Positions 1 through 64,000 of a stretch of DNA of 64,000 nucleotides are shown here, piece after piece; the first letter of the stretch is position 1; every line of letters begins with the position of its first letter. The stretch is from an uncultured Spirochaetia bacterium. GTDB taxonomy: Bacteria > Desulfobacterota_D > UBA1144 > Nemesobacterales > CSP1-2. The position numbers and the translations under genes are program-made. The notes beneath the pieces are model-generated. The model worked only from the letters and a program-made list of their open reading frames with translations, searched no databases and was not told the origin of the DNA. The stretch is from assembly GCA_964389705.1 (NCBI GenBank), contig CAYMEO010000002.1, positions 4,318-68,317 on the forward strand, written 5' to 3'.

Positions 1-54
1 CTCATTATGGTTCCCCAAATTAATTTTAAAAAATGCTTACATTTGATTTTCCCA

Positions 55-540
55 TTACTCCGAGGGATACGGGGTATCGGTTGAAGGCTTTCCGGCGTAT
101 TTTTCGTCTAGGAATTTCCGGATTTCTCTAAGGGATTTTCCTTGTGCCATTAGGTACTTTGTCGTGAGTGCAACGTCTAGGCATATATGACACATAGTAC
201 CGTGTTCATCGAGAACGATTGATCCATCTTCATTTACCCTATTTATAAAACAGCTCTTATTGCTTTTGTGTCCAATTCTCTTGCATCCGCAATAACACGC
301 CATATGCTCAAGTACATCGGGTCTTGAAATGGCAAACTCATAGGCTTCCTTTATTTCAGGGGGAGCCGTATCAAAGTAATTTGGAAGCCTTATCGTAGAG
401 ACCTCTACGGGAGAGGTGCCCGGAGCCGCTTTGTTATACTTTTTAGACGCAGTAGTATAAGCCATCAGCCCGCCGGCAATAAAAAGAACCGTAATTGCGC
501 CTAGTAGGGCTTGCCTTTTAAAACTGGTGGATGCTTTCAC
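55..540 (-). CDS. Membrane-anchored PCYCGC-motif protein (DUF-type, function unknown)
   Basis: ORF track 55..564; start re-set to the GTG at 540, preceded by GGAGG and a 9-nt spacer. N-terminal hydrophobic anchor (LLGAITVLFIAGGLMAY). Conserved 'MACYCGC' cysteine motif typical of the PCYCGC family. Confidence 0.5.
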   Translation of the reverse strand: MKASTSFKRQALLGAITVLFIAGGLMAYTTASKKYNKAAPGTSPVEVSTIRLPNYFDTAPPEIKEAYEFAISRPDVLEHMACYCGCKRIGHKSNKSCFINRVNEDGSIVLDEHGTMCHICLDVALTTKYLMAQGKSLREIRKFLDEKYAGKPSTDTPYPSE

Positions 541-730
541 TAATATATTCCTCCGATAAAACACCTCTTAGTTTATTTCTGATTATAAATGAACACCTGA
601 ACTAACGGATAGTAAGGATAGTTTTTACCCGCTCTATTGTCAAGCTTGAGAACTCAAGAGATAATAAAGGGATTTTTTAGGGTATTAACATATAATATCT
701 CAAGAAACGCCGAAAAGAGATGGTTCAGCA

Positions 731-1381
731 ATGATTAAGGCTGTTATATTCGATATGGACGGGGTTATGATAGATAGTGAGCCACTTTGGGAGAAGACAG
801 AAAGAATACTGCTTGCAAAGAGGGGCATAGATTATAATCCGACATACAGGGATAAGATAGTGGGATTAAACCAAAATGATTCTGGAAGGCTAATGAAAGA
901 GACATTCAACCTGATTGAGACGGTTGAAGAGATTATCGCCGAGAGGATTGAAATACTGCTTGATTTATATGAAAAAGAATTAGAACTCATGCCGGGGCTT
1001 CTACCCATTCTTAAAGGGCTTAAAGAGAGTGAATTCCTTTTGGCTCTTGCCTCAAGCTCTCCGATTAGGGTCATAAATTTCGTTCTGGATAAGTTCTCAC
1101 TCAGGAAATTCTTCTCTGTGGTTGTCTCGGGGGATTTTATCGAGCTTGGAAAACCCCATCCCGACATCTATATCTACACTGCGAAGAGATTAGGAATCGA
1201 GCCGAGGGAGTGTGTTGTAATCGAAGATTCAATTAACGGAGTGAAAGCCGCAAAGGGCGCGGGTATGATCTGCATCGCTGTTCCGGATAAGAGATTAGAA
1301 CAGAGAGAATTTCAAATTGCTGATTTGGTTGTAGATAGTTTAGGTATGATCAGTGTTGAGGCAATTAAGAATCTAGGCTGA
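731..1381 (+). CDS. HAD-superfamily hydrolase (beta-phosphoglucomutase/phosphatase-like)
   Basis: ATG start. HAD motif I 'AVIFDMDGVMIDSE'. 216 aa with the typical HAD core/cap layout and a 'VIEDSINGVKAAKGAGM' motif III/IV region. Confidence 0.8.
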   Translation: MIKAVIFDMDGVMIDSEPLWEKTERILLAKRGIDYNPTYRDKIVGLNQNDSGRLMKETFNLIETVEEIIAERIEILLDLYEKELELMPGLLPILKGLKESEFLLALASSSPIRVINFVLDKFSLRKFFSVVVSGDFIELGKPHPDIYIYTAKRLGIEPRECVVIEDSINGVKAAKGAGMICIAVPDKRLEQREFQIADLVVDSLGMISVEAIKNLG

Positions 1382-1435
1382 AACTATACTTGACTTTGAA
1401 ATTTGACCTATTTAGAGTATATTTGTCATCACACT

Positions 1436-1831
1436 ATGAAATACCTGAGTCTTTTCCTAGTTCTCAGCGTAATCTTCTGCTATACCGGGCTTGAGGCAGG
1501 TGTATGTTACTCTAGTAGTAATGGCGTTGTCTCGGATATGAATATGAAAAACTGCCACGCAAGCCAGCCAAATAAAATTTCCGGCGCTAAATCTGTAACA
1601 GGTACTTACAAAATCACTGGTATAATGGATCATAAAGTGTGTGTGTGTTATGATGTGGTTCTTAATGCTCCCAACAGCCATATAGTAAAGAGCATTGTTT
1701 TATATCCTCTAGCATTTGATATTCCTATCCTACAAATCAATAGAGTCCCTAGTTTTTCCTTAAATCTTGCGCTAAAAGCGCAATACCGACCGCCTGATTT
1801 ATTCTTGGCAAATTCATCCCTTCTACTATAA
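1436..1831 (+). CDS. Hypothetical small secreted Cys-containing protein
   Basis: ORF track starts at a TTG at 1403. The internal ATG at 1436 gives a signal-peptide-like N-terminus (MKYLSLFLVLSVIFCYTG). No recognisable RBS, AT-rich, and no family recognised. Confidence 0.25.
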   Translation: MKYLSLFLVLSVIFCYTGLEAGVCYSSSNGVVSDMNMKNCHASQPNKISGAKSVTGTYKITGIMDHKVCVCYDVVLNAPNSHIVKSIVLYPLAFDIPILQINRVPSFSLNLALKAQYRPPDLFLANSSLLL

Positions 1832-1974
1832 ATTCCTACTTCTGGTCCAATCTCTGCTTAGTGGTATAGCTGCTAAGGCATATCACTTTTTTAACCATGT
1901 TTTCTGGCAGAGATAGGACAAACGAATAAATCCCTGTTTAAAAATTAAAAATAAAAAACTGGAGGTATACAGCC

Positions 1975-2406
1975 ATGAGGAAAAGTGGTAGTGGCAAAAA
2001 GATAATTTGGGGAATCGGCACTTTGCTTGGCTTGTTGATTTCCTTGGTCGTTATAGGATGTGCAAGCACAAAAGGAGAGTTCATCAAGTTTAGCACCGAG
2101 ATTTACCCACCAAAATCGGAAGCCCAAGAGATTCTACTTACTCAGGATGATATTAATAAACCCTACAAAGAGATTGCTCTTGTGAAAGCAAATGGGAGTC
2201 GGTTTAGCAATGAGGGGGAATGCTTTGAGAAAATACGTCAGATTGCCAGAGAAGTCGGTGCCGATGCAGTTATAAAAGCACATGTGGAAGAAAAAGAAAG
2301 GTTAGTTCATTCCCGGATCTCAAATAAGCCTCCTGAAACCGTGATATATAAGGTAAAAGAACCAGTTTGTGAGGGAACTGCTGTTGTATTTACGAAGAAT
2401 GGGTGA
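1975..2406 (+). CDS. Hypothetical lipoprotein
   Basis: GGAGG RBS 8 nt upstream of the ATG. Signal peptide followed by a lipobox (LVVIGC|AS). 143 aa, no family recognised. Confidence 0.5.
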   Translation: MRKSGSGKKIIWGIGTLLGLLISLVVIGCASTKGEFIKFSTEIYPPKSEAQEILLTQDDINKPYKEIALVKANGSRFSNEGECFEKIRQIAREVGADAVIKAHVEEKERLVHSRISNKPPETVIYKVKEPVCEGTAVVFTKNG

Positions 2407-2423
2407 CAACTAAGTTAAAACCC

Positions 2424-2452
2424 CCTCCCGGATATAAACTCTGGGGGGGAGG
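2424..2452 (+). terminator. GC-rich hairpin downstream of the lipoprotein gene (putative terminator)
   Basis: CCTCCC (2424-2429) can pair with GGGAGG (2447-2452) within a C/G-rich run 'aaaaccccctcccgg...ctgggggggagg'. The pairing is imperfect and there is no clear T-tract. Confidence 0.3.
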
Positions 2453-2511
2453 CTTCTATAGTTATAAAAGGAAAATAGAATCAAAAAGTCTCAAAAATGG
2501 AGGAACTATCA

Positions 2512-3825
2512 ATGGTTAAACCTAGTAAGCCAATTACAGTTTTGGGAATACTCGCGTTTTTACTTTCTTTCTCGACTGCTTTTGGAGAGACTGAGGCTAC
2601 AATTGGGCTTGATGCTTTTGCCGAGGAGAGCGCGAGTCTTAAATCCCTCATTGAAGAAGCTCTAGCCAATAACCCTGAAATAAAAGCGGCAAGGGCTAAA
2701 TGGGAGGCTTCAACTAAGCGCCCATCTCAGGTAAGCACACTTCCAAACCCTACGATAGAAGTCGGCTATACAAACGTCAGTTTTGATAGACTCACGCTCG
2801 GAAAAGATAACTTTGCAGAGCTTGAAATCTCCGCTTCTCAAGAGTTTCCATTTCCCGGTAAGCTCTCCCTTAAGGAAAAGATTGCAGAAAAAGAAGCCGA
2901 GGCTGAGAGACAGTTTTTAGAAGCCACGGTAAAAAAAGTTACTGCCGACCTTAAAGAGGCTTATTACGACTGGTACTTAGTAAGTAAATCTATAGAGATC
3001 ACTTCAAAGAATAAAGACCTCCTCGAGAAATTTGTACGAATTGCCGAAGCTAAGTATAAAGTAGGAAAAGGAATACAGCAAGACATAATAAGATCCCAGG
3101 TAGAACTCTCAGGGTTTATTGAAAGACTAGAGCTTTTAAACCAGAAGAAAGAGATTATAGAAGCCAAGATAAGGAGCATTCTTAACCGTCCGCCCGATTC
3201 TCCAATTGGAAAACCCGAGGAGATAAAAAAGTCTGAGCTTAGACTCTCATTAGGCGAACTCTACGGGCTTGTAGAGAGTGAGAGTCCGATACTTAGGGCA
3301 AAGAGCAGTCTTATTGAAAGAAACAGCAAGGCCTTGGAACTCGCAAAGAAGGGATATTTACCTGATTTCGTAGCGGAGTTTGATTGGTTCGATCGAGGAA
3401 AGTTCACAAATGGAGGAGATTTTGCCGATATGTGGCAGATAAGGGTTGGCTTTATAGTTCCGCTTTACTTCTGGAGAAAGGAGAAGTTTAGAGTCGAAGA
3501 AGCGGTATCAGAGCTTAAAGAGGCAAAAGAGGGATATAACAGCACAAGTCAAGATCTATATTTCACTATAAAAGATGAATACATCAAAGCCAAAACATCA
3601 GAGAAACTTCTAGACCTCTACTCCAAGGGAATAATTCCACAGGCTGTTCACTCACTTGACTCTGCGATTGCCGGATATGAGGTTGGAAAAATTGATTTCC
3701 TTACGCTTCTAGATAATATTGCCACGCTCTTTAATTATGAGCTTGCATACCATACTCAACTTGTGGAGTACGAGAAGGCTTTAGCGAGGATTGAGGAGAA
3801 TATCGGGAGGGCTCTAATTCAATAA
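2512..3825 (+). CDS. Outer-membrane efflux protein (TolC/CusC/CzcC family) of the heavy-metal RND system
   Basis: Start re-set to the ATG at 2512 (GGAGG with an 8-nt spacer). Signal peptide is present. Two OEP-type repeats. First gene of the OMF/MFP/RND triad. Confidence 0.8.
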   Translation: MVKPSKPITVLGILAFLLSFSTAFGETEATIGLDAFAEESASLKSLIEEALANNPEIKAARAKWEASTKRPSQVSTLPNPTIEVGYTNVSFDRLTLGKDNFAELEISASQEFPFPGKLSLKEKIAEKEAEAERQFLEATVKKVTADLKEAYYDWYLVSKSIEITSKNKDLLEKFVRIAEAKYKVGKGIQQDIIRSQVELSGFIERLELLNQKKEIIEAKIRSILNRPPDSPIGKPEEIKKSELRLSLGELYGLVESESPILRAKSSLIERNSKALELAKKGYLPDFVAEFDWFDRGKFTNGGDFADMWQIRVGFIVPLYFWRKEKFRVEEAVSELKEAKEGYNSTSQDLYFTIKDEYIKAKTSEKLLDLYSKGIIPQAVHSLDSAIAGYEVGKIDFLTLLDNIATLFNYELAYHTQLVEYEKALARIEENIGRALIQ

Positions 3826-3838
3826 TGAGGAGGTTAAA

Positions 3839-5476
3839 ATGACGAAGAAAAAGATAATTAAATTAGGAGCCGTAACAGTTCTGGTCCTGCTTGTTCTGAC
3901 CCTTGGTTTCTCTTATGTCTCAACAAGGCTAAAGGGAGAAGGCAGAGGAAAAGACACAGTTCAAAATTCTTCTCAGGAAATGCGGGGAATGAAAGGAATG
4001 CAAAGTGAGGGCAAATCTCAAGGGCAAATGCCGGGGAACGGAGGTATAGATGAAAAAGAAATGCATTTGGTAAAAACGAGTGAAGGACAGATGCAGAAGA
4101 ATCGAAGCCCTTCTGAATTCGTAGGTATAGAGATAAGCCCTGAGAAGCAGCAACTGATGGGGATAAAAATTGGAGAAGTTGCTCCCAGAAGGCTGACAAA
4201 AAACATCAGAACCGTAGGGATTGTTGAGGAGGATGAGAGAAAAATAGATTATGTACATGTTAAATTCAGCGGCTGGATAAGGGACATGCCCGTATATGAA
4301 GGGCAGTATGTAAAGCGGGGGGATCCGCTTTTTACAATTTATAGTCCTGATTTGGTTTCAAGCGAGGAAGAGTATCTCCTTGCCCTCAAGGCAAATGATG
4401 ACCTTGGTAAAAGTCCCTTCTCTGAAATATCCTCCGGTGCAAGTTCCCTTCTTGAGGCTACACGGAGAAGATTTCTTCTCTGGGACATTCCCGAGAGTGA
4501 ATTAAAAAGGGTTGCAAGAACCGGAAAACCACTTACGTATATGACCATCTACTCCCATATAAATGGCTATATTACAAAAAGAATGAAGTTCCCCGGAATG
4601 CATATCGCAGAAGGAGAAAATGTTGTTCAAATGGCAGACCTATCAACCATATGGGTTCTTGCAGATGTTTATGAGTATGAACTTCCTCTGATTAAAAAGG
4701 GAGATATAGCAACTCTTGAACTCTCCTATTATCCTGGTGAAACGTTTACAGGAAAGGTTATGTATGTCTACCCTACCGTTGACACGACCACAAGGACTGC
4801 AAAGGTAAGGTTTGAATTTCCAAACCCGGGCAACAAACTCAAGCCCGGGATGTATACCAACGTAACACTCCAAACCGACTTGGGTGAGAGGCTCTCCGTA
4901 GCTGAGGACGCTGTAATTGACACAGGGGAGAGAAAACTTGTATTTATCGCCTCAGGAGATGGATACTTCGAGCCAAGGGAAGTTAAGGTCGGACAAAAGA
5001 CTGAAGGGTATTACGAAGTGGTAGACGGATTGAAAGCAGGAGAGAGGGTTGTAAAGAGCGCTGCATTCTTCGTGGATTCTGAAAGCCGACTTAAGGCGGC
5101 GCTTGAGTCTTTAAACGGCGGTAGGGAAAAGAAGGTTGCCCTCGATGGAGCTCAAACGAAAGGCAAAAGCAATATTAAGATTTCATTCTCTACAGACCCA
5201 AGTCCACCTGAGTCAGGAAAGACTACTTTTAAGTTTAAACTCAACAACCCACGAGGCGAGCCGATTATGGATGCAAAGGTTAAATTCACCATCCTTATGC
5301 CTGCAATGCCTGGAATGTCTGAGATGAGAAGTTCTGCTGATGCAAGCCATATTGGAGATGGGGTCTATAAAGGAGAGCTAAACATACCCATGAGCGGGAG
5401 TTGGTCTCTATTAGTTGAAGTGCTTATGCCCGGAGAACCACCTGTGAATGAGAATTTTGATTTAAACGTTAGATAA
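3839..5476 (+). CDS. Efflux RND periplasmic adaptor (CusB/CzcB family) with Met-rich N-terminal segment and C-terminal YtkA/FixH-like extension
   Basis: GAGGAGG RBS. N-terminal membrane anchor, then a Met-rich run (MRGMKGMQSEGKSQGQMPGNGG...EMHLVKTSEGQMQ). Membrane-fusion-protein core. A C-terminal ~100-aa extra domain (KVKFTILMPAMPGMSEM...GDGVYKGELNIPMSGSWSLLVEV). Confidence 0.8.
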   Translation: MTKKKIIKLGAVTVLVLLVLTLGFSYVSTRLKGEGRGKDTVQNSSQEMRGMKGMQSEGKSQGQMPGNGGIDEKEMHLVKTSEGQMQKNRSPSEFVGIEISPEKQQLMGIKIGEVAPRRLTKNIRTVGIVEEDERKIDYVHVKFSGWIRDMPVYEGQYVKRGDPLFTIYSPDLVSSEEEYLLALKANDDLGKSPFSEISSGASSLLEATRRRFLLWDIPESELKRVARTGKPLTYMTIYSHINGYITKRMKFPGMHIAEGENVVQMADLSTIWVLADVYEYELPLIKKGDIATLELSYYPGETFTGKVMYVYPTVDTTTRTAKVRFEFPNPGNKLKPGMYTNVTLQTDLGERLSVAEDAVIDTGERKLVFIASGDGYFEPREVKVGQKTEGYYEVVDGLKAGERVVKSAAFFVDSESRLKAALESLNGGREKKVALDGAQTKGKSNIKISFSTDPSPPESGKTTFKFKLNNPRGEPIMDAKVKFTILMPAMPGMSEMRSSADASHIGDGVYKGELNIPMSGSWSLLVEVLMPGEPPVNENFDLNVR

Positions 5477-5492
5477 AGGAGTTAATGAAAAT

Positions 5493-8400
5493 ATGATAGA
5501 AAAAACAATTGAATATTTCTCCAGAGACAGGTTCATCGTTTTTCTTATAGTTGGGTTTCTTACGGCCTGGGGCGTCTGGGCTCTAAAGCGCGTGCCCCTT
5601 GATGCGATACCAGACCTCTCAGATGTTCAGGTAATAGTCTATACAGAGTGGCCCGGAAGAAGCCCGGATATAGTAGAGGACCAGGTTACATATCCTATTG
5701 TCACAAATCTCCTTTCAGCCCCTAAAGTGACCACTGTAAGGGGAGAATCAATGTTCGGTTTTTCATTTGTTTATGTCCTTTTTGAGGATGGAACCGACAT
5801 TTACTGGGCAAGGAGCCGCGTGCTTGAATATATGAGTGGGATTCAGGGAAGGCTTCCCGAAGGGGTTACCCCTGTAATCGGCCCCGACGCAACGGGCGTC
5901 GGATGGGTTTATCAATATGCACTTATAGATGATACAGGGAGGCATAATCTGGCAGAACTCCGCTCATTTAATGACTGGTACTTGAGATACTGGCTGAGGA
6001 GCGTCTCCGGAGTAGCTGACGTTGCAAGCGTAGGAGGATTTGTAAAGCAGTATCAAGTGAATGTAGACCCAACTAAACTCCTTGCTCTTAACATACCGCT
6101 TACTAAGGTCATTCAATCTATAAGGATGAGCAATAACGATGTGGGCGGAAGAGTACTAGAGGCTACGGGCAGAGAGTATGTGGTAAGAGGGAGGGGATAT
6201 ATAAAGTCGGTTGATGATATAGAAAACATCGTTGTAGATATAGATGAAAAGACCGGAACCCCAGTTTTTGTAAAAGACATAGCCGATGTGAGTTTAGGCC
6301 CTGATATCCGGCGTGGAATTGTGGACCTTAATGGAGAGGGAGAAGTTGTAGGTGGGGTTGTGGTTATGAGATACGGCGAGAATGCTTTAAATGTTATAAA
6401 GAGGGTAAAGGAAAAATTGAAAGAAGTAGAGTCTGCATTTCCTCAAGGGATTAAGCTGGTTACAACCTATGACAGGTCAAATTTGATCTCAAGGGCGATA
6501 CACACTCTAAAGCGAACACTTATTGAAGAGAGCATAATCGTAGGTCTTGTGTGTATCCTTTTTCTCTTTCACCTTCGCTCTGCACTCGTAATCATTTTTA
6601 CACTGCCTTTTGCAATACTCTTTTCATTCATTCCGATGTATTACATGAGACTCACATCGAACATCATGTCTCTTGGCGGTATCGCAATTGCTATAGGAGC
6701 TATGGTTGATGCCGCGATTGTGCTTGTTGAGAACGTGCATAAAAGGCTTGAACACTGGGAAGAAGAGGGCAGAACAGGAGATAGGTTTAAGATAATGATA
6801 GATGCCTCAAAAGAGGTAGGAAAGCCGATATTTTTTGCACTTCTTGTTATAGCCGTTTCATTCATTCCCGTCTTCACACTGGAGGCTCAAGAGGGAAAGC
6901 TGTTTAAGCCCCTGGCATACACAAAGACATTCGGAATGTTCTTTGCCGCCCTTCTTTCCATAACACTCACGCCCGCACTTATAACGATTCTTATGCGGGG
7001 AAAGATGGTTCCGGAGAAGAGAAATCCGGTAAGCCGATTCTTAATCTGGGTTTATGAACCTGTAGTCAGATTTATAATAAGATGGAGAAAAATAACTGTT
7101 GCCTTGGCCATTGTTATTTTAGTAATCACAATTCCGATCTTTTTTAAACTGGGTTCTGAGTTTATGCCCCCCCTTAATGAGGAGAGCCTAATGTATATGC
7201 CTCTTACCCCTCCTGGGATTTCCATTACAGAGGCTGGAAAGTTTATTCAGATTCAGGACAAGATTATAAGACAGTTCCCCGAGGTTCAAACCGTTTTTGG
7301 GAAGATAGGTAAAGCCGAGACATCAACCGACCCTGCCCCTCTTTCTATGGTGGAAAATACAATAACCCTAAAGCCTGAGGATGAGTGGCCAAAGATTCCC
7401 CAAAAAAGATGGTATTCAACGTGGGTGCCTGAATTTATTAAAAATATCCTTCGCCCTATATGGCCGGAGGAAAGAGCCATGTCCTGGAGTGAGCTGATTG
7501 CACGAATGAATAGTATGCTCAAATTCCCCGGCGCTACAAATATATGGACTATGCCTATAAGGAATAGAACCGATATGCTTATAACCGGGATTCGCACTCC
7601 CGTAGGGGTAAAAATCTACGGGAAAGATCTTGGTGTGATAGAAGAAATAGGAAAACAAATCGAGGCTACATTAAGAGATATTCCTGGCACGACAAACGTA
7701 TATGCAGAAAGGGTAACTGGCGGTTACTTTCTCGATTTCAATATCAAAAGAGAAGAAGCGGTCCGGTATGGGCTTACTATGGGGGACGTTGAGGAGATAA
7801 TCGAGTCGGCAATAGGCGGAAGTAATGTAACGCAAACTGTGGAGGGGCCTGAAAGGTATCCTGTAAATGTTAGATATGCAAGAGAGCTTCGTGATGATAT
7901 AGAGAGTCTCAAAAGGGTGCTTGTTCCTACACCCACAGGGGCGCAGATTCCAATTGGACAGATTGCTGACATCAGAGCAAGGACCGGACCAGAAGAGATA
8001 AGGGACGAGAATGGCTCCAAGGCCGCTTATGTCTTTATAGATATGGCAGGAAGAGACATAGGGAGCTATGTTGAGGAGGCCAAGCGGGTAGTGAGTGGGA
8101 ACGTAAAACTCCCACCGGGTTATTACATCTCATGGAGCGGCCAATACGAGTTTCTCTTGAGGGTTAGAGAAAAATTAAAGTTCATAATTCCTGTTACGCT
8201 CCTTATGATATTTGTTCTGCTCTATATCAACTTTGGCAGTGTTACAGAGGCTCTAATTGTTATTCTCTCCGTACCTTTTGCGCTAGTCGGAAGCATCTGG
8301 CTTATGTACATTCTCCATTACAACATGAGTATAGCGGTCTGGGTGGGGATAATCGCCGTTGCGGGACTCGCCGCTCAAACAGGTGTGGTAATGATAATTT

Positions 8401-8696
8401 ATCTCAATGAATCTTATAAAAAGAGGGTAAAAGAAGGAAGGATGAATAGCTGGGAGGATTTGGCTGAAGCGATTGATGAGGGAGCCGTCCAGAGGGTAAG
8501 ACCAAAGATGATGACAGTGATGACAATGATTCTAGGGCTCCTTCCACTTCTCTGGAGTCAGGGTACAGGGGCAGATGTAATGAAACGAATCGCAGCCCCT
8601 ATGGTTGGAGGACTTGTAACTTCAACTATTCTCACACTCGTTATAATCCCCGCGATATATGCAATATGGAAATGGAGGGCTTTAAAACGCCGATGA
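5493..8696 (+). CDS. Heavy-metal efflux RND permease, CusA/CzcA family
   Basis: 1067 aa, 12-TM RND architecture. Strong similarity pattern to HME-RND pumps (e.g. 'WPGRSPDIVEDQVTYPIVT', 'ALVGSIWLMY'). Lies immediately downstream of the adaptor gene. Confidence 0.9.
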   Translation: MIEKTIEYFSRDRFIVFLIVGFLTAWGVWALKRVPLDAIPDLSDVQVIVYTEWPGRSPDIVEDQVTYPIVTNLLSAPKVTTVRGESMFGFSFVYVLFEDGTDIYWARSRVLEYMSGIQGRLPEGVTPVIGPDATGVGWVYQYALIDDTGRHNLAELRSFNDWYLRYWLRSVSGVADVASVGGFVKQYQVNVDPTKLLALNIPLTKVIQSIRMSNNDVGGRVLEATGREYVVRGRGYIKSVDDIENIVVDIDEKTGTPVFVKDIADVSLGPDIRRGIVDLNGEGEVVGGVVVMRYGENALNVIKRVKEKLKEVESAFPQGIKLVTTYDRSNLISRAIHTLKRTLIEESIIVGLVCILFLFHLRSALVIIFTLPFAILFSFIPMYYMRLTSNIMSLGGIAIAIGAMVDAAIVLVENVHKRLEHWEEEGRTGDRFKIMIDASKEVGKPIFFALLVIAVSFIPVFTLEAQEGKLFKPLAYTKTFGMFFAALLSITLTPALITILMRGKMVPEKRNPVSRFLIWVYEPVVRFIIRWRKITVALAIVILVITIPIFFKLGSEFMPPLNEESLMYMPLTPPGISITEAGKFIQIQDKIIRQFPEVQTVFGKIGKAETSTDPAPLSMVENTITLKPEDEWPKIPQKRWYSTWVPEFIKNILRPIWPEERAMSWSELIARMNSMLKFPGATNIWTMPIRNRTDMLITGIRTPVGVKIYGKDLGVIEEIGKQIEATLRDIPGTTNVYAERVTGGYFLDFNIKREEAVRYGLTMGDVEEIIESAIGGSNVTQTVEGPERYPVNVRYARELRDDIESLKRVLVPTPTGAQIPIGQIADIRARTGPEEIRDENGSKAAYVFIDMAGRDIGSYVEEAKRVVSGNVKLPPGYYISWSGQYEFLLRVREKLKFIIPVTLLMIFVLLYINFGSVTEALIVILSVPFALVGSIWLMYILHYNMSIAVWVGIIAVAGLAAQTGVVMIIYLNESYKKRVKEGRMNSWEDLAEAIDEGAVQRVRPKMMTVMTMILGLLPLLWSQGTGADVMKRIAAPMVGGLVTSTILTLVIIPAIYAIWKWRALKRR

Positions 8697-8733
8697 ATTA
8701 ACTGGGAAACACATAAATTATGAGGGGTATCTT

Positions 8734-9057
8734 ATGATACCAAACAGTATATTCTCAAATATCCCCGATTCTTTCACCGAAGAGATCTTTGAAACCATTC
8801 TGAAGACAGACTATTTTAATCTAGAGCGGATAATCTCAATGGGTCAGGCAACGCCACCAGGAGAATGGTATGACCAAGATACAAATGAGTGGGTCATATT
8901 ATTAAGTGGTAGTGCGGGTCTTCTATTTGAGGGTGACAAAGAGGTATGTGTAATGAAACCGGGTGATTATGTCCATATCCCAGCACACAGGCGCCATCGG
9001 ATTGAATGGACGGATCCGAATCAAAAAACCATCTGGCTAGCACTGCACTATTATTAG
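8734..9057 (+). CDS. Cupin-2 domain protein
   Basis: 107 aa. Cupin motifs (PGEWYDQDTNEWVILLSGSAGL...GDYVHIPAHRRHRIE). Confidence 0.6.
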   Translation: MIPNSIFSNIPDSFTEEIFETILKTDYFNLERIISMGQATPPGEWYDQDTNEWVILLSGSAGLLFEGDKEVCVMKPGDYVHIPAHRRHRIEWTDPNQKTIWLALHYY

Positions 9058-9157
9058 GTGAAGAATTTGGTAAGCCCCTGTTCTTATCAACAGTTCGGGG
9101 GTTGAGACTAAGCATAGGCTAACTTTGGTCTCTACATTTTGTCTTCTTTGGTTGCCC

Positions 9158-9186
9158 TTGACAAACCCTCTTACGTGCTTATCATA
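9158..9186 (+). promoter_or_regulatory. Sigma70-like promoter for the DksA/TraR-family gene
   Basis: TTGACA (9158-9163), a 16-17 nt spacer, then TATCAT(A) (9180-9186). This is followed by RBS GGGAGGAGG (9199-9207) and the ATG at 9214. Confidence 0.4.
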
Positions 9187-9213
9187 TTAACCTCCGAGGG
9201 AGGAGGAAAACTT

Positions 9214-9789
9214 ATGGGGAAAGCGATAATAGGGAAGGCAAAAAAGACTAAAATGCGGCGGGATGAGAAGAAGCCTAAGAAGAATAAGCCGCTTAGAAAA
9301 AGGGCTTCTTTACAAAAGGTTAAAAAGCCAATTGTTAGGAAGCAAGGAGGTACTGTTTTGAAGTCAGTAAAAAAACCGGAGGCTGAGATAAAAGAGGGTA
9401 GGTCAATGGAGTCGGCTCAGAAAACGGATAAATCTAACTGGAAGGATGAAATGAGGGATATGCTTCTTCAGATGAGAAAGGAGCTTTTAGAGGACGTTTC
9501 ACAAACGGTTAAGGCAGAGTCGGATTATTTGAGATTTGACGTTGGCGATTTTTATGACCATGCCTCAAGTGATAGGGATAGGGAGCTATCTCTTACACTT
9601 ACTGATAGAGAGAGGGATAAGCTGAGGCTTATAGATGAGGCTTTAAGTAAGATTAATGATGGAAGTTATGGAATTTGTGAAAGCTGCGGAGATGAAATAG
9701 GCGAGGATCGGCTCAGAGCTATGCCTCTTGCAAAGCTCTGTCTCTCATGCAAGATAGATTTGGAAAGGCAGGAGAGCAGGAGTATCTAA
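9214..9789 (+). CDS. DksA/TraR-family C4 zinc-finger protein with Lys-rich N-terminal tail
   Basis: ORF track 9139 (TTG); start re-set to the ATG at 9214 behind a strong RBS. C-terminal '[26 protein letters not shown]' C4 finger of the DksA/TraR type. N-terminal ~70 aa is highly K/R-rich. Confidence 0.7.
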
Positions 9790-10823
9790 TCGAGCATTGC
9801 CCTTAGACTCTCAGAAAAAGGCGCTTTGGCAACTCCATTTTCAGTAATTATAGAGCTTATATTTTCATTCGGCGTAACATCAAACGCGGGATTTAATACA
9901 TCAACATCCGGTGCAATCTTATTTCCTAAGATGTGGGTTACCTCTTTGGCATCGCGCCTCTCAATCGGGATTAAATCCCCTGAAGCACAGTTGTAATCAA
10001 TTGTAGAGATAGGAGCCACTACATAGAAGGGAATCTTATGAAACTTTGCAAGGATAGAGAGCGAGTAGGTTCCGATTTTATTTGCAACGTCTCCGTTTAG
10101 AGCGATTCTATCTGCCCCTACGACTACGGCATCCACCATTCCTTTGCCCATAACATATCCGGCCATGTTGTCCGTAATTAATGTAACAGGTATTCCGTCT
10201 TTATCCAATTCCCATGCAGTCAGTCTTGCGCCCTGTAAAAATGGCCTTGTTTCAGTGGCAATGACTTTTATCCTCTTCCCACCCTCAAAAGCTGCCCTGA
10301 TGACTCCAAGTGCGGTTCCATAACCCGCGGTAGCAAGGGCACCTGCGTTACAGTGTGTAAGAATTGTGCTCCCGTCTTTTATCAATTCAGATCCCACTTT
10401 GCCTATTCTTTTGCAAGTCTCAATATCTTCTTCATATATCTTCTTTGCTTCTTCAACCAATCTTTCCTTAATCAGATCAATATTTTTATCCTTGTTTTCA
10501 TCCACGAGATTCGTCATTCTTTTTACAGCCCAAAATAGGTTTACCGCAGTCGGCCTTGTGCCTAAAATCACCGTAGCAATCTCCTTAATCTCTGCAAGGA
10601 ACTCAATTCTATCCCTCTTCTTACTTTTAACTGCCCCTAGAGCAATACCCATTGCTGCAGCAACGCCTATTGCCGGAGCACCACGGATAACCATCTCTTT
10701 TATCGCCCATGCTACATCCTCAAAACTCAGGCACTCAACATATATCTCTTCAATGGGTAGTTTTCTTTGATCTATCATTATAATCCTATCATCTTTCCAT
10801 TCGATTGTTTTAAAAGAGGGCAT
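9786..10823 (-). CDS. mtnA: S-methyl-5-thioribose-1-phosphate isomerase (eIF-2B alpha/beta/delta family)
   Basis: AAGGAG RBS. N-terminus '[20 protein letters not shown]...[17 protein letters not shown]' is typical of MtnA. Confidence 0.85.
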
Positions 10824-10900
10824 AATCTCTCACTCCTTTATTAGAAATGGTGTTTATTATTCCAATTCTAACCGTATAGAGACGTAATTAGTAGTTTACT

Positions 10901-11782
10901 TTAGACAGAATTTTTATCAACGCTAAATACAATCGCTACCCAATCTCCCTCTCTGAATTCTCTCTTAAATAGAAATCCGCCTTTTTCAAGCCCTGAAACC
11001 GCTTCATCCCTTCTTGAAATTGGAACTCCGGAGATTAAGAGATTGCCATTTAGTCTTAACCTGAGTTCATCCCTCATAAGTATTATTGTCTCAACCGATA
11101 TATTGGCGACTATTAAATCAAACCTCCCCTTTACAGCCTCTATGTAGCCGCAGATGAGTTTAATCTTGTCAGAGACTGAATTCCTTTCTGAATTCTTCTT
11201 TGCTTCCATGACTGCCACAGGGTCTATATCCAATCCAACGGCCTCATCTACTCCGAGTTTTACAGCGACGATGGAGAGGATTCCGCTTCCACATCCTACG
11301 TCAAGAACATTTTTGATGTTGGCGTCTTCAAAAATTTCCTCCATTGCCTGGATGCAGAGCCTAGTTGTCTCATGATGCCCAGTGCCAAATGCCATTGATG
11401 GATTAATCTCAATTACCACTTCACCCTCTTTAGGAAGATATTCTTCCCATGGCGGTCTTACAGTGACTCTTCTGCTCGCCCTTACAGTCTTTAGTTCCCG
11501 TTTCCATAATATCCAGCTAGAGATGTCTATCTCTTCAATCTTTATATTCCAAACACGAAATCCCGGTAAAATCTTTTCTAAAAAGTTGATATAACTTCTC
11601 AGACTCTTTATAGTCGGACTCAAGTCTATTTTGTGGGGAAAATAGGCGGAGACTTCGAACCCTCCATCCTCAATTATATCTTCGGCTGTGCCTGTAGCAT
11701 CTTCAAGCCCCAAGAGAAAATCTGAGACAAGTGATTTTGCCTCTTCAGATACCCTAAGAGTAAGCTTTCTATATTTCAGCAT
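10901..11782 (-). CDS. prmA: Ribosomal protein L11 methyltransferase
   Basis: SAM-MTase motif 'VLDVGCGSGILSIVA' and 'GTGHHETT'. ORF track extends to the ATG at 11821, but that extension would overlap the conserved hsp20 promoter element at 11812-11843. The internal ATG at 11782 is preferred; the start remains uncertain. Confidence 0.8.
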   Translation of the reverse strand: MLKYRKLTLRVSEEAKSLVSDFLLGLEDATGTAEDIIEDGGFEVSAYFPHKIDLSPTIKSLRSYINFLEKILPGFRVWNIKIEEIDISSWILWKRELKTVRASRRVTVRPPWEEYLPKEGEVVIEINPSMAFGTGHHETTRLCIQAMEEIFEDANIKNVLDVGCGSGILSIVAVKLGVDEAVGLDIDPVAVMEAKKNSERNSVSDKIKLICGYIEAVKGRFDLIVANISVETIILMRDELRLRLNGNLLISGVPISRRDEAVSGLEKGGFLFKREFREGDWVAIVFSVDKNSV

Positions 11783-11811
11783 CTCTATCTTTAACCTACC
11801 ACAGAATTTAT

Positions 11812-11843
11812 CTTGATTCATTCCAGATAATGATTATTTTTTT
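11812..11843 (+). promoter_or_regulatory. Conserved promoter element upstream of hsp20 paralog 1
   Basis: 'CTTGATTCATTCCAGATAATGATTATTTTTTT', ending 41 nt before the start codon. It is 28/32 identical to the element upstream of the second hsp20 (24166-24196). Has a -35-like TTGAYT and an extended -10-like TGATTATTT. Confidence 0.45.
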
Positions 11844-11883
11844 ACTGGAAAAGTAATAAGAATAGTTGGGGAGGTGGATAAAG

Positions 11884-12357
11884 ATGGTAAGGAGGAAGAG
11901 GAGTGGAAGAAGAGGGTTAAGGAGATGGACTCCTTTTATGGATTTCAGTTTGTCACAAGAAGGGATGATAAGCGGGTTGTTTAATGAAACAGTGCGGGCA
12001 ATTTATCCGAATATATATGAGGAGTTTGAAGGTGAAACTTGGTTGCCGGCTGTGGATATCTACGAGACCGATGACAGCTTTGTATTGAGTTCAGACCTGC
12101 CAGGGGTAAATAAAGAGGATCTACGGGTTGAGTTGAATGAAAACGTTCTTGTAATAAAGGGACAGAGGAAGTCTGAGGATTTATCAAAAGATAACTATAT
12201 AAGATCAGAGCGCCAATACGGGGCGTTTTTACGTGGCTTTGTGATTCCAAGCAACGCGGAGGTTGATAAGATCAAGGCGACATATAAAGAAGGTGTCCTT
12301 CAGGTAGTAATTCCAAAGAAGGAAGAAGTAAGGCCAAAACAGATAAAAGTCAGTTGA
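11884..12357 (+). CDS. Hsp20/alpha-crystallin family small heat-shock protein (paralog 1)
   Basis: ORF track TTG at 11866; ATG at 11884 behind GGGGAGGTGGA. Alpha-crystallin domain. C-terminal '...ATYKEGVLQVVIPKKEEVRPKQIKVS' is nearly identical to the paralog at 24238. Confidence 0.85.
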   Translation: MVRRKRSGRRGLRRWTPFMDFSLSQEGMISGLFNETVRAIYPNIYEEFEGETWLPAVDIYETDDSFVLSSDLPGVNKEDLRVELNENVLVIKGQRKSEDLSKDNYIRSERQYGAFLRGFVIPSNAEVDKIKATYKEGVLQVVIPKKEEVRPKQIKVS

Positions 12358-12491
12358 GCCTGTAAACTAGGGGGGTACCTTTACTAATTAAGTTACCTAA
12401 CTATATAGGTCAGCGGGTTCTGATTCTCGGTTCTATCGGGAATCAGGGGTCCTTTTATCCCTCCATTGAGGGATTCCCAATTTTTTCGCTC

Positions 12492-13319
12492 TTACTTTTG
12501 TTCTTCTCTATGCCGTGGGAGTGGAATATACTCGACTGTTGGTTGCCGTTTTACTGGTTGTGGGTACAAACTCATAAGTTCTAAAAACTCAAGTGGCATT
12601 TCTGAACTTACATGAAGTCCTAGCTCTTTACCCTTTTCAAATGTTATGGGATAGTCATGTGTCCATGTCCCCTGTGTAAGAATACGTGCAAGTTCCTCAA
12701 CCTTATCTGGTGGATATCTGTCTGAGAGTAGTTCTCTGAGGCTTTCATATAGCTGCTTCAATGCCTTATTGGCCATATCTGCGAGAATCAATGTCTTGTC
12801 ATCTATTTTATCGATTGGTTTTTCTGCGATCAATTTCACAAGTGATGCCGCGGGATATTCACCTAGTTGCGGGTCTACCGGACCTAATACTGCATGCGGA
12901 CTCATTACTATTTCATCTGCGGCTAGGGCAATAAGGGTTCCCCCGGACATAGCATAATGGGGAACAAAGGCCGTCACCTTCCCTTTATGTTTTTTAATTG
13001 CCCGTGCTATCTGTAATGAGGCGATAACAAGCCCGCCTGGCGTGTGTAATATAAGATCTATAGGTATTTCAGGATCGGTCATATTGATAGCCCGTATGAC
13101 CTCTTCAGAATCTTGAATATCTATATACCGAAATATAGGAAAACCTAGGAATCCCATTGTCTCTTGCCGATGTACCAGGAGAATGATTCGAGATTTTCTT
13201 TTACGTTCAATTTTTGAGATTAATCGCTGTCTGGTTGCATCGAGTAGCCTTTTTTGGATAATTGGCTGGAGAGAAGCAATGATAAAGAACAACCAGAGGA
13301 TGTCAAATAGACTTGGCAT
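12492..13319 (-). CDS. ClpP-fold membrane-anchored serine protease (SDH/SppA-like family)
   Basis: GGGAG RBS. N-terminal TM segment. Protease core 'LHTPGGLVIASLQIARAI...HYAMSGGTLIALAADEIVMSPHAVLGPVDP' with a ClpP/SppA-type catalytic Ser context. Confidence 0.6.
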   Translation of the reverse strand: MPSLFDILWLFFIIASLQPIIQKRLLDATRQRLISKIERKRKSRIILLVHRQETMGFLGFPIFRYIDIQDSEEVIRAINMTDPEIPIDLILHTPGGLVIASLQIARAIKKHKGKVTAFVPHYAMSGGTLIALAADEIVMSPHAVLGPVDPQLGEYPAASLVKLIAEKPIDKIDDKTLILADMANKALKQLYESLRELLSDRYPPDKVEELARILTQGTWTHDYPITFEKGKELGLHVSSEMPLEFLELMSLYPQPVKRQPTVEYIPLPRHREEQK

Positions 13320-13478
13320 GTTGTTTTTCTCCCAATTTATATTATTGATACTCCTCCCCGCTGAATTTGGTGTATATTAGTATACCTCCTTCTTATTGTG
13401 GCTGCTACAAAATATTGTTTCGTTGTATGTAATAATATATAGTACTTGTGAGAAGTCCTTATATAAGGAGGTACCAAT

Positions 13479-13952
13479 ATGGAACCAAATATAGATCTTT
13501 CGGAAGAGCAACGCGGAGGAGTTGTGCTAATCCTCAATGTCTTGCTGTCAGATGAATACGTGCTGTATACGAAAACAAGAAACTATCACTGGAATGTTGT
13601 TGGACCTCAGTTTCATAGTTTACACGAGTTTTTTGAGCAGCAATATAAAGAGCTTGATGAGATAGTAGATGAGGTAGCAGAGCGTGTTCGTTCTTTAGGT
13701 GGGCAATCACTTGGAACACTTTCGGAATTTTTAAGGCACACGAGGCTCAAAGAGCAGCCGGGTCAATATCCAAATGATCGGGAGATGATTGCCAGCCTTT
13801 TAGGTGATCACGAGGCAATTATTCGGCATTTGCGGATTGATCTTGAGATATGCGCCGATAAGTATAAGGACATGGGGACAAATGACTTCCTTATAGGATT
13901 GATGGAGAAGCACGAAAAGATGGCATGGATGCTAAGGTCATTTTTAGAATGA
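13479..13952 (+). CDS. dps: Dps-family DNA-protection/ferritin-like protein
   Basis: TAAGGAGG RBS. Dps signature 'TRNYHWNVVGPQFHSLHEFFEQQYKELDEIVDEVAER'. Confidence 0.85.
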   Translation: MEPNIDLSEEQRGGVVLILNVLLSDEYVLYTKTRNYHWNVVGPQFHSLHEFFEQQYKELDEIVDEVAERVRSLGGQSLGTLSEFLRHTRLKEQPGQYPNDREMIASLLGDHEAIIRHLRIDLEICADKYKDMGTNDFLIGLMEKHEKMAWMLRSFLE

Positions 13953-14094
13953 AAGTTGGCTTAACTTTAGAGAGACAAAACTTAAGGAGAGATTGGTAGC
14001 CGATATTTTTCGGTTTCTGAACAGTCCACATCATGTTAGTTGCCGTGTCGCAGCTGTAGTTCTTCGGCATTGCTTGCTGGGTAATTCGAGTTAG

Positions 14095-14125
14095 ATGAAA
14101 TCAGATTAATCCTACTTGATTTCAT
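14095..14125 (+). promoter_or_regulatory. 9-bp perfect inverted repeat upstream of clpB (candidate operator)
   Basis: ATGAAATCA (14095-14103), a 13-nt spacer, then TGATTTCAT (14117-14125), about 55 nt upstream of the clpB ATG. It does not match CIRCE or HAIR consensus sequences. Confidence 0.3.
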
Positions 14126-14179
14126 AGAAAGAGGTAATATTGTTAGATATATAGGCAATACATTTGGAGGACTATAAAG

Positions 14180-16777
14180 ATGAAATGGGAAAAGCTCACA
14201 ATCAAAGCCAGAGAGGCTATTGAAGAGGCTCAGTCTATTGCACAGGCAGAGAAGCATCAGGTGATTGATATACCCCACGTTCTTCTTGCACTTCTTAATG
14301 AAAAGGGGATTGCATCTGAGATTATAGGGAAGATCATTGTAAACCCCCAAGTTATACGGGATATTGCAAGACGTGAGCTTCGACTCTTGCCTAAAGTAGA
14401 GGGGGTAACAGACCAGGTTTACTTGAGTCGTGAGATGAGTCAGGCACTAAATACAGCCGAGAAAGAGGCTAAGTCTCTTGGGGACGAGTATATAAGTACA
14501 GAGCACATACTACTTGGCATTGTACAGCATGCAATAGGCGATATTAAAACCGAGTTCAAACGACTCGGAATAAGTAGGGAAAACATCCTCAAAGTTCTAA
14601 AAGAGGTAAGGGGTGGACAGAATGTAACTAGTCAAACCCCAGAGGAGACTTTTCAGGCTCTAAAGCAATATGGCAAAGACCTAACGGAGATTGCGCGTCA
14701 GGGAAAGCTCGACCCTGTAATTGGCCGTGATGATGAAATAAGAAGAGTAATACAGGTTCTACTGAGAAGGACAAAGAATAATCCCGTACTAATCGGAGAG
14801 CCGGGGGTTGGAAAAACTGCAATCGTTGAGGGTCTAGCGCAAAGAATCGTAAATGGCGACGTTCCAGAAGGGTTGAAAAATAAGCGTCTTATTGCACTCG
14901 ATATGGGGGCGATTGTCGCGGGAGCCAAGTACCGAGGACAATTTGAGGAGCGTCTTAAGGCGGTTCTAAGGGAGATTACGGAGTCTCAAGGAGAGATAAT
15001 CCTCTTTATAGATGAGATCCATACGGTTGTCGGAGCCGGGGCTGCTGAGGGAGCAATGGATGCATCCAATATGCTAAAGCCGGCCCTTGCGCGTGGAGAG
15101 CTCCACTGCATAGGTGCGACTACACTTGATGAATATAGAAAACACATAGAAAAAGACGCCGCACTAGAGAGGAGGTTCCAGCCTGTTTTTGTAGATGAGC
15201 CTTCGGTTGAAGAGACGATTTCAATCCTTCGTGGACTTAAGGAAAAGTATGAAGTCCATCACGGAGTGAAGATAAAAGACGATGCACTGATTGCGGCTGC
15301 GGTTCTCTCGCATCGCTATATCACGGGAAGGTTCCTGCCAGATAAGGCTGTGGATTTGATAGATGAGGCCGCTGCAAGGCTCAAGATGGAAATAGATTCC
15401 ATGCCCACAGAGATTGATGAAGCCCAGAGACGCATTATGCAGCTTGAGATTGAGAGGGAGGCTCTAAAGAAAGAGAAGGATGAAGGCTCAAAAGAGAAAC
15501 TGAACGCAATAGAAAGGGAGATTGCCAATCTCAAGGAGCAACTCGATAGTCTGAAGGCACATTGGCAGAGGGAAAAGGAGTATATATCTGAGATCAGACG
15601 CATAAAAGAGGAGGTAGATAAGCTGAAGATAGAGGCGGAAAGGGCACAGAGGCAGGGGGATCTATCAAAGGCGTCAGAGATTCTCTATGGAAGGCTTCCC
15701 GAGCTTAATAAGAAGCTAGAGGAGGAGAGTAAGAAGCTTGCTGAGATTCAAAAAACTAGAAAGATGCTCAAGGAAGAGGTGGATGCAGAAGACATAGCTG
15801 AGATTGTGTCCAAATGGACTGGAATCCCGGTCTCTAGGCTTATGGAGGGCGAGATTGAAAAACTCGTTCACATGGAAGAGAGATTATCAAAGAGGGTTAT
15901 AGGGCAAGAAGAGGCAATAAGAGCCGTCTCTAATGCACTGAGGCGTTCCCGTGCGGGGCTTTCAGATCCTAAACGGCCGATCGGTTCTTTCATATTCTTG
16001 GGCCCTACAGGGGTGGGAAAGACGGAGCTTGCACGGGCGCTTGCAGAGTTCATGTTCGATGATGAAAACGCAATGGTGCGGATTGATATGAGTGAATACA
16101 TGGAGAAGCATACCGTATCGAGATTAATAGGTGCTCCACCGGGTTATGTTGGATACGAAGAGGGAGGACAGTTGACCGAGGCTGTAAGGAGGCGTCCATA
16201 TTCTGTAGTATTGTTTGATGAAATTGAGAAGGCACATAATGATGTCTTCAATATTCTGCTTCAAATACTCGATGATGGTCGTTTAACAGATGGCCACGGG
16301 CGAACAGTGGATTTTAGAAATACAATCATTATTATGACATCTAATCTGGGAAGCTCTTACCTGCAGGGTGCAATGAAAGAAGAGGTAGCCAGACAGAGGG
16401 TGATGGATACCCTAAGGGAGCACTTTAGGCCAGAGTTTCTAAATAGGATTGACGAGATAATAATCTTCCGCTCCCTCAGTATGGAGGACCTAAAGAAGAT
16501 TGTTGATATACAGATCGAGTACCTGAAAAAGAGATTGGCGGAGAGGAAGATTGAGATTGAACTCACTGAAGGGGCAAAAGAAGAGCTTGCCGAAATTGGA
16601 TATGACCCTGTCTACGGAGCAAGACCGCTTAAGAGGACTATACAGAGAACGATAGAGAATCCTCTGGCTACGGAGATTCTAAAGGGGAATTTTAAAGAGG
16701 GAGACACTATAGTTGTGGATGTGGATAAGAATAAGGAATTTATTTTCACAAAGGGAAGGAAGAAAGCAGTGGCCTAA
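14180..16777 (+). CDS. clpB: ATP-dependent chaperone ClpB
   Basis: 865 aa. Clp N-domain, two AAA+ modules ([16 protein letters not shown]), a long coiled-coil middle domain and a C-terminal ClpB signature. GGAGG RBS. Confidence 0.95.
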
Positions 16778-16784
16778 TTGAAGG

Positions 16785-16802
16785 AGCGCATTGTAATGCG
16801 CT
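16785..16802. terminator. Perfect palindromic hairpin between convergent clpB and pyrF (bidirectional terminator candidate)
   Basis: AGCGCATT-GT-AATGCGCT is a perfect 8-bp stem lying between the convergent clpB and pyrF genes. Confidence 0.45.
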
Positions 16803-16826
16803 TCTACTGCAATTGTTGGTTGCCGA

Positions 16827-17570
16827 TTACCCAATCGGGGTGTTATGGTGATATATAGAAAAAATAATTTCATCTAGTGTCTCTTCTGGGTTTTTTGATT
16901 CTGTTATAGCCCTTCCAATTACGAGATAGTCTGCTCCCAGGGAAACAGCCTCGGCGGGAGTTGATACCCTCGAATGGTCATCAACGCTTGCTCCTATGCG
17001 TATTCCAGGAACGACTAATTTGAATCTGTCTCCGAATTCCTTTCTTAAAATCTCGATCTCTTTTCCGGAAGCGACAAGCCCATCTACTTTGGCTCTATCG
17101 GCAAGTGCAGCAAGTCTAAGTACCGCATCTTGAGAAGAGTTACTTATGCCTATCTGTTTTAGACTCTCCTCATTTTGACTCGTTAGAATGGTTACTGCAA
17201 GAACAATCGGCTTTGGTTTTGATAGTCTCTCTGATTCCAAATTAACTGCTTCTACTGCCCTTTTCATCATATCAAATCCGCCGAGTGCATGTATCGTAAG
17301 CATCTTAATTCCATACCCAATAACCTGTCGTGAAGCGCTTTCAACCGTTGAGGGAATATCGTGGAATTTAAGGTCGAGGAAGATCTCGACGCCGATGTCA
17401 GTAAATTCTCTAAGACCAGTTAGGCCTGATTTTAAAAAGAGGGTCGGCCCGATTTTGAATGTTTTAATCTTTCCTTTGAGCCTTTGAACCCAGTTTTGTG
17501 CCTCTTCGTAGCGAGGGAAATCTAGGGCTAAGATAATACGATCTTCGGGTCTGAGATTGGGTTTAGTCAT
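16827..17570 (-). CDS. pyrF: Orotidine 5'-phosphate decarboxylase
   Basis: 'IILALDFP...FKIGPTLF' and 'DLKFHDIPSTV' are typical PyrF motifs. 247 aa. Confidence 0.85.
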   Translation of the reverse strand: MTKPNLRPEDRIILALDFPRYEEAQNWVQRLKGKIKTFKIGPTLFLKSGLTGLREFTDIGVEIFLDLKFHDIPSTVESASRQVIGYGIKMLTIHALGGFDMMKRAVEAVNLESERLSKPKPIVLAVTILTSQNEESLKQIGISNSSQDAVLRLAALADRAKVDGLVASGKEIEILRKEFGDRFKLVVPGIRIGASVDDHSRVSTPAEAVSLGADYLVIGRAITESKNPEETLDEIIFSIYHHNTPIG

Positions 17571-17697
17571 GTCTATCGAGACACAAAAGTAATACCGATA
17601 GAGTCTATCTATGAAAGAGGCAATTAATGAATTGCCCTTGCTTTTTCCAAAATTTTCTTTTCACTCTGTTTACTTGTGTAAATAAGTGGCTAAATCC

Positions 17698-19413
17698 CTA
17701 CTTTGCATTTAGAATCGTCTCAATCTCCCTTTCAACCTCCTCAACCTTTACCTTCTTAGAGACTCCGCCTTTTCTGAGTTTTATCTCTATGGCTCCTTCT
17801 TTGAGAGTTTTCTGTCCTATTATTACATGAACGGGGATTCCAATCAAATCAGCGTCCTTAAATTTAACCCCTGCACTCTCTTCCCTGTCGTCAATAAGTG
17901 TCTCAACACCAAGAGAAACCAGTTTCTTATAGATATACTCAGCCACGTCTTTTACCCGCTCGTCTTTCATATTAAGTGGGAGGACTACAACCTCATAGGG
18001 CGCGAGGGAGATCGGGAACACAATTCCATTCTCATCATGGTTTTGCTCTATCGCGGCGGCAACAGTCCGTCCGATTCCTATTCCATAGCAACCCATTATG
18101 AAGAACCTCTCTTTCCCGTTCTGGTCAACAAAGGTCGCGCCCATCGCCTCACTATACTTTGTACCGAGTTTAAAGACATGGCCCACCTCGATACCTCTGC
18201 TTGAGCGAAGAACACCGTCTTTACACCTTGGACATAAATCCCCATCCGAGGCTACTCGAATATCGGCGAATTGGTCAATGTGAAAGTCCCTGCCGGGATT
18301 GACGTTTATCAAATGGTAATCCCTTTTGTTCGCACCTGTGACGGCATTTCTGATATTTTTTAATGATCTGTCGGCAATTGTCTTAACCCTAATTCCAACG
18401 GGACCGCTAAACCCAATGGGGCCACGTGTCACATCCTCAATTGTTCTTTCTGAACCGAGCTGAACAATATCGGCACCGATTGCTCTCTTTAATTTGGTCA
18501 AACTCAATTCATGGTTACCCCTTACAAGTGCGGCAATTGGTTTTCCATCAGTCTCAATTATCATGGTTTTTATCAGCCTGTCGGGCTCAACTTTTAGGAA
18601 GGAAGATACCTGCTCCACGGTTTTCATGTTTGGTGTGTGAATCTCTTGAACGGTTCCTTCCTCCTCGAGGTTTTCGAATTTGCTGTTTTCTCTCTCCTCT
18701 ATCTCGGCGAGTTCTAGATTTGCTGCATAGTCGCACCTGTTGCAGCTCATAATCACATCTTCCCCGGTAGGGGCGAGAACCATAAATTCGTGTGAAAAGT
18801 TTCCTCCGATATTGCCAGTATCTGCCAGTACTGCACGAAACTCAAGCCCGCACCTCTCAAATATACGATTATAGGTGTTATACATTGTCCAGTAGGATTT
18901 ATCTGCCCCCTCATCGTCGGCGTCAAAGCTGTAGGCATCCTTCATTATAAACTCCCTTGCGCGCATAACTCCAAAACGCGGGCGAATCTCGTCCCTGAAT
19001 TTTATCTGAATCTGGTAGAGGATAAGGGGGAGTTGTTTATATGATCTCACCTCTTTACGGACTATATCTGTAATAATCTCTTCATGAGTGGGGCCAAGGC
19101 AAAATTCCCTTTCTGCTCTGTCTCTAAATCTAAGGAGTTCTTTTCCGTACTTATCCCATCTTCCGCTCTCTTTCCATAACTCCGCCGGGAGAACTAATGG
19201 CATAAGCAGTTCAATTGCCCCTGCGAGATTCATCTCTTCCCTTACGATGTTTTCGACCCTTTTTATTGATCGGAGTCCTAGGGGAAGGTATGTGTAAATT
19301 CCCGCTGCGAGTTTTCTTATCATACCTGAGCGGACCATAAGCTTGTGGCTTATCACCTCCGCATCGGCGGGCTCCTCTTTTAGAGTTGGAAGAAAAAGCT
19401 TAGAGTATCTCAA
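17698..19413 (-). CDS. proS: Proline--tRNA ligase (bacterial type with INS editing domain)
   Basis: 571 aa. TTG start with a GAGGT RBS. N-terminus 'MRYSKLFLPTLKEEPADAEVISHKLMVRSGMIRKLAAGIYTYLP' aligns to canonical ProS. Confidence 0.95.
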   Translation of the reverse strand: MRYSKLFLPTLKEEPADAEVISHKLMVRSGMIRKLAAGIYTYLPLGLRSIKRVENIVREEMNLAGAIELLMPLVLPAELWKESGRWDKYGKELLRFRDRAEREFCLGPTHEEIITDIVRKEVRSYKQLPLILYQIQIKFRDEIRPRFGVMRAREFIMKDAYSFDADDEGADKSYWTMYNTYNRIFERCGLEFRAVLADTGNIGGNFSHEFMVLAPTGEDVIMSCNRCDYAANLELAEIEERENSKFENLEEEGTVQEIHTPNMKTVEQVSSFLKVEPDRLIKTMIIETDGKPIAALVRGNHELSLTKLKRAIGADIVQLGSERTIEDVTRGPIGFSGPVGIRVKTIADRSLKNIRNAVTGANKRDYHLINVNPGRDFHIDQFADIRVASDGDLCPRCKDGVLRSSRGIEVGHVFKLGTKYSEAMGATFVDQNGKERFFIMGCYGIGIGRTVAAAIEQNHDENGIVFPISLAPYEVVVLPLNMKDERVKDVAEYIYKKLVSLGVETLIDDREESAGVKFKDADLIGIPVHVIIGQKTLKEGAIEIKLRKGGVSKKVKVEEVEREIETILNAK

Positions 19414-19569
19414 TGTTTTTTACCTCGAAAGAATAAATTACCGATTTTCCCGTTAAAAGCAATAAGAGCGGGTAAAACTCGTATTGGTCTGTTGTGTGTA
19501 TCTTATGTCCCGTCGGTTTAAGAAGCCGATAAGAAATTCGCAATTGGTTTTACAGGTTTTTGTCCCGAC

Positions 19570-20430
19570 CTATAGAGGTATTACATCGTGAAAGCGGTCG
19601 TAGTCAATCAAAACGCGTCCATCCGGTGTTCTAGACAGTATATCCACAAAACGCATGTTCCAGAGGATTTCCTCTATGGTGAATGAATGGCGGGTGTGGA
19701 TTATCTGTGAAACAGTTTCATCAAGACCAGTAAGTGTAACTACAATCTCGGCTTCTTCCTTGGCCAACGAGTCCTTTGTTGCTTCATAGAGTGGACTTGT
19801 CTCATCAATTATGTGCATCACCGTCCACGTTAGAGAAAATATCGGCGTTCGATTGCGTACCAATTTGAGGTCGTAGAATCGGCGAATAGGTTGTCCCTCT
19901 GCAGTCACTTCGTTGCGTACCAGATTCATCTGCATCTGTGCTTCTAGTATTTGGTTGCGACGCTCGTTGGCTGCGCGAAACATAAGGGTTGTCATTCCAT
20001 TGAAAGGTGCAACAACCGCCACACGGCTAAAAAGCACCCTAGCTGTGGGTCTCGAGAATTTAGCGAACATAAGACCAGTAACTATAGCGAATCCAAGCAG
20101 ACCTATAAGTACCTCCATTGTGACTATTGTGTTCGCATAGAGCGTACGTGGATATACACTTCCATAGCCGACTGTGGCTATAGTATCAACACTAAAGAAA
20201 AAGGCATCGAGGAAGGAGCCTGGCCGGGCGTTCTCAAGGCAATTCCCTCCGGCCAGATATGCCAGAGCAAACAACGCATTGACAGCTATATAGAGTAGAA
20301 CAATGAGTACAAGAAACCTAGGCCATGATATGGTAAGAAATAAATGGTACAAGTCTCGCCAAAGATGTGATACACCCCAGGCTTTTGCTAGTACTACAGG
20401 GATAAGGTAGCGAAGGTATCTCGACTCCAT
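19570..20430 (-). CDS. Prokaryotic inward-rectifier-type K+ channel (KirBac family)
   Basis: Selectivity filter 'TIATVGYG'. Slide-helix/TM1 region 'LWRDLYHLFLTISWPRFL' resembles KirBac. A C-terminal beta-rich cytoplasmic domain follows. 286 aa. Confidence 0.8.
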   Translation of the reverse strand: MESRYLRYLIPVVLAKAWGVSHLWRDLYHLFLTISWPRFLVLIVLLYIAVNALFALAYLAGGNCLENARPGSFLDAFFFSVDTIATVGYGSVYPRTLYANTIVTMEVLIGLLGFAIVTGLMFAKFSRPTARVLFSRVAVVAPFNGMTTLMFRAANERRNQILEAQMQMNLVRNEVTAEGQPIRRFYDLKLVRNRTPIFSLTWTVMHIIDETSPLYEATKDSLAKEEAEIVVTLTGLDETVSQIIHTRHSFTIEEILWNMRFVDILSRTPDGRVLIDYDRFHDVIPL

Positions 20431-20592
20431 AGCTCCATTGTATCAAACTTAATGGATATTTTCTGACTGGGGTACCGAAGTTTAGGACCGACAAGCCTAC
20501 ATAAAACCAGTGGGATATATGGAGAAGAATCATCCGATATAGGTAACTTTGATATAACGTCCATTCGAGAAGGTGATATTAAATACTGCATA

Positions 20593-21651
20593 CTACTTAA
20601 CGGCTACCTTCTCGATCTCCTCAATGAGCGCATCAACGAGCTCTTCTTCCTTTACGGACTTGACGAGTTTGCCTTCTTTGTAGAGCATCCCCTTGCCGCG
20701 TCCTCCGGCTATGCCTAGATCGGCTTCCGTAGCTTCTCCGGGGCCGTTTACAACACACCCCAGAATGGCAACCTTGAGTGGTTTGTCAAAATGAAATTTC
20801 CTTACCCTTTCTTCAACCTCATCTACCAGTTTCATAAGGTCAATCTCAAGCCTTCCACACCCCGGACAGGATATTATCTCTACCCCGTTTTTTCTAATAC
20901 CCAAAGACCTTAGTATATCTATCCCGGCATAGACCTCCTGAACCGGATCACCCGTAAGAGATACCCTTATTGTATCTCCGATTCCTTCGGCAAGAAGGGT
21001 GCCTATTCCAATTGCCGACTTTATTGTTCCCATCCTTATTGTTCCCGCTTCTGTAACACCGAGGTGTAATGGGTAATCGGTTTTTTCAGCAATAATGCGG
21101 TAGGCCTTTATCATTGTCATTACATCTGTGGATTTCACAGATATCTTTATGTCCCTAAAATCCAAATCCTCTAGGATGCGCGCGTGCTTAAATGCACTCT
21201 CAGCGAGGGCTTCTGCAGTAGGGCTTCCATATTGCTTGAGTATCTCTTTTTCAAGGGAGCCGGAATTTACACCGATTCTTATAGGAATTCGTCTCTCTTT
21301 GGCAGCATCAACAACCGATTTGATCCTGGCCTTTGACCCTATGTTTCCAGGGTTGATTCTCAGCGCATCCACCCCTTGGTTTATTGCCTCAAGTGCCAGA
21401 CGGTAATCAAAATGAATATCCGAAACTATGGGGATGTTTACCTGCTTCTTTATCTCACCTAGAGATTTTGCGGATTCCATATCGGGAACGGCGAGTCTTA
21501 TTATGTCACAGCCCGCTTTTTCAAGTTCTCTTATCTGTGCTACTGTGGCGGGGATATCCCTTGTATCGGTTTTTGTCATAGACTGTACACTTATAGGGGC
21601 ACCACCGCCAATTTTTACATTTCCTACTGTAATCTGTCTTGTTTGTCTCAT
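20593..21651 (-). CDS. ispG: 4-hydroxy-3-methylbut-2-en-1-yl diphosphate synthase
   Basis: 'TRQITVGNVKIGGGAPISVQSMTKTDT' is the canonical GcpE/IspG N-terminus. C-terminal CxxC...C cluster ligands are present. Confidence 0.95.
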   Translation of the reverse strand: MRQTRQITVGNVKIGGGAPISVQSMTKTDTRDIPATVAQIRELEKAGCDIIRLAVPDMESAKSLGEIKKQVNIPIVSDIHFDYRLALEAINQGVDALRINPGNIGSKARIKSVVDAAKERRIPIRIGVNSGSLEKEILKQYGSPTAEALAESAFKHARILEDLDFRDIKISVKSTDVMTMIKAYRIIAEKTDYPLHLGVTEAGTIRMGTIKSAIGIGTLLAEGIGDTIRVSLTGDPVQEVYAGIDILRSLGIRKNGVEIISCPGCGRLEIDLMKLVDEVEERVRKFHFDKPLKVAILGCVVNGPGEATEADLGIAGGRGKGMLYKEGKLVKSVKEEELVDALIEEIEKVAVK

Positions 21652-21950
21652 TATGGATTTATTAGGTTATTGTCTTTACCATTTGGTGTCAAGGGGGGTA
21701 AATATAAGGTGGTTGCCCATGCTGTTACCCCTTAGGGATATAGGCATTTGAGCCCATATCCACAATACATATGGAGTTTGACACCATATCCTTTTCGTGA
21801 TTAAATAAAATTAGGGTTGTTATAGCTGTTTTTAGTCATTGTAGATCAAAAGAAGATTTGCTCAAATAAAAGGAATTCTGACCTCAGACGACCCGATAAG
21901 GCTTTGTATATATAGTTTATCTTTTGAATTTTTAAGCTTGGAGGCAAAAT

Positions 21951-22352
21951 ATGGCGATAAAGAAGATCCTTTTAAAAAAGGAAGAGCCAAAGGAGTCCGA
22001 GAAGAAGGTTAATTTTACCACGTTTCAACATTCTCAAGGGCCTGATGAAGCAGTAGAACTAACTGAAGAGAAGGTACTAGAGTCTCTAAAGACAGTTCGC
22101 GATCCAGAGATTCCTGTAGATATTGTAAACCTAGGGCTGATTTATGATGTGAGAATCTCTGGAAGAAGTGTTTATATTAAAATGACTCTTACTACTCCTG
22201 GATGTGGAATGGGCAAGACCATTGCTAAGCAGGCGGAGAATGCCGTTAAATCTATTGGAGCAAAGGACGTTCTGGTTGAGATTGTATGGGATCCGCCCTG
22301 GAATATAGATATGATGAGCGATGAGGCAAGAGATATACTTGGCATAGGTTAA
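21951..22352 (+). CDS. DUF59/MIP18-family Fe-S assembly protein (SufT/PaaD-like)
   Basis: GGAGG RBS. 'VLESLKTVRDPEIPVDIVNLGLIYDV' DUF59 signature plus 'TTPGCGMG'. Confidence 0.7.
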   Translation: MAIKKILLKKEEPKESEKKVNFTTFQHSQGPDEAVELTEEKVLESLKTVRDPEIPVDIVNLGLIYDVRISGRSVYIKMTLTTPGCGMGKTIAKQAENAVKSIGAKDVLVEIVWDPPWNIDMMSDEARDILGIG

Positions 22353-22440
22353 TGTCTGATGTTATATGCACTTATAGTGGGTTGCCGTGATCTTAGGTGA
22401 AAGTTTAGAGCACCTATGAATTCTTTGAAAATTAAAGTCT

Positions 22441-22830
22441 ATGGTACAACCGATATATAAGTATAAAGGTTCTCTGAAACACAAGGAGGCGAATTCACGC
22501 CTGAAATGGGTTCGAAGGCTTGCTTATCTACTTGGTAATTCTATTTGCATTCCGGTAATCGGATATAGAATTGGGATTGATCCAATCATAGGGCTTATAC
22601 CCGGAGCAGGGAATACCCTTGGAACGATTCTCTCGTTGTATATTGTGCTCGAAGCGAGTAGAATAGGGGTTTCAAGAAAGACACTACTACGTATGATTTA
22701 TAATATTGGATTTGACACATTGATTGGAGCGGTGCCAATCCTTGGAGATATATTTGATGCTACTTGGAAGGCAAATTTAAAAAACTTTGCTTTATTGGGC
22801 AAATACATTAATTCCTTGAAGTCTAATTAA
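22441..22830 (+). CDS. DUF4112-family small membrane protein
   Basis: 'IGIDPIIGLIPGAGNTLGTILSLYIVLEA' is a DUF4112-type motif. Weak RBS, so the start is uncertain. Confidence 0.55.
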   Translation: MVQPIYKYKGSLKHKEANSRLKWVRRLAYLLGNSICIPVIGYRIGIDPIIGLIPGAGNTLGTILSLYIVLEASRIGVSRKTLLRMIYNIGFDTLIGAVPILGDIFDATWKANLKNFALLGKYINSLKSN

Positions 22831-22963
22831 TATTAAATCCATAAATAGTTGTGCCATTGTGGGTGAAGAGTAGAGATGTTTGGTACCTGTATTAGGGTTT
22901 TTACCGGTTTAGGGAAATAGCTCAGTATGATCTGATGAGTACCAAAATTCAGGGAGGATTAAT

Positions 22964-24025
22964 ATGGAATTAAACCCCGAAGGGATCCGAAATATCCTCA
23001 AAAAGGTAAAATATCCGGGCTTCTCAAGAGATATAGTCTCATTTGGGATTGTAAAAGACATAGGTGTAGAGGGCTCAAAGGTCACTGTTTCACTTCTTCT
23101 CCCTAAGCCTGATGAAAAGCTTGAGTTGGAGATAGGGGAATCTGTAAGAAAGACGCTTCTGGAGTCCCCCGGAGTTTCCGAGGTAGATGTTCGTATAGGA
23201 GTAAGAGAATTAAAAAGGGCACCCGGTCAGCTAGGGCAGTCAGAAGCCGCCCGGAGGATGCAAGGGCCGGGGATTAAATACTTCATAGCCGTTGCAAGTG
23301 GCAAAGGCGGGGTTGGAAAATCCACTGTGGCGGTGAATCTTGCCCTTGCAATCTCTAAAAAGAGAAAGAACGTGGGTCTCTTGGATGCAGATGTCTGGGG
23401 GCCAAGTATCCCCATTATGATGGGCCTAAATGAAAGACCAGTGGCGACACCTGAGAAAAAGATTATTCCTCTTGAGAAATATGGATTAAGGCTTATGTCT
23501 ATAGGGTTTCTCATAGACGAGGATGATACCGTGATATGGAGAGGTCCTATGGTTCATGGGGCGGTAAAGCAGTTTGTAGAAGATGTGGACTGGAGGGGAA
23601 CTGATTATCTAGTAGTTGACCTTCCGCCGGGCACAGGGGATGCCCAGCTTTCCCTTATTCAAACTGTGCCCCTTAGTGGGGGCGTAATTGTCACAACCCC
23701 TCAGGATGTGGCTCTTATTGATGTAAGGCGTGGGGTGCAGATGTTTAGGAAATTAAACGTTCCGGTCTTAGGTGTGGTAGAAAATATGAGCTACTTAGTT
23801 TGCCCCCATTGCGGAGGAGAGATAGATATATTTAGTAGAGGCGGTGGGAGGAGGATGTCTGATAAATTCAATGTGCCTTTTTTAGGTGAGATCCCAATTG
23901 ACCCGGAGATCAGAAAGGGCGGAGATGAGGGAAATCCAATAGTCATATCCCATCCCGAAAGCCCCGCAGCAAAGGCGTTTATGGATGTAGCTGAGGGGGT
24001 TCTAAAAGCTATAGAAGCCACGTAA
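22964..24025 (+). CDS. apbC: Fe-S cluster carrier ATPase Mrp/ApbC (NBP35 family) with N-terminal DUF59 domain
   Basis: AGGGAGG RBS. N-terminal DUF59 domain, deviant Walker A 'VASGKGGVGKST', and a CxxC motif ('CPHCGG'). Confidence 0.9.
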   Translation: MELNPEGIRNILKKVKYPGFSRDIVSFGIVKDIGVEGSKVTVSLLLPKPDEKLELEIGESVRKTLLESPGVSEVDVRIGVRELKRAPGQLGQSEAARRMQGPGIKYFIAVASGKGGVGKSTVAVNLALAISKKRKNVGLLDADVWGPSIPIMMGLNERPVATPEKKIIPLEKYGLRLMSIGFLIDEDDTVIWRGPMVHGAVKQFVEDVDWRGTDYLVVDLPPGTGDAQLSLIQTVPLSGGVIVTTPQDVALIDVRRGVQMFRKLNVPVLGVVENMSYLVCPHCGGEIDIFSRGGGRRMSDKFNVPFLGEIPIDPEIRKGGDEGNPIVISHPESPAAKAFMDVAEGVLKAIEAT

Positions 24026-24165
24026 TCGGGGCTTTCATTATTATTGCGATAAACAAGATTCTGAAGCAATATCAAATGTAATTAGTGGATTGATTCGCTT
24101 TGTCACAAAGACAATTACGGGGATGAGATGGTAAGATTATATGCCTCCTCTTTTATAAAAATTGC

Positions 24166-24196
24166 CTTGACTCACTTCAGATGGTGATTATTTTTT
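24166..24196 (+). promoter_or_regulatory. Conserved promoter element upstream of hsp20 paralog 2
   Basis: 'CTTGACTCACTTCAGATGGTGATTATTTTTT', ending 42 nt before the ATG. Near-identical to the element at 11812-11843. Confidence 0.45.
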
Positions 24197-24237
24197 AGGG
24201 TAGAAGAAACAAAATAAAAAAGAGGAGGTAGATAGAA

Positions 24238-24696
24238 ATGGCTAGGGGATTGAGAATATTTGATCCCTGGAGAGACTTTGGTACTCTTCAGGAAAGGATA
24301 AACAGAATTTTTGATGAGACAATGAGGGCGCTTTATCCACAAGAAGGTGAGGAGCTAGAAAGAGGAACCTGGATACCTGCTGTAGATATACATGAGACTG
24401 AGGATAATTATGTAGTAAAAGCGGATCTTCCCGGAATGAAGAAAGAGGATATTCAAATTGACCTAAAAGACAGCACCCTCACCATAAGGGGAGAGAAGAA
24501 GTTCGAGGAGAAGGTATCAAAGGATAACTACATAAGAACCGAACGTGCATACGGAACATTCGTGCGTAGCTTTACACTCCCAAACAATGTGGATGCGGAG
24601 AAGATCAAGGCATCTTATAAAGACGGTGTTCTTGAACTTACACTCCCAAAGAAGGAAGAGGCAAAACCGAAACAGATAAAAGTCGAGGTCAGTTAA
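24238..24696 (+). CDS. Hsp20/alpha-crystallin family small heat-shock protein (paralog 2)
   Basis: GAGGAGG RBS. Alpha-crystallin domain. Paralogous to the protein at 11884-12357. Confidence 0.85.
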   Translation: MARGLRIFDPWRDFGTLQERINRIFDETMRALYPQEGEELERGTWIPAVDIHETEDNYVVKADLPGMKKEDIQIDLKDSTLTIRGEKKFEEKVSKDNYIRTERAYGTFVRSFTLPNNVDAEKIKASYKDGVLELTLPKKEEAKPKQIKVEVS

Positions 24697-24703
24697 AAAA
24701 GGG

Positions 24704-24725
24704 GGGCAGACCTCTGTGTCTGCCC
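24704..24725 (+). terminator. Hairpin terminator after hsp20 paralog 2
   Basis: GGGCAGAC-ctctgt-GTCTGCCC is a perfect 8-bp stem, flanked by an A-run upstream and TT downstream. Confidence 0.4.
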
Positions 24726-24777
24726 TTGGCAAGGAGGCAATCCGCAGGGGGTTTTCATTACAGTAGTATATGACATC

Positions 24778-24806
24778 TTGACATTACCGCAGTTACTAGA
24801 TTAAGT
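24778..24806 (+). promoter_or_regulatory. Putative promoter of the cbpA-like operon with tandem TGACAT repeat
   Basis: TTGACA (24778-24783) with a 17-nt spacer to TTAAGT. Tandem TGACAT-ct-TGACAT (24771-24785) overlaps the -35 hexamer. Confidence 0.3.
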
Positions 24807-24850
24807 TTTGAACTATTCTTATAAAGAGGAAGAGGCGGTTTTTTTAAGAT

Positions 24851-25789
24851 ATGGCATCAAAGCGGGATTATTATGAAGTCTTAGGCGTAAAGAGGGACGC
24901 TTCTAAAGAGGATATAAAAAAGGCTTACCGAAGGCTGGCTAGGCGCTACCATCCTGATTTAAACCCCGGAAATAAAGAGGCTGAAGAGAGGTTTAAAGAG
25001 ATTCAGGAGGCCTATTCGGTTCTCTCTAATGATGAGAAAAGAAAGGCTTATGATACCTTTGGTACTGCTGAGCCTCAGCCAGGGGCTGGGGCAGGAAGAA
25101 CGACGTGGAGATGGCAAGAGAGTTCGCCAGAGGGGTTTCAATTCAGTTTTGGGGACTTCGCAGGACTTGAAGATATCCTCAGTGATATATTTGGCACGGG
25201 AGAGGGAGCGAGAGGACGCGGGAGAGGTCGAGATATTGAATATCAAATAGAGATAGATTTCGAAACTGCCATCAAAGGTGGAACAAGAGACATTACAATT
25301 AACAGAGATGTCGGCGGAAAACTCGTGACTGAAACTATATCTGTAAGAATTCCGCCAGGGGTTGATAATGGCTCTCGAATCAGGGTTCCTGGAAAAGGTG
25401 GAGAGGGACGAAGGGGTGGTAGTGCGGGAGATCTCTATCTTACAGTGAAGGTTAGGCCACACCCTATTTTTCAACGCGATCAGAACGACATTTATCTTGA
25501 ACTTCCAATTACTGTCTATGAGGCCGCGCTTGGTGCCCGAATCAGTGTTCCCACTATTGATGGAACGGCTGTGGTAACGATCCCTCCTGGGGTACAGAGT
25601 GGGACAAAACTCAGGCTTCGCGGGAAAGGAGTGCCTCATCTAAGAGATGGGGAGCGGGGGGATCAGTATGTTGTGGTGAAGATTGTTCTACCTGAGCAGA
25701 TGAGCGAAAATGCCAAAAAAAAGTTTGAGGATTTGGCAAGAACAATTCCCTACAATCCAAGGGTGTATCTTGAGAAGTATCTGAGATGA
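24851..25789 (+). CDS. DnaJ-class co-chaperone lacking zinc-finger domain (CbpA-like)
   Basis: J-domain with HPD ('[23 protein letters not shown]'). G/F-rich linker. DnaJ C-terminal domains are present but there is no CxxCxGxG repeat region. Confidence 0.8.
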
Positions 25790-26088
25790 AACGATATTCT
25801 TTAAAAGCTTTAGTAGAGATCCTTGAGGTTACACCGAGCTTTGTAAAAAGGCTTGAGGAGGCGGAGATTATTCTGCCTACAGTAGAGGGGGATGAAACCT
25901 TCTACACTGAGCGCGATGTAAGAAAACTTCTTCTGGCTAAAGACCTGAAGGAAATGGGGGTTAATCTCGCAGGAATTGAGGTAATACTTGATATGAGTGA
26001 TCGCATGTTAACAATAAGAAAAGAGGCTAATGAGACTTTACATAGGCTTCTTAAATACATAAGCGAGAATATAAGCCCAAGGGGATAA
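25786..26088 (+). CDS. MerR-like small regulator (CbpM-like chaperone modulator)
   Basis: 100 aa with a MerR-type HTH-like N-terminus. Overlaps the cbpA-like stop (ATGA). CbpM is the canonical downstream partner of CbpA. Confidence 0.55.
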
Positions 26089-26103
26089 AAAGGAGAGAGA
26101 CAA

Positions 26104-26397
26104 ATGGCTGAAGAGAAAAAAACCGGTCAGAGTGAAGGCTTTAAAATGGATTTTTCTACATTTGTGCTTTCTCTAAACGCCTCTGCCTTGATTCATTTGG
26201 GTGAGATTCCCGATCCTGCGTCCAAAGAGAGAACAGTGAGTTTACCCGCGGCAAAACACACAATCGAAATTCTAGAAATAATTAAGGAGAAAACAAAGGG
26301 AAACCTAGACGGTGATGAGGAGAAGCTCCTTGACGATGTACTTTTTAACCTGAGGATGAAGTATATTAAGGGTCTTCAGCCTGAGAAGAAGGGTTGA
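26104..26397 (+). CDS. DUF1844-family protein
   Basis: AAGGAG RBS. 'FSTFVLSLNASALIHLGEIPDP' is typical of DUF1844. Confidence 0.5.
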   Translation: MAEEKKTGQSEGFKMDFSTFVLSLNASALIHLGEIPDPASKERTVSLPAAKHTIEILEIIKEKTKGNLDGDEEKLLDDVLFNLRMKYIKGLQPEKKG

Positions 26398-26444
26398 TTA
26401 GACATAAGCACTGGTAAAGTGTATTGTTCGAGTTCTCATGAGAC

Positions 26445-27182
26445 TTACTCTTGATTATTTAGTTTTACTGAGGCAGTTTCATCAAAAAAGCGGTATGTAT
26501 TTATAACCAGCGCCTCTGTCTGGTCTTTTCCAATTAGTTCTTCTAAAACTTTTAAACCATCCGTTATGATAGGCGGTCTTTTTTCAATAGAATGCGCATC
26601 GGAGGCTATAGCATCAATTATTCCATCCTTTGCAAATTGAATAGCGCATCGCTTGGCCTTTTCCCCAAAGCTTCCGCAAAGGCTTCCTGATGTAACCTGT
26701 ACAAGGGCTCCGGCGCTGGTTAGTTCTAAAATCTTTTTTGGGTTCTTCTGAATCTCTTGGTTTCTCTCTGGATGGGCTAAGATCGGGTGTATTCCCATGA
26801 CCTTGAGATTAAAAATAATCTCCTCAATTCCGTGGGGTATAGAAACAAAAGGGGTTTCAACCAGAAGGTAACGGCTTCCTCCCAGTGTTAGAACCTCGCC
26901 TGATGATACAAGCTTAGGCAGATTCTCTGAAATCCCAACCTCCATACCGGGCAGGACATTAAGGGGTATTTCATTCTCCCTCAGTTTCTTATTTAACTCA
27001 TCTACCTTCTTTTTGATTGTGTTGGGATTTGGCTCCCACTTTGTTCCCTGAATCCAGTGAGGGGTTACAATAGCCATCCGTATTCCATCTTGCGAAGCTA
27101 TCCTTGCCATATCCAGAGTCTCTTCCCATGAACTCGGCCCGTCATCTACATTTGGAAGCAGATGACAGTGAATATCTATCAT
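26445..27182 (-). CDS. PHP-domain Mn-dependent protein-tyrosine phosphatase (CpsB/YwqE family)
   Basis: GGGAGG RBS. N-terminal 'MIDIHCHLLPNVDDGP' is the CpsB/YwqE signature. Confidence 0.7.
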   Translation of the reverse strand: MIDIHCHLLPNVDDGPSSWEETLDMARIASQDGIRMAIVTPHWIQGTKWEPNPNTIKKKVDELNKKLRENEIPLNVLPGMEVGISENLPKLVSSGEVLTLGGSRYLLVETPFVSIPHGIEEIIFNLKVMGIHPILAHPERNQEIQKNPKKILELTSAGALVQVTSGSLCGSFGEKAKRCAIQFAKDGIIDAIASDAHSIEKRPPIITDGLKVLEELIGKDQTEALVINTYRFFDETASVKLNNQE

Positions 27183-27317
27183 TCCAGTATCCTCCCATTT
27201 GAAAAACCATAAATCTACTGTGATTTACACATTTTCACAACTCTATTATAATTATGTGATAAAAAATGATTTTCACCAATATTTTATGAGAAAAGGTTTT
27301 CTTAACCCTGAAGGGGA

Positions 27318-28784
27318 ATGCCTATATTATCTATTATCAAGCGTTTTGGGGAACTGAGGGTTCTTGTTATAGGGGATATTATGCTAGATCGGTATGCCTG
27401 GGGGAGGGTTATGAAAATATCCCCTGAAGCCCCTGTACCAGTTCTCAAGGTCTTGAGCGAAAATCTCTTGCCAGGCGGCGCAGCAAACGTGGGTTCAAAT
27501 CTGAGAAGCTTGGGGGCATCTGTTGAAATCTGTGGGGTCATTGGCAGGGATTATGAAGGGGAAAGATTGTTAGGGCTTCTCGAACAGATCGGAATAAATT
27601 CAAAAAATATAATTCTCGACTCTCAAAGGCCCACAACCACAAAAACCAGGCTTATTGCCGGGGCTCAGCAGATTGCCAGAATGGATAGAGAAGAAACAAA
27701 ACCGATTTCAGACGAGTTGAAAAGTCGGCTTATGAAGGTGGTTACGAAATCAATTGAAGAGTGCCCACCTCATGGAATAATAATCTCTGATTATGCCAAG
27801 GGCGTAATCAGAGAGGACTTATCGGGTGAAATCATCTATTTGGCAAAAAATAGAGGAATCTTTGTGGCAGTAGATCCGAAGGGGAGGAATTTTGCTAAAT
27901 ATAGTGGAGCAAATGTGATTACACCTAACCAGAAAGAGGCCGAAGAGGTATGTGGGTTCTCAATCGAAGATGAGACGACCCTTAGAAGGGCAATTGAGAT
28001 TTTAATGAAAGAGACTAATGCGGATTGCGTTCTAATTACGCGGGGAAAACACGGAATCAGCTTTTGTACTAAAGGGGACGAGGTGAAAACGATTCCATCA
28101 GATGCAAGGGAGGTCTTTGATGTTACAGGGGCGGGCGATACTGTAGTAAGCGTATTCACGCTCTCTTATCTTTCATCAAAGTCATGGGATGATTCAGTGA
28201 GGATTGCAAATCTGGCAGCCGGAATTGTAGTCGGTCGGGTTGGGACGGCAACGGTTACTCAGTCGGATTTGATTGATCATATTGAGAACAGTAGGTATTT
28301 AATTAGGGGGAAAATACTCTCAAGGGAGACACTTCTGGCAACCGTTTCTCAACTGAAGGCGAAGGGGAAGAGAATCGTCTTTACAAATGGCTGTTTTGAT
28401 CTTTTTCATATAGGGCACTTGAAGCTCCTTAAGGAGGCAAGGGGGTTGGGGGACAGGCTTGTTGTAGCTATCAACAGTGATAGCTCTGTAAGAAGGTTAA
28501 AAGGGGAGGGTAGGCCGCTTATATCGGAAAATGATAGAGCGCACATCATCGCCGCACTCGATTGTGTGGATTATGTCTCTTTGTTTTCGGAGGACACTCC
28601 GATTGAGTTGATTAAGATGTTAAAGCCCGATGTTCTTGTAAAAGGGGGTGATTATACCCCCGACACAGTTGTTGGAAGGGATTTTGTAGAGAGCTATGGT
28701 GGTAGGGTCTGTATAATTCCTCTTGTCGAGGGCATATCAACATCGGTTTTGTTGGGTAGAATAAAAAACGAATTTGAAAATTAG
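27318..28784 (+). CDS. hldE: Bifunctional D-beta-D-heptose 7-phosphate kinase / D-beta-D-heptose 1-phosphate adenylyltransferase
   Basis: 488 aa. N-terminal PfkB-type kinase domain (VLVIGDIMLDRY...GAGDT) and C-terminal cytidylyltransferase-like domain (VFTNGCFDLFHIGH). Confidence 0.9.
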   Translation: MPILSIIKRFGELRVLVIGDIMLDRYAWGRVMKISPEAPVPVLKVLSENLLPGGAANVGSNLRSLGASVEICGVIGRDYEGERLLGLLEQIGINSKNIILDSQRPTTTKTRLIAGAQQIARMDREETKPISDELKSRLMKVVTKSIEECPPHGIIISDYAKGVIREDLSGEIIYLAKNRGIFVAVDPKGRNFAKYSGANVITPNQKEAEEVCGFSIEDETTLRRAIEILMKETNADCVLITRGKHGISFCTKGDEVKTIPSDAREVFDVTGAGDTVVSVFTLSYLSSKSWDDSVRIANLAAGIVVGRVGTATVTQSDLIDHIENSRYLIRGKILSRETLLATVSQLKAKGKRIVFTNGCFDLFHIGHLKLLKEARGLGDRLVVAINSDSSVRRLKGEGRPLISENDRAHIIAALDCVDYVSLFSEDTPIELIKMLKPDVLVKGGDYTPDTVVGRDFVESYGGRVCIIPLVEGISTSVLLGRIKNEFEN

Positions 28785-29545
28785 AGTTTTTCTCTTCTTT
28801 TGCAAAGAGACGTTAAGTAACCCTTTGCATTTACTCCCAGAGCACTTTCAGGAGAGATTTCGGCCACCCTTTTAAATGAGGCGCAGGCATCTTCTACTTT
28901 TCCTATTTTTAGGTAGGCAAGCCCCAGATTATAATGGGCCTCGTCATAGAGATCGTAGCCATCTACGGCCTTTTTAAATTCTTCTATCGCCTCTTCCTCT
29001 TTTCCGGTTGACATATAGAGTATCCCAAGCTCATTGTGTGTATAGACAAGGGCAGGATTTATTTCAAGCGATTTTTGATAGCATTCCCTTGCCTTATCAA
29101 TATTTCCTTTTCTGAAATATGCTACTCCCAGGCTTGTAAAGGCTTTATCCCTTGATCTATAAACCAGGTCTGATGCTGCCTTAGTGCATTGCTCAATAGC
29201 ATTATCCAATTCATCCAGGGTGAGATATAAACCGCACAGATTATATCTCGCTTCAGAATAATCCGATTTGAGGTTTATTGCCTTCTTATATGACTTCTCA
29301 GCTTCTTTGTATGCCTTCAGTCCAAAATATATGAGTCCCTCGATGTTGTATACCTCGGGATCGCTGCCATCAATTTTCTCTGCCTGTTTGATGTCTATAA
29401 GTGCCTGTTGGAAATTCCCTCTAAGAAGCGATGCCGTAGCGAGGCCTTTTTGATCGTTTAAGGTCTTTTCTTTACCGCTTTCCGCATTCTTTCCACCACA
29501 GGAAAATAGTAAGAAGACTGTTAAGGATAGGATATATACCCTCAT
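28781..29545 (-). CDS. TPR-repeat lipoprotein
   Basis: Signal peptide and lipobox (LLFSC|GG). Multiple TPR repeats (A..Y.LG.AY...G....A). Confidence 0.7.
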   Translation of the reverse strand: MRVYILSLTVFLLFSCGGKNAESGKEKTLNDQKGLATASLLRGNFQQALIDIKQAEKIDGSDPEVYNIEGLIYFGLKAYKEAEKSYKKAINLKSDYSEARYNLCGLYLTLDELDNAIEQCTKAASDLVYRSRDKAFTSLGVAYFRKGNIDKARECYQKSLEINPALVYTHNELGILYMSTGKEEEAIEEFKKAVDGYDLYDEAHYNLGLAYLKIGKVEDACASFKRVAEISPESALGVNAKGYLTSLCKRREKL

Positions 29546-29547
29546 GT

Positions 29548-30447
29548 TTAGTCCAGATTGGAGAGCTTGAGGAATGCCAAAAATCTTGTCTCTATTTCTT
29601 CCTTACATAGGTTGATCAGTTTATTTACGCTGAAGTCCTCAACTGTAAAAGATGCAACAACACTTCCATAAACAACGGCCCTTTTGAATCCGGAACTGGG
29701 GGAATCATCGCTTGAAATGTATCCCATAAACCCACCTGCAAATGTATCACCGGCTCCGGTTGGATCAACTACCTCTTCGAGAGGATAACTGGGTGCCCAG
29801 AATATACCCTCTTTTGAAAACATCAGAGCACCGTATTCACCTCTTTTTACAATAAGAACCTGGGGTCCCATGTTGATTATGGTTCTAGCGGCTTTCATAA
29901 TTCCCGGTTCCTGTGCCAACTCCCTTGCCTCTGAGTCGTTAATCATAAGTATGTTTACGTGACTTAAAACCTCTCTTAGTTCCTTTGGCTTTTTCTCTAT
30001 CCAGTAATTCATCGTATCGCATGCAACGAGCTTTGGTTTTTTTACCTGCTTTAACACATGCATCTGTAGCTCAGGATTGATATTTGCAAGAAAAACATAA
30101 TCGGCTTCGCTGTAGTCCTCAGGTATTACAGGATCAAAATTCTCAAAAACATTAAGATACGTTCCTATGGTCTCGGGGTCTCTGAGGTCATATCCGTACC
30201 TTCCATGCCATCTGAAGGTCTTCCCCGATGCCCTTTGTATTCCTTTTATCTCTATCCCTTTGGATTCAAAAAGTTGAATATATTTATCTGGGAAGTCTTC
30301 GCCTATTACGGCTACGATTTTTACATCCGTAAACAGGCTCGCGGCAAGCGAAAAGTATGATGCTGAGCCACCGAGAACCTCTTTGACCTCTCCGAATGGG
30401 GTCTCAACTGTATCAAGTGCTATGGAGCCCACAACTAATACGCTCAT
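29548..30447 (-). CDS. PfkB-family carbohydrate/nucleoside kinase
   Basis: AAGAGG RBS. PfkB motifs 'GGSASYFSLAA' and 'DPTGAGDTFAGGF'. Lies immediately downstream of the MTA phosphorylase gene. Confidence 0.75.
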   Translation of the reverse strand: MSVLVVGSIALDTVETPFGEVKEVLGGSASYFSLAASLFTDVKIVAVIGEDFPDKYIQLFESKGIEIKGIQRASGKTFRWHGRYGYDLRDPETIGTYLNVFENFDPVIPEDYSEADYVFLANINPELQMHVLKQVKKPKLVACDTMNYWIEKKPKELREVLSHVNILMINDSEARELAQEPGIMKAARTIINMGPQVLIVKRGEYGALMFSKEGIFWAPSYPLEEVVDPTGAGDTFAGGFMGYISSDDSPSSGFKRAVVYGSVVASFTVEDFSVNKLINLCKEEIETRFLAFLKLSNLD

Positions 30448-31307
30448 TTGATATACCTCTTAACTAGGATATTGAGCCTCCTTTTTGCTTCTTCCGATAT
30501 GGCATCCTTTGTCGTAATGATTGCATCTCGAAGTGCATTTGAACAGATACATTCCCTTTTTTCAGAGATCATAGGAACAGCTTCTTTTATAATACGTCTT
30601 GCAAGTTCTACATTTTTTGTGAGCGTCTCAATTACCTTATCAACCGTAACATCTGCGTACCCTTCATGCCAGCAGTCATAATCTGTTGAAAGTGCAAGGG
30701 TCGCATAGCAAATCTCAGCCTCGCGTGCGAGTTTCGCCTCAGGCATATTCGTCATTCCTATTACATCCACTCCCCACTTTCTATATATGTTGCTCTCTGC
30801 TCTTGATGAAAACTGCGGTCCCTCAATACAGATATACGTTCCACCCTTATGTGTTATAGCTCCCGATTTTCGAGAGGCTTCATAAAGAACATCAGATAGT
30901 ACAGGACACACAGGCTCTGCCATTGAAACGTGTGCTACAATGCCTTCTCCAAAAAATGTTGAAGCCCTCTTCCTTGTATGGTCGAAGAACTGGGACGGGA
31001 TAACTATGTGGCCGGGAGCAATTTCCTGCTTCATGCTCCCCACAGCGCTTACAGAAATTATCCACTGGACTCCCAGTTTTTTCATCCCATATATGTTTGC
31101 CCGGAAATTTATTTCTGAGGGCATAATCCTATGGCCCCGTCCATGTCTTGGAAGAAAAACCATTCTGGTGTTACCCAGGCTTCCTACCAGGAAATCATCT
31201 GAAGGATGTCCCCATGGGGTTTCTACATGCACGAAGCGAACGTCCGTTAGCTCTTGTATCTCATATAGTCCGCTTCCGCCTATTACTCCAACTGTTTTCA
31301 TATCCAT
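30444..31307 (-). CDS. mtnP: S-methyl-5'-thioadenosine phosphorylase
   Basis: 'VGVIGGSGLY...PWG.PSD...LPRHGRGH' PNP/MTAP family signature. 287 aa. Confidence 0.9.
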   Translation of the reverse strand: MDMKTVGVIGGSGLYEIQELTDVRFVHVETPWGHPSDDFLVGSLGNTRMVFLPRHGRGHRIMPSEINFRANIYGMKKLGVQWIISVSAVGSMKQEIAPGHIVIPSQFFDHTRKRASTFFGEGIVAHVSMAEPVCPVLSDVLYEASRKSGAITHKGGTYICIEGPQFSSRAESNIYRKWGVDVIGMTNMPEAKLAREAEICYATLALSTDYDCWHEGYADVTVDKVIETLTKNVELARRIIKEAVPMISEKRECICSNALRDAIITTKDAISEEAKRRLNILVKRYIK

Positions 31308-31372
31308 AGTTTTAACGGTCTTAAACTAACATTCAAATAAACCAAGGTCAAGATTTCAAGTAAAGGTTGGAT

Positions 31373-32032
31373 TTATACCGCCGCTACATCTTTAAGAAGT
31401 AGGTTCAATGAGAATCTAAGGTTGCTGTATTTTCTGATTGCAAAATTATCCCAGAAGACACATGTACCAAGAAGTATGAATTTCCCTAGACCCAATCGAG
31501 ATTCGGCTCCGATTACCGATTTTTTTCTCGGATGCGATGGGTTTTCTTGAATTACCATTGGTCTCCCTCCATCTCCACGTATAGATATAGATGCAGAACA
31601 TGGAAAAAGAACCCTGTCAACTGAATCGTTATAAGATAGGATTTTTGATGTTACTAAAAGAAGATCATCGCCTTCGTCGTTGTTTAACTTATCTCTTACC
31701 TTATCGTTGTTTAGAAAGAGTCCGAATTGAGAACAGAGGGAATTAATGCATCCGGCTATATTGTCTTCATTATTGTAGTATCCGGTAGCTATTACTCTTC
31801 TCCCTTCATGGAGATACTCTCTTATGAACCTTACCTCGTCTTTCGTAAACGTTTTCTCGGGGTAGTTTAATACCGTCACATCATATCTGCTTATGTCCTT
31901 GAAAGAATCCACTTCTTTAACTATTGCCCCCGATTCTTTAAGGCTGGATTTCAATATGGAGAAGTAGTAATGATCCTCAATTGTGAATTCTAGGTGTGAT
32001 ATATCCCAAGCTATTTTGATTTTTCTTGTCAT
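31373..32032 (-). CDS. Hypothetical protein (possibly GATase1-like/ThuA-like fold)
   Basis: 219 aa with ATG start. No confident family assignment. Confidence 0.4.
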   Translation of the reverse strand: MTRKIKIAWDISHLEFTIEDHYYFSILKSSLKESGAIVKEVDSFKDISRYDVTVLNYPEKTFTKDEVRFIREYLHEGRRVIATGYYNNEDNIAGCINSLCSQFGLFLNNDKVRDKLNNDEGDDLLLVTSKILSYNDSVDRVLFPCSASISIRGDGGRPMVIQENPSHPRKKSVIGAESRLGLGKFILLGTCVFWDNFAIRKYSNLRFSLNLLLKDVAAV

Positions 32033-32044
32033 GAATTGGACTCT

Positions 32045-33007
32045 TTAAATAGACGGAATCTCCAATTTTTGTCCTATGCCCTTAGACTTCGCAAGTTCGT
32101 ATAGGTGGGCTGCAACGGCGATGTCTTCAATAGCAACTCCAAGTGATTTAAACAAGGTTATATCTCCGTCTTTTTTCCTTCCTTTTATTTTGCCTGCTAC
32201 CACTTCTCCAAGCTCATGGATTCCATCCCACTGTAGTCTGCCCTTTTCAATTAAGGGGAGAAACTCACCGGCCTCAATTTTTGACTGTTCCTTTGATTCA
32301 ACGACTATAATACTGCTTCGTTTCACCGCAGTCTCATCTATCTCACGTTTGAATAAAAAATTCCCTCCTATGGCGTTTATATGAATCCCATCCCGAAGCC
32401 ACTCGCCTTTAAAAACGGGTTCTACCGACGTGGTAGATGTAATTATAATATCTGCCTTATCTAAAACGTCTTCTGGTTTATCTACTGGGACGGCTTCTAT
32501 TGCGAGAAACTCCTCCATCTCCTTACAAAATGACTTCCTTTTATCGGCGTTGCGACTGTAGGCTTTAATCCTCCCTATCTTTCTTACAGACGCAACCCCC
32601 ATGAGCTGTCCCCTTGCCTGCCAACCCGTACCAAATATTCCGACCACATCTGCATCTGTCCTTGACATATATTTTGTTGCGACACCTGTCGTTGCCCCTG
32701 TGCGAATCATACCCATGAAGTTGCCGTCCATTATTGAAAGAAGCTCGCCGGTTTCAATGCTGTGGAGAAAAACACGAAACTTAACCCCGCCTTTGTATGA
32801 GGTGTAGGCTTTGTAGCCTATCACCTTCATATGTGGAATTGCACCAGCCAGATAGTGAAGCATGCTCTTTTCTGTTCGTACTCTCAGCCTCGGATGATTG
32901 ATTACGTTTCCTAAGCCCTGTTGTCTAAAGGCTTCTTCTATCACTCTTATAGCATCGTCCATAGATAGAATCTGCTCTATATCCTTTTCTCCTAGAAATA
33001 AGACCAT
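32045..33007 (-). CDS. Ornithine cyclodeaminase/mu-crystallin family protein
   Basis: AAGGAG RBS. Rossmann motif 'IFGTGWQARGQL' and OCD-family layout. Confidence 0.8.
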   Translation of the reverse strand: MVLFLGEKDIEQILSMDDAIRVIEEAFRQQGLGNVINHPRLRVRTEKSMLHYLAGAIPHMKVIGYKAYTSYKGGVKFRVFLHSIETGELLSIMDGNFMGMIRTGATTGVATKYMSRTDADVVGIFGTGWQARGQLMGVASVRKIGRIKAYSRNADKRKSFCKEMEEFLAIEAVPVDKPEDVLDKADIIITSTTSVEPVFKGEWLRDGIHINAIGGNFLFKREIDETAVKRSSIIVVESKEQSKIEAGEFLPLIEKGRLQWDGIHELGEVVAGKIKGRKKDGDITLFKSLGVAIEDIAVAAHLYELAKSKGIGQKLEIPSI

Positions 33008-33125
33008 GATTCATCTCCTTAAAATGATTTTGTCATATAGAGCATATGCAGGGGTGACTTATAAATTATCCCTACTTTGCTCATTTTCGGAGATTATCCA
33101 AAGTATCTTTCATGCATTGAGGCTC

Positions 33126-34175
33126 TCATTTATATATAAATACCAAAACAGCACTTGTGGCAATCAGGTTCAGAACCGCAAGTGGGAAAAGAACCTTCCA
33201 GCCGAGACGCATTAGCTGATCATATCGAAACCTGGGAAGGGTCCACCTGACCCAGATAAAGAAAAATAGCAGGAATAGAACCTTTCCAATAAAGACAATC
33301 GGAGGCAGAAACCAGTATCTATTTATATCAATCCCGAACCAGCCGCCAAATGGCAGGGGATACCATCCACCGAGGAAAAGGCTCACAGCAAGGGCTGAGG
33401 CGGTTATCATGTTTGTATACTCAGCCATAAAGAACATAGCGAATTTCATACTGCTGTATTCCGTGTGATACCCGGCTACAAGCTCAGGCTCGGCTTCGGG
33501 AAGATCAAAAGGAAGACGGTTTGTTTCCGCAAATGAAGAGATTAGAAATATCAAAAATCCCAAAGCTTGGGGAATTGCAAACCAGACCTTTGACTGGGCA
33601 TCAACTATGTCGTTGAGTCTTAGGGAACCTGCTATTGCTATTACTCCTATAATCGAGAGACCAAGGGAAAGTTCATAGCTTATCATCTGAGCCGCGGATC
33701 GAAGCCCTCCAAGAAGTGAGTATTTGCTGTTTGATGACCATCCTCCAAGGACTATTCCGTAGACTCCGAGTGATGTTATAGCAAGGACATAAAGAATCCC
33801 GGCGTTTATGTCGGCTATCTGAAACTTTATATGAATAGGTTCTTTAAGAAATCCAAAGAGCGTTGTGTCGAAGCCGTAGCCTATTGGGATTACGGCAAGG
33901 GCGATTATTGCCGTAACTAGAGAAAAGGCTGGGGCCAGGATATAGAATGGTTTATCTGCGCCATCGGGGATAATGTCTTCTTTAAATATGAATTTTGCGC
34001 CATCTGCAAGGGGCTGAAGAAGGCCAAAGGGGCCTACGCGATTTGGGCCTAGTCTATCTTGGATGAATGCACTTATCCGTCTCTCTGCATAGGTAAGATA
34101 GGCAACGAGTGTAAGAACAACAAATAGAACGAGAGATACTTTTGCAACGGAGATTCCGATTTCGATCCAGAGCAT
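33126..34175 (-). CDS. nuoH: NADH-quinone oxidoreductase subunit H
   Basis: 'AYLTYAERRISAFIQDRLGPNRVGPFGLLQPLADGAKF' is the canonical NuoH/ND1 motif. 349 aa polytopic membrane protein. Confidence 0.95.
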   Translation of the reverse strand: MLWIEIGISVAKVSLVLFVVLTLVAYLTYAERRISAFIQDRLGPNRVGPFGLLQPLADGAKFIFKEDIIPDGADKPFYILAPAFSLVTAIIALAVIPIGYGFDTTLFGFLKEPIHIKFQIADINAGILYVLAITSLGVYGIVLGGWSSNSKYSLLGGLRSAAQMISYELSLGLSIIGVIAIAGSLRLNDIVDAQSKVWFAIPQALGFLIFLISSFAETNRLPFDLPEAEPELVAGYHTEYSSMKFAMFFMAEYTNMITASALAVSLFLGGWYPLPFGGWFGIDINRYWFLPPIVFIGKVLFLLFFFIWVRWTLPRFRYDQLMRLGWKVLFPLAVLNLIATSAVLVFIYK

Positions 34176-34214
34176 TCCTTTTTCTTTTCTCTTTACTTAT
34201 GTTTTTAATACGAA

Positions 34215-34312
34215 TTAGCCCGAATGAAATAATCGAAATACAGAGAGGAAATACTGTCGAATTCTGTATTACTGTTATTCTAGTATCTTGTATTCGCGTT
34301 CATTCGGGCTAA
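34215..34312. repeat. Structured inverted-repeat element in the nuoG-nuoH intergenic region
   Basis: Perfect 14-bp arms TTAGCCCGAATGAA (34215-34228) and TTCATTCGGGCTAA (34299-34312) around a 70-nt spacer. The spacer carries its own nested repeats (AATACAG/CTGTATT, gaaatacag/gaaatactg). Confidence 0.5.
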
Positions 34313-34322
34313 GTTAAGATTT

Positions 34323-35918
34323 TTATCCTATCTTTTTTATGCCGAGTATTCCAATTTTATCGTAGTCCATGTTTTTATAAGTAGAGATATTTTGACCAAT
34401 CTCAATCATGACCTGAGACGGATTTATATACTTGAAATTCTCTTGTTTAATCCTCTTTCCAAGAAGGGTAAGAATCTCCCAATCGGGTTTTGCATTTCCA
34501 GGCGGAGAGATCGCCTTTTTGATTCTCTGTACCCTCCCCTCATCATTTGTAAACGTTCCGTCCTTCTCATAGGGACTTGCACCTGGAAGAATCACATGGG
34601 CTAGTTTGGCAGTTTCCGTGAGTCTAAAATCCTCGACAGCAAGGAATGAGAGTTTAGACAGAGCCTCAGTGAGTCTTGCTTTTTCCCCTTCGGAGACGAC
34701 ACTAAATAGATCTTCGCCCACAACATAGAGGGCTTTTATTTCTTCTCTAAAAAGGAAGCTTATCAGTTCTCCTAATCCATCTGAATCGGAAGCCAAACCC
34801 ATGTCCCTTGCACCGATACTATTTGGAAATGGGTCTGTGCTTATTAACCCGAATTTCTTCTCTCCTTTCATTTTGCCGATGCGTGCATTTAGATTATTAA
34901 CGCCCAAAAGGCCGGCGAGTTTTTTAAGGAGATAGCACTCCTCATTTGTAAGCATCGGGGAGCCCACAAATGCAAGAGAGTTGGGTGATTCATCTCTTGC
35001 CCGGCTAATCTCGGATATAACAAGGTCTAATGCCTCTTCCCAGGTAGCAACTCGGAAGCTCTCTCCATGTCTTCGAAGCGGTTCTCTTAGACGGTCTTTA
35101 GTTTGAATATCTCTAAATCCATATCTGCCTATATCACATATCCAGTAGTCGTTTACATCGAGATTTATTCTTGGGCGAATCCTTGAAATATGACCTTTTC
35201 TTGGGTCAACCCCGACTGTGATATTACAGCCGTTACTGCAAAGAGGGCACACAGTATCGGTGAATTTCCAATACCAAACCCGCTCTTCATGGAGCGTGTC
35301 TTTACTAAGGAGTGCTCCTACAGGACAGAGGTCAATCACATTTCCCGCAAGCTCGTTATCCAGTTTCTTCTCAGGAAAAATCACAATTCTTTTCCTAAAC
35401 CCGCGCCCATCAAATCCCAGTTCCCCAGTTTTAGTGACTTCGTTTGTAAACCGCACGCACCTCGTGCACATAATGCATCGGTTTGGATCATACATTATTC
35501 TGTCGCTTAGATAATATTTCCTTCTTACCTTTTTCTCCTCAGGGCCATCGAATCTGCTGCGCCCGGGACCATGCTTAAAGGTTGTAAGCTGAAGCGGGCA
35601 CTCGCCGCCTTTATCGCATATAGGGCAGTCGAGCGGATGGTTTATTAGTGTGAATTCAACCACTGCTTCTCTTGCCTTGATTGCTCTACTGGTATTGGTT
35701 TTTACAATAAGTCCGTCTCTTACAGGTGTATTGCATGCGGGCATTACCTTTGGAACACCTTCAATCTCTACGAGGCACTGCCTGCACTGGGCTACAATAC
35801 TTAAGCCGGGATGGTAGCAGAAGTGAGGGATTTCAATTCCGATCCGCGCCGCTGCCTGTATGATATTTATTCCGTCTTCGGCCTCTATCTCAATTCCATC
35901 TATTGTAAGCTTGGGCAT
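34323..35918 (-). CDS. nuoG: NADH-quinone oxidoreductase subunit G (short form)
   Basis: N-terminal 2Fe-2S ferredoxin fold 'KLTIDGIEIEAEDGINIIQAAARIGIEIPHFCYH', followed by 4Fe-4S Cys motifs and a molybdopterin-oxidoreductase-like domain. 531 aa. Confidence 0.85.
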   Translation of the reverse strand: MPKLTIDGIEIEAEDGINIIQAAARIGIEIPHFCYHPGLSIVAQCRQCLVEIEGVPKVMPACNTPVRDGLIVKTNTSRAIKAREAVVEFTLINHPLDCPICDKGGECPLQLTTFKHGPGRSRFDGPEEKKVRRKYYLSDRIMYDPNRCIMCTRCVRFTNEVTKTGELGFDGRGFRKRIVIFPEKKLDNELAGNVIDLCPVGALLSKDTLHEERVWYWKFTDTVCPLCSNGCNITVGVDPRKGHISRIRPRINLDVNDYWICDIGRYGFRDIQTKDRLREPLRRHGESFRVATWEEALDLVISEISRARDESPNSLAFVGSPMLTNEECYLLKKLAGLLGVNNLNARIGKMKGEKKFGLISTDPFPNSIGARDMGLASDSDGLGELISFLFREEIKALYVVGEDLFSVVSEGEKARLTEALSKLSFLAVEDFRLTETAKLAHVILPGASPYEKDGTFTNDEGRVQRIKKAISPPGNAKPDWEILTLLGKRIKQENFKYINPSQVMIEIGQNISTYKNMDYDKIGILGIKKIG

Positions 35919-35993
35919 AGAAAATCTCTTTAAAGATTCTATCTGACCATAATTGAGTATGCAACCTTGAAAGGGATAAAAATAGAAAAGTCC

Positions 35994-36287
35994 TTAGGAA
36001 AGCGTTTTTTCTTTTACCTCTGCTGCATCAAGATTTGAAGTTTTGTTCTCCTCTTTTTTCGTCTCGTCTTTCCTTTCTTCTGTCCTCGTTTCCGGAGGTT
36101 TTACCCTTACTTCTTCATTATATTCAATCTCCATATCTATTGTGCGTCTGAGCTCATCTGTAGCCCTCTGAAACTCTCTCATCGCCCGCCCAAGTGTTCT
36201 TGCAACCTTAGGAATCTCCTTTGGACCGAGGACAATTAGGGCAATTAAGAGAATCAAAAGCAACTCGCTTGTTCCAATACCAAACAT
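35994..36287 (-). CDS. tatA: Twin-arginine translocase TatA/TatB-family protein
   Basis: GGGGAG RBS. 'MFGIGTSELLLILLIALIVLGPKEIPKVARTLGRAMREF' is the TatA/E signature. Long acidic C-terminal tail. Confidence 0.8.
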   Translation of the reverse strand: MFGIGTSELLLILLIALIVLGPKEIPKVARTLGRAMREFQRATDELRRTIDMEIEYNEEVRVKPPETRTEERKDETKKEENKTSNLDAAEVKEKTLS

Positions 36288-36385
36288 TCTAATCTCCCCA
36301 TTTCTCTCCGGCGTTCAATTTATAAGATATTTGCCTTCTCTTTAGCGATAGGGTATCACATCGGACTCAATTGTTCAAACGGTTT

Positions 36386-37216
36386 CTATGTTGCCAAAAC
36401 CTTTGCAATTTTGGGGAAGATATATTCTGCTACATCCCTTCGCGAGCCGCCACCTGTGATTATTAAGTATCTTCCTTGACAGACCTCTTCGGCGCACTTC
36501 TTTATTTCCTTCACGAGGTCTATAAAAAATTCTTCTGTCAATCCGATGTCTCCATAATCTCCTTGACATGTGTCATGTCCTAGGAAATGGAAAATCATTG
36601 CTGGATTAAACTCTTTGGCTCTGGGGATGAATTCTTTCCTTACAAGATCAAGGTAGTTCTCGTTGCTTGACCTCCAACCGACATTCACACAGATGTTTGT
36701 TTCACTAACATAGGATGTGTCACAGAAGCAGATATGAAGAAGGTTCGGATCGTTTTTAAACATCTCTCTGTCTCCATCCCCGTGATGGCGGTCCGTATCA
36801 ATGAGGACAAATTTTTTAGCATCTGAACTCTCTCTTATGAGATAAACCGCTGGTACAACGCAGTTGAGATACGTTCCACCCCATGCGTATTTGGGGCCGG
36901 CGTGGTGACCTGATGCGCTATTAAATAACAGCCCATTTTTTAACTCTCCGCCCATTATCTTTTTGCTTGCCTCGATGCAGGCACCAACTGAGTAAAATGC
37001 GTTTTTCCCATATGGTTTATCTTTTAGGTTTTCTATCATTTCTCTGGTATGAAATCTTAGAATTAAATCCTCTGATACAGCCTTATGCTCAAAGAGCCTT
37101 ACATTGGGGAGTTTGAGCACATCTTCTAGGACTTCAGGAAAATTGATAAACTTAGGCCCTATCACTGGTCCTGGACTTGTCTTAAATATATGGCTGTAGA
37201 ATATCCCTGTTGTCAT
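36386..37216 (-). CDS. Histone-deacetylase/acetoin-utilisation (arginase-deacetylase superfamily) family protein
   Basis: Active-site motifs 'SGHHAG' and 'LIDTDRHHGDGD' (the DxDxHHGDG pattern). 276 aa, which is short for the family. Confidence 0.7.
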   Translation of the reverse strand: MTTGIFYSHIFKTSPGPVIGPKFINFPEVLEDVLKLPNVRLFEHKAVSEDLILRFHTREMIENLKDKPYGKNAFYSVGACIEASKKIMGGELKNGLLFNSASGHHAGPKYAWGGTYLNCVVPAVYLIRESSDAKKFVLIDTDRHHGDGDREMFKNDPNLLHICFCDTSYVSETNICVNVGWRSSNENYLDLVRKEFIPRAKEFNPAMIFHFLGHDTCQGDYGDIGLTEEFFIDLVKEIKKCAEEVCQGRYLIITGGGSRRDVAEYIFPKIAKVLAT

Positions 37217-37246
37217 TTTCTACTTCTACGAATCTTATGATCGAAT

Positions 37247-38725
37247 TTATCCCAAAATTTCTCCAAAAAATTTCAAGAGCGGAGCTAAATCAATCTTCTC
37301 AAACCCCGCTATTTTAGAAATATCTTGAGAAAAGGTTCTTCCCCCTTCTTTCCACATATTGCGGATGAAATCTCCGGCTTCTTTTTTCCTCCACCACTCT
37401 TCATCAAAATTTTCCCTTAAGTACCATTTCAGTTCTGATTCAATAATATAGCCTCTTAAATAACTCGCACTGTGGAAAAACAGATCAAAGTCATCTAAGT
37501 AATCGTCTTCGCTATGATTGGAGAGGGTTGCCTCTTTAAGTGTTTGTCTATAAAAATCGGGTTTGTCTCTAAAGTCTTCATCTTTATGAAGAGACAACTC
37601 ATAAATAAGCTTCCCTACGTAGTATCTAATGATCATGAGTTGTTTGAGATACAGAAATCTTAGAAAGTCTCTTCCTGTATCTAACTTTAAATATCTCCGC
37701 AACCACTTTGGCTGAAGAAGGAGGTTTCTAAATACAAATCCGAAGACCTCCTCCAGTGCCGATTCAGTAAGCCTTTTAAACTCAAATTCGTCTTCGGGAT
37801 TCCTGTATCTGTATAGAAGTGCAATCCCAAGCATGTGAAAGAAGGATTCGTAATCTTCGACACCCCCTACAGGATAAACTGAGAGCACTATATTCTGTGG
37901 CACTTCAATCGGAATACAGAAGGGACGTGAAACCTTTCCTTTCCTGCCTGATAAATCCGCCTTTATACCTTCGTCAATGTCTAAGCCCATTTCATTGAGG
38001 CATTTTCTTGCCAGAGCCTTTAAATCTATTTTTGGAAACTCTGACTTGAGTTCAAACGAATTAAAAAGATAAGAAAGGTCATGCCATTTAGCGTCTTTTA
38101 ATCTTAATTCCATCCGCTTTAGTAAGAACCATTTAAGCAGGTCTCTGTAGGCATACTCCGTATCCTTGAGAAATATTCTTGCTTTTTCTTCAATCTCGCT
38201 GAGATTTAGTCCTCCCATTTCATCACAGAGGCTTATGTATGAAAATCCGATCTCCGACGCAGCACCGTGTGCGGTTTCAAGAATTTTAAGAAAAAGAGGA
38301 TCGAGCCTTAGGGCTATTTCCCTTCTTTTCCTATCTATATCTTCTCTTTTTGTTCTTATCGCCTCTCTTTTTATCTCTGCTGCTGCTGATCTGTAGGGGA
38401 TTGTTTTATAATCAACTCTGATCTCATCCGTGGCTTCGATCCTGAGAATTTCATCTTTGAGCTTTGCCGTTTTGTTCTCTACTATGGAACGGGCTAAGAG
38501 GCTGAGAATCAGTTTCAGCCCTTTTTCTTCTTCCACATCCTTTGGGGATGTATCCTTCAGGGAAAAAAATACATCTGTGCTGCCAAAAATGAGATGGGCC
38601 TCATATATAGATTTGAGGTTAGTTTCCTCTTTTAGTCCGGCTAAATTTCGATAGAGTTCCTGGTTTAGAGCCTTGATGAACCCATCGCCATATTTGCGAA
38701 CCTCTAAAATTGTATCGCTAGCCAT
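37247..38725 (-). CDS. Hypothetical 492-aa cytoplasmic protein (no recognised catalytic motif)
   Basis: Long ORF with an ATG start, immediately upstream of the HDAC-like gene. No HExxH or other signature found; function unknown. Confidence 0.4.
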   Translation of the reverse strand: MASDTILEVRKYGDGFIKALNQELYRNLAGLKEETNLKSIYEAHLIFGSTDVFFSLKDTSPKDVEEEKGLKLILSLLARSIVENKTAKLKDEILRIEATDEIRVDYKTIPYRSAAAEIKREAIRTKREDIDRKRREIALRLDPLFLKILETAHGAASEIGFSYISLCDEMGGLNLSEIEEKARIFLKDTEYAYRDLLKWFLLKRMELRLKDAKWHDLSYLFNSFELKSEFPKIDLKALARKCLNEMGLDIDEGIKADLSGRKGKVSRPFCIPIEVPQNIVLSVYPVGGVEDYESFFHMLGIALLYRYRNPEDEFEFKRLTESALEEVFGFVFRNLLLQPKWLRRYLKLDTGRDFLRFLYLKQLMIIRYYVGKLIYELSLHKDEDFRDKPDFYRQTLKEATLSNHSEDDYLDDFDLFFHSASYLRGYIIESELKWYLRENFDEEWWRKKEAGDFIRNMWKEGGRTFSQDISKIAGFEKIDLAPLLKFFGEILG

Positions 38726-38802
38726 ATTCGACTTAGATATATTTTATATTAGATTTATCGGCATTTCTCCATCTATCCACCCGGTGTGTATCAATTATTG
38801 TT

Positions 38803-40050
38803 CTATTGGGACGCGCTGGCAACGGTTCTAACTATTCTCTCTGGAGGCTTAATAAAGAAGGACGAAATCGCAGCCGCATAACAGAAAAATATACTGAGAA
38901 GAAAGGCGTAGAAGTACGTGCCTGATATGTCGTGTATGTATCCAGCGAGAAGCGGTCCTCCTATTGCCGCGACACAGTATGAGGTACCAAAAAAACCGTA
39001 TATCGTTCCTACTGCGCTGAGGCCGAAAAACCTTCCAAGAAGTGTAGGAAAAATCGGAACCCATCCGCTGTAGAAAAATCCAAACAGGATTCCAAAAAGG
39101 TAAAAAGCCCAGGTTTGCCTAAAAATAAGTATGAGAAACAGGGAACTCCCCTGAAGAAAAAAACAGAGAAAGAGCACCCTCTTACTCTCTAAGACCTCTG
39201 TGATCAATCCCGATATGGTAACTCTTCCCACTATACTTCCTGCCCCAATAGATGCCGGAGCGCCTGAGGCCACGAGCGCGGGGATCCCTGAGTCTATTGC
39301 GAAATTAAAAAGATGAATTACAACTACCAGAAAGGTAACAAATCCGAAAAAATACATCGAGTACATCAACCAGAATGCCGGCGTGGCTATAGCCTCAAGG
39401 GCTTTCCAATCATTATTGCTGTTCTGTGCGATTTGGGCTTTTGATAATTCTTCCTCTCCATAGGGCCTGAGATTCTTCTCCTCCGGATATCCCCTGAGTA
39501 CTAAGACCGCAACCATCGAGGCTGTGAGAAGCCCCCCTAATGCAAAGAACGCATTTCTCAGTCCCAAGGATGAGATGAGCCATGCGGTAAGGGGATTTGT
39601 AATCAGACCACTCAGCGGTACCCCAGTTGTAATGATTCCGATTGCAAGAGCCCTTTTTTTTATGAACCACCTGCTCACTACGGCTACACATGTGATGTAG
39701 AGAACCCCATCTCCAAGTCCGATTAGGAATCCATAGGATACGTATAATTGCCATCCCTTAGTTGCGATACCCGAGAGAAACATTCCTAAAGCCGTAATAA
39801 TTCCTCCTGAAGCGATTACCACTCTTGGGTCGTATCTGTCTACAAGGCGTCCTGCAAGTGTTAAAGAGAAGGCAAGGACGATTGATCTCATTGAGAATAT
39901 TGAAGAGCCTATAGCGCGGGAAAATCCAAACTCCCTATTCAAATATGGGAGGAATACACCAAATGAATAGAGAAGAAGACCATCCATGATGATTAAGATG
40001 AGAGATGCGGCTACGATATACCACCCATAGAAAATCCTATTTCTGGCCAT
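38803..40050 (-). CDS. MFS transporter (oxalate/formate antiporter-like subfamily)
   Basis: AAGGAG RBS. 12 predicted TM segments. 'MDGLLLYSFGVFLP...GRLVDRYDPR' is an MFS motif. Confidence 0.8.
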   Translation of the reverse strand: MARNRIFYGWYIVAASLILIIMDGLLLYSFGVFLPYLNREFGFSRAIGSSIFSMRSIVLAFSLTLAGRLVDRYDPRVVIASGGIITALGMFLSGIATKGWQLYVSYGFLIGLGDGVLYITCVAVVSRWFIKKRALAIGIITTGVPLSGLITNPLTAWLISSLGLRNAFFALGGLLTASMVAVLVLRGYPEEKNLRPYGEEELSKAQIAQNSNNDWKALEAIATPAFWLMYSMYFFGFVTFLVVVIHLFNFAIDSGIPALVASGAPASIGAGSIVGRVTISGLITEVLESKRVLFLCFFLQGSSLFLILIFRQTWAFYLFGILFGFFYSGWVPIFPTLLGRFFGLSAVGTIYGFFGTSYCVAAIGGPLLAGYIHDISGTYFYAFLLSIFFCYAAAISSFFIKPPERIVRTVASASQ

Positions 40051-40201
40051 TTGTTCTCCTTAATTTATAGTCAACTGCATTAGCTTCTATAGTTGTCTTT
40101 GGGATTTTTAGAGACTCGTTGCAATGTGCTCCCTATAATTCAAGATTGGTTCGCGTAATGTTTTTTGAGGTGAACCATATCTAAATCGAGAGTTATCCTA
40201 A

Positions 40202-41464
40202 TTAAATTCTGAACTTAATTGCCAGCTTTTTTATGTCCTCCAGATTCATCTCCTCCTCAGTGCTCTTTCTCATATCTCTTATCCTCGCCTTGCCGCGGCT
40301 CAGTTCCTGATCTCCAATGATTATTGTGTATTTAACCCCGAGTTTATCTGCGCGTTTAAGCTGGCTTTTAAGGCTCCTATCCTCATAGTCTATATCAATA
40401 AAAACACCGTTTTTCCTGAGTTCGTAGGCAAGGAGAAAGGCAACCCTTTTTGCCTCACTTCCCAGGTGTGCTATAAAGGCGTCGGTTTCTTTTTGAAACC
40501 CTTCTGGGAAAATCTTCTCATGAAGTAATATGATCCTCTCTATTCCTATTGCGAATCCTACAGCAGGTGTTGGAGGGCCACCTAATTCCTCAACAAGCCC
40601 GTCGTATCTTCCCCCCGCTCCTACGGCGTTTTGCGCTCCAAGCTCATTGGTTGTTATCTCAAAAACTGTTCTCGTATAGTAATCGAGACCCCTTACGATT
40701 CGAGGGTTAAGTACATAAGGAGTACCAATCTTTTCAAGGGCGCTTTTAACTGACTCGAAATGCCCTTTACAGGCATTGCAAAGGTTGTCGAGCATTGAAG
40801 GTGCCTCCTGAGTAATCTCTTTACATTTCTCCCTCTTACAGTCGAGGATTCTCAATGGATTTACATCGAGTCTCCTCTGGCAATCCTCACAGAGTTCGTA
40901 TCTTCTAGGGGTGAAGAATTCAATAAGTTGCCTTTTGTAAATCGGACGGCAGTTTTCATCACCCAGGGAGCTTATCTCGAGTTTCAAGAGCGGGCTGATT
41001 CCAATTGCCTCAAGAAATCGCCAGAGCATCGCTATTATCTCGGCATCGGCAAGGGGGTCTTTCTCGCCAAAAAGCTCGGCTCCTATTTGGTAAAACCCCC
41101 TGTACCGTCCTTTCTGAGGGCGCTCGTGTCTAAACATCATTCCCATGTAGTAGAGCTTTGATATAGGTGATTTGGCATACATCGAGTGTTCTATGAATGC
41201 TCTTACGACCCCTGCAGTGCCTTCTGGTCGGAGCGTGATCGAAGAACCGTCCCTATCTGTGAATGTGTACATCTCCTTTTCAACAATATCCGTTGTTGTA
41301 CCAAGACTTCTTGCAAAGACCTCTGTAAACTCAACTACAGGAGTCCTTATTTCTGAAAAGCCGTAGAGTTCAAGTATTGTTCTTGCTCTTTCCTCGACGT
41401 GATGCCACCTCTTAATCTGATCGGGAAGTATATCGTTAAACCCTCTTATTAGTCTTGCTTCCAT
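40202..41464 (-). CDS. hisS: Histidine--tRNA ligase
   Basis: Class II aaRS motifs. 'IRGFNDILPDQIKRWHHVEERARTILELYGFSEIRTPVVE' is the canonical HisS N-terminus. 420 aa. Confidence 0.95.
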   Translation of the reverse strand: MEARLIRGFNDILPDQIKRWHHVEERARTILELYGFSEIRTPVVEFTEVFARSLGTTTDIVEKEMYTFTDRDGSSITLRPEGTAGVVRAFIEHSMYAKSPISKLYYMGMMFRHERPQKGRYRGFYQIGAELFGEKDPLADAEIIAMLWRFLEAIGISPLLKLEISSLGDENCRPIYKRQLIEFFTPRRYELCEDCQRRLDVNPLRILDCKREKCKEITQEAPSMLDNLCNACKGHFESVKSALEKIGTPYVLNPRIVRGLDYYTRTVFEITTNELGAQNAVGAGGRYDGLVEELGGPPTPAVGFAIGIERIILLHEKIFPEGFQKETDAFIAHLGSEAKRVAFLLAYELRKNGVFIDIDYEDRSLKSQLKRADKLGVKYTIIIGDQELSRGKARIRDMRKSTEEEMNLEDIKKLAIKFRI

Positions 41465-41538
41465 GATTGTCTGGATTCTATCACAGAGGGTGGGTTAGCT
41501 CAAATTACTCGGTGTATTGCAATTAATACTATTTGAAT

Positions 41539-41564
41539 TAGGGGTGCGCTGCAGCGCACCCCTA
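41539..41564 (-). terminator. 26-nt perfect palindrome downstream of the CPA2 antiporter gene
   Basis: TAGGGGTGCGCTGC|AGCGCACCCCTA. It shares TAGGGG...CCCCTA ends with the palindrome at 48699-48726. Confidence 0.5.
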
Positions 41565-41597
41565 CGAATTACTCTACAAATGGAAATCTACGGGCTT

Positions 41598-43289
41598 TCA
41601 CTCAAGAATCTCCGTTCTATTTTCCAGTGCTGCAATCTCTCTTATCTTTAATTCATCAATTCTCCCGTTAAGAGCCATGTCAATAATCTCTAAGAGACGG
41701 TTTGCCGATAAAATCCTTGGGATTAAAACATAGTCTGCTCCGGCCTTATACATCTCGATGGCCTTCTTTATAGTCTCTGCTGTTACAATAACCCTTGCTG
41801 TAGGATTCAGTCTCTTTATTTGCTTTAATAGCCGAAGGTTATCTGTACCTCTTAGAAAGTCATCGGAAATAGATGAAACTATTACCTTTGCGCGTTGGAT
41901 TTCCATCTCTTCAATCGTGTCCTGGTGGCTTATATCTCCATAGAGAAAGGGTATGTTTAGAACCCTAAGCCTTATATCTACCTCCGGGCTGAAATCTACT
42001 ACTAGAAAATCATTATACCTATTCTTAAGCGATTCTATTAGTGAGCTCCCTATTCTGTGGCATCCAAGGAGAATAAGATTTTTCCCCTTATGATCAGTGG
42101 CTGTGGCTTCGGCTGAGTCTCCCTCTTTTAGCCCAATTTTCTCCAAAAAGTCAAGAAGAAAGCCCGTGATCTTGTGGTTATTGAGTGTCATGTATGTTGA
42201 GATCGTTGATGTAATTATAAGGATAATTGCCGTAAGCGATACTATGTCCTTTGATATATGTCCAAGGCTGTAGCCTACAGATACTATAACGAGCGAAAAT
42301 TCACTGATCTGAGAGATTGATATTGAGGATAGGATTCCAAACCGATAGCCGTAGTTGAGTGCTTTTAAGGCCGGTATAACTGTGATGAACCTGCTTAGGA
42401 TTACGAAGATAGATATTATGACAGCCGATATTATAACGGATGATGAGCTTACAACTATCTGCATTCCGAGGGAGACGAAAAAGAGGGTTACGAAAAAATC
42501 TCTTAATGCCCTTATCTTTGCTATGACGTCAAGATTATAAGGGAAATTCGACATACTCACTCCGGCAATCATGGCTCCCATTGCTATGGAGAAATTCGCT
42601 TTCATCGCAAGCCACGACACTACAAAGCACCATGAGATTGTAGAAATTAGGAGTATCTCGGGAAGCTTTGCAACGAACCTAAATAATGGAGGAAGGACGT
42701 ATTTTGTAGTAAGACCTGCACCTAAGACAAGTGCAATCCCTTTGGCAAAGGAAAAGGCGATTGGCAGAACGGAGGGATTGGTAATATTTGACTGTACGGC
42801 GAGAACAAATATGCTTATTACGTCCTGAAGGAGAAGAATTCCAAGGGTTATTCTTCCTGCGATGGTATCGAGTTCGCTTTTATCAGAGAGGATTTTAACC
42901 GCAATCATTGTGCTGCTAAAGGCAAAGGCGGCGGCGATATATCCTGCTGTTAAGCCCTTATATCCCAACCATAGGGCAACTCCAAAGCCAAGCATCCCGC
43001 ATATTAAAACCTGTGTGACTCCGGCCGTTATTACAACCTTTCCGGCTTCCATGAGTTTTCTTAAATCAATCTCAAGCCCTATGATGAACATCAAAAATGC
43101 AAGTCCAAGGTCTGAGAGAACCCGCACCGAGTGTTCATCCTTTATCCATCCGAGTCCGACAGGACCAATAAGGATGCCGGCAATAATGTAGGCTAGAATA
43201 AGGGGCTGCTTCAAAATCTTTGCTATGTATGCAAAGAAGCTGGCGGTAACAATGGATAGGCCTATATCAAATAGTAGGGTAGACTCCAT
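41598..43289 (-). CDS. Kef-type cation:proton antiporter (CPA2) with C-terminal RCK/TrkA-N domain
   Basis: N-terminal Na+/H+ exchanger domain (~13 TM). C-terminal Rossmann 'LILLGCHRIGSSLIESL' RCK domain. 563 aa. Confidence 0.85.
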   Translation of the reverse strand: MESTLLFDIGLSIVTASFFAYIAKILKQPLILAYIIAGILIGPVGLGWIKDEHSVRVLSDLGLAFLMFIIGLEIDLRKLMEAGKVVITAGVTQVLICGMLGFGVALWLGYKGLTAGYIAAAFAFSSTMIAVKILSDKSELDTIAGRITLGILLLQDVISIFVLAVQSNITNPSVLPIAFSFAKGIALVLGAGLTTKYVLPPLFRFVAKLPEILLISTISWCFVVSWLAMKANFSIAMGAMIAGVSMSNFPYNLDVIAKIRALRDFFVTLFFVSLGMQIVVSSSSVIISAVIISIFVILSRFITVIPALKALNYGYRFGILSSISISQISEFSLVIVSVGYSLGHISKDIVSLTAIILIITSTISTYMTLNNHKITGFLLDFLEKIGLKEGDSAEATATDHKGKNLILLGCHRIGSSLIESLKNRYNDFLVVDFSPEVDIRLRVLNIPFLYGDISHQDTIEEMEIQRAKVIVSSISDDFLRGTDNLRLLKQIKRLNPTARVIVTAETIKKAIEMYKAGADYVLIPRILSANRLLEIIDMALNGRIDELKIREIAALENRTEILE

Positions 43290-43420
43290 CTGTCTTTGAT
43301 CCAGATTTTATATTAACCCCTAGTTTTTGTCCAGGTTTATTATCTCATTAGGATAAAGAATAGATAGAAATACTTGAGGCGCGGGATCGAGCCAAGGAAC
43401 AAAATAATCCAGTGCGACAA

Positions 43421-43996
43421 TTAATTTGACTCAATCCAATTGCCACCCTCGTAATGGAAGGTTTGTGTATAACCGTCTGATTCCGAAGAAAGCCCTTCTG
43501 ATTTTACTATGTTCAATAGTTTATCCATGACCTTTTCCGATGCCTCAAGTAGGGTCTTTTCGTCTCTTGAGGAGACCTTAAACTCAATTGATCTGAAATC
43601 CCCTACGAAATGAAAAATCAGGGAGGGGGTTTCTGCGGAATTTGGGTTAGCAAGGGCATTTAAAAAGGCGCCGCTTATAGAATCACAGAGATCCTGGCTC
43701 AGTGCCCTCAATAGGATTTCAGGAAGCAATCCCATTAGGAACTTTATGTAAATCCTTATCTGGGGTGTAGTGTGTTTGAATATTGTCTCTAACTCTGGAT
43801 TTTCAGACAACATAAAGTTCCGCATAAGCGCCCTTTTCATTATTTCGAGTTGTGCTTCTTGGTAATGAATCTTATCTTCAACTAAAAACGTCTCAATCAT
43901 GTGTTTAAGCTCCCTTGTTACCAGGTATTTATCACCATGCGTGCCGCAAACAAGACAAACACATGGCATATATATTATATATCTTCTCACCCACAT
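43421..43996 (-). CDS. Hypothetical protein
   Basis: 191 aa. N-terminal 'CVCLVCGTHG' CxxC-like cluster. No family recognised; start uncertain (alternative ATG 9 codons in). Confidence 0.35.
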   Translation of the reverse strand: MWVRRYIIYMPCVCLVCGTHGDKYLVTRELKHMIETFLVEDKIHYQEAQLEIMKRALMRNFMLSENPELETIFKHTTPQIRIYIKFLMGLLPEILLRALSQDLCDSISGAFLNALANPNSAETPSLIFHFVGDFRSIEFKVSSRDEKTLLEASEKVMDKLLNIVKSEGLSSESDGYTQTFHYEGGNWIESN

Positions 43997-44031
43997 AGTG
44001 TAGATGAGGTAAACCAGTGCGGATTACTTCT

Positions 44032-44409
44032 CTATCTATTCAGGTAGAACAGGAGTCCTATACCAATAGTGGAAAGTTTTATAGAAGATAAGGTATCTTG
44101 CTGGTTGAGAGAAAAATAGATAGCGGGAACAATCCCTTCGAGGCTGCCTTTCTGAAAAAGTGTACTATCTAATACCACTATATCGTCCGCGTGATTCCAG
44201 AGAAGGTTATTAAGGTATGATCCATGAAACCCATCTAAGACCTTGCGGAGTATACTAAACTCTTCGCTCAAAGTATTGAAGGCTTGTGCTTCTGTATCTA
44301 ATTGTCCCCTGGAATTTACCTTTTCTTCTGCAAGGGTTAGAGAGGAGGCGAGGAGAAGGGTGCCTATGACCGGGGTTACAAAAAATAAAAATCTTTTTCT
44401 ACTCATCAT
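44032..44409 (-). CDS. Hypothetical secreted protein
   Basis: Signal peptide (MMSRKRFLFFVTPVIGTLLLASSLTLA). 125 aa. Confidence 0.35.
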   Translation of the reverse strand: MMSRKRFLFFVTPVIGTLLLASSLTLAEEKVNSRGQLDTEAQAFNTLSEEFSILRKVLDGFHGSYLNNLLWNHADDIVVLDSTLFQKGSLEGIVPAIYFSLNQQDTLSSIKLSTIGIGLLFYLNR

Positions 44410-44542
44410 TTCTCACCCCTTAGACAGAGTATAGAACCAACCCTGTAATCTACTTGTTTTTATTCAGTATGTGATTAATCATACTTTAGATTTAAATCAG
44501 ACACAAGGTCTGAGTTTAGATCGGGCATTTGTTTCCCCTAAC

Positions 44543-44833
44543 CTAGCCTTCTTTTAACTTATGTTCAAACTCCTCTATTGGGATTGCCACAAGTGTCATA
44601 AGCTGAACGGTGCCACGAGAGCCTAGATCAATTGAGACCTTTGAGATAGTCTCATTGTCCGGAGCTTCAACGATATTGACAAAGTCATATGGCCCAAGCA
44701 CTGCATATTGGGCGACTACCCTTACACCCATCTTCTCTAGTTCTTTATTTACCTCTTTGATCCTCTCTGGCCTCATTCTTACCGTTTTTCTTCCCTCATC
44801 CGTGAGGGTACTTAGCATTATATACGTAGCCAT
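44543..44833 (-). CDS. GYD-domain protein
   Basis: Start re-set to the ATG at 44833 behind GAGGAGG. 'MATYIMLSTLTDEGRKT...GPYDFVNIVEAPD' is typical of the GYD family. Confidence 0.55.
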   Translation of the reverse strand: MATYIMLSTLTDEGRKTVRMRPERIKEVNKELEKMGVRVVAQYAVLGPYDFVNIVEAPDNETISKVSIDLGSRGTVQLMTLVAIPIEEFEHKLKEG

Positions 44834-45015
44834 CTGCTTCCTCCTCATTATTAGGGTTTTAAGGCAATAGGGCAATTAAGATAATATTACTATATAAAAA
44901 CTTTTGCAAGGGATTTTTTTCCTTTCTATCTATCATTCTTTATTTGACTTTTTAACGCAAGAGGGTATATTTTGAGCTTTTGCGAAAAATTCTTGTAAAA
45001 CATAAGGAGGGGAGA

Positions 45016-45399
45016 TTGAAGGCTCTAGGGAGGCATCTGTTGGCGGAATACCATGGGTGCGACCCTGAAATTCTAAACAGTTTGGAGAAAATCAAAAGGC
45101 ATATGCTCGAGGCGGCCTCTCGATGTGGAGCTACTGTGCTAGAAAGCTCATTTCATTACTTTTCGCCCCAAGGGGTAAGTGGTGTAGTAGTGATTGCCGA
45201 ATCTCATCTGGCAGTTCACACATGGCCTGAATACGGATACGCAGCCGTAGACATATTTACCTGCGGTACAAGGGTTGATCCTTGGGTGGCATTTCACCAT
45301 CTTAAACTGAGTCTTGGCTCCAAAGAGTGCAGTGTTCGTGAAATTATCCGGGGTGAAGTTCCTCATCTGGAAGGCCGATTGAGTCTCAGATCCATCTAG
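45016..45399 (+). CDS. speH: S-adenosylmethionine decarboxylase proenzyme (class 1B, pyruvoyl-dependent)
   Basis: TTG start 5 nt after AAGGAGG. '[15 protein letters not shown]' N-terminus. Self-processing site '[12 protein letters not shown]'. Confidence 0.85.
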
Positions 45400-45867
45400 C
45401 TATGGATGACTGGTTGTGTTCGAAAACTATAATTGATATTGTCTCTGAAGGGGTTAACGGCGGTTTATCAATTGGCCGCGCGAGAGTCTCCAACACGGGT
45501 CAAACTCTTTTTAACGCACCCCTCGTAAGTGCGGACGGGAGATTTTTACCAATTATCCTGTTTGAAATCTAGTATGGTCTAATTAGGGATTTCTAAATAC
45601 TTAGTCATTTGATGTTATGGTCCATATAATAGGTGCGGGTTTTTGAGACTGTCCTATCCTTATTAGATAAATCGATTTTCACGGTAAATATAATAGCGAA
45701 TGGCGTTGTTGCATAAATGCCCAAATCTGCAATAACTTCAATAAGTTACATATTTTGTTCGAAATTGAAAAATACAATAATGTCAGCCGTTTACAGTGAA
45801 TTATGCAACAAAGCCATAGCGAATTACTGGCTCTTGATTCTACCTTGTATGCCCTGTCTTACGAGAA

Positions 45868-46197
45868 TTAAAGAGCCTTTTTGACCATTCTTTCTATTTC
45901 ACTCTTAGGAACGGCTCCTATGATCTGATCGATGGCTTTTCCACCTTTAAATATAATAAGTGTAGGAATACTCCTTATCCCATAAGCCATTGTGGTCTCT
46001 TGATTATCATCAACGTTGAGCTTTCCTACCTTTAGACGTCCTGAATATGAGTTTGCAATCTCCTCAACTACAGGGGCTAAGATCCTGCACGGACCGCACC
46101 AAGGTGCCCAAAAGTCAACTAAGACTGGTTCCTCACTCTTTAGAACCTCCTTTTCAAATGTTGAATCACTTAACTCTACCATTCCTGCACTTGCCAT
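45868..46197 (-). CDS. trxA: Thioredoxin
   Basis: AAGGAG RBS. 'WAPWCGPCR' active site. 109 aa. Confidence 0.9.
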   Translation of the reverse strand: MASAGMVELSDSTFEKEVLKSEEPVLVDFWAPWCGPCRILAPVVEEIANSYSGRLKVGKLNVDDNQETTMAYGIRSIPTLIIFKGGKAIDQIIGAVPKSEIERMVKKAL

Positions 46198-46563
46198 TCC
46201 GGAATTCTCCTTGAATTAATATTTGTTATTATAAAAAATTATAGCTAATCGAGTCTGTACTTCAAGTGGTAGGGGATTTTATCGGGTTTTAGGTAAATGG
46301 TAGTACTAACACCCAATACCCGAGTGGTGGTACTTGTAATTTCCGAGTTTTCCAGTTATCTTGCATTCCCTGAAAAATCAAATTTTGACTATCTAAGAGG
46401 GTTAGGCTTAAATTTGTTTCCATTTAAATTGATGGAGGATGAAGGTCCTTGGGCTACGTCTATCTCTTTTTGTTATCAAAAAGGGGCGGAGCCTTTCTTC
46501 TAGCTCTAAACAAAACTAAGCCTAGACTCTAAAAATCATATTTAAGGAGAAGGAGAATAAGAC

Positions 46564-48684
46564 ATGCAACTTGCCCATGTGCTTCTGGTAATTGTTTTAG
46601 GTATAAGTGTGATTTCACTCGGTTTTGCCGGGTATCTAGCTAAGTTTGTGCTTAGCAATGATACCGGAACATCTGCGATGCAGGAGATAAGCAATGCTAT
46701 TAAAGAGGGTGCTGAAGCCTTTCTAAAAAGGCAGTATTCAACCATAATAATGCTGAGCATTGTTCTTGCTGCTCTCATCTTCGTGCTTTATTGGTTTGCA
46801 AAGGGTGATCACGATATGGCGTGGCGTACCACTGTGGCCTTTCTTTTTGGTGCCGGATGCTCGGCTCTTGCGGGCTATATAGGGATGTGGATTTCAATTA
46901 GGTCAAACATACGCACGGCGAGCGCCGTCAGATCAAGCTTGGATAGGGCACTTAAGATATCCCTCCGTGGCGGGGCGGTTTCAGGGGTTACAATAGTTGC
47001 CATGAGCCTTCTCGGAGTCGGAATCCTTTTTACCCTCTATGGGGGTGCAACAGATAATACAGAGCTTATAAAAAGGGTTCCGTTTCTAATAGTTGGGTAT
47101 GGATTTGGAGCGAGTTTCGTTGCTCTTTTTGCTCAGCTTGGTGGTGGAATATACACAAAAGCCGCCGATGTGGGGGCTGACCTTGTAGGGAAGGTGGAGG
47201 TGGGAATCCCAGAAGACGATCCGAGAAATCCGGCAGTTATTGCAGACCTCGTGGGCGATAATGTCGGTGATTGTGCGGGGCGTGGCGCAGACCTATTTGA
47301 ATCCACAGCGGCTGAAAATATAGGCGCTATGATCCTTGGGGTTGCCCTCTTTCCTCACTTTGGTATAAAGGGGATTCTCTTTCCCCTAGTTGCCCGTGCC
47401 TTTGGGCTTGTTGCCAGTATGGTTGGAATCGCGATGGTAGGATTAAAGGATGATAAAGAAGACCCGATGTCTGCCCTAAATCGTGGGTATTATGTTGCCT
47501 GTGTCCTGGCAGCTATAGGGTTCTATATAGCTACATTTTTCCTACTTAACCATAACTTCTGGCTTTTTATTGCCGGTGTTATAGGAATTACAACAAGCAT
47601 CGTGTTTGTCTTTATTACGCAGTACTATACAGAGTATAGATACCGCCCTGTGAAGTTTATTGCCGAGGCATCTCAAACAGGACCCGCAACAAATATCATA
47701 GCTGGACTTTCAGTCGGTCTTGAGTGTACAGCCCTTCCAGTAATTGCAATCTCAGCAGCACTTATCGGAGCATATTACTGCGGGGTTTATGGACTAAGGG
47801 AGTACACCGATATTTCTACAACCAGTGCCGGGCTTTATGGTACTGCAATCGCCACAATGGGTATGCTCGGAACAGCCGCATATATCCTTGCTATGGATAC
47901 ATTCGGGCCTATCACAGATAATGCAGGCGGGATTGTTGAGATGAGTAAACAGCCGGAAGAGATCAGGAACAAAACGGATAGACTCGATGCCGTTGGAAAC
48001 ACAACCAAGGCCCTTACAAAAGGATATGCAATCGGCTCTGCGGCCCTTGCGGCATTTTTGCTATTTTCTGCCTACTTAGATGAGATAACCCATATTACGG
48101 GTCGTGCCTTTCACTCGGTTGATATTGCCAAGGTTCAGGTTTTTGTAGGAGGTCTTCTTGGGGCAATGCTTGTTTTTCTCTTCAGTGCCCTTGCGATCAG
48201 AGCCGTTGCACGTGCGGCTTACTATATAATCAATGATGTTCGCGCTCAGTTTAAGGAGAATCCAGGTATTCTTCAGGGGACATCAAAGCCGAATTATGCA
48301 AGGTCTGTTGACATCGTTACAAAAGGGGCGCTAAAGGAGATGGTTCCTCCAGGGATTCTTGCCGTTGGTATGCCTGTATTGGTAGGGCTTGTATTCAAGC
48401 GATTTGGTCTTGGTGCTGAGACGGTGGCTGCGTTTCTTATGGTCGGAACCATCGGTGGAATCCTCGTTGCAACCCTTATGAACAACGGCGGAGGCGCATG
48501 GGATAACGCAAAGAAGTTTATAGAAACCGGGATGTATGGTGGAAAGAGGTCTGATGCCCATAAAGCCGCCGTGGTGGGTGATACGGTAGGCGATCCATTT
48601 AAAGACACGGCGGGTCCCTCAATACACGTCCTTATAAAACTCCTCTCCACAATTACACTTGTCCTTGCACCTCTATTTATTTAA
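46564..48684 (+). CDS. hppA: Membrane-bound proton-translocating pyrophosphatase (K+-independent type)
   Basis: 706 aa with 16 TM segments and canonical H+-PPase motifs. 'GNTTKA' carries the Lys variant that marks the K+-independent subfamily. AAGGAG RBS. Confidence 0.95.
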   Translation: MQLAHVLLVIVLGISVISLGFAGYLAKFVLSNDTGTSAMQEISNAIKEGAEAFLKRQYSTIIMLSIVLAALIFVLYWFAKGDHDMAWRTTVAFLFGAGCSALAGYIGMWISIRSNIRTASAVRSSLDRALKISLRGGAVSGVTIVAMSLLGVGILFTLYGGATDNTELIKRVPFLIVGYGFGASFVALFAQLGGGIYTKAADVGADLVGKVEVGIPEDDPRNPAVIADLVGDNVGDCAGRGADLFESTAAENIGAMILGVALFPHFGIKGILFPLVARAFGLVASMVGIAMVGLKDDKEDPMSALNRGYYVACVLAAIGFYIATFFLLNHNFWLFIAGVIGITTSIVFVFITQYYTEYRYRPVKFIAEASQTGPATNIIAGLSVGLECTALPVIAISAALIGAYYCGVYGLREYTDISTTSAGLYGTAIATMGMLGTAAYILAMDTFGPITDNAGGIVEMSKQPEEIRNKTDRLDAVGNTTKALTKGYAIGSAALAAFLLFSAYLDEITHITGRAFHSVDIAKVQVFVGGLLGAMLVFLFSALAIRAVARAAYYIINDVRAQFKENPGILQGTSKPNYARSVDIVTKGALKEMVPPGILAVGMPVLVGLVFKRFGLGAETVAAFLMVGTIGGILVATLMNNGGGAWDNAKKFIETGMYGGKRSDAHKAAVVGDTVGDPFKDTAGPSIHVLIKLLSTITLVLAPLFI

Positions 48685-48698
48685 CTTGTGACCAAAAT

Positions 48699-48726
48699 GT
48701 AGGGGCACATTGCAATGTGCCCCTAC
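48699..48726 (+). terminator. 28-nt perfect palindrome immediately after hppA
   Basis: GTAGGGGCACATTG|CAATGTGCCCCTAC, 15 nt past the hppA stop codon. Confidence 0.5.
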
Positions 48727-48746
48727 AACCGATAAAATTTCTATTA

Positions 48747-49061
48747 ATGACAGAGTTGAAAATCCAACGTTGGGAAAAACCGGAGCCACCGGATGAGCGC
48801 ACATTGCGTGAGTACCTTCGTCTGGAGGGTTTATCTCCATATGTCTGGTCTAATACACCAAGTGATACATATCCCGCACATACCCATCCTTACGATAAGG
48901 TAATCTACGTTGTGCGTGGCTCGATTACCTGGGTTCTGCCTCAGATAAATCAGGAAATTGAGACCCGTGCCGGTGATCGTCTGGATTTGCCACGCGGCAC
49001 CATTCATGCCGCACGCGTTGGCCCAGAAGGTGTTACCTGCCTCGAGGCGCACAAAGATTAG
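48747..49061 (+). CDS. Cupin-domain protein (in a GC-rich segment)
   Basis: ORF track GTG at 48717 overlaps the terminator palindrome; the ATG at 48747 is preferred. Cupin motifs 'HTHPYDKVIYVVRGS...GDRLDLPRGTIHAARVG'. GC appears by eye to be about 55-57% (not measured), against a roughly 45% background. Confidence 0.55.
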   Translation: MTELKIQRWEKPEPPDERTLREYLRLEGLSPYVWSNTPSDTYPAHTHPYDKVIYVVRGSITWVLPQINQEIETRAGDRLDLPRGTIHAARVGPEGVTCLEAHKD

Positions 49062-49745
49062 GTATGTATTTTAGTCTTCAAGCCTTTAGGGGCTCAATTT
49101 CTAATCTACTGACTTTAGGAAGACTTACAAAGTATATTTTCGCAAAGGAAGAGATTACAGAGATTACAAAGTGGTTGACATAAACCCAGTTAAGGGGGGT
49201 AAATTCTCATGGCTCAGCCCATTTTTCGTACTCTAGAGCTGGTTTGTGTCTGTCTCCTTGGTCTAGTAACCCTTACGGCTGCAGAGCGGTCTGTAACTGG
49301 TATATTTCGCGGGAATAGTAATGATGCCCTCCTCGCCTTCGCCACCGCACATGCCGAAGAGCCGTTCTCAGGTAAGGAGACTGTTATTGTCATACTCACT
49401 GAAAGGGATACGGGGGTGAACAGCATCCTGAAATCATGGCCTCCTTTGGCAAGTTCGGCAGCGTCCTTATTGTAACTTTCACCCGCTCTGGGCATCTCGT
49501 TGGCACTGAAGTAGCGCACACGGCACATAAAAAGACGCCGTTTAGCTCTCTTGGCAAACTCAAGGTAGAGGACTTTCATATCGAGCAGGGCGAGGTGCGG
49601 GGATAGGCTCTCGACAGGGGGCGAAGTGGAGTCCCTAGACCAGACCTGGGAGGTCAACTTGAGCTTCCGTGCAGAGCTCACGTAGATATTGGATCTAATA
49701 ATCAAAAATTAGCAGGCTCAAAGGTCTGAGTAGAAGCGATATCAA

Positions 49746-50906
49746 TCAGACTAGAATTCTGCTGTAGAACTCCGCGTGCCTTAGTGCTGTATTTCTCCAA
49801 CTATAAACTTCTGCCGTTTTTTTTCCGTTTTTTATAAGTTTATCTCGAAGCTCAGGTTTTTCTAAAACACTAATAATCCGCTGAGCAAGAGATTTATAAT
49901 CCATAGGAGAAACAAGTAGAGCGTTTTCCTCGTCTTTTAAATACTCTGTCAATGGTTCTATACTGGAAGCAACTACTGGAAGCTCCGATGCCATAGCCTC
50001 AAGTACAACAAGCCCCCATCCTTCTTTGACAGAAGGAAAAACAAGTGCATCTGCTGCTCTATAGAGATTGGGCATAGAACCATCGGGAACGGCACCAAGG
50101 AGGATTATGTCTTTACCAAGGTTTAATTCCATACTCTTGATTTCGGAGAAGAATTCCTCACGGTATGCCCTGTAATCAAATAGTGTCTCACCGCCTCCTA
50201 TTAGCCATACTAGACGCTGGCCTTTTGCCTTGAAATACTGACTTACAATCTTAAATGCCCTAAGTGAGGTTAATGTATTTTTGCGAGGCTCAATTCCGCC
50301 TATGCTCAGAATTACCTTACATCCACTTACAGAAAAAATATCTTTTGCCTTTTCTTTTGAAAGTCTTTCTTGAATATTAAATCTCTCTACATCCACGCCA
50401 TTATGAATGACAGTGGGACTTAATGAATATCTGGAGCGGAGTTCTTTTTTCCAAAACTTGCTGACAGTGATTAAGTAATCTGGCTCCACGATGCTTCTGA
50501 TTTGACAGTCAATTAGAGACTGTGATGTAAAGTCATCTATGTGATGGATAGTTCTAACGAATGATTTTATTAGGCCCCAATTACGTAAATTGAGAAGGGC
50601 ATTTGCAGAAACGCAATCTTCGGCGTGGTATATCTCATAGTCTCTGGATGCGGAGACCAGGAAGTTAGAATATATGTTTATATATCGCTTTACCTTTTCA
50701 TCTATTGTCTCTTCACTAGGAGTAGGGCAGGGGATAAGGGTGTACGGGACGCTTACAGTTCTAAAAAAACCTTCTCCTGAACTCAGAGCATATACATGAA
50801 CCCGGTGCTTAAGGCGGGATAATTCCTCAGCCAGATTTAGTGTGTGAACTACACCGCCCCTTGGCTTTGTCGAATAGGTAAGGAGTGCGATCTTAAGTGA
50901 TTTCAT
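49746..50906 (-). CDS. GT4-family glycosyltransferase (MSMEG_0565-like position in cluster)
   Basis: GT-B fold. C-terminal 'EGWGLVVLEAMASELPVVAS' is the GT4 EX7E region. Last gene of the minus-strand cluster. Confidence 0.8.
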   Translation of the reverse strand: MKSLKIALLTYSTKPRGGVVHTLNLAEELSRLKHRVHVYALSSGEGFFRTVSVPYTLIPCPTPSEETIDEKVKRYINIYSNFLVSASRDYEIYHAEDCVSANALLNLRNWGLIKSFVRTIHHIDDFTSQSLIDCQIRSIVEPDYLITVSKFWKKELRSRYSLSPTVIHNGVDVERFNIQERLSKEKAKDIFSVSGCKVILSIGGIEPRKNTLTSLRAFKIVSQYFKAKGQRLVWLIGGGETLFDYRAYREEFFSEIKSMELNLGKDIILLGAVPDGSMPNLYRAADALVFPSVKEGWGLVVLEAMASELPVVASSIEPLTEYLKDEENALLVSPMDYKSLAQRIISVLEKPELRDKLIKNGKKTAEVYSWRNTALRHAEFYSRILV

Positions 50907-51927
50907 CTATTAAATCTTCTATGCTTTTCATCTCCATCTGTGAAACTAGAAATCGAATCCCATAATAGATGCCGATTGCGATATCGGCTCCTGAAGTCTG
51001 CCCCATTTCTATTACTGTCTTTGAGGCAGAGGCAACTCGATCTGGGTCTTTTGTGATGAGGCTGTAGATCAATTCAATTACAGATTTATGCCCCTCGCCG
51101 CGTCGGGCTTGATCCAAAAGGGTTTGGCTATATATTGTGGTTTTCCCTTTTGCTATCCGACATATCTCAGATGAGACTCTTTTGTAGAAGCTAATCTGTT
51201 TTTTTCTGCCTTTAAGTAGCGTGTTTCCGCATATGTTCAGGCTAAGTATTAGTCCCAATAGGAAATCGTCACATGAAGGAGTGAGTCCAGGACCAAGCCC
51301 AATGATGGGTAGAGCCCCGCTTAAGACCATGTGATACTGGCCTCCGAACAATCCCCGCATGAGCATGTCGATATAGGGTCTTGCCCTTTCCGAGAGTGTG
51401 GGCTTTTGGGGTTGAAGGAAGAATTTAAGCGGGCCGTATAATTCCACGTTCTCTAGAAGCGGAACGAGCCCTTCTCTACTTTGACACGTATAAATCACGT
51501 CTCTGAGCACCCTGAGATTTAGACTTATACTCATTGGGCTTATAAGAGGGCCTTTAGGGAATGGAGGTGGAGCCCAGTTAGAGGCTTTTGCCAGTTTGAT
51601 AGTAATTATATTATCTCCAATTATCAGGATACTATTATCGGATTTCACCTCCATTCCTTCCAAAGCGCCGATTGATTTAAAGCTCCTATCCCCAAAATCT
51701 TTTATTAGAATAGATACAGGACTGATATAGTTCTCATTTTTAATTACATTAATTAGGAAATTATTACTGGTTTGTATATAGAACGCATGGTCAAAGACGC
51801 TGTGCACTTTATACTTTTTAGAGTTGCTTAGTATTTCTAGTGCCCTATAGCCAATAAATTCGGCTACTAACAGGTTGGAACGGGTTTTCTTATTCATAGA
51901 CATGGATAGGAAATTACGTTTGTCCAC
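50893..51927 (-). CDS. Conserved hypothetical protein with 'GLGPGLTPSCDDFLLG' motif (DUF2877/YlbF-AllH-like or MSMEG_0572/Sll0783-like candidate)
   Basis: 344 aa from the GTG at 51927; alternative ATG at 51903. Gly-rich 'IIGLGPGLTPSCDDF' motif. Family assignment is from memory and needs an HMM check. Confidence 0.45.
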   Translation of the reverse strand: MDKRNFLSMSMNKKTRSNLLVAEFIGYRALEILSNSKKYKVHSVFDHAFYIQTSNNFLINVIKNENYISPVSILIKDFGDRSFKSIGALEGMEVKSDNSILIIGDNIITIKLAKASNWAPPPFPKGPLISPMSISLNLRVLRDVIYTCQSREGLVPLLENVELYGPLKFFLQPQKPTLSERARPYIDMLMRGLFGGQYHMVLSGALPIIGLGPGLTPSCDDFLLGLILSLNICGNTLLKGRKKQISFYKRVSSEICRIAKGKTTIYSQTLLDQARRGEGHKSVIELIYSLITKDPDRVASASKTVIEMGQTSGADIAIGIYYGIRFLVSQMEMKSIEDLIDEIT

Positions 51928-52180
51928 GTCTTTGCCAATGCGGACGTTTCCCAGTTGGATATGAACTGAGAAGAATTATTTTTCTGCGGACATTCCAGGG
52001 AATCCTCAAATAAATCGGAACAAATATATTTCGCCAGAAAAATGGAATGGGTCCTTTTTTTCTATATGGCTTTGCACAGAGACCAGGATAACGGGCTGCC
52101 ATCTCATCCGCGGCGACTTCAAGAAGGTATTTTTCAGCATTTTTTCTCAACCACTCACCGAAGGATTTTTTTTCAGGCAT
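51914..52180 (-). CDS. Small hypothetical protein (MSMEG_0570-like position)
   Basis: 88 aa with ATG start. It sits between the flavin oxidoreductase and the DUF2877-like gene in a tightly packed operon. Confidence 0.35.
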   Translation of the reverse strand: MPEKKSFGEWLRKNAEKYLLEVAADEMAARYPGLCAKPYRKKGPIPFFWRNIFVPIYLRIPWNVRRKIILLSSYPTGKRPHWQRRGQT

Positions 52181-52220
52181 TCTTGCTTTCTCTCTAGCCA
52201 GTCTGTGTTTTATCTCCGAA

Positions 52221-53570
52221 CTATTTCATCTTTCCTAACTTGCCAAGGCCTGCCTGTGCAGCTAAAGCAATTGGCTCCATTAAGGCTCCAATCGGAGGAG
52301 AATAAACATTCTCCATCCATGCAAAATCCTCGAGCGTAGCCCCACGCTTTATAGCAAATGCAAGAAAGTCTGCTCTTTCTTTAATTCCTTCACCACCTGC
52401 CATTTGAGCACCCATTACGCGAAGCGTTTTCGGGTCAGCAATGAGTTTTACGAGAATCCTACTTACACCTGGATAGTATCTTGCCCTCGAAATTCCCTGT
52501 GCAGAAGCAACGAAATGAGGAATCCCCAAGGCCTTATGCAGGGTTTCGCCGAGTGAAACTCCGCCAATATGGACTTTTCCGCCTACCATTCCCCAAGGGA
52601 CGTATACTGGATCATAAGCACGGTCAGCACCTGCGGCGTTTGCTCCTGCAACCCTTCCTTGAGAATAAGCGTGACTTCCTGAAAGACCTTGAATAGGAAG
52701 ATCAGTCACACCATGGATGACCTCTACGCAGTCTCCGGCTGCATAAACGTCCTTTGCAGATGTTCTCATATGATCATCCACGATGATTCCGCCAGTTGCT
52801 CCAATCTTTAGTCCCGCTTCTCGTGAGAGGCGATTATTTGGCTTTTTATGTGTGGCAATCACAACCACATCACAGGGAATTTCTCCCTCTGTCGTGGCGA
52901 CGGATCTTATCTTCCCATCTGAACCGTTAAATCCAAGGACCTTTGTTCCAAGATGGATCTTTGCTCCGAGTTCCTCAAGGGACTTCTGCACCGGTTGCAT
53001 AATATCTGGATCGGCAACCTCAGACATAAGCCATGCTCCTTCGTCTACGAGATGGGTTTCAAGCCCTCTGTGCGCGAGATTTCCTGTCATCTCAATTCCA
53101 AGCGGCGTTGCGGATACGACGACGACCCTTTTTATCTGATCGAGGATTTTATCAAATTCCATTGCACGGCGTATGTTTTTAACATAGTGTGTTCCTTCTA
53201 AATCAATTCCTGGGATGTTGGGTTTTTCATATTCAAACCCAGTAGCAATGACAAGGCGATCCCACTCAAACACCTGGGAGCCGACACTTACTGTACGTTT
53301 GTTTATATCAATTCCTGTAACGGTTGTTTGGAGTCTTAGATCAATTCCAATCTCGGCATAATGCTCAGGGGTTTGAAGAAATAAGCCTTTAAAATCTGGG
53401 ATTTCCCTTCCGTGAACAAAGGGAATTCCACAGGGGCTGTAGGCTACATCTTCATACTCTGTAAAGAGGATTACATGGGCGTCTGGAGCAACGGCCCTTG
53501 CCGTTGATGCTGCTGAAATCCCTGCAGCACCTCCACCTACTACAATGATGCGAAGATTATTTTGAGCCAT
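52221..53570 (-). CDS. FAD-dependent pyridine-nucleotide disulfide oxidoreductase (CoA-disulfide reductase/NADH-oxidase family)
   Basis: GAGGTGA RBS. 'IIVVGGGAAGISAA' FAD Rossmann fold and 'YSPCGIPF' single redox Cys typical of the Nox/CoADR family. A second NAD(P) Rossmann fold. 449 aa. Confidence 0.8.
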   Translation of the reverse strand: MAQNNLRIIVVGGGAAGISAASTARAVAPDAHVILFTEYEDVAYSPCGIPFVHGREIPDFKGLFLQTPEHYAEIGIDLRLQTTVTGIDINKRTVSVGSQVFEWDRLVIATGFEYEKPNIPGIDLEGTHYVKNIRRAMEFDKILDQIKRVVVVSATPLGIEMTGNLAHRGLETHLVDEGAWLMSEVADPDIMQPVQKSLEELGAKIHLGTKVLGFNGSDGKIRSVATTEGEIPCDVVVIATHKKPNNRLSREAGLKIGATGGIIVDDHMRTSAKDVYAAGDCVEVIHGVTDLPIQGLSGSHAYSQGRVAGANAAGADRAYDPVYVPWGMVGGKVHIGGVSLGETLHKALGIPHFVASAQGISRARYYPGVSRILVKLIADPKTLRVMGAQMAGGEGIKERADFLAFAIKRGATLEDFAWMENVYSPPIGALMEPIALAAQAGLGKLGKMK

Positions 53571-53616
53571 ATTAAACTCACCTCACTTAAGCTAAGACCT
53601 ACATATTCTTTATAAG

Positions 53617-54750
53617 TCAGTTAACATCATGCGATTTCGAGTTGAATTTTTTAAACCTCACATTCCTCGGATTCAATGCCCTCTCAAAATCGGGAAGCGC
53701 TGAGCACTCGCCACAGCTTACACACCCTGCCCTACTGCTCTTTGATCCACCGTCATATTTCGAGAGTATCTTTGCGGCTTCAGTATAAACATATTCCATC
53801 ACATGAGGCTCCGGAGGTTTTACATTCTCCATGGGTGTTCCTGCAATTGGACGGAATGGGACGATAAACGGATAAACTCCAAGATAGGCACAAAGGGCGA
53901 CGCCGTTTATTATGGTCTCTAATTTTTCTCCGAGCCCGACTAAAACATATGTGCTAACCTGCCATCTTCCAAAAACATTGACGGCCTCTTTCCATGTGTG
54001 TACATATCTATCGAATCCGATTTTTGCCTTTCCCGGGGTTATCTTCTCAAACACCTCCGGGTCGAATGTTTCAATATGAATCCCCAGAGCATCAACGCCG
54101 CAGTCTTTTAACCTCTGAAGCCAGCTCAAATCCTCAGGAGGGATTATCTGGAGCTGAATCGGGAGACCTGTTGCCTTTTTTACCTCTGAGCATATTTCGA
54201 TGTATTTCTTCAGCGCCTTTTCCTCATCCTTTGCAACTCCGGATGTAAAAACTACGTTCGTTATGCCGTCGAGTTCTTTTGCACGCGATATGGTTTCAAC
54301 GAGGCTTTTCGGATCCTTAAATCCCACCGTACTTCTGTCTTTGAGTGTAAGTTCAATCCCACAGAATTTACATCGCCTTGAGTCCTCCCAGAAGACGCAT
54401 GTTTGAAGGAGAGTCGTAGCAAACGTTGTAGGGCAGTGGAGGAGTCCGATCTTTCCCATAGGTATCCCCATTGACGTTGTATATTCATAAAACTTTGCTG
54501 CTCCCATGAGTTCGACCTGATTCAGGGCAATCCCATCTCGGAATACCCAATATTCGCCATTTATTTGATCGAGGTAATATGGAGAGGAATGGACGAAATC
54601 TCCAACAACTGGGATATTCCCTTCGATGTCGGGAAGAATCTTTAGATGGATTCCTCCGGTAGGCCCTGCTCCGCCCCTCCTTATATTCCTCGTATCGGGA
54701 ATCCTCAGTCCATAACTCTGCAGCTCTACTTTCAGGGCCTTTGAATCCAT
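53617..54750 (-). CDS. Radical-SAM-like Fe-S protein with non-canonical Cys spacing (MSMEG_0568-like position)
   Basis: Start re-set to the ATG at 54750 behind AAAGGAGGAG. 'CVFWEDSRRCKFCG' gives CX8CX2C rather than CX3CX2C. Additional C-terminal 'CVSCGEC'. ~100-aa N-terminal extension. Confidence 0.45.
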   Translation of the reverse strand: MDSKALKVELQSYGLRIPDTRNIRRGGAGPTGGIHLKILPDIEGNIPVVGDFVHSSPYYLDQINGEYWVFRDGIALNQVELMGAAKFYEYTTSMGIPMGKIGLLHCPTTFATTLLQTCVFWEDSRRCKFCGIELTLKDRSTVGFKDPKSLVETISRAKELDGITNVVFTSGVAKDEEKALKKYIEICSEVKKATGLPIQLQIIPPEDLSWLQRLKDCGVDALGIHIETFDPEVFEKITPGKAKIGFDRYVHTWKEAVNVFGRWQVSTYVLVGLGEKLETIINGVALCAYLGVYPFIVPFRPIAGTPMENVKPPEPHVMEYVYTEAAKILSKYDGGSKSSRAGCVSCGECSALPDFERALNPRNVRFKKFNSKSHDVN

Positions 54751-54929
54751 AATAAATCTCCTCCTTTTGATTAGGCGCTCAGCTGTTCTCACAATCCTAG
54801 CTAAATGGAAATAGCCGAGCGCCTATATTCCTGTTCAAGTGGCAGGGGCAATCACCTCAAACTGCTTTACTGTAGAATGCGAGAAATGAAAATAATACAA
54901 TCTATCTATCACCCCTGGGAAGTAGCCAA

Positions 54930-54942
54930 GCGGATTATCCGC
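54930..54942. promoter_or_regulatory. 13-bp perfect palindrome GCGGATTATCCGC between the DsrE-like and radical-SAM-like genes
   Basis: Overlaps the stop codon of the upstream gene, in the 190-bp gap that precedes the strong RBS of the radical-SAM-like gene. Could be an operator or a terminator stem. Confidence 0.25.
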
Positions 54943-55433
54943 TATACAGTCCATGTGCTAAACATCATTGCACCTGCCCTGTGGTGTTCAATTACTATAT
55001 CTAGGATATCGGTCGGATGTATTGGTCTGACACCCTCTAACATATCCTCTTCTCTTACACCTATGAGACAGGCAGCTGAGAATCGACATGCGTAGACCTT
55101 TATTCCTTCATTGAGCATTCTTTGAACGAGATTGGGGTAGAGCTGTATTCCTGCACCATAGCCGTCGTCTCCTATGTTTGGCCAGCCCCTGTAGACGGGT
55201 ATAGCAGAGGCCGGGCCATAGAAGACAACACTTACATCATATCCCTTTTTCTTACATCTTATAGCCGTCAGCATATTGATACCGGCTACCGAACCCTCAT
55301 ACGGAACAGTATGGACAAGAAATAGCGCCTTTTCTCCGGGATTCGCCTTGTAATCCGGAAATACCTTTTCCTCATAATTGACAATTGCCTTTCCCTTTTG
55401 TGGTTTTTCTCCTTTTACCCTTTCTACAGCCAT
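54942..55433 (-). CDS. Hypothetical protein (no family assigned; tentatively DsrE/DsrF-like by length)
   Basis: Start re-set to the ATG at 55433 behind AAGGAGGG. 164 aa with conserved Cys. Assignment is tentative. Confidence 0.35.
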   Translation of the reverse strand: MAVERVKGEKPQKGKAIVNYEEKVFPDYKANPGEKALFLVHTVPYEGSVAGINMLTAIRCKKKGYDVSVVFYGPASAIPVYRGWPNIGDDGYGAGIQLYPNLVQRMLNEGIKVYACRFSAACLIGVREEDMLEGVRPIHPTDILDIVIEHHRAGAMMFSTWTV

Positions 55434-55528
55434 TTTTATTCCCTCCTTGGTTTTATATTCAATTTGGCCAATCCTAAGACACCAAACCAGAAGCCAGTCG
55501 AAATCCCAATAATTTCCCCCCTTGACCT

Positions 55529-56374
55529 TCATCTAGAATAGAGCTTCTGGGCGTTTTCCCAAAAAATCTTATTTTTTAACTCTTCTGAAATCTTTGCACC
55601 CTCAACCTTCCAATACTCTGAGGGGAAGTCTCCCCAAGGCGTATCAGAGGCAAAGATCACATTATCGGTGCCTATGCCCGTGCGCTCGATCTCGTGAAGC
55701 AACCACCGTGAGCCAAAACCAATAGCCCATGTGGTATCCGTGTAAACCTGGTAGCCCTCTTTTACCAACTCAATGAACTTAGGAATAAGCCTTATGTGGC
55801 CGCTTACGCCGCCTCCCATATGGACTATATGGATTTTAATCCGCTTTCCAAATTCCTTTACAAACTCAAAGGCGTTCCCTACATCGGAGCCACCTCCGGG
55901 ACTTGTGTGAATGTGGAGAACGAGGTTATTTTCCTCAGCAGCATTCACAATGCTATTCCATATTCCCCTTGTTGTATCGTCCCATTCCGCAGGCCTATAA
56001 GTTCCGCCAAGAAGACATGTGGCTTTTAGTGCCACAATACCTTTCTCTTTTACATGCCTTAGAGCTTCTTCTGTTCGCTCCTTATCTTTTGCCATACCTG
56101 AGACCCAAATGGCTCCTACAAGTCTGTCGGCTTTATGGACGCTATCAATCACAAGGGGATTTAGGGTAAAGGGCTGCCCTGAATCGGGTACACCGTAATT
56201 GGATATAACCATTGCCCGATCTATCCCATACTCGTCCATGTGCTTTATGTATTCCTTTGAGGATGGGTATTCTATTACAGTTGGCTTTACGGGTTCTTTA
56301 AGGTCATAAAACTTGTATGCGGCCAACTCGCCTATGTGAGTATGGGCATCAAATACCTTTCTGTTTACCTTCAT
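55529..56374 (-). CDS. Metal-dependent amidohydrolase (amidohydrolase-2/TIM-barrel family)
   Basis: Start re-set to the ATG at 56374 behind AAGGAGGTGA. 'VFDAHTHIG' HxH metal-binding motif. A later 'HIHTS...HMGGG' His cluster. Confidence 0.7.
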   Translation of the reverse strand: MKVNRKVFDAHTHIGELAAYKFYDLKEPVKPTVIEYPSSKEYIKHMDEYGIDRAMVISNYGVPDSGQPFTLNPLVIDSVHKADRLVGAIWVSGMAKDKERTEEALRHVKEKGIVALKATCLLGGTYRPAEWDDTTRGIWNSIVNAAEENNLVLHIHTSPGGGSDVGNAFEFVKEFGKRIKIHIVHMGGGVSGHIRLIPKFIELVKEGYQVYTDTTWAIGFGSRWLLHEIERTGIGTDNVIFASDTPWGDFPSEYWKVEGAKISEELKNKIFWENAQKLYSR

Positions 56375-56604
56375 CTGATTCACCTCCTTTACTTTATCTT
56401 ATTATAAAAGCCAAAAAAGAGCAATCATTTTTTCAGGTTGCCTCCTTGAATCTCTTTCGCAATCAATATGCCACTTGTTAAAATACTCTTCGATTGTCAG
56501 GAGGCTGATTTTTGAAAACATCCATCTAACTTGTGCTTAATGTCTGGGCACAGGGTATTAAAAAGGCATCATTCTATCCTCCATGATTTTCAAAGCCATC
56601 CCGA

Positions 56605-57543
56605 TCACTGAGTTATTTCCGTTCCGCCCTTTCCTTTTAATGCGTTGTCTATTCCTTCGAGCGATGTTATGATTGCTTTCTTTCCACCCGAATCGAGAAA
56701 TTTAATCGCGGCTTCAATCTTAGGTCCCATGCTTCCTGGTGGGAAATGCCCTTCTGCCAGATAGTGCCTGGCTTCTTTAAGTGTCATCTTGCTTAGATTC
56801 TTTTGCTTTGGCGTTCCATAGAAAATAGACACCTGATTTACAGATGTGACTAAAAGGAGTATCTCCGCACCGATAAGACTTGCAAGTCTCTCTGCCGCAA
56901 AATCCTTATCAATCACCGCGGCTACTCCTTTGAGTTTTCCCTTTTTATCTTGAAGTACTGGGATTCCACCGCCTCCGCATGCTATTACGACAAAATTCCT
57001 TTTTATCATCTCTTCAATCTCTTCCTTTTCAACTATGTCAACGGGCTTTGGAGATGGCACAACACGCCTCCATCCCCTTCCTGAATCTTCTCTCATTTGC
57101 CAGCCCCTTTCCCTCTCGAGTTTTTCGCTTTCTTCTTTGTTAAAGAATGGACCGATAAACTTCGTAGGATTCTTAAATGCGGAGTCATTCTCAGAAACCA
57201 ATACTTGAGTTACAAGGGAAACAACTGGTTTTTTTATTCCATTTTTAGTAAACGTATTTCTCAGGGTCTGCTCTATCATATACCCTATCTGTCCCTGTGT
57301 CATTGCATCACAGACATCAAGGGGCATCGGTGGAATGATATCAGCCAGGGATTCCTGCTGCATGAGAAGATTTCCAACCTGAGGGCCGTTACCATGGGTG
57401 ATCACGACCTGATAGCCCGAATCAAAAAGACTCAAAATCTCACTGCACATCTTCTCAGTTCTCATCAACTGATCGGCGTAACTGCTTTTACCACTAAAAT
57501 CCATAAGGGCATTTCCACCAAATGCCACTACAGCTACATTCAT
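56605..57543 (-). CDS. arcC: Carbamate kinase
   Basis: GGGAGAG RBS. 'VVAFGGNAL' and 'ITHGNGPQVG' carbamate-kinase signatures. 312 aa. Confidence 0.85.
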   Translation of the reverse strand: MNVAVVAFGGNALMDFSGKSSYADQLMRTEKMCSEILSLFDSGYQVVITHGNGPQVGNLLMQQESLADIIPPMPLDVCDAMTQGQIGYMIEQTLRNTFTKNGIKKPVVSLVTQVLVSENDSAFKNPTKFIGPFFNKEESEKLERERGWQMREDSGRGWRRVVPSPKPVDIVEKEEIEEMIKRNFVVIACGGGGIPVLQDKKGKLKGVAAVIDKDFAAERLASLIGAEILLLVTSVNQVSIFYGTPKQKNLSKMTLKEARHYLAEGHFPPGSMGPKIEAAIKFLDSGGKKAIITSLEGIDNALKGKGGTEITQ

Positions 57544-57559
57544 CTACCTTCTCTCCCTA

Positions 57560-59122
57560 TTAAATCTCCAGCCCTTTTTCCCCTCTTGTTATAATCCACC
57601 CTGCAACCCTTGAGGCAAGGGCGTTTGTAGGAAAAACTAATACCCCGATTTCCACTAGTTTTTTCTCCTGTGATTTTAAATCCTGTGGGTCTTTTTCAGT
57701 GCCACAGACATGAGCCACAAAGGCTATAGAACGCCTTTTATTCATTGCTATTTTTTTTGCCTCTTTAATTGCCGGGATGAGGTCTCCAGCAGGGTCAGGG
57801 CTTGACACGTATCCAAGGACTACATCGAAAAGTATTACAGCCGTGGTTGGATCAGAGGCCTCTTTTATTAATCTCTCTTTTCTCAGGGTTGCATCTATCA
57901 TTGGATGAGGGCGCCCCAATGTGAATTCCTCCTCACCTAAGTCAATGCATGTATGGCGCTTACTACGATTTGAGTCATCCAATTTGTTTTCTTTATATAA
58001 CGGGGCGTTGGAATAAATTTTTCCTAAAATCGGTGTTAGAACGCATTGAGCCTCATAGCAAAGGGTGCCTCCTGAAAACAGACCCCGAATGTATTTCTGT
58101 TTAGGATTGAGTAACTGGATAAACCTCTTGGCCTGTTTCTTCCAACTTTTATCGGAGAGAATATAGTGCTGATCCGTATTTCCATTGACGAGTCTCAAAG
58201 CTTCTAAAGCCGCCTCTTCTAATGTTGAAGAAAAGCGGATGTTTGAATCTATTTTTTTATCGAATTTATTTCCGAGAAAGCAGACAACTGCGGGCTTCTC
58301 GGATTCACGAACCGAATTAATCACCTTTTGCGCTACCTCCTCAGACGGCGGTTTGGAAACGAGGAGAAGGGCTTGTGTGCTTCTATCATTTTTGAGCATC
58401 CTTATCGCTTCTATTGCCATAATGCCGCCGACCTTTTCGGATAGGTCTCTTCCCCCTAGTCCGATTGCATGAGAAATCCCTGAACCCCGGTTGTGTATGA
58501 GGCTTGTGACCTCCTGCATTCCTGTTCCTGCTGCAGCGATTACCCCAATCGGTCCTCGATTCACAACATTTGCAAACCCAAGACCAACTCCATTTATTAT
58601 TGCTGTGCCACACCCCGGCCCCATCATCAGTAGTTCCCTCTTTTTTGCCCTTTCTTTAAGCTCTATTTCCTCTTCTACTGACAGATTATCACTGAAAAGA
58701 AACGTATGAAGCCCTCTTTCTATTGCCTTTGCCACCTCTAGTTTTGCGTATTGACCGGGAACGGAAATAATGGCAAGGTTTGCCTGAGGTAGGGCATTGT
58801 ATGCGGAATCGAGATTCTTATATTCTGTCTTTACAGTATCTCCAAAACGCGTTGGAGAGAGAAGTAGATCCAATTTTTCTATCGCCTCTTTTGCTGACTT
58901 TTCGGATTCTGCTTCGATGGCTACGATCAAATCATTTGCGCTTGCCGATTCAGGAATCTGCCTTATTATCCCTGTGTCTCTTAGCATCCTTAGATTAGCC
59001 TCTGTTGCCATAATCGCAGAGGCTTTTCTAATGCCGGGTAGAGTACTAAGCTTCTGGCTTATCTGCATAAGCTTCAGTGAGTCCTGATAATAGTTTTTCT
59101 TAATCGTGCTGACTACCGCCAT
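57560..59122 (-). CDS. FdrA-family protein (CoA-binding/succinyl-CoA-synthetase-alpha-like; AllF-like)
   Basis: 520 aa. N-terminus 'STIKKNYYQDSLKLMQIS' parallels E. coli FdrA. Gly-rich CoA-binding and ligase-CoA domains. Confidence 0.8.
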   Translation of the reverse strand: MAVVSTIKKNYYQDSLKLMQISQKLSTLPGIRKASAIMATEANLRMLRDTGIIRQIPESASANDLIVAIEAESEKSAKEAIEKLDLLLSPTRFGDTVKTEYKNLDSAYNALPQANLAIISVPGQYAKLEVAKAIERGLHTFLFSDNLSVEEEIELKERAKKRELLMMGPGCGTAIINGVGLGFANVVNRGPIGVIAAAGTGMQEVTSLIHNRGSGISHAIGLGGRDLSEKVGGIMAIEAIRMLKNDRSTQALLLVSKPPSEEVAQKVINSVRESEKPAVVCFLGNKFDKKIDSNIRFSSTLEEAALEALRLVNGNTDQHYILSDKSWKKQAKRFIQLLNPKQKYIRGLFSGGTLCYEAQCVLTPILGKIYSNAPLYKENKLDDSNRSKRHTCIDLGEEEFTLGRPHPMIDATLRKERLIKEASDPTTAVILFDVVLGYVSSPDPAGDLIPAIKEAKKIAMNKRRSIAFVAHVCGTEKDPQDLKSQEKKLVEIGVLVFPTNALASRVAGWIITRGEKGLEI

Positions 59123-59145
59123 TTTTTTCTTCTTCGTATCTACTA

Positions 59146-60450
59146 CTATGCCGCCAAATCATATTTCTCTCCAAAGGTCATGAGGGCCTTTACGAAGCAC
59201 TCATAAGGAGCCTTCACAATTCCGGCTCCGATCTGTCCCACTCCTGTGGCTTTATGAATCACTGCGCTATTTATGCTTGGAAGAATCCCCGTTTCTATGA
59301 CCTTACGAATATCAATCCCCGTCGGGATTCCCTCGAAGTCTAGAGAGGGGATTGCAAATTTGGGATTTTTAATAATCGTAATCAAACCCATCTGCTTCGT
59401 TATATCTATGGCTTCCTGGAAGCCGCCGCCGGCAAATGAGGCCATAGCAGGCGCAGAAGCAATAGCGAATCCGCCAAGTCCCATAGTCTCTATAATTGCG
59501 CTATCCCCTATATCAGGAGCGCCCTCATCGGAACTATACCCTGGATTATATAGGGCATCGAGAAGATGAGGAGAGGGGGCTACAAACCAGCTATCTCCAA
59601 GCCCGCTTACGCGGATACCAAAATCTGTTCCATTTCGAGACATGGCAGTAACTATTGTAGAATCCTCTATATCACGGGCCGCATCCATTGCGAGTTTACA
59701 GCCAGTCATAGTTATATTGAGGAAGAAGTGACTGTTTCCGGCAATGAATCTGTAGACCTGTAGGGCGACATCACGAGATAAATCTATTGAAAAAAGAGGC
59801 TCAATGATGCTTTTGAGAAAGATGTTTGTAGAGGCAGCGTGACGGTTATGGCACTCATCTCCCATCTGAATTCCCTGAGCTAATATATTCCAGATCGAAA
59901 TGCCTTCTGCCTTTCTAATTACACTTTTCATCACGGGACCTAATACATCACGCATCCATCTGAGTCTCTCAAGCGTTTCATCTCCAAAAGCCCCAAACCA
60001 CAGAACCTTGCCCCCGCCTTCATTAAAAGTAGAATAGGCAGTTCTGCCGTATGTTAAATCCTTTGAGACAACTACGGGCATGGAAGGGGAGATGATTCCT
60101 GTCATAGGGCCTACGGCATCATGGTGATGGTTCGGAGAGATTTTAATTTTATTTGCCTGAATTAGCCTCTCCGCTTCTTGATTGTCACTGGCCAGTCCCT
60201 CAAAAATCAAGGCTCCTCTAATAGCCCTCTTCATTGGGTCACACACCCTTTCCCATTCAATTGGCGGACCTGCATGGAGTATGGTATTAGGGGTCATATT
60301 GGGTATGGCATTGAGTGCAGTATTTACATCAACGAGAACTGGCTCAACAGAGAGTATTCTCTCTATAGCAACCGCATTTGCCTCATTAATCCGCTCTCCC
60401 AGGTACATTGTCTCTCTTGATTTTCCCTGAATTTTGGTTTTGGTAGCCAT
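59146..60450 (-). CDS. DUF1116-family protein (YlbE/AllG-like)
   Basis: 434 aa, immediately upstream of fdrA. DUF1116 proteins co-occur with FdrA in the cluster organisation seen here. Confidence 0.65.
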   Translation of the reverse strand: MATKTKIQGKSRETMYLGERINEANAVAIERILSVEPVLVDVNTALNAIPNMTPNTILHAGPPIEWERVCDPMKRAIRGALIFEGLASDNQEAERLIQANKIKISPNHHHDAVGPMTGIISPSMPVVVSKDLTYGRTAYSTFNEGGGKVLWFGAFGDETLERLRWMRDVLGPVMKSVIRKAEGISIWNILAQGIQMGDECHNRHAASTNIFLKSIIEPLFSIDLSRDVALQVYRFIAGNSHFFLNITMTGCKLAMDAARDIEDSTIVTAMSRNGTDFGIRVSGLGDSWFVAPSPHLLDALYNPGYSSDEGAPDIGDSAIIETMGLGGFAIASAPAMASFAGGGFQEAIDITKQMGLITIIKNPKFAIPSLDFEGIPTGIDIRKVIETGILPSINSAVIHKATGVGQIGAGIVKAPYECFVKALMTFGEKYDLAA

Positions 60451-60463
60451 GTAATCGAGTTCC

Positions 60464-61045
60464 TCACGAGGGCGGGACAGCGAGCACCCATATTAGCTTT
60501 GCCCGGACGTTGCCTATATTCCTCCATCTATGTTCTGCAATCGTTCTAAAATGGAGGCTATCGCCGGGGTTAAGTACATATACCTTGTTATTTACCTGAA
60601 ATTCCATTTTTCCTTCAATGCAATAGACCAACTCCTCTCCGCGATGACTCATGGGTTTTCTGCCACTTGACGCCCCAATCTCAACCACCGCGTAAGCAGC
60701 AGTCATGATGAAGTCACCGTATTTTTTCGCAGAGACGCATTGTAAGTCTAACCCTTTCTTAAAGGTGAATATTGACTCGCGCTTACCCGAAGGGACAAAG
60801 ACGGCGTCCTCTTCTTCTTCCTCTATAAAGAAGCTGACCTTTTTCCCTAGGGCGTCTGCTATTTTCATCATGGTAGTTATTGTTGGGGTTATGCCATTCG
60901 ACTCAATCCTGTGAATCCCGGCTGCAGAGATACCGGATTTTTGGGCTAAGTCCTGAAGAGACCAACCCTTTTCAATGCGAAGGGCCTTTATTTTCTCCCC
61001 CAGCTTTGATATAATTCTGTCTACCTGATTCTTCTCTTCAACCAT
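60464..61045 (-). CDS. XRE-family HTH transcriptional regulator with C-terminal cupin sensor domain
   Basis: N-terminal HTH 'LRIEKGWSLQDLAQKSGISAAGIHRIESN'. C-terminal cupin (HRGEELVYCIEGKMEF...PGDSLHF). Confidence 0.8.
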   Translation of the reverse strand: MVEEKNQVDRIISKLGEKIKALRIEKGWSLQDLAQKSGISAAGIHRIESNGITPTITTMMKIADALGKKVSFFIEEEEEDAVFVPSGKRESIFTFKKGLDLQCVSAKKYGDFIMTAAYAVVEIGASSGRKPMSHRGEELVYCIEGKMEFQVNNKVYVLNPGDSLHFRTIAEHRWRNIGNVRAKLIWVLAVPPS

Positions 61046-61056
61046 CTACTTACCTG

Positions 61057-62067
61057 TTAACTGATATTAGAATTTATCTTTTCAATTCCAATCAAAGGCT
61101 CTGTTTTAAAGTCCCAAAAGAGATTTTTTTCGCCCGAATCCCTAACGAAAAGAACTTGACAGTCAGAGGTTACTTTCCCGATCTGCTCACACACTAAATC
61201 AAGCTTTCTGAAAATCTCTTTAACCTTTGCAGTATTATGGGGTCTTAAAGACAGAACAAATCCAAAACTCGGGAACGTAATCAGCCAATCTTTTAGAGAG
61301 ACATTAGAGGGCATAGGGATTTTATCAATGTAAATCTCTGCACCCTTCTGGGAACACTCAAGAAGCATTAATGTTGAGCCTATGAGTCCAGCCATACTTA
61401 TGTCCTTTCCTGCATCTGCCAGTTCATCTTCGGCTATCTGTGGAAGAAGCTCCAACTGGGTTAGAGCCTCTTTGTCACTTAAGTTGCTTGAAGAATCCCA
61501 GAAATTAAAACCCGAATAGAACCTCCCATTGAGGTTGGAGACAAAAACCAGATCGTCATCTGTCTTGGCATCAAAGCTCGAGATCAACCTCTTGGCCTTA
61601 CCAAGTATAGAAACGGAGAGCGAAGAGCAACCCGATTCGAGGGTAAAATGTCCGCCAACTACGGGAACCTTATAACGTAATGCATTGTCTCTAATTCCAT
61701 GGAGTACTTTCTCAGCCTCTTCGGAATCTGATGCGAAGATCACATCTACAATTGCCAGAGGTCTGCCGCCCATAGCGTATATATCATTTACATTTGTAAG
61801 AACAGATGTGCGCCCAGCAAGGTAAGGATTTGATTTTAAGAGGGGGGGGTAAACACCTTCTGCAGCAAGAAGCAGGTAACCGTCTTGGGTTTTAATGGAT
61901 GCCGCATCGTCGCCAATAAATATATCATTGCCGTTGATTTGTGGGGTCTGAGGTAATAGGTGCCAGAGGTTTTTTAACTTTGCCTTGTGGTCTAAACGGG
62001 TAGAAGAACGTAAAGCAGAAATTAGCTCATGCATTTGTTTTTCTTGTTCATATGTGTTTGCATTCAT
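61057..62067 (-). CDS. AIR-synthase-related (PurM-like) protein, sll0787-type
   Basis: PurM N-domain motif 'FIGDDAASIKT'. 336 aa. Lies 16 nt downstream of the GNAT gene; the two are encoded as one fused protein in some other genomes. Confidence 0.65.
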   Translation of the reverse strand: MNANTYEQEKQMHELISALRSSTRLDHKAKLKNLWHLLPQTPQINGNDIFIGDDAASIKTQDGYLLLAAEGVYPPLLKSNPYLAGRTSVLTNVNDIYAMGGRPLAIVDVIFASDSEEAEKVLHGIRDNALRYKVPVVGGHFTLESGCSSLSVSILGKAKRLISSFDAKTDDDLVFVSNLNGRFYSGFNFWDSSSNLSDKEALTQLELLPQIAEDELADAGKDISMAGLIGSTLMLLECSQKGAEIYIDKIPMPSNVSLKDWLITFPSFGFVLSLRPHNTAKVKEIFRKLDLVCEQIGKVTSDCQVLFVRDSGEKNLFWDFKTEPLIGIEKINSNIS

Positions 62068-62083
62068 GACTAAAATATGCTTC

Positions 62084-62533
62084 TTAAGCCAAATCCAAAT
62101 CCGCTTCCATTAGCTGATGGGGAAAACCTTGATAAGTCACTGGCTCTCCTACCGTTTTCCATCCCAATCTCTCAAAAAATCTCACGTTCTGGGGCTGAAT
62201 ATATGCTAGGAATCTCTTGCATCCGTTGGATCTTACCGTTTTTACAGCGAGTCTCACAAGCCCTGGTCCCACCTGTCCGTTGCGATATGCAGGAGCAACT
62301 CCAAGTCGTCCACCGAACCAAGTATCTTCTTTCTCCCTATAGCATCTGACTGCTCCTACCACCCTTCCAGTTGATTTATCAATTGCAACTATATGCACTG
62401 CGCTCCGGTCATAGTGGTCTATGTCGGTTTCAGGAAATATTTTCTGTTCTTGGACAAAGACATCGTGGCGGAGGCGAAAATACTCTTCTAATTCCTCTGC
62501 AGTTTCAGCGATCTTGAATATAAATTCCCCCAT
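62084..62533 (-). CDS. GNAT-family N-acetyltransferase (Sll0786/MSMEG_0567 N-terminal-domain-like)
   Basis: Start re-set to the ATG at 62533 behind GGAGG. GNAT motif A 'RLGVAPAYRNGQVGPGLVRLAV'. Confidence 0.7.
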   Translation of the reverse strand: MGEFIFKIAETAEELEEYFRLRHDVFVQEQKIFPETDIDHYDRSAVHIVAIDKSTGRVVGAVRCYREKEDTWFGGRLGVAPAYRNGQVGPGLVRLAVKTVRSNGCKRFLAYIQPQNVRFFERLGWKTVGEPVTYQGFPHQLMEADLDLA

Positions 62534-62709
62534 CTCCGCCTCCACGGAATTTATAGAAGAAGATACTCTCGAATATAACTTAGAATCGAGAACTCTCGTC
62601 TGTTATTTACTATATTCATCATTTTATCAACTTTGATAAACGTAGTCAAGGGCTTTTTTCTGCAGGAGTTGTAATTTGTGCCGTTTGTCTGTCTGTGTAG
62701 AATATCTCT

Positions 62710-63873
62710 ATGACATTTGGCGTTTACGTTCACATTCCATATTGTGTAAAGAAGTGCCCATACTGCGATTTTAATTCCTATGGTGTGGGAAAACGTATTC
62801 CGGAGAGGGAATATACGGGGGCAATTCTCAAAGAACTCGACCTCTATAGAGATTCAATAGAGGGGTCTTCTCTGAGTTCAATATTTTTCGGCGGTGGAAC
62901 ACCTTCTCTATTTTCCCCGGAGAGTATAGGGAAAATAATAGGTGAAATCTTGAAGGTGACCTGTCCTTTAGATTCAATTGAGATCTCATTGGAAGTAAAT
63001 CCAAAAACGGCGGACTTAGAAAAGTTAAGAGGTTTGTGTGACACAGGAGTAAATAGAATCAGCGTCGGAGTACAATCCTTTTCGGAAAGAAAACTTAAAC
63101 TACTTGGAAGGATAAATACATCTGATGATAGCAGGAAAACATTAGACGACATAATTAAGGTGGGATTTAAAAATTTCAATCTCGACCTTATGTTTGGGGT
63201 CTCCTTTGAAACCCTCGATGAGTGGAGAGCGGATTTAGAAGAGGCGCTTAGATTTAATACGACTCATATATCTGCCTACTGCCTTACGATTGAAGATGAT
63301 ACGGAATTTGGAGCGCTTTACTCAAATGGCAAACTACCGCTTCCCGATGAAGATACGCTCGCGGAGATGCTCTCTTTCACGTCTTATTTTTTAGAAGATA
63401 CCGGCTACAGACAATATGAGATTTCAAACTTTGCAAAGCCGGGGTTTGAGTGCAGACATAACCTCATTTACTGGAAAGGGGGAGATTATCTTGGGCTTGG
63501 CGCTGGTGCCCATTCGCACATTTCTTCGATTAGATTAAGTACTTGGGGGATTAGATGGGCGAACTTAAAAAATCCTGATGCTTATATGAAAGCGGTTTTA
63601 GATGGCAAAAAACCCCTAGCATTTAAAGAGTATCTCGAAAAAGATGAAGCCTTTGAGGATAGGATTCTTATGGGACTTAGGCTTCAAGAGGGAGTTAGTC
63701 TTACGAATATCAATGAGAGTTTTGGGACAAAACTGTGCTTAGACAAATTAGATTCCCTTATAGATAGTGGTTTTTTAGAGTTATCTGGTGATTTGATTCG
63801 ACTGAGTAAAAAGGGGATCCCAGTTTCAAACGAACTCATTATGAGGGTTCTTGACTCATTTGTTTTTGATTGA
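62710..63873 (+). CDS. hemW: Radical-SAM heme chaperone HemW (HemN-like, oxygen-independent coproporphyrinogen oxidase family)
   Basis: 'YVHIPYCVKKCPYCDFNS' CX3CX2C motif and HemN C-terminal domain. 387 aa. Confidence 0.9.
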   Translation: MTFGVYVHIPYCVKKCPYCDFNSYGVGKRIPEREYTGAILKELDLYRDSIEGSSLSSIFFGGGTPSLFSPESIGKIIGEILKVTCPLDSIEISLEVNPKTADLEKLRGLCDTGVNRISVGVQSFSERKLKLLGRINTSDDSRKTLDDIIKVGFKNFNLDLMFGVSFETLDEWRADLEEALRFNTTHISAYCLTIEDDTEFGALYSNGKLPLPDEDTLAEMLSFTSYFLEDTGYRQYEISNFAKPGFECRHNLIYWKGGDYLGLGAGAHSHISSIRLSTWGIRWANLKNPDAYMKAVLDGKKPLAFKEYLEKDEAFEDRILMGLRLQEGVSLTNINESFGTKLCLDKLDSLIDSGFLELSGDLIRLSKKGIPVSNELIMRVLDSFVFD

Positions 63874-63885
63874 AAACTAGGATTA

Positions 63886-64000
63886 TTTTTTTTGTTTCAA
63901 TGGGTACTCAATTCCGTCTAATTCTATATAGAATCTATCTCCTTCTTGCTTGAGGTACTTAGTAATCTCATAGTAGGCGGGTCTTGAGAATCTGGCTTCG
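63886..64000 (-). CDS. 3' end of an ORF that continues beyond the window (product unknown)
   Basis: The minus-strand frame is open from the window edge down to a TAA complementary to 63883-63885. C-terminal peptide '...EARFSRPAYYEITKYLKQEGDRFYIELDGIEYPLKQKK'. Too short in the window to assign. Confidence 0.25.

Follow-up and report, generated by a model that had tools for sequence, protein, structure and literature searches.

A nitrilase-less relative of the Nit1C/gpr nitrogen-starvation cluster with interleaved AllFGH-type and carbamate kinase genes

The window, the whole 64-kb stretch of DNA analysed, harbours one 12.8-kb string of 13 genes on the minus strand (49746-62545), which carries all four AllF-, AllG-, AllH- and carbamate-kinase-type genes. 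The string starts with a GNAT acyltransferase of the MSMEG_0567/Sll0786 family, the NitE equivalent (62084-62545; TIGR04045, 166 bits vs a cut-off of 68), with a FeeM-like N-acyl amino acid synthase as a further match. It is followed by an AIR-synthase-like protein of the sll0787 family, the NitF equivalent (61057-62067; TIGR04049, 355.7 bits vs 321; Pfam AIRS and AIRS_C), and by a transcription regulator of PuuR-like architecture (60464-61045; Pfam HTH_3 and Cupin_2, PuuR match weak). Next are a DUF1116/AllG-type subunit (59146-60450; PF06545, 278 bits vs 27, 5e-83; PDB 3CLQ, 9e-121), a succinyl-CoA-synthetase-alpha-like FdrA/AllF-type subunit (57560-59122; NF004760, 501.7 bits vs 433; PDB 3DMY, 1e-84) and a carbamate kinase (56605-57543; TIGR00746 arcC, 414.6 bits vs 358). 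These are followed by an Amidohydro_2 TIM-barrel metalloenzyme (55529-56383, probable start 56374; PF04909, DxHxH and other metal ligands invariant), the 163-aa DsrE-like Hyp1/NitB of the MSMEG_0572/Sll0783 family (54942-55433, ORF reaching 55532; TIGR04044, 177.5 bits vs 110), a radical SAM protein of the MSMEG_0568 family, the NitD equivalent (53617-54792, probable start 54750; TIGR04043, 339 bits vs 304; C-X8-C-X2-C), a CoA-disulfide-reductase/NADH-oxidase-like flavoprotein (52221-53570; Pyr_redox_2 and Pyr_redox_dim, best NCBIfam match CoADR, below cut-off) and a conserved 88-aa protein without Pfam or NCBIfam match (51914-52180). The string ends with the DUF2877/AllH-type gene (50893-51927, probable start 51903, about 336 aa; PF11392, 82.6 bits vs 25, 4e-23) and a GT4 glycosyltransferase of the MSMEG_0565 family (49746-50906; TIGR04047, 407 bits vs 260; next-best BshA and MshA). 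The best-scoring minus-strand sigma-70-like site (62621-62649, TTGACT-17-TAAAAT with TG) precedes the first gene by about 75 nt and is only a candidate promoter, since such sites occur in the region at chance level.

The FdrA, DUF1116 and carbamate kinase genes were predicted to be contiguous at 56605-60450, and indeed the ORFs lie there on the minus strand with scores above their family cut-offs. The predicted distance of AllH from carbamate kinase, past an amidohydrolase, a radical SAM protein and a flavoprotein, is exact: Amidohydro_2, Hyp1, radical SAM, flavoprotein and the 88-aa ORF make five genes. The proposed alignment of the AllG-type protein with E. coli YlbE showed 44% identity over 414 aa (46% to YahG). 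Identity of the AllF-type protein is 39% to E. coli FdrA and 42% to YahF, and that of the carbamate kinase 41% to YbcF/AllK and 44% to YahI. The assignment of the distant protein as a DUF2877/YlbF-type third subunit is upheld by PF11392, by an alignment with YlbF (27% identity across 169 C-terminal aa, E 1e-10; 30% to YahE) and by a common motif, GLGPGLTPSCDDF, which occupies residues 210-222. The window protein, E. coli YlbF and YahE and remote relatives all keep the pattern GxGxGLTPSxDDxLxG without change; 545 homologues were found. Its AF2 model (pLDDT 91.9) has an N-terminal beta domain and a C-terminal helical bundle, and no solved structural relative of the model was found.

The window shares these three families, an arcC-type carbamate kinase and the invariant AllH motifs with the E. 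coli allFGHK operon (Kim & Kim 2024, PMC11326118). However, the window genes are not contiguous, they lack allB/C/D/E or glyoxylate genes nearby, and the module is set in a cluster with radical SAM, GNAT, AIRS and DsrE-like genes. A second E. coli set, the uncharacterised paralogues yahE-yahF-yahG-yahI-yahJ, encodes a DUF2877, an FdrA-like, a DUF1116, a carbamate-kinase-like and an amidohydrolase protein, and identities to it are slightly above those to AllFGHK. Both the yah cluster and the window have a metal-dependent amidohydrolase-superfamily gene beside the module; no BLASTP match (E <= 1e-3) was found between YahJ and Amidohydro_2 (PF04909) or other proteins of the cluster. No Nit1C-type core genes were seen among the E. 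coli genes annotated pdeL to yahL.

Five of the eight families that mark the Nit1C/gpr nitrogen-starvation cluster (MSMEG_0565-0572/Sll0783-0787) are interspersed with the four module genes: TIGR04043 and TIGR04044 lie between carbamate kinase and AllH, and TIGR04045, TIGR04049 and TIGR04047 flank the module. Hyp1/NitB, radical SAM, GNAT, AIR-synthase-like and GT4 proteins, all above NCBIfam cut-offs, are thus held in common with Nit1C (nitBCDEFGH; Podar 2005), M. smegmatis gpr and Synechocystis sll0783-0787. Hyp1 homologues are 161-163 aa long with an invariant Cys116, and the radical SAM Cys spacing is kept in 64 loci. Absent from the window are the Nit6803-type nitrilase, the MSMEG_0570 small protein and the MSMEG_0569 flavoprotein; searches of the window for TIGR04048 (nitrilase), TIGR04042 (ORF6) and TIGR04046 (FMO-type), families to which the reference proteins were confirmed to belong, found none. 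In their stead the window's cluster has AllF, AllG, AllH, carbamate kinase, Amidohydro_2, the CoADR-like flavoprotein, the unrelated 88-aa protein and the HTH-cupin regulator. The flavoprotein, with its single-Cys motif YSPCGIPF, is not the MSMEG_0569 flavin-monooxygenase-type protein of Nit1C; TIGR04046 was not matched in the window. The cluster, in which the module is an integral and conserved part, is related to Nit1C/gpr but has no nitrilase. According to published work, nitrogen starvation switches on Nit1C/gpr clusters, and ammonia is released by NitC (PMC6039565, PMC11049912, PMC1199592).

The order AllG-AllF-carbamate kinase-Amidohydro_2-Hyp1-radical SAM-flavoprotein-small ORF-AllH-GT4 was found in more than ten Dadabacteria, Thermodesulfobacteriota and HR37 loci. 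Their AllH proteins are only 43-65% identical, so the separated position of AllH, described as a displacement in the original prediction, is conserved architecture and not a local accident. Actinomycetota (among them the cultured Actinomycetospora, Pseudonocardia and Nocardioides), Pseudomonadota and marine loci have the full set in another order. OsmC and ComA are extra genes in relatives of the cluster. The genome loci are the best 80 of at least 533 matches, a sample therefore biased towards the type of the window. Among 86 Hyp1/NitB loci, nitrilase was present in 19, AllF or AllG in 47 and both in none (Fisher p = 1e-8, the loci not being phylogenetically independent). A carbamate kinase gene is present in 34 of these 47 AllF/G loci and adjoins AllF in most. 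Three other genes are also swapped between the cluster types, namely flavoprotein type, small protein and regulator: the 88-aa protein (conserved at 34-83% identity) adjoins the flavoprotein exclusively in loci of the AllF/G type, and the HTH-cupin regulator, kept in AllF/G-type clusters, is missing in nitrilase-type clusters. With three further genes exchanged alongside, the mutual exclusivity could equally mean that the module and the nitrilase play non-equivalent roles in two pathways that have diverged. In 11 loci (Chloroflexi/Limnocylindria and Desulfovibrio) AllH adjoins the AIR-synthase-like gene with no AllF/G within 10 kb, so that AllH may serve the core and not act solely as a carbamoyltransferase subunit.

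An exact sigma-54-type element, TGGCAT-N5-TTGC, lies at 56458-56473 (minus strand), within the 221-bp gap that precedes Amidohydro_2. It is conserved in two related loci (L003 and L005), with a near-match in a third (L008). Canonical nitrilase-type loci have the same element 85-115 nt upstream of Hyp1; exact matches fell at this relative position in 15 of 19 cases (90 loci searched). A sigma-54-type element before the Hyp1-led unit is common to both cluster types, and in one locus (L092) a sigma-54 activator lies directly upstream. AllH looks like a member of a second, Hyp1-led transcription unit.

The purified oxamate carbamoyltransferase of E. coli, AllFGH, interconverts oxalurate plus Pi and oxamate plus carbamoyl phosphate, and shares an operon with a catabolic carbamate kinase (PMC11326118). 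The original prediction noted the lack of a ureide context, and this holds for the full 64 kb: tblastn with 18 E. coli all-region proteins matched the four module genes only, and the remaining 40 large ORFs of the window, scanned with Pfam, proved to be housekeeping genes only. Without allantoin genes nearby, an allantoin-derived substrate, in this case oxalurate, is unlikely, as had been anticipated. Similarity to the Yah paralogues is at least equal to that to AllFGHK, so that neither orthology with AllFGHK nor oxalurate specificity is established. An ordinary AllFGH-AllK set that degrades oxalurate from cross-fed allantoin products, merely beside unrelated Nit1C-like genes, would agree with the family assignments, which do not differ from those in E. 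coli, and allFGHK without upstream purine genes has been read in this way in nitrifier metagenome-assembled genomes (PMC12625717). It is nevertheless highly improbable in view of the absent ureide genes, the lack of closer similarity to AllFGH than to YahEFG, the interleaved order kept across phyla, with AllH apparently in the Hyp1-led unit, and the strict tie to the nitrilase-less cluster type.

A tentative interpretation, with a chance of being correct somewhat short of even, is that the module forms the nitrogen-releasing exit of a pathway. The shared core (DsrE-like Hyp1, radical SAM, GNAT, AIR-synthase-like protein and glycosyltransferase) would make or process a nitrogen-containing intermediate. 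In nitrilase-type clusters its nitrogen would leave through nitrile hydrolysis. In the window type the intermediate would carry a carbamoyl (ureido or acyl-urea) group, from which the AllFGH-like enzyme and phosphate would form carbamoyl phosphate, to be turned by carbamate kinase into ATP, NH3 and CO2. Within this cluster family, the AllF/AllG/carbamate kinase set, usually joined by Amidohydro_2 and AllH, alternates with a nitrilase of the Nit6803 type. We infer functional equivalence to the nitrilase, a catabolic direction and a carbamoyl substrate other than oxalurate. The three-subunit enzyme and its kinase may represent a third lineage besides AllFGH-AllK and YahEFG-YahI; NJ trees did not show a clade of cluster-associated AllF/G separate from the E. 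coli proteins. A carbamoyltransferase module apparently in place of the nitrilase offers a new handle on both the module and the Nit1C system.

The reaction may also run in the biosynthetic direction, a less probable alternative. Carbamate kinase or cellular carbamoyl phosphate would feed the AllFGH-like enzyme, which would carbamoylate an intermediate on the core's route to a small molecule or cofactor; indeed, E. coli AllFGH was assayed in vitro in the synthetic direction, from carbamoyl phosphate and oxamate to oxalurate. In [NiFe]-hydrogenase maturation, HypE dehydrates a carboxamide to a nitrile/thiocyanate after HypF-dependent carbamoylation, on the way to the cyanide ligand. By analogy, the AIR-synthase-like protein might act likewise, as an AIRS-family protein encoded together with carbamoyl-phosphate-handling enzymes mirrors HypE/HypF logic. 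However, the window has neither a HypF homologue nor hydrogenase genes, and its AIRS-like protein, a member of the sll0787 family, lacks a C-terminal Cys. The product might instead be of a low-molecular-weight thiol type, in line with the BshA/MshA-near glycosyltransferase, GNAT, CoADR-like single-Cys flavoprotein and DsrE-like Cys protein, with OsmC and ComA in the relatives, and with the peroxide resistance conferred by M. smegmatis gpr. Against biosynthesis, the kinase scores as arcC-type, of which characterised bacterial members are catabolic, the sister clusters have an ammonia-releasing nitrilase as the alternative gene, and nitrogen-starvation and sigma-54 control suit scavenging better than they suit the synthesis of a product that contains nitrogen.

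Amidohydro_2 had been suggested as a possible maker of the carbamoyl donor. Its 941 homologues show about 60% identity between phyla, and D9, H11, H13, H154, H156, H185 and D244 are invariant. The folds nearest to its AF2 model (pLDDT 91) are ACMSD, gamma-resorcylate, LigW and IDCase decarboxylases and LigI lactonases (14-18% identity), not amide hydrolases. Furthermore, it follows the nitrilase-less core rather than AllF/G specifically (26 of 47 AllF/G loci and 11 loci without AllF/G). Both points somewhat weaken the suggested role.

FdrA and DUF1116 would, according to historical annotation, act as an acyl-CoA (or acyl-phosphate) synthetase supplying a donor to the GNAT, with carbamate kinase only loosely related. 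The CoA_binding and Ligase_CoA domains, the likeness to succinyl-CoA synthetase alpha and the FeeM-like GNAT in the same transcription unit, which needs an activated acyl donor, are consistent with this role. It is nonetheless improbable, as the one enzyme of the three-protein family that has been characterised works as a carbamoyltransferase and not as a CoA ligase, carbamate kinase regularly joins AllF/G, and the same GNAT occurs in nitrilase-type clusters without any FdrA.

The minus strand of the window carries thirteen ORFs in a nearly gapless string, running from 62545 to 49746, among which the genes for a putative AllFGH-like carbamoyltransferase. As originally predicted, the genes for FdrA, the DUF1116 protein and carbamate kinase are contiguous (56605-60450), and all three products scored above their family cut-offs: the DUF1116/AllG subunit at 59146-60450 (PF06545, 278 bits versus a cut-off of 27), the FdrA/AllF subunit at 57560-59122 (NF004760, 501.7 bits versus 433; PDB entry 3DMY at 1e-84) and, directly downstream of AllF, a catabolic-type carbamate kinase (CK) at 56605-57543 (TIGR00746, 414.6 bits versus 358). 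The candidate third subunit, encoded at 50893-51927 on the same strand, indeed is a DUF2877/AllH protein of the YlbF type (PF11392, 82.6 bits versus 25). In E. coli, AllFGH reversibly converts oxalurate and phosphate into oxamate and carbamoyl phosphate, and its genes are co-transcribed with that of a catabolic carbamate kinase (PMC11326118). This FdrA/DUF1116/DUF2877 family has been recognized only since 2024, with a single known substrate, and its carbamoyltransferase activity is known for the E. coli enzyme only (PMC11326118). Comparison with proteins drawn from the annotated E. coli K-12 genome gave identities of 39 % (FdrA) and 42 % (YahF) for the AllF-type protein, 44 % (YlbE) and 46 % (YahG) for the AllG-type protein, 27 % (YlbF) and 30 % (YahE) for the C-terminal half of the AllH-type protein, and 41 % (YbcF) and 44 % (YahI) for carbamate kinase. 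All four window proteins thus are slightly more similar to the Yah than to the All proteins. Neighbour-joining trees of AllG, AllF and carbamate kinase left the cluster-associated copies and E. coli AllFG/YahFG unsorted, their placement depending on midpoint rooting. It is conceivable, but improbable, that FdrA acts as an acyl-CoA synthetase feeding the GNAT protein of the same string. An alignment of AllF with E. coli SucD, checking retention of the phospho-histidine, was unreliable around that loop.

The AllH motif GLGPGLTPSCDDF occupies residues 210-222 of the window protein. The window protein, remote relatives and the two E. coli paralogues (YlbF and YahE) all share its general form GxGxGLTPSxDDxLxG, as well as a second motif GxTSGxD, without variation. 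Chance homology was ruled out by the Pfam score and these invariant motifs. A search at E ≤ 1e-5 gave 545 homologues of AllH; those ranked in the top 120 are nearly all 317-365 amino acids long, mostly about 333, and their named members belong to metagenome-assembled Thermodesulfobacteriota, Deltaproteobacteria and Dadabacteria. In the confident AlphaFold model (pLDDT 91.9), an N-terminal beta domain spans residues 18-118 and a helical bundle at the C-terminus residues 131-343; a structure search with this model found no solved relative.

The absence of a ureide pathway from the window, also part of the original prediction, was borne out by tblastn and Pfam scans. Eighteen E. coli allantoin-region proteins, searched by tblastn against the 64-kb window, matched the four module genes only, and no allB, allC, allD or allE was found. 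Other large ORFs encode an RND efflux pump, ClpB, tRNA synthetases, Nuo subunits, a H+-pyrophosphatase and further housekeeping proteins. The reading of the neighbouring genes was nevertheless incomplete, as it overlooked that they form a Nit1C/gpr cluster setting. Five window genes, all on the minus strand, belong to NCBIfam families of the Nit1C/gpr clusters (MSMEG_0565-0572 of M. smegmatis; sll0783-0787 of Synechocystis), each above its curated cut-off: GNAT (62084-62545; TIGR04045), the AIR-synthase-like protein (AIRS; 61057-62067; TIGR04049), the DsrE-like Hyp1/NitB (54942-55433; TIGR04044), radical SAM (53617-54792; TIGR04043) and an MSMEG_0565-family GT4 glycosyltransferase (49746-50906; TIGR04047, 407 bits versus 260). 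A canonical Nit1C cluster runs from Hyp1 through nitrilase, radical SAM, GNAT, AIRS and a ~100-amino-acid ORF6 to a flavoprotein, and some lineages add a glycosyltransferase (Podar et al. 2005, PMC1199592). The MSMEG_0565-family glycosyltransferase is found in beta-proteobacterial and mycobacterial versions, and likewise in the window. Reference nitrilase, ORF6 and flavoprotein sequences were taken from a Paraburkholderia locus (L062) and verified as TIGR04048, TIGR04042 and TIGR04046, respectively. The Nit6803-family nitrilase, the gene that defines Nit1C, had no tblastn match at E ≤ 0.01 in the 64 kb, no Pfam-scanned window ORF matched CN_hydrolase, and no homologue of the MSMEG_0570 small protein or the MSMEG_0569 flavoprotein was found in the window at E ≤ 0.01. 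In place of these three, eight genes are present, encoding a HTH-cupin regulator, AllG, AllF, CK, Amidohydro_2, a CoA-disulfide-reductase (CoADR)-like flavoprotein, an 88-amino-acid protein and AllH. The 88-residue protein and the CoADR-like flavoprotein are unrelated to the MSMEG_0570 and MSMEG_0569 proteins. The former (51914-52180), a basic protein with no family assignment, is confined to AllF/G-type clusters, where it is conserved at 34-83 % identity directly after the CoADR-like flavoprotein, a position analogous to that of the MSMEG_0570 small protein. The window radical SAM protein has a C-X8-C-X2-C motif (CVFWEDSRRCKFC) versus the canonical C-X3-C-X2-C, and a cysteine spacing of 8 or 9 is kept in 64 related loci.

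The subunit genes of E. coli allFGHK are contiguous in one operon, whereas AllH of the window lies five genes downstream, separated from the AllF/G-CK group by, among others, a 221-bp gap with a sigma-54-type promoter element; this layout is kept in relatives. AllH had originally been described as displaced by five genes. Its position is a conserved architecture: the exact gene order of the window recurs in three contexts with AllH at 65 %, 53 % and 49 % identity, and also in a locus on a 3.1-Mb contig. In loci L006 and L007 the counterparts are 90 % (Hyp1) and about 80 % (AllG) identical to the window proteins, and the window probably derives from a relative of Candidatus Dadabacteria. A stray ureide fragment was ruled out by this conserved interleaved synteny, and an ordinary oxamate carbamoyltransferase, adjacent by coincidence, is very improbable. 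Clusters of this kind rarely have the three subunit genes side by side: AllG and AllH are paired in Actinomycetota, with AllF and CK elsewhere in the cluster, and in a marine metagenome locus (L092) a GlcD/GlcF-like oxidase pair separates AllH from AllG-CK-AllF.

Hyp1 served as the marker for related loci. An alignment scan with one genome per species yielded at least 533 loci, of which the best 80 were analyzed together with six loci recovered from assemblies (86 in total). The Hyp1 family is sharply split in two, one group being 69-93 % identical to the window protein and the remainder at most 54 %. Nitrilase was present in 19 of the 86 loci and AllF or AllG in 47, while not a single locus (0/86) had both (Fisher p = 1e-8, a descriptive value that ignores kinship and comes from a sample skewed to the window's type). 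Nitrilase-type loci, from Burkholderiales, Bradyrhizobium, Methyloversatilis, Rhodomicrobium and Prochloron, carry nitrilase, ORF6 and an FMO-type flavoprotein; among the 86, none of them has AllF, AllG, AllH, CK, Amidohydro_2, HTH-cupin, the CoADR-like flavoprotein or the 88-residue protein. The AllF/G loci contain carbamate kinase in 34, AllH (by HMM) in 25 and Amidohydro_2 in 26 of 47 cases. Window-type clusters have the same order in Dadabacteria and Thermodesulfobacteriota and are rearranged in Pseudomonadota and Actinomycetota; one marine locus has such a cluster as well. Cultured carriers among the Actinomycetota are available for genetics, namely Actinomycetospora succinea DSM 45775, Pseudonocardia hydrocarbonoxydans NBRC 14498 and Nocardioides guangzhouensis. 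In bacterium HR37 (L005 8993-9994) a second amino-acid-kinase-family gene (333 aa, 34 % identity to the window CK) lies just before AllH. In close relatives (L004 13383-18800, L005 12181-18067, L007-L013) the cluster continues downstream of GT4 with genes for OsmC, a stand-alone HMA_AllF_N protein (133-152 aa), a 188-amino-acid protein, Methyltransf_20, an aminotransferase, a PALP enzyme and an Orn/DAP decarboxylase. None of these extension genes was found in the window, where GT4 is followed by a stretch of ~700 bp with one ORF (49214-49705) that is without homologues.

A third cluster type was found in Limnocylindria/Chloroflexi and Desulfovibrio. In these loci (L087 10564-11388; L088 6565-7377; also L044, L047, L052, L058, L059 and L081) AllH adjoins AIRS, alongside Amidohydro_2, Hyp1, radical SAM and GNAT, and no AllF/FdrA or AllG/DUF1116 was found within 10 kb. 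The high-GC Chloroflexi and Desulfovibrio loci were read from called genes, as longest-ORF calling gave spurious antisense ORFs there. DUF7714, ComA (phosphosulfolactate-synthase family) and two Lyase_1 genes are also present in the Limnocylindria/Chloroflexi loci; DUF7714, ComA and Lyase_1 were not found in the Desulfovibrio loci (L044, L081). AllH therefore goes with the nitrilase-less core no less closely than it goes with AllF/G. AllH may be the link between transferase and core, or the bearer of a second role.

The nitrilase-type and AllF/G-type clusters also share a regulatory feature. An exact sigma-54 element, TGGCAT-N5-TTGC, is located at 56473-56458 (minus strand) in the gap between CK and Amidohydro_2, and is conserved in relatives (L003 5073-5087; L005 4580-4594). 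In canonical nitrilase-type loci an exact TGGCAY-N5-TTGC occurs 85-115 nt upstream of Hyp1; L056, L062-L065, L074, L079 and L082-L085 have the consensus ~100 nt before this gene. Across 90 loci, 15 of 19 exact matches were at this one relative position, in front of the Hyp1-led unit; the shared placement is indirect evidence that nitrogen starvation or cyanide may induce the window's cluster. A mismatch-tolerant search remained at chance level (25 found versus 21.5 expected), its only conserved site being the exact match between CK and Amidohydro_2. The string probably consists of two transcription units, one from GNAT to carbamate kinase, with 62649-62621 (minus strand) as its best sigma-70-like candidate site, and one from Amidohydro_2 to GT4, AllH included. 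An Rfam scan of 49000-63000 gave a chance-level miRNA match only and no riboswitch or leader. Pseudomonas nit1C is under control of the sigma-54-dependent regulator NitA (PMC11049912), and a histidine kinase and a sigma-54 activator are encoded directly upstream of the marine L092 cluster.

Nit1C/gpr clusters are widespread, are strongly induced by nitrogen starvation (PMC6039565, PMC11049912) or by cyanide, and both the assimilation of cyanide and resistance to peroxide depend on them. Their nitrilase is an ammonia-releasing enzyme (PMC6039565, PMC11049912); the other genes have been without assigned chemistry for twenty years. From the E. coli AllFGH chemistry, the induction by nitrogen starvation, the ammonia release by nitrilase, the mutual exclusivity and the shared sigma-54 control we infer, at somewhat short of an even chance, that the AllFGH-like enzyme and carbamate kinase are the nitrogen-releasing exit of the window's cluster. 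The core would yield a carbamoyl-bearing intermediate, which the AllFGH-like enzyme would cleave with phosphate to carbamoyl phosphate, and carbamate kinase would convert the latter to ATP, NH3 and CO2. Allantoin-derived oxalurate is an unlikely substrate of the window enzyme; an acyl-urea or ureido compound is a natural guess. The marine L092 locus encodes a GlcD-like FAD oxidase and a GlcF-like CCG iron-sulfur protein (17577-20203) between AllF and AllH. Such a 2-hydroxy-acid oxidase beside the module would be in keeping with an alpha-hydroxy ureido acid giving rise to an oxalurate-like product, and by analogy could take the role of E. coli ureidoglycolate dehydrogenase, the step before oxamate carbamoyltransferase. 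Amidohydro_2, originally suggested to produce the carbamoyl donor, is ~60 % identical across many phyla, with DxHxH and the downstream His/Asp ligands kept. The closest folds to its model (pLDDT 91.4) are the ACMSD, gamma-resorcylate, LigW and IDCase decarboxylases and the LigI lactonases, at 14-18 % identity, and this predicted fold neither supports nor excludes a specific role in producing the carbamoyl donor by amide hydrolysis.

It is possible, if rather doubtful, that the AllFGH-like enzyme and carbamate kinase are an ATP-conserving alternative to the Nit1C nitrilase. If so, Nit1C-type clusters, the chemistry of which has been unknown since 2005, would process a one-carbon C-N unit with two alternative exits, hydrolysis at the nitrile level and phosphorolysis to carbamoyl phosphate at the carbamoyl level. 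The carbamoyltransferase family would also gain its first non-ureide substrate, with AllH/DUF2877 as an adaptor coupling the transferase to the radical-SAM/AIRS/DsrE-like core. That nitrilase and the carbamoyltransferase/CK set are alternatives limits the possible core chemistry and suggests concrete substrates. Two poorly understood systems are physically and evolutionarily coupled, and allFGHK-like genes in metagenome-assembled genomes do not automatically indicate oxalurate or allantoin degradation. No paper combining FdrA, carbamate kinase and radical SAM was found in the literature searched, nor, among the top matches for FdrA, nitrilase, GlnR and nitrogen starvation, a link of FdrA to this cluster. 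Both components are known; their joining in a conserved nitrilase-less cluster type appears to be undescribed.

The cluster could also run in the biosynthetic direction, either by HypF/HypE-like carbamoyl-to-cyano chemistry or towards a thiol-type product, which is considered unlikely next to a carbamate kinase of the catabolic type. Several genes do resemble those of low-molecular-weight-thiol metabolism. The next-best matches of GT4 (49746-50906) are BshA and MshA, and the cluster also has a GNAT gene; the CoADR/NADH-oxidase-like flavoprotein (52221-53570) has the single-Cys motif YSPCGIPF, and the DsrE-like Hyp1 (54942-55433) has an invariant Cys. OsmC (27 related loci, e.g. L005 12181-12591) and ComA occur in relatives, and in M. 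smegmatis the gpr cluster makes cells resistant to peroxide.
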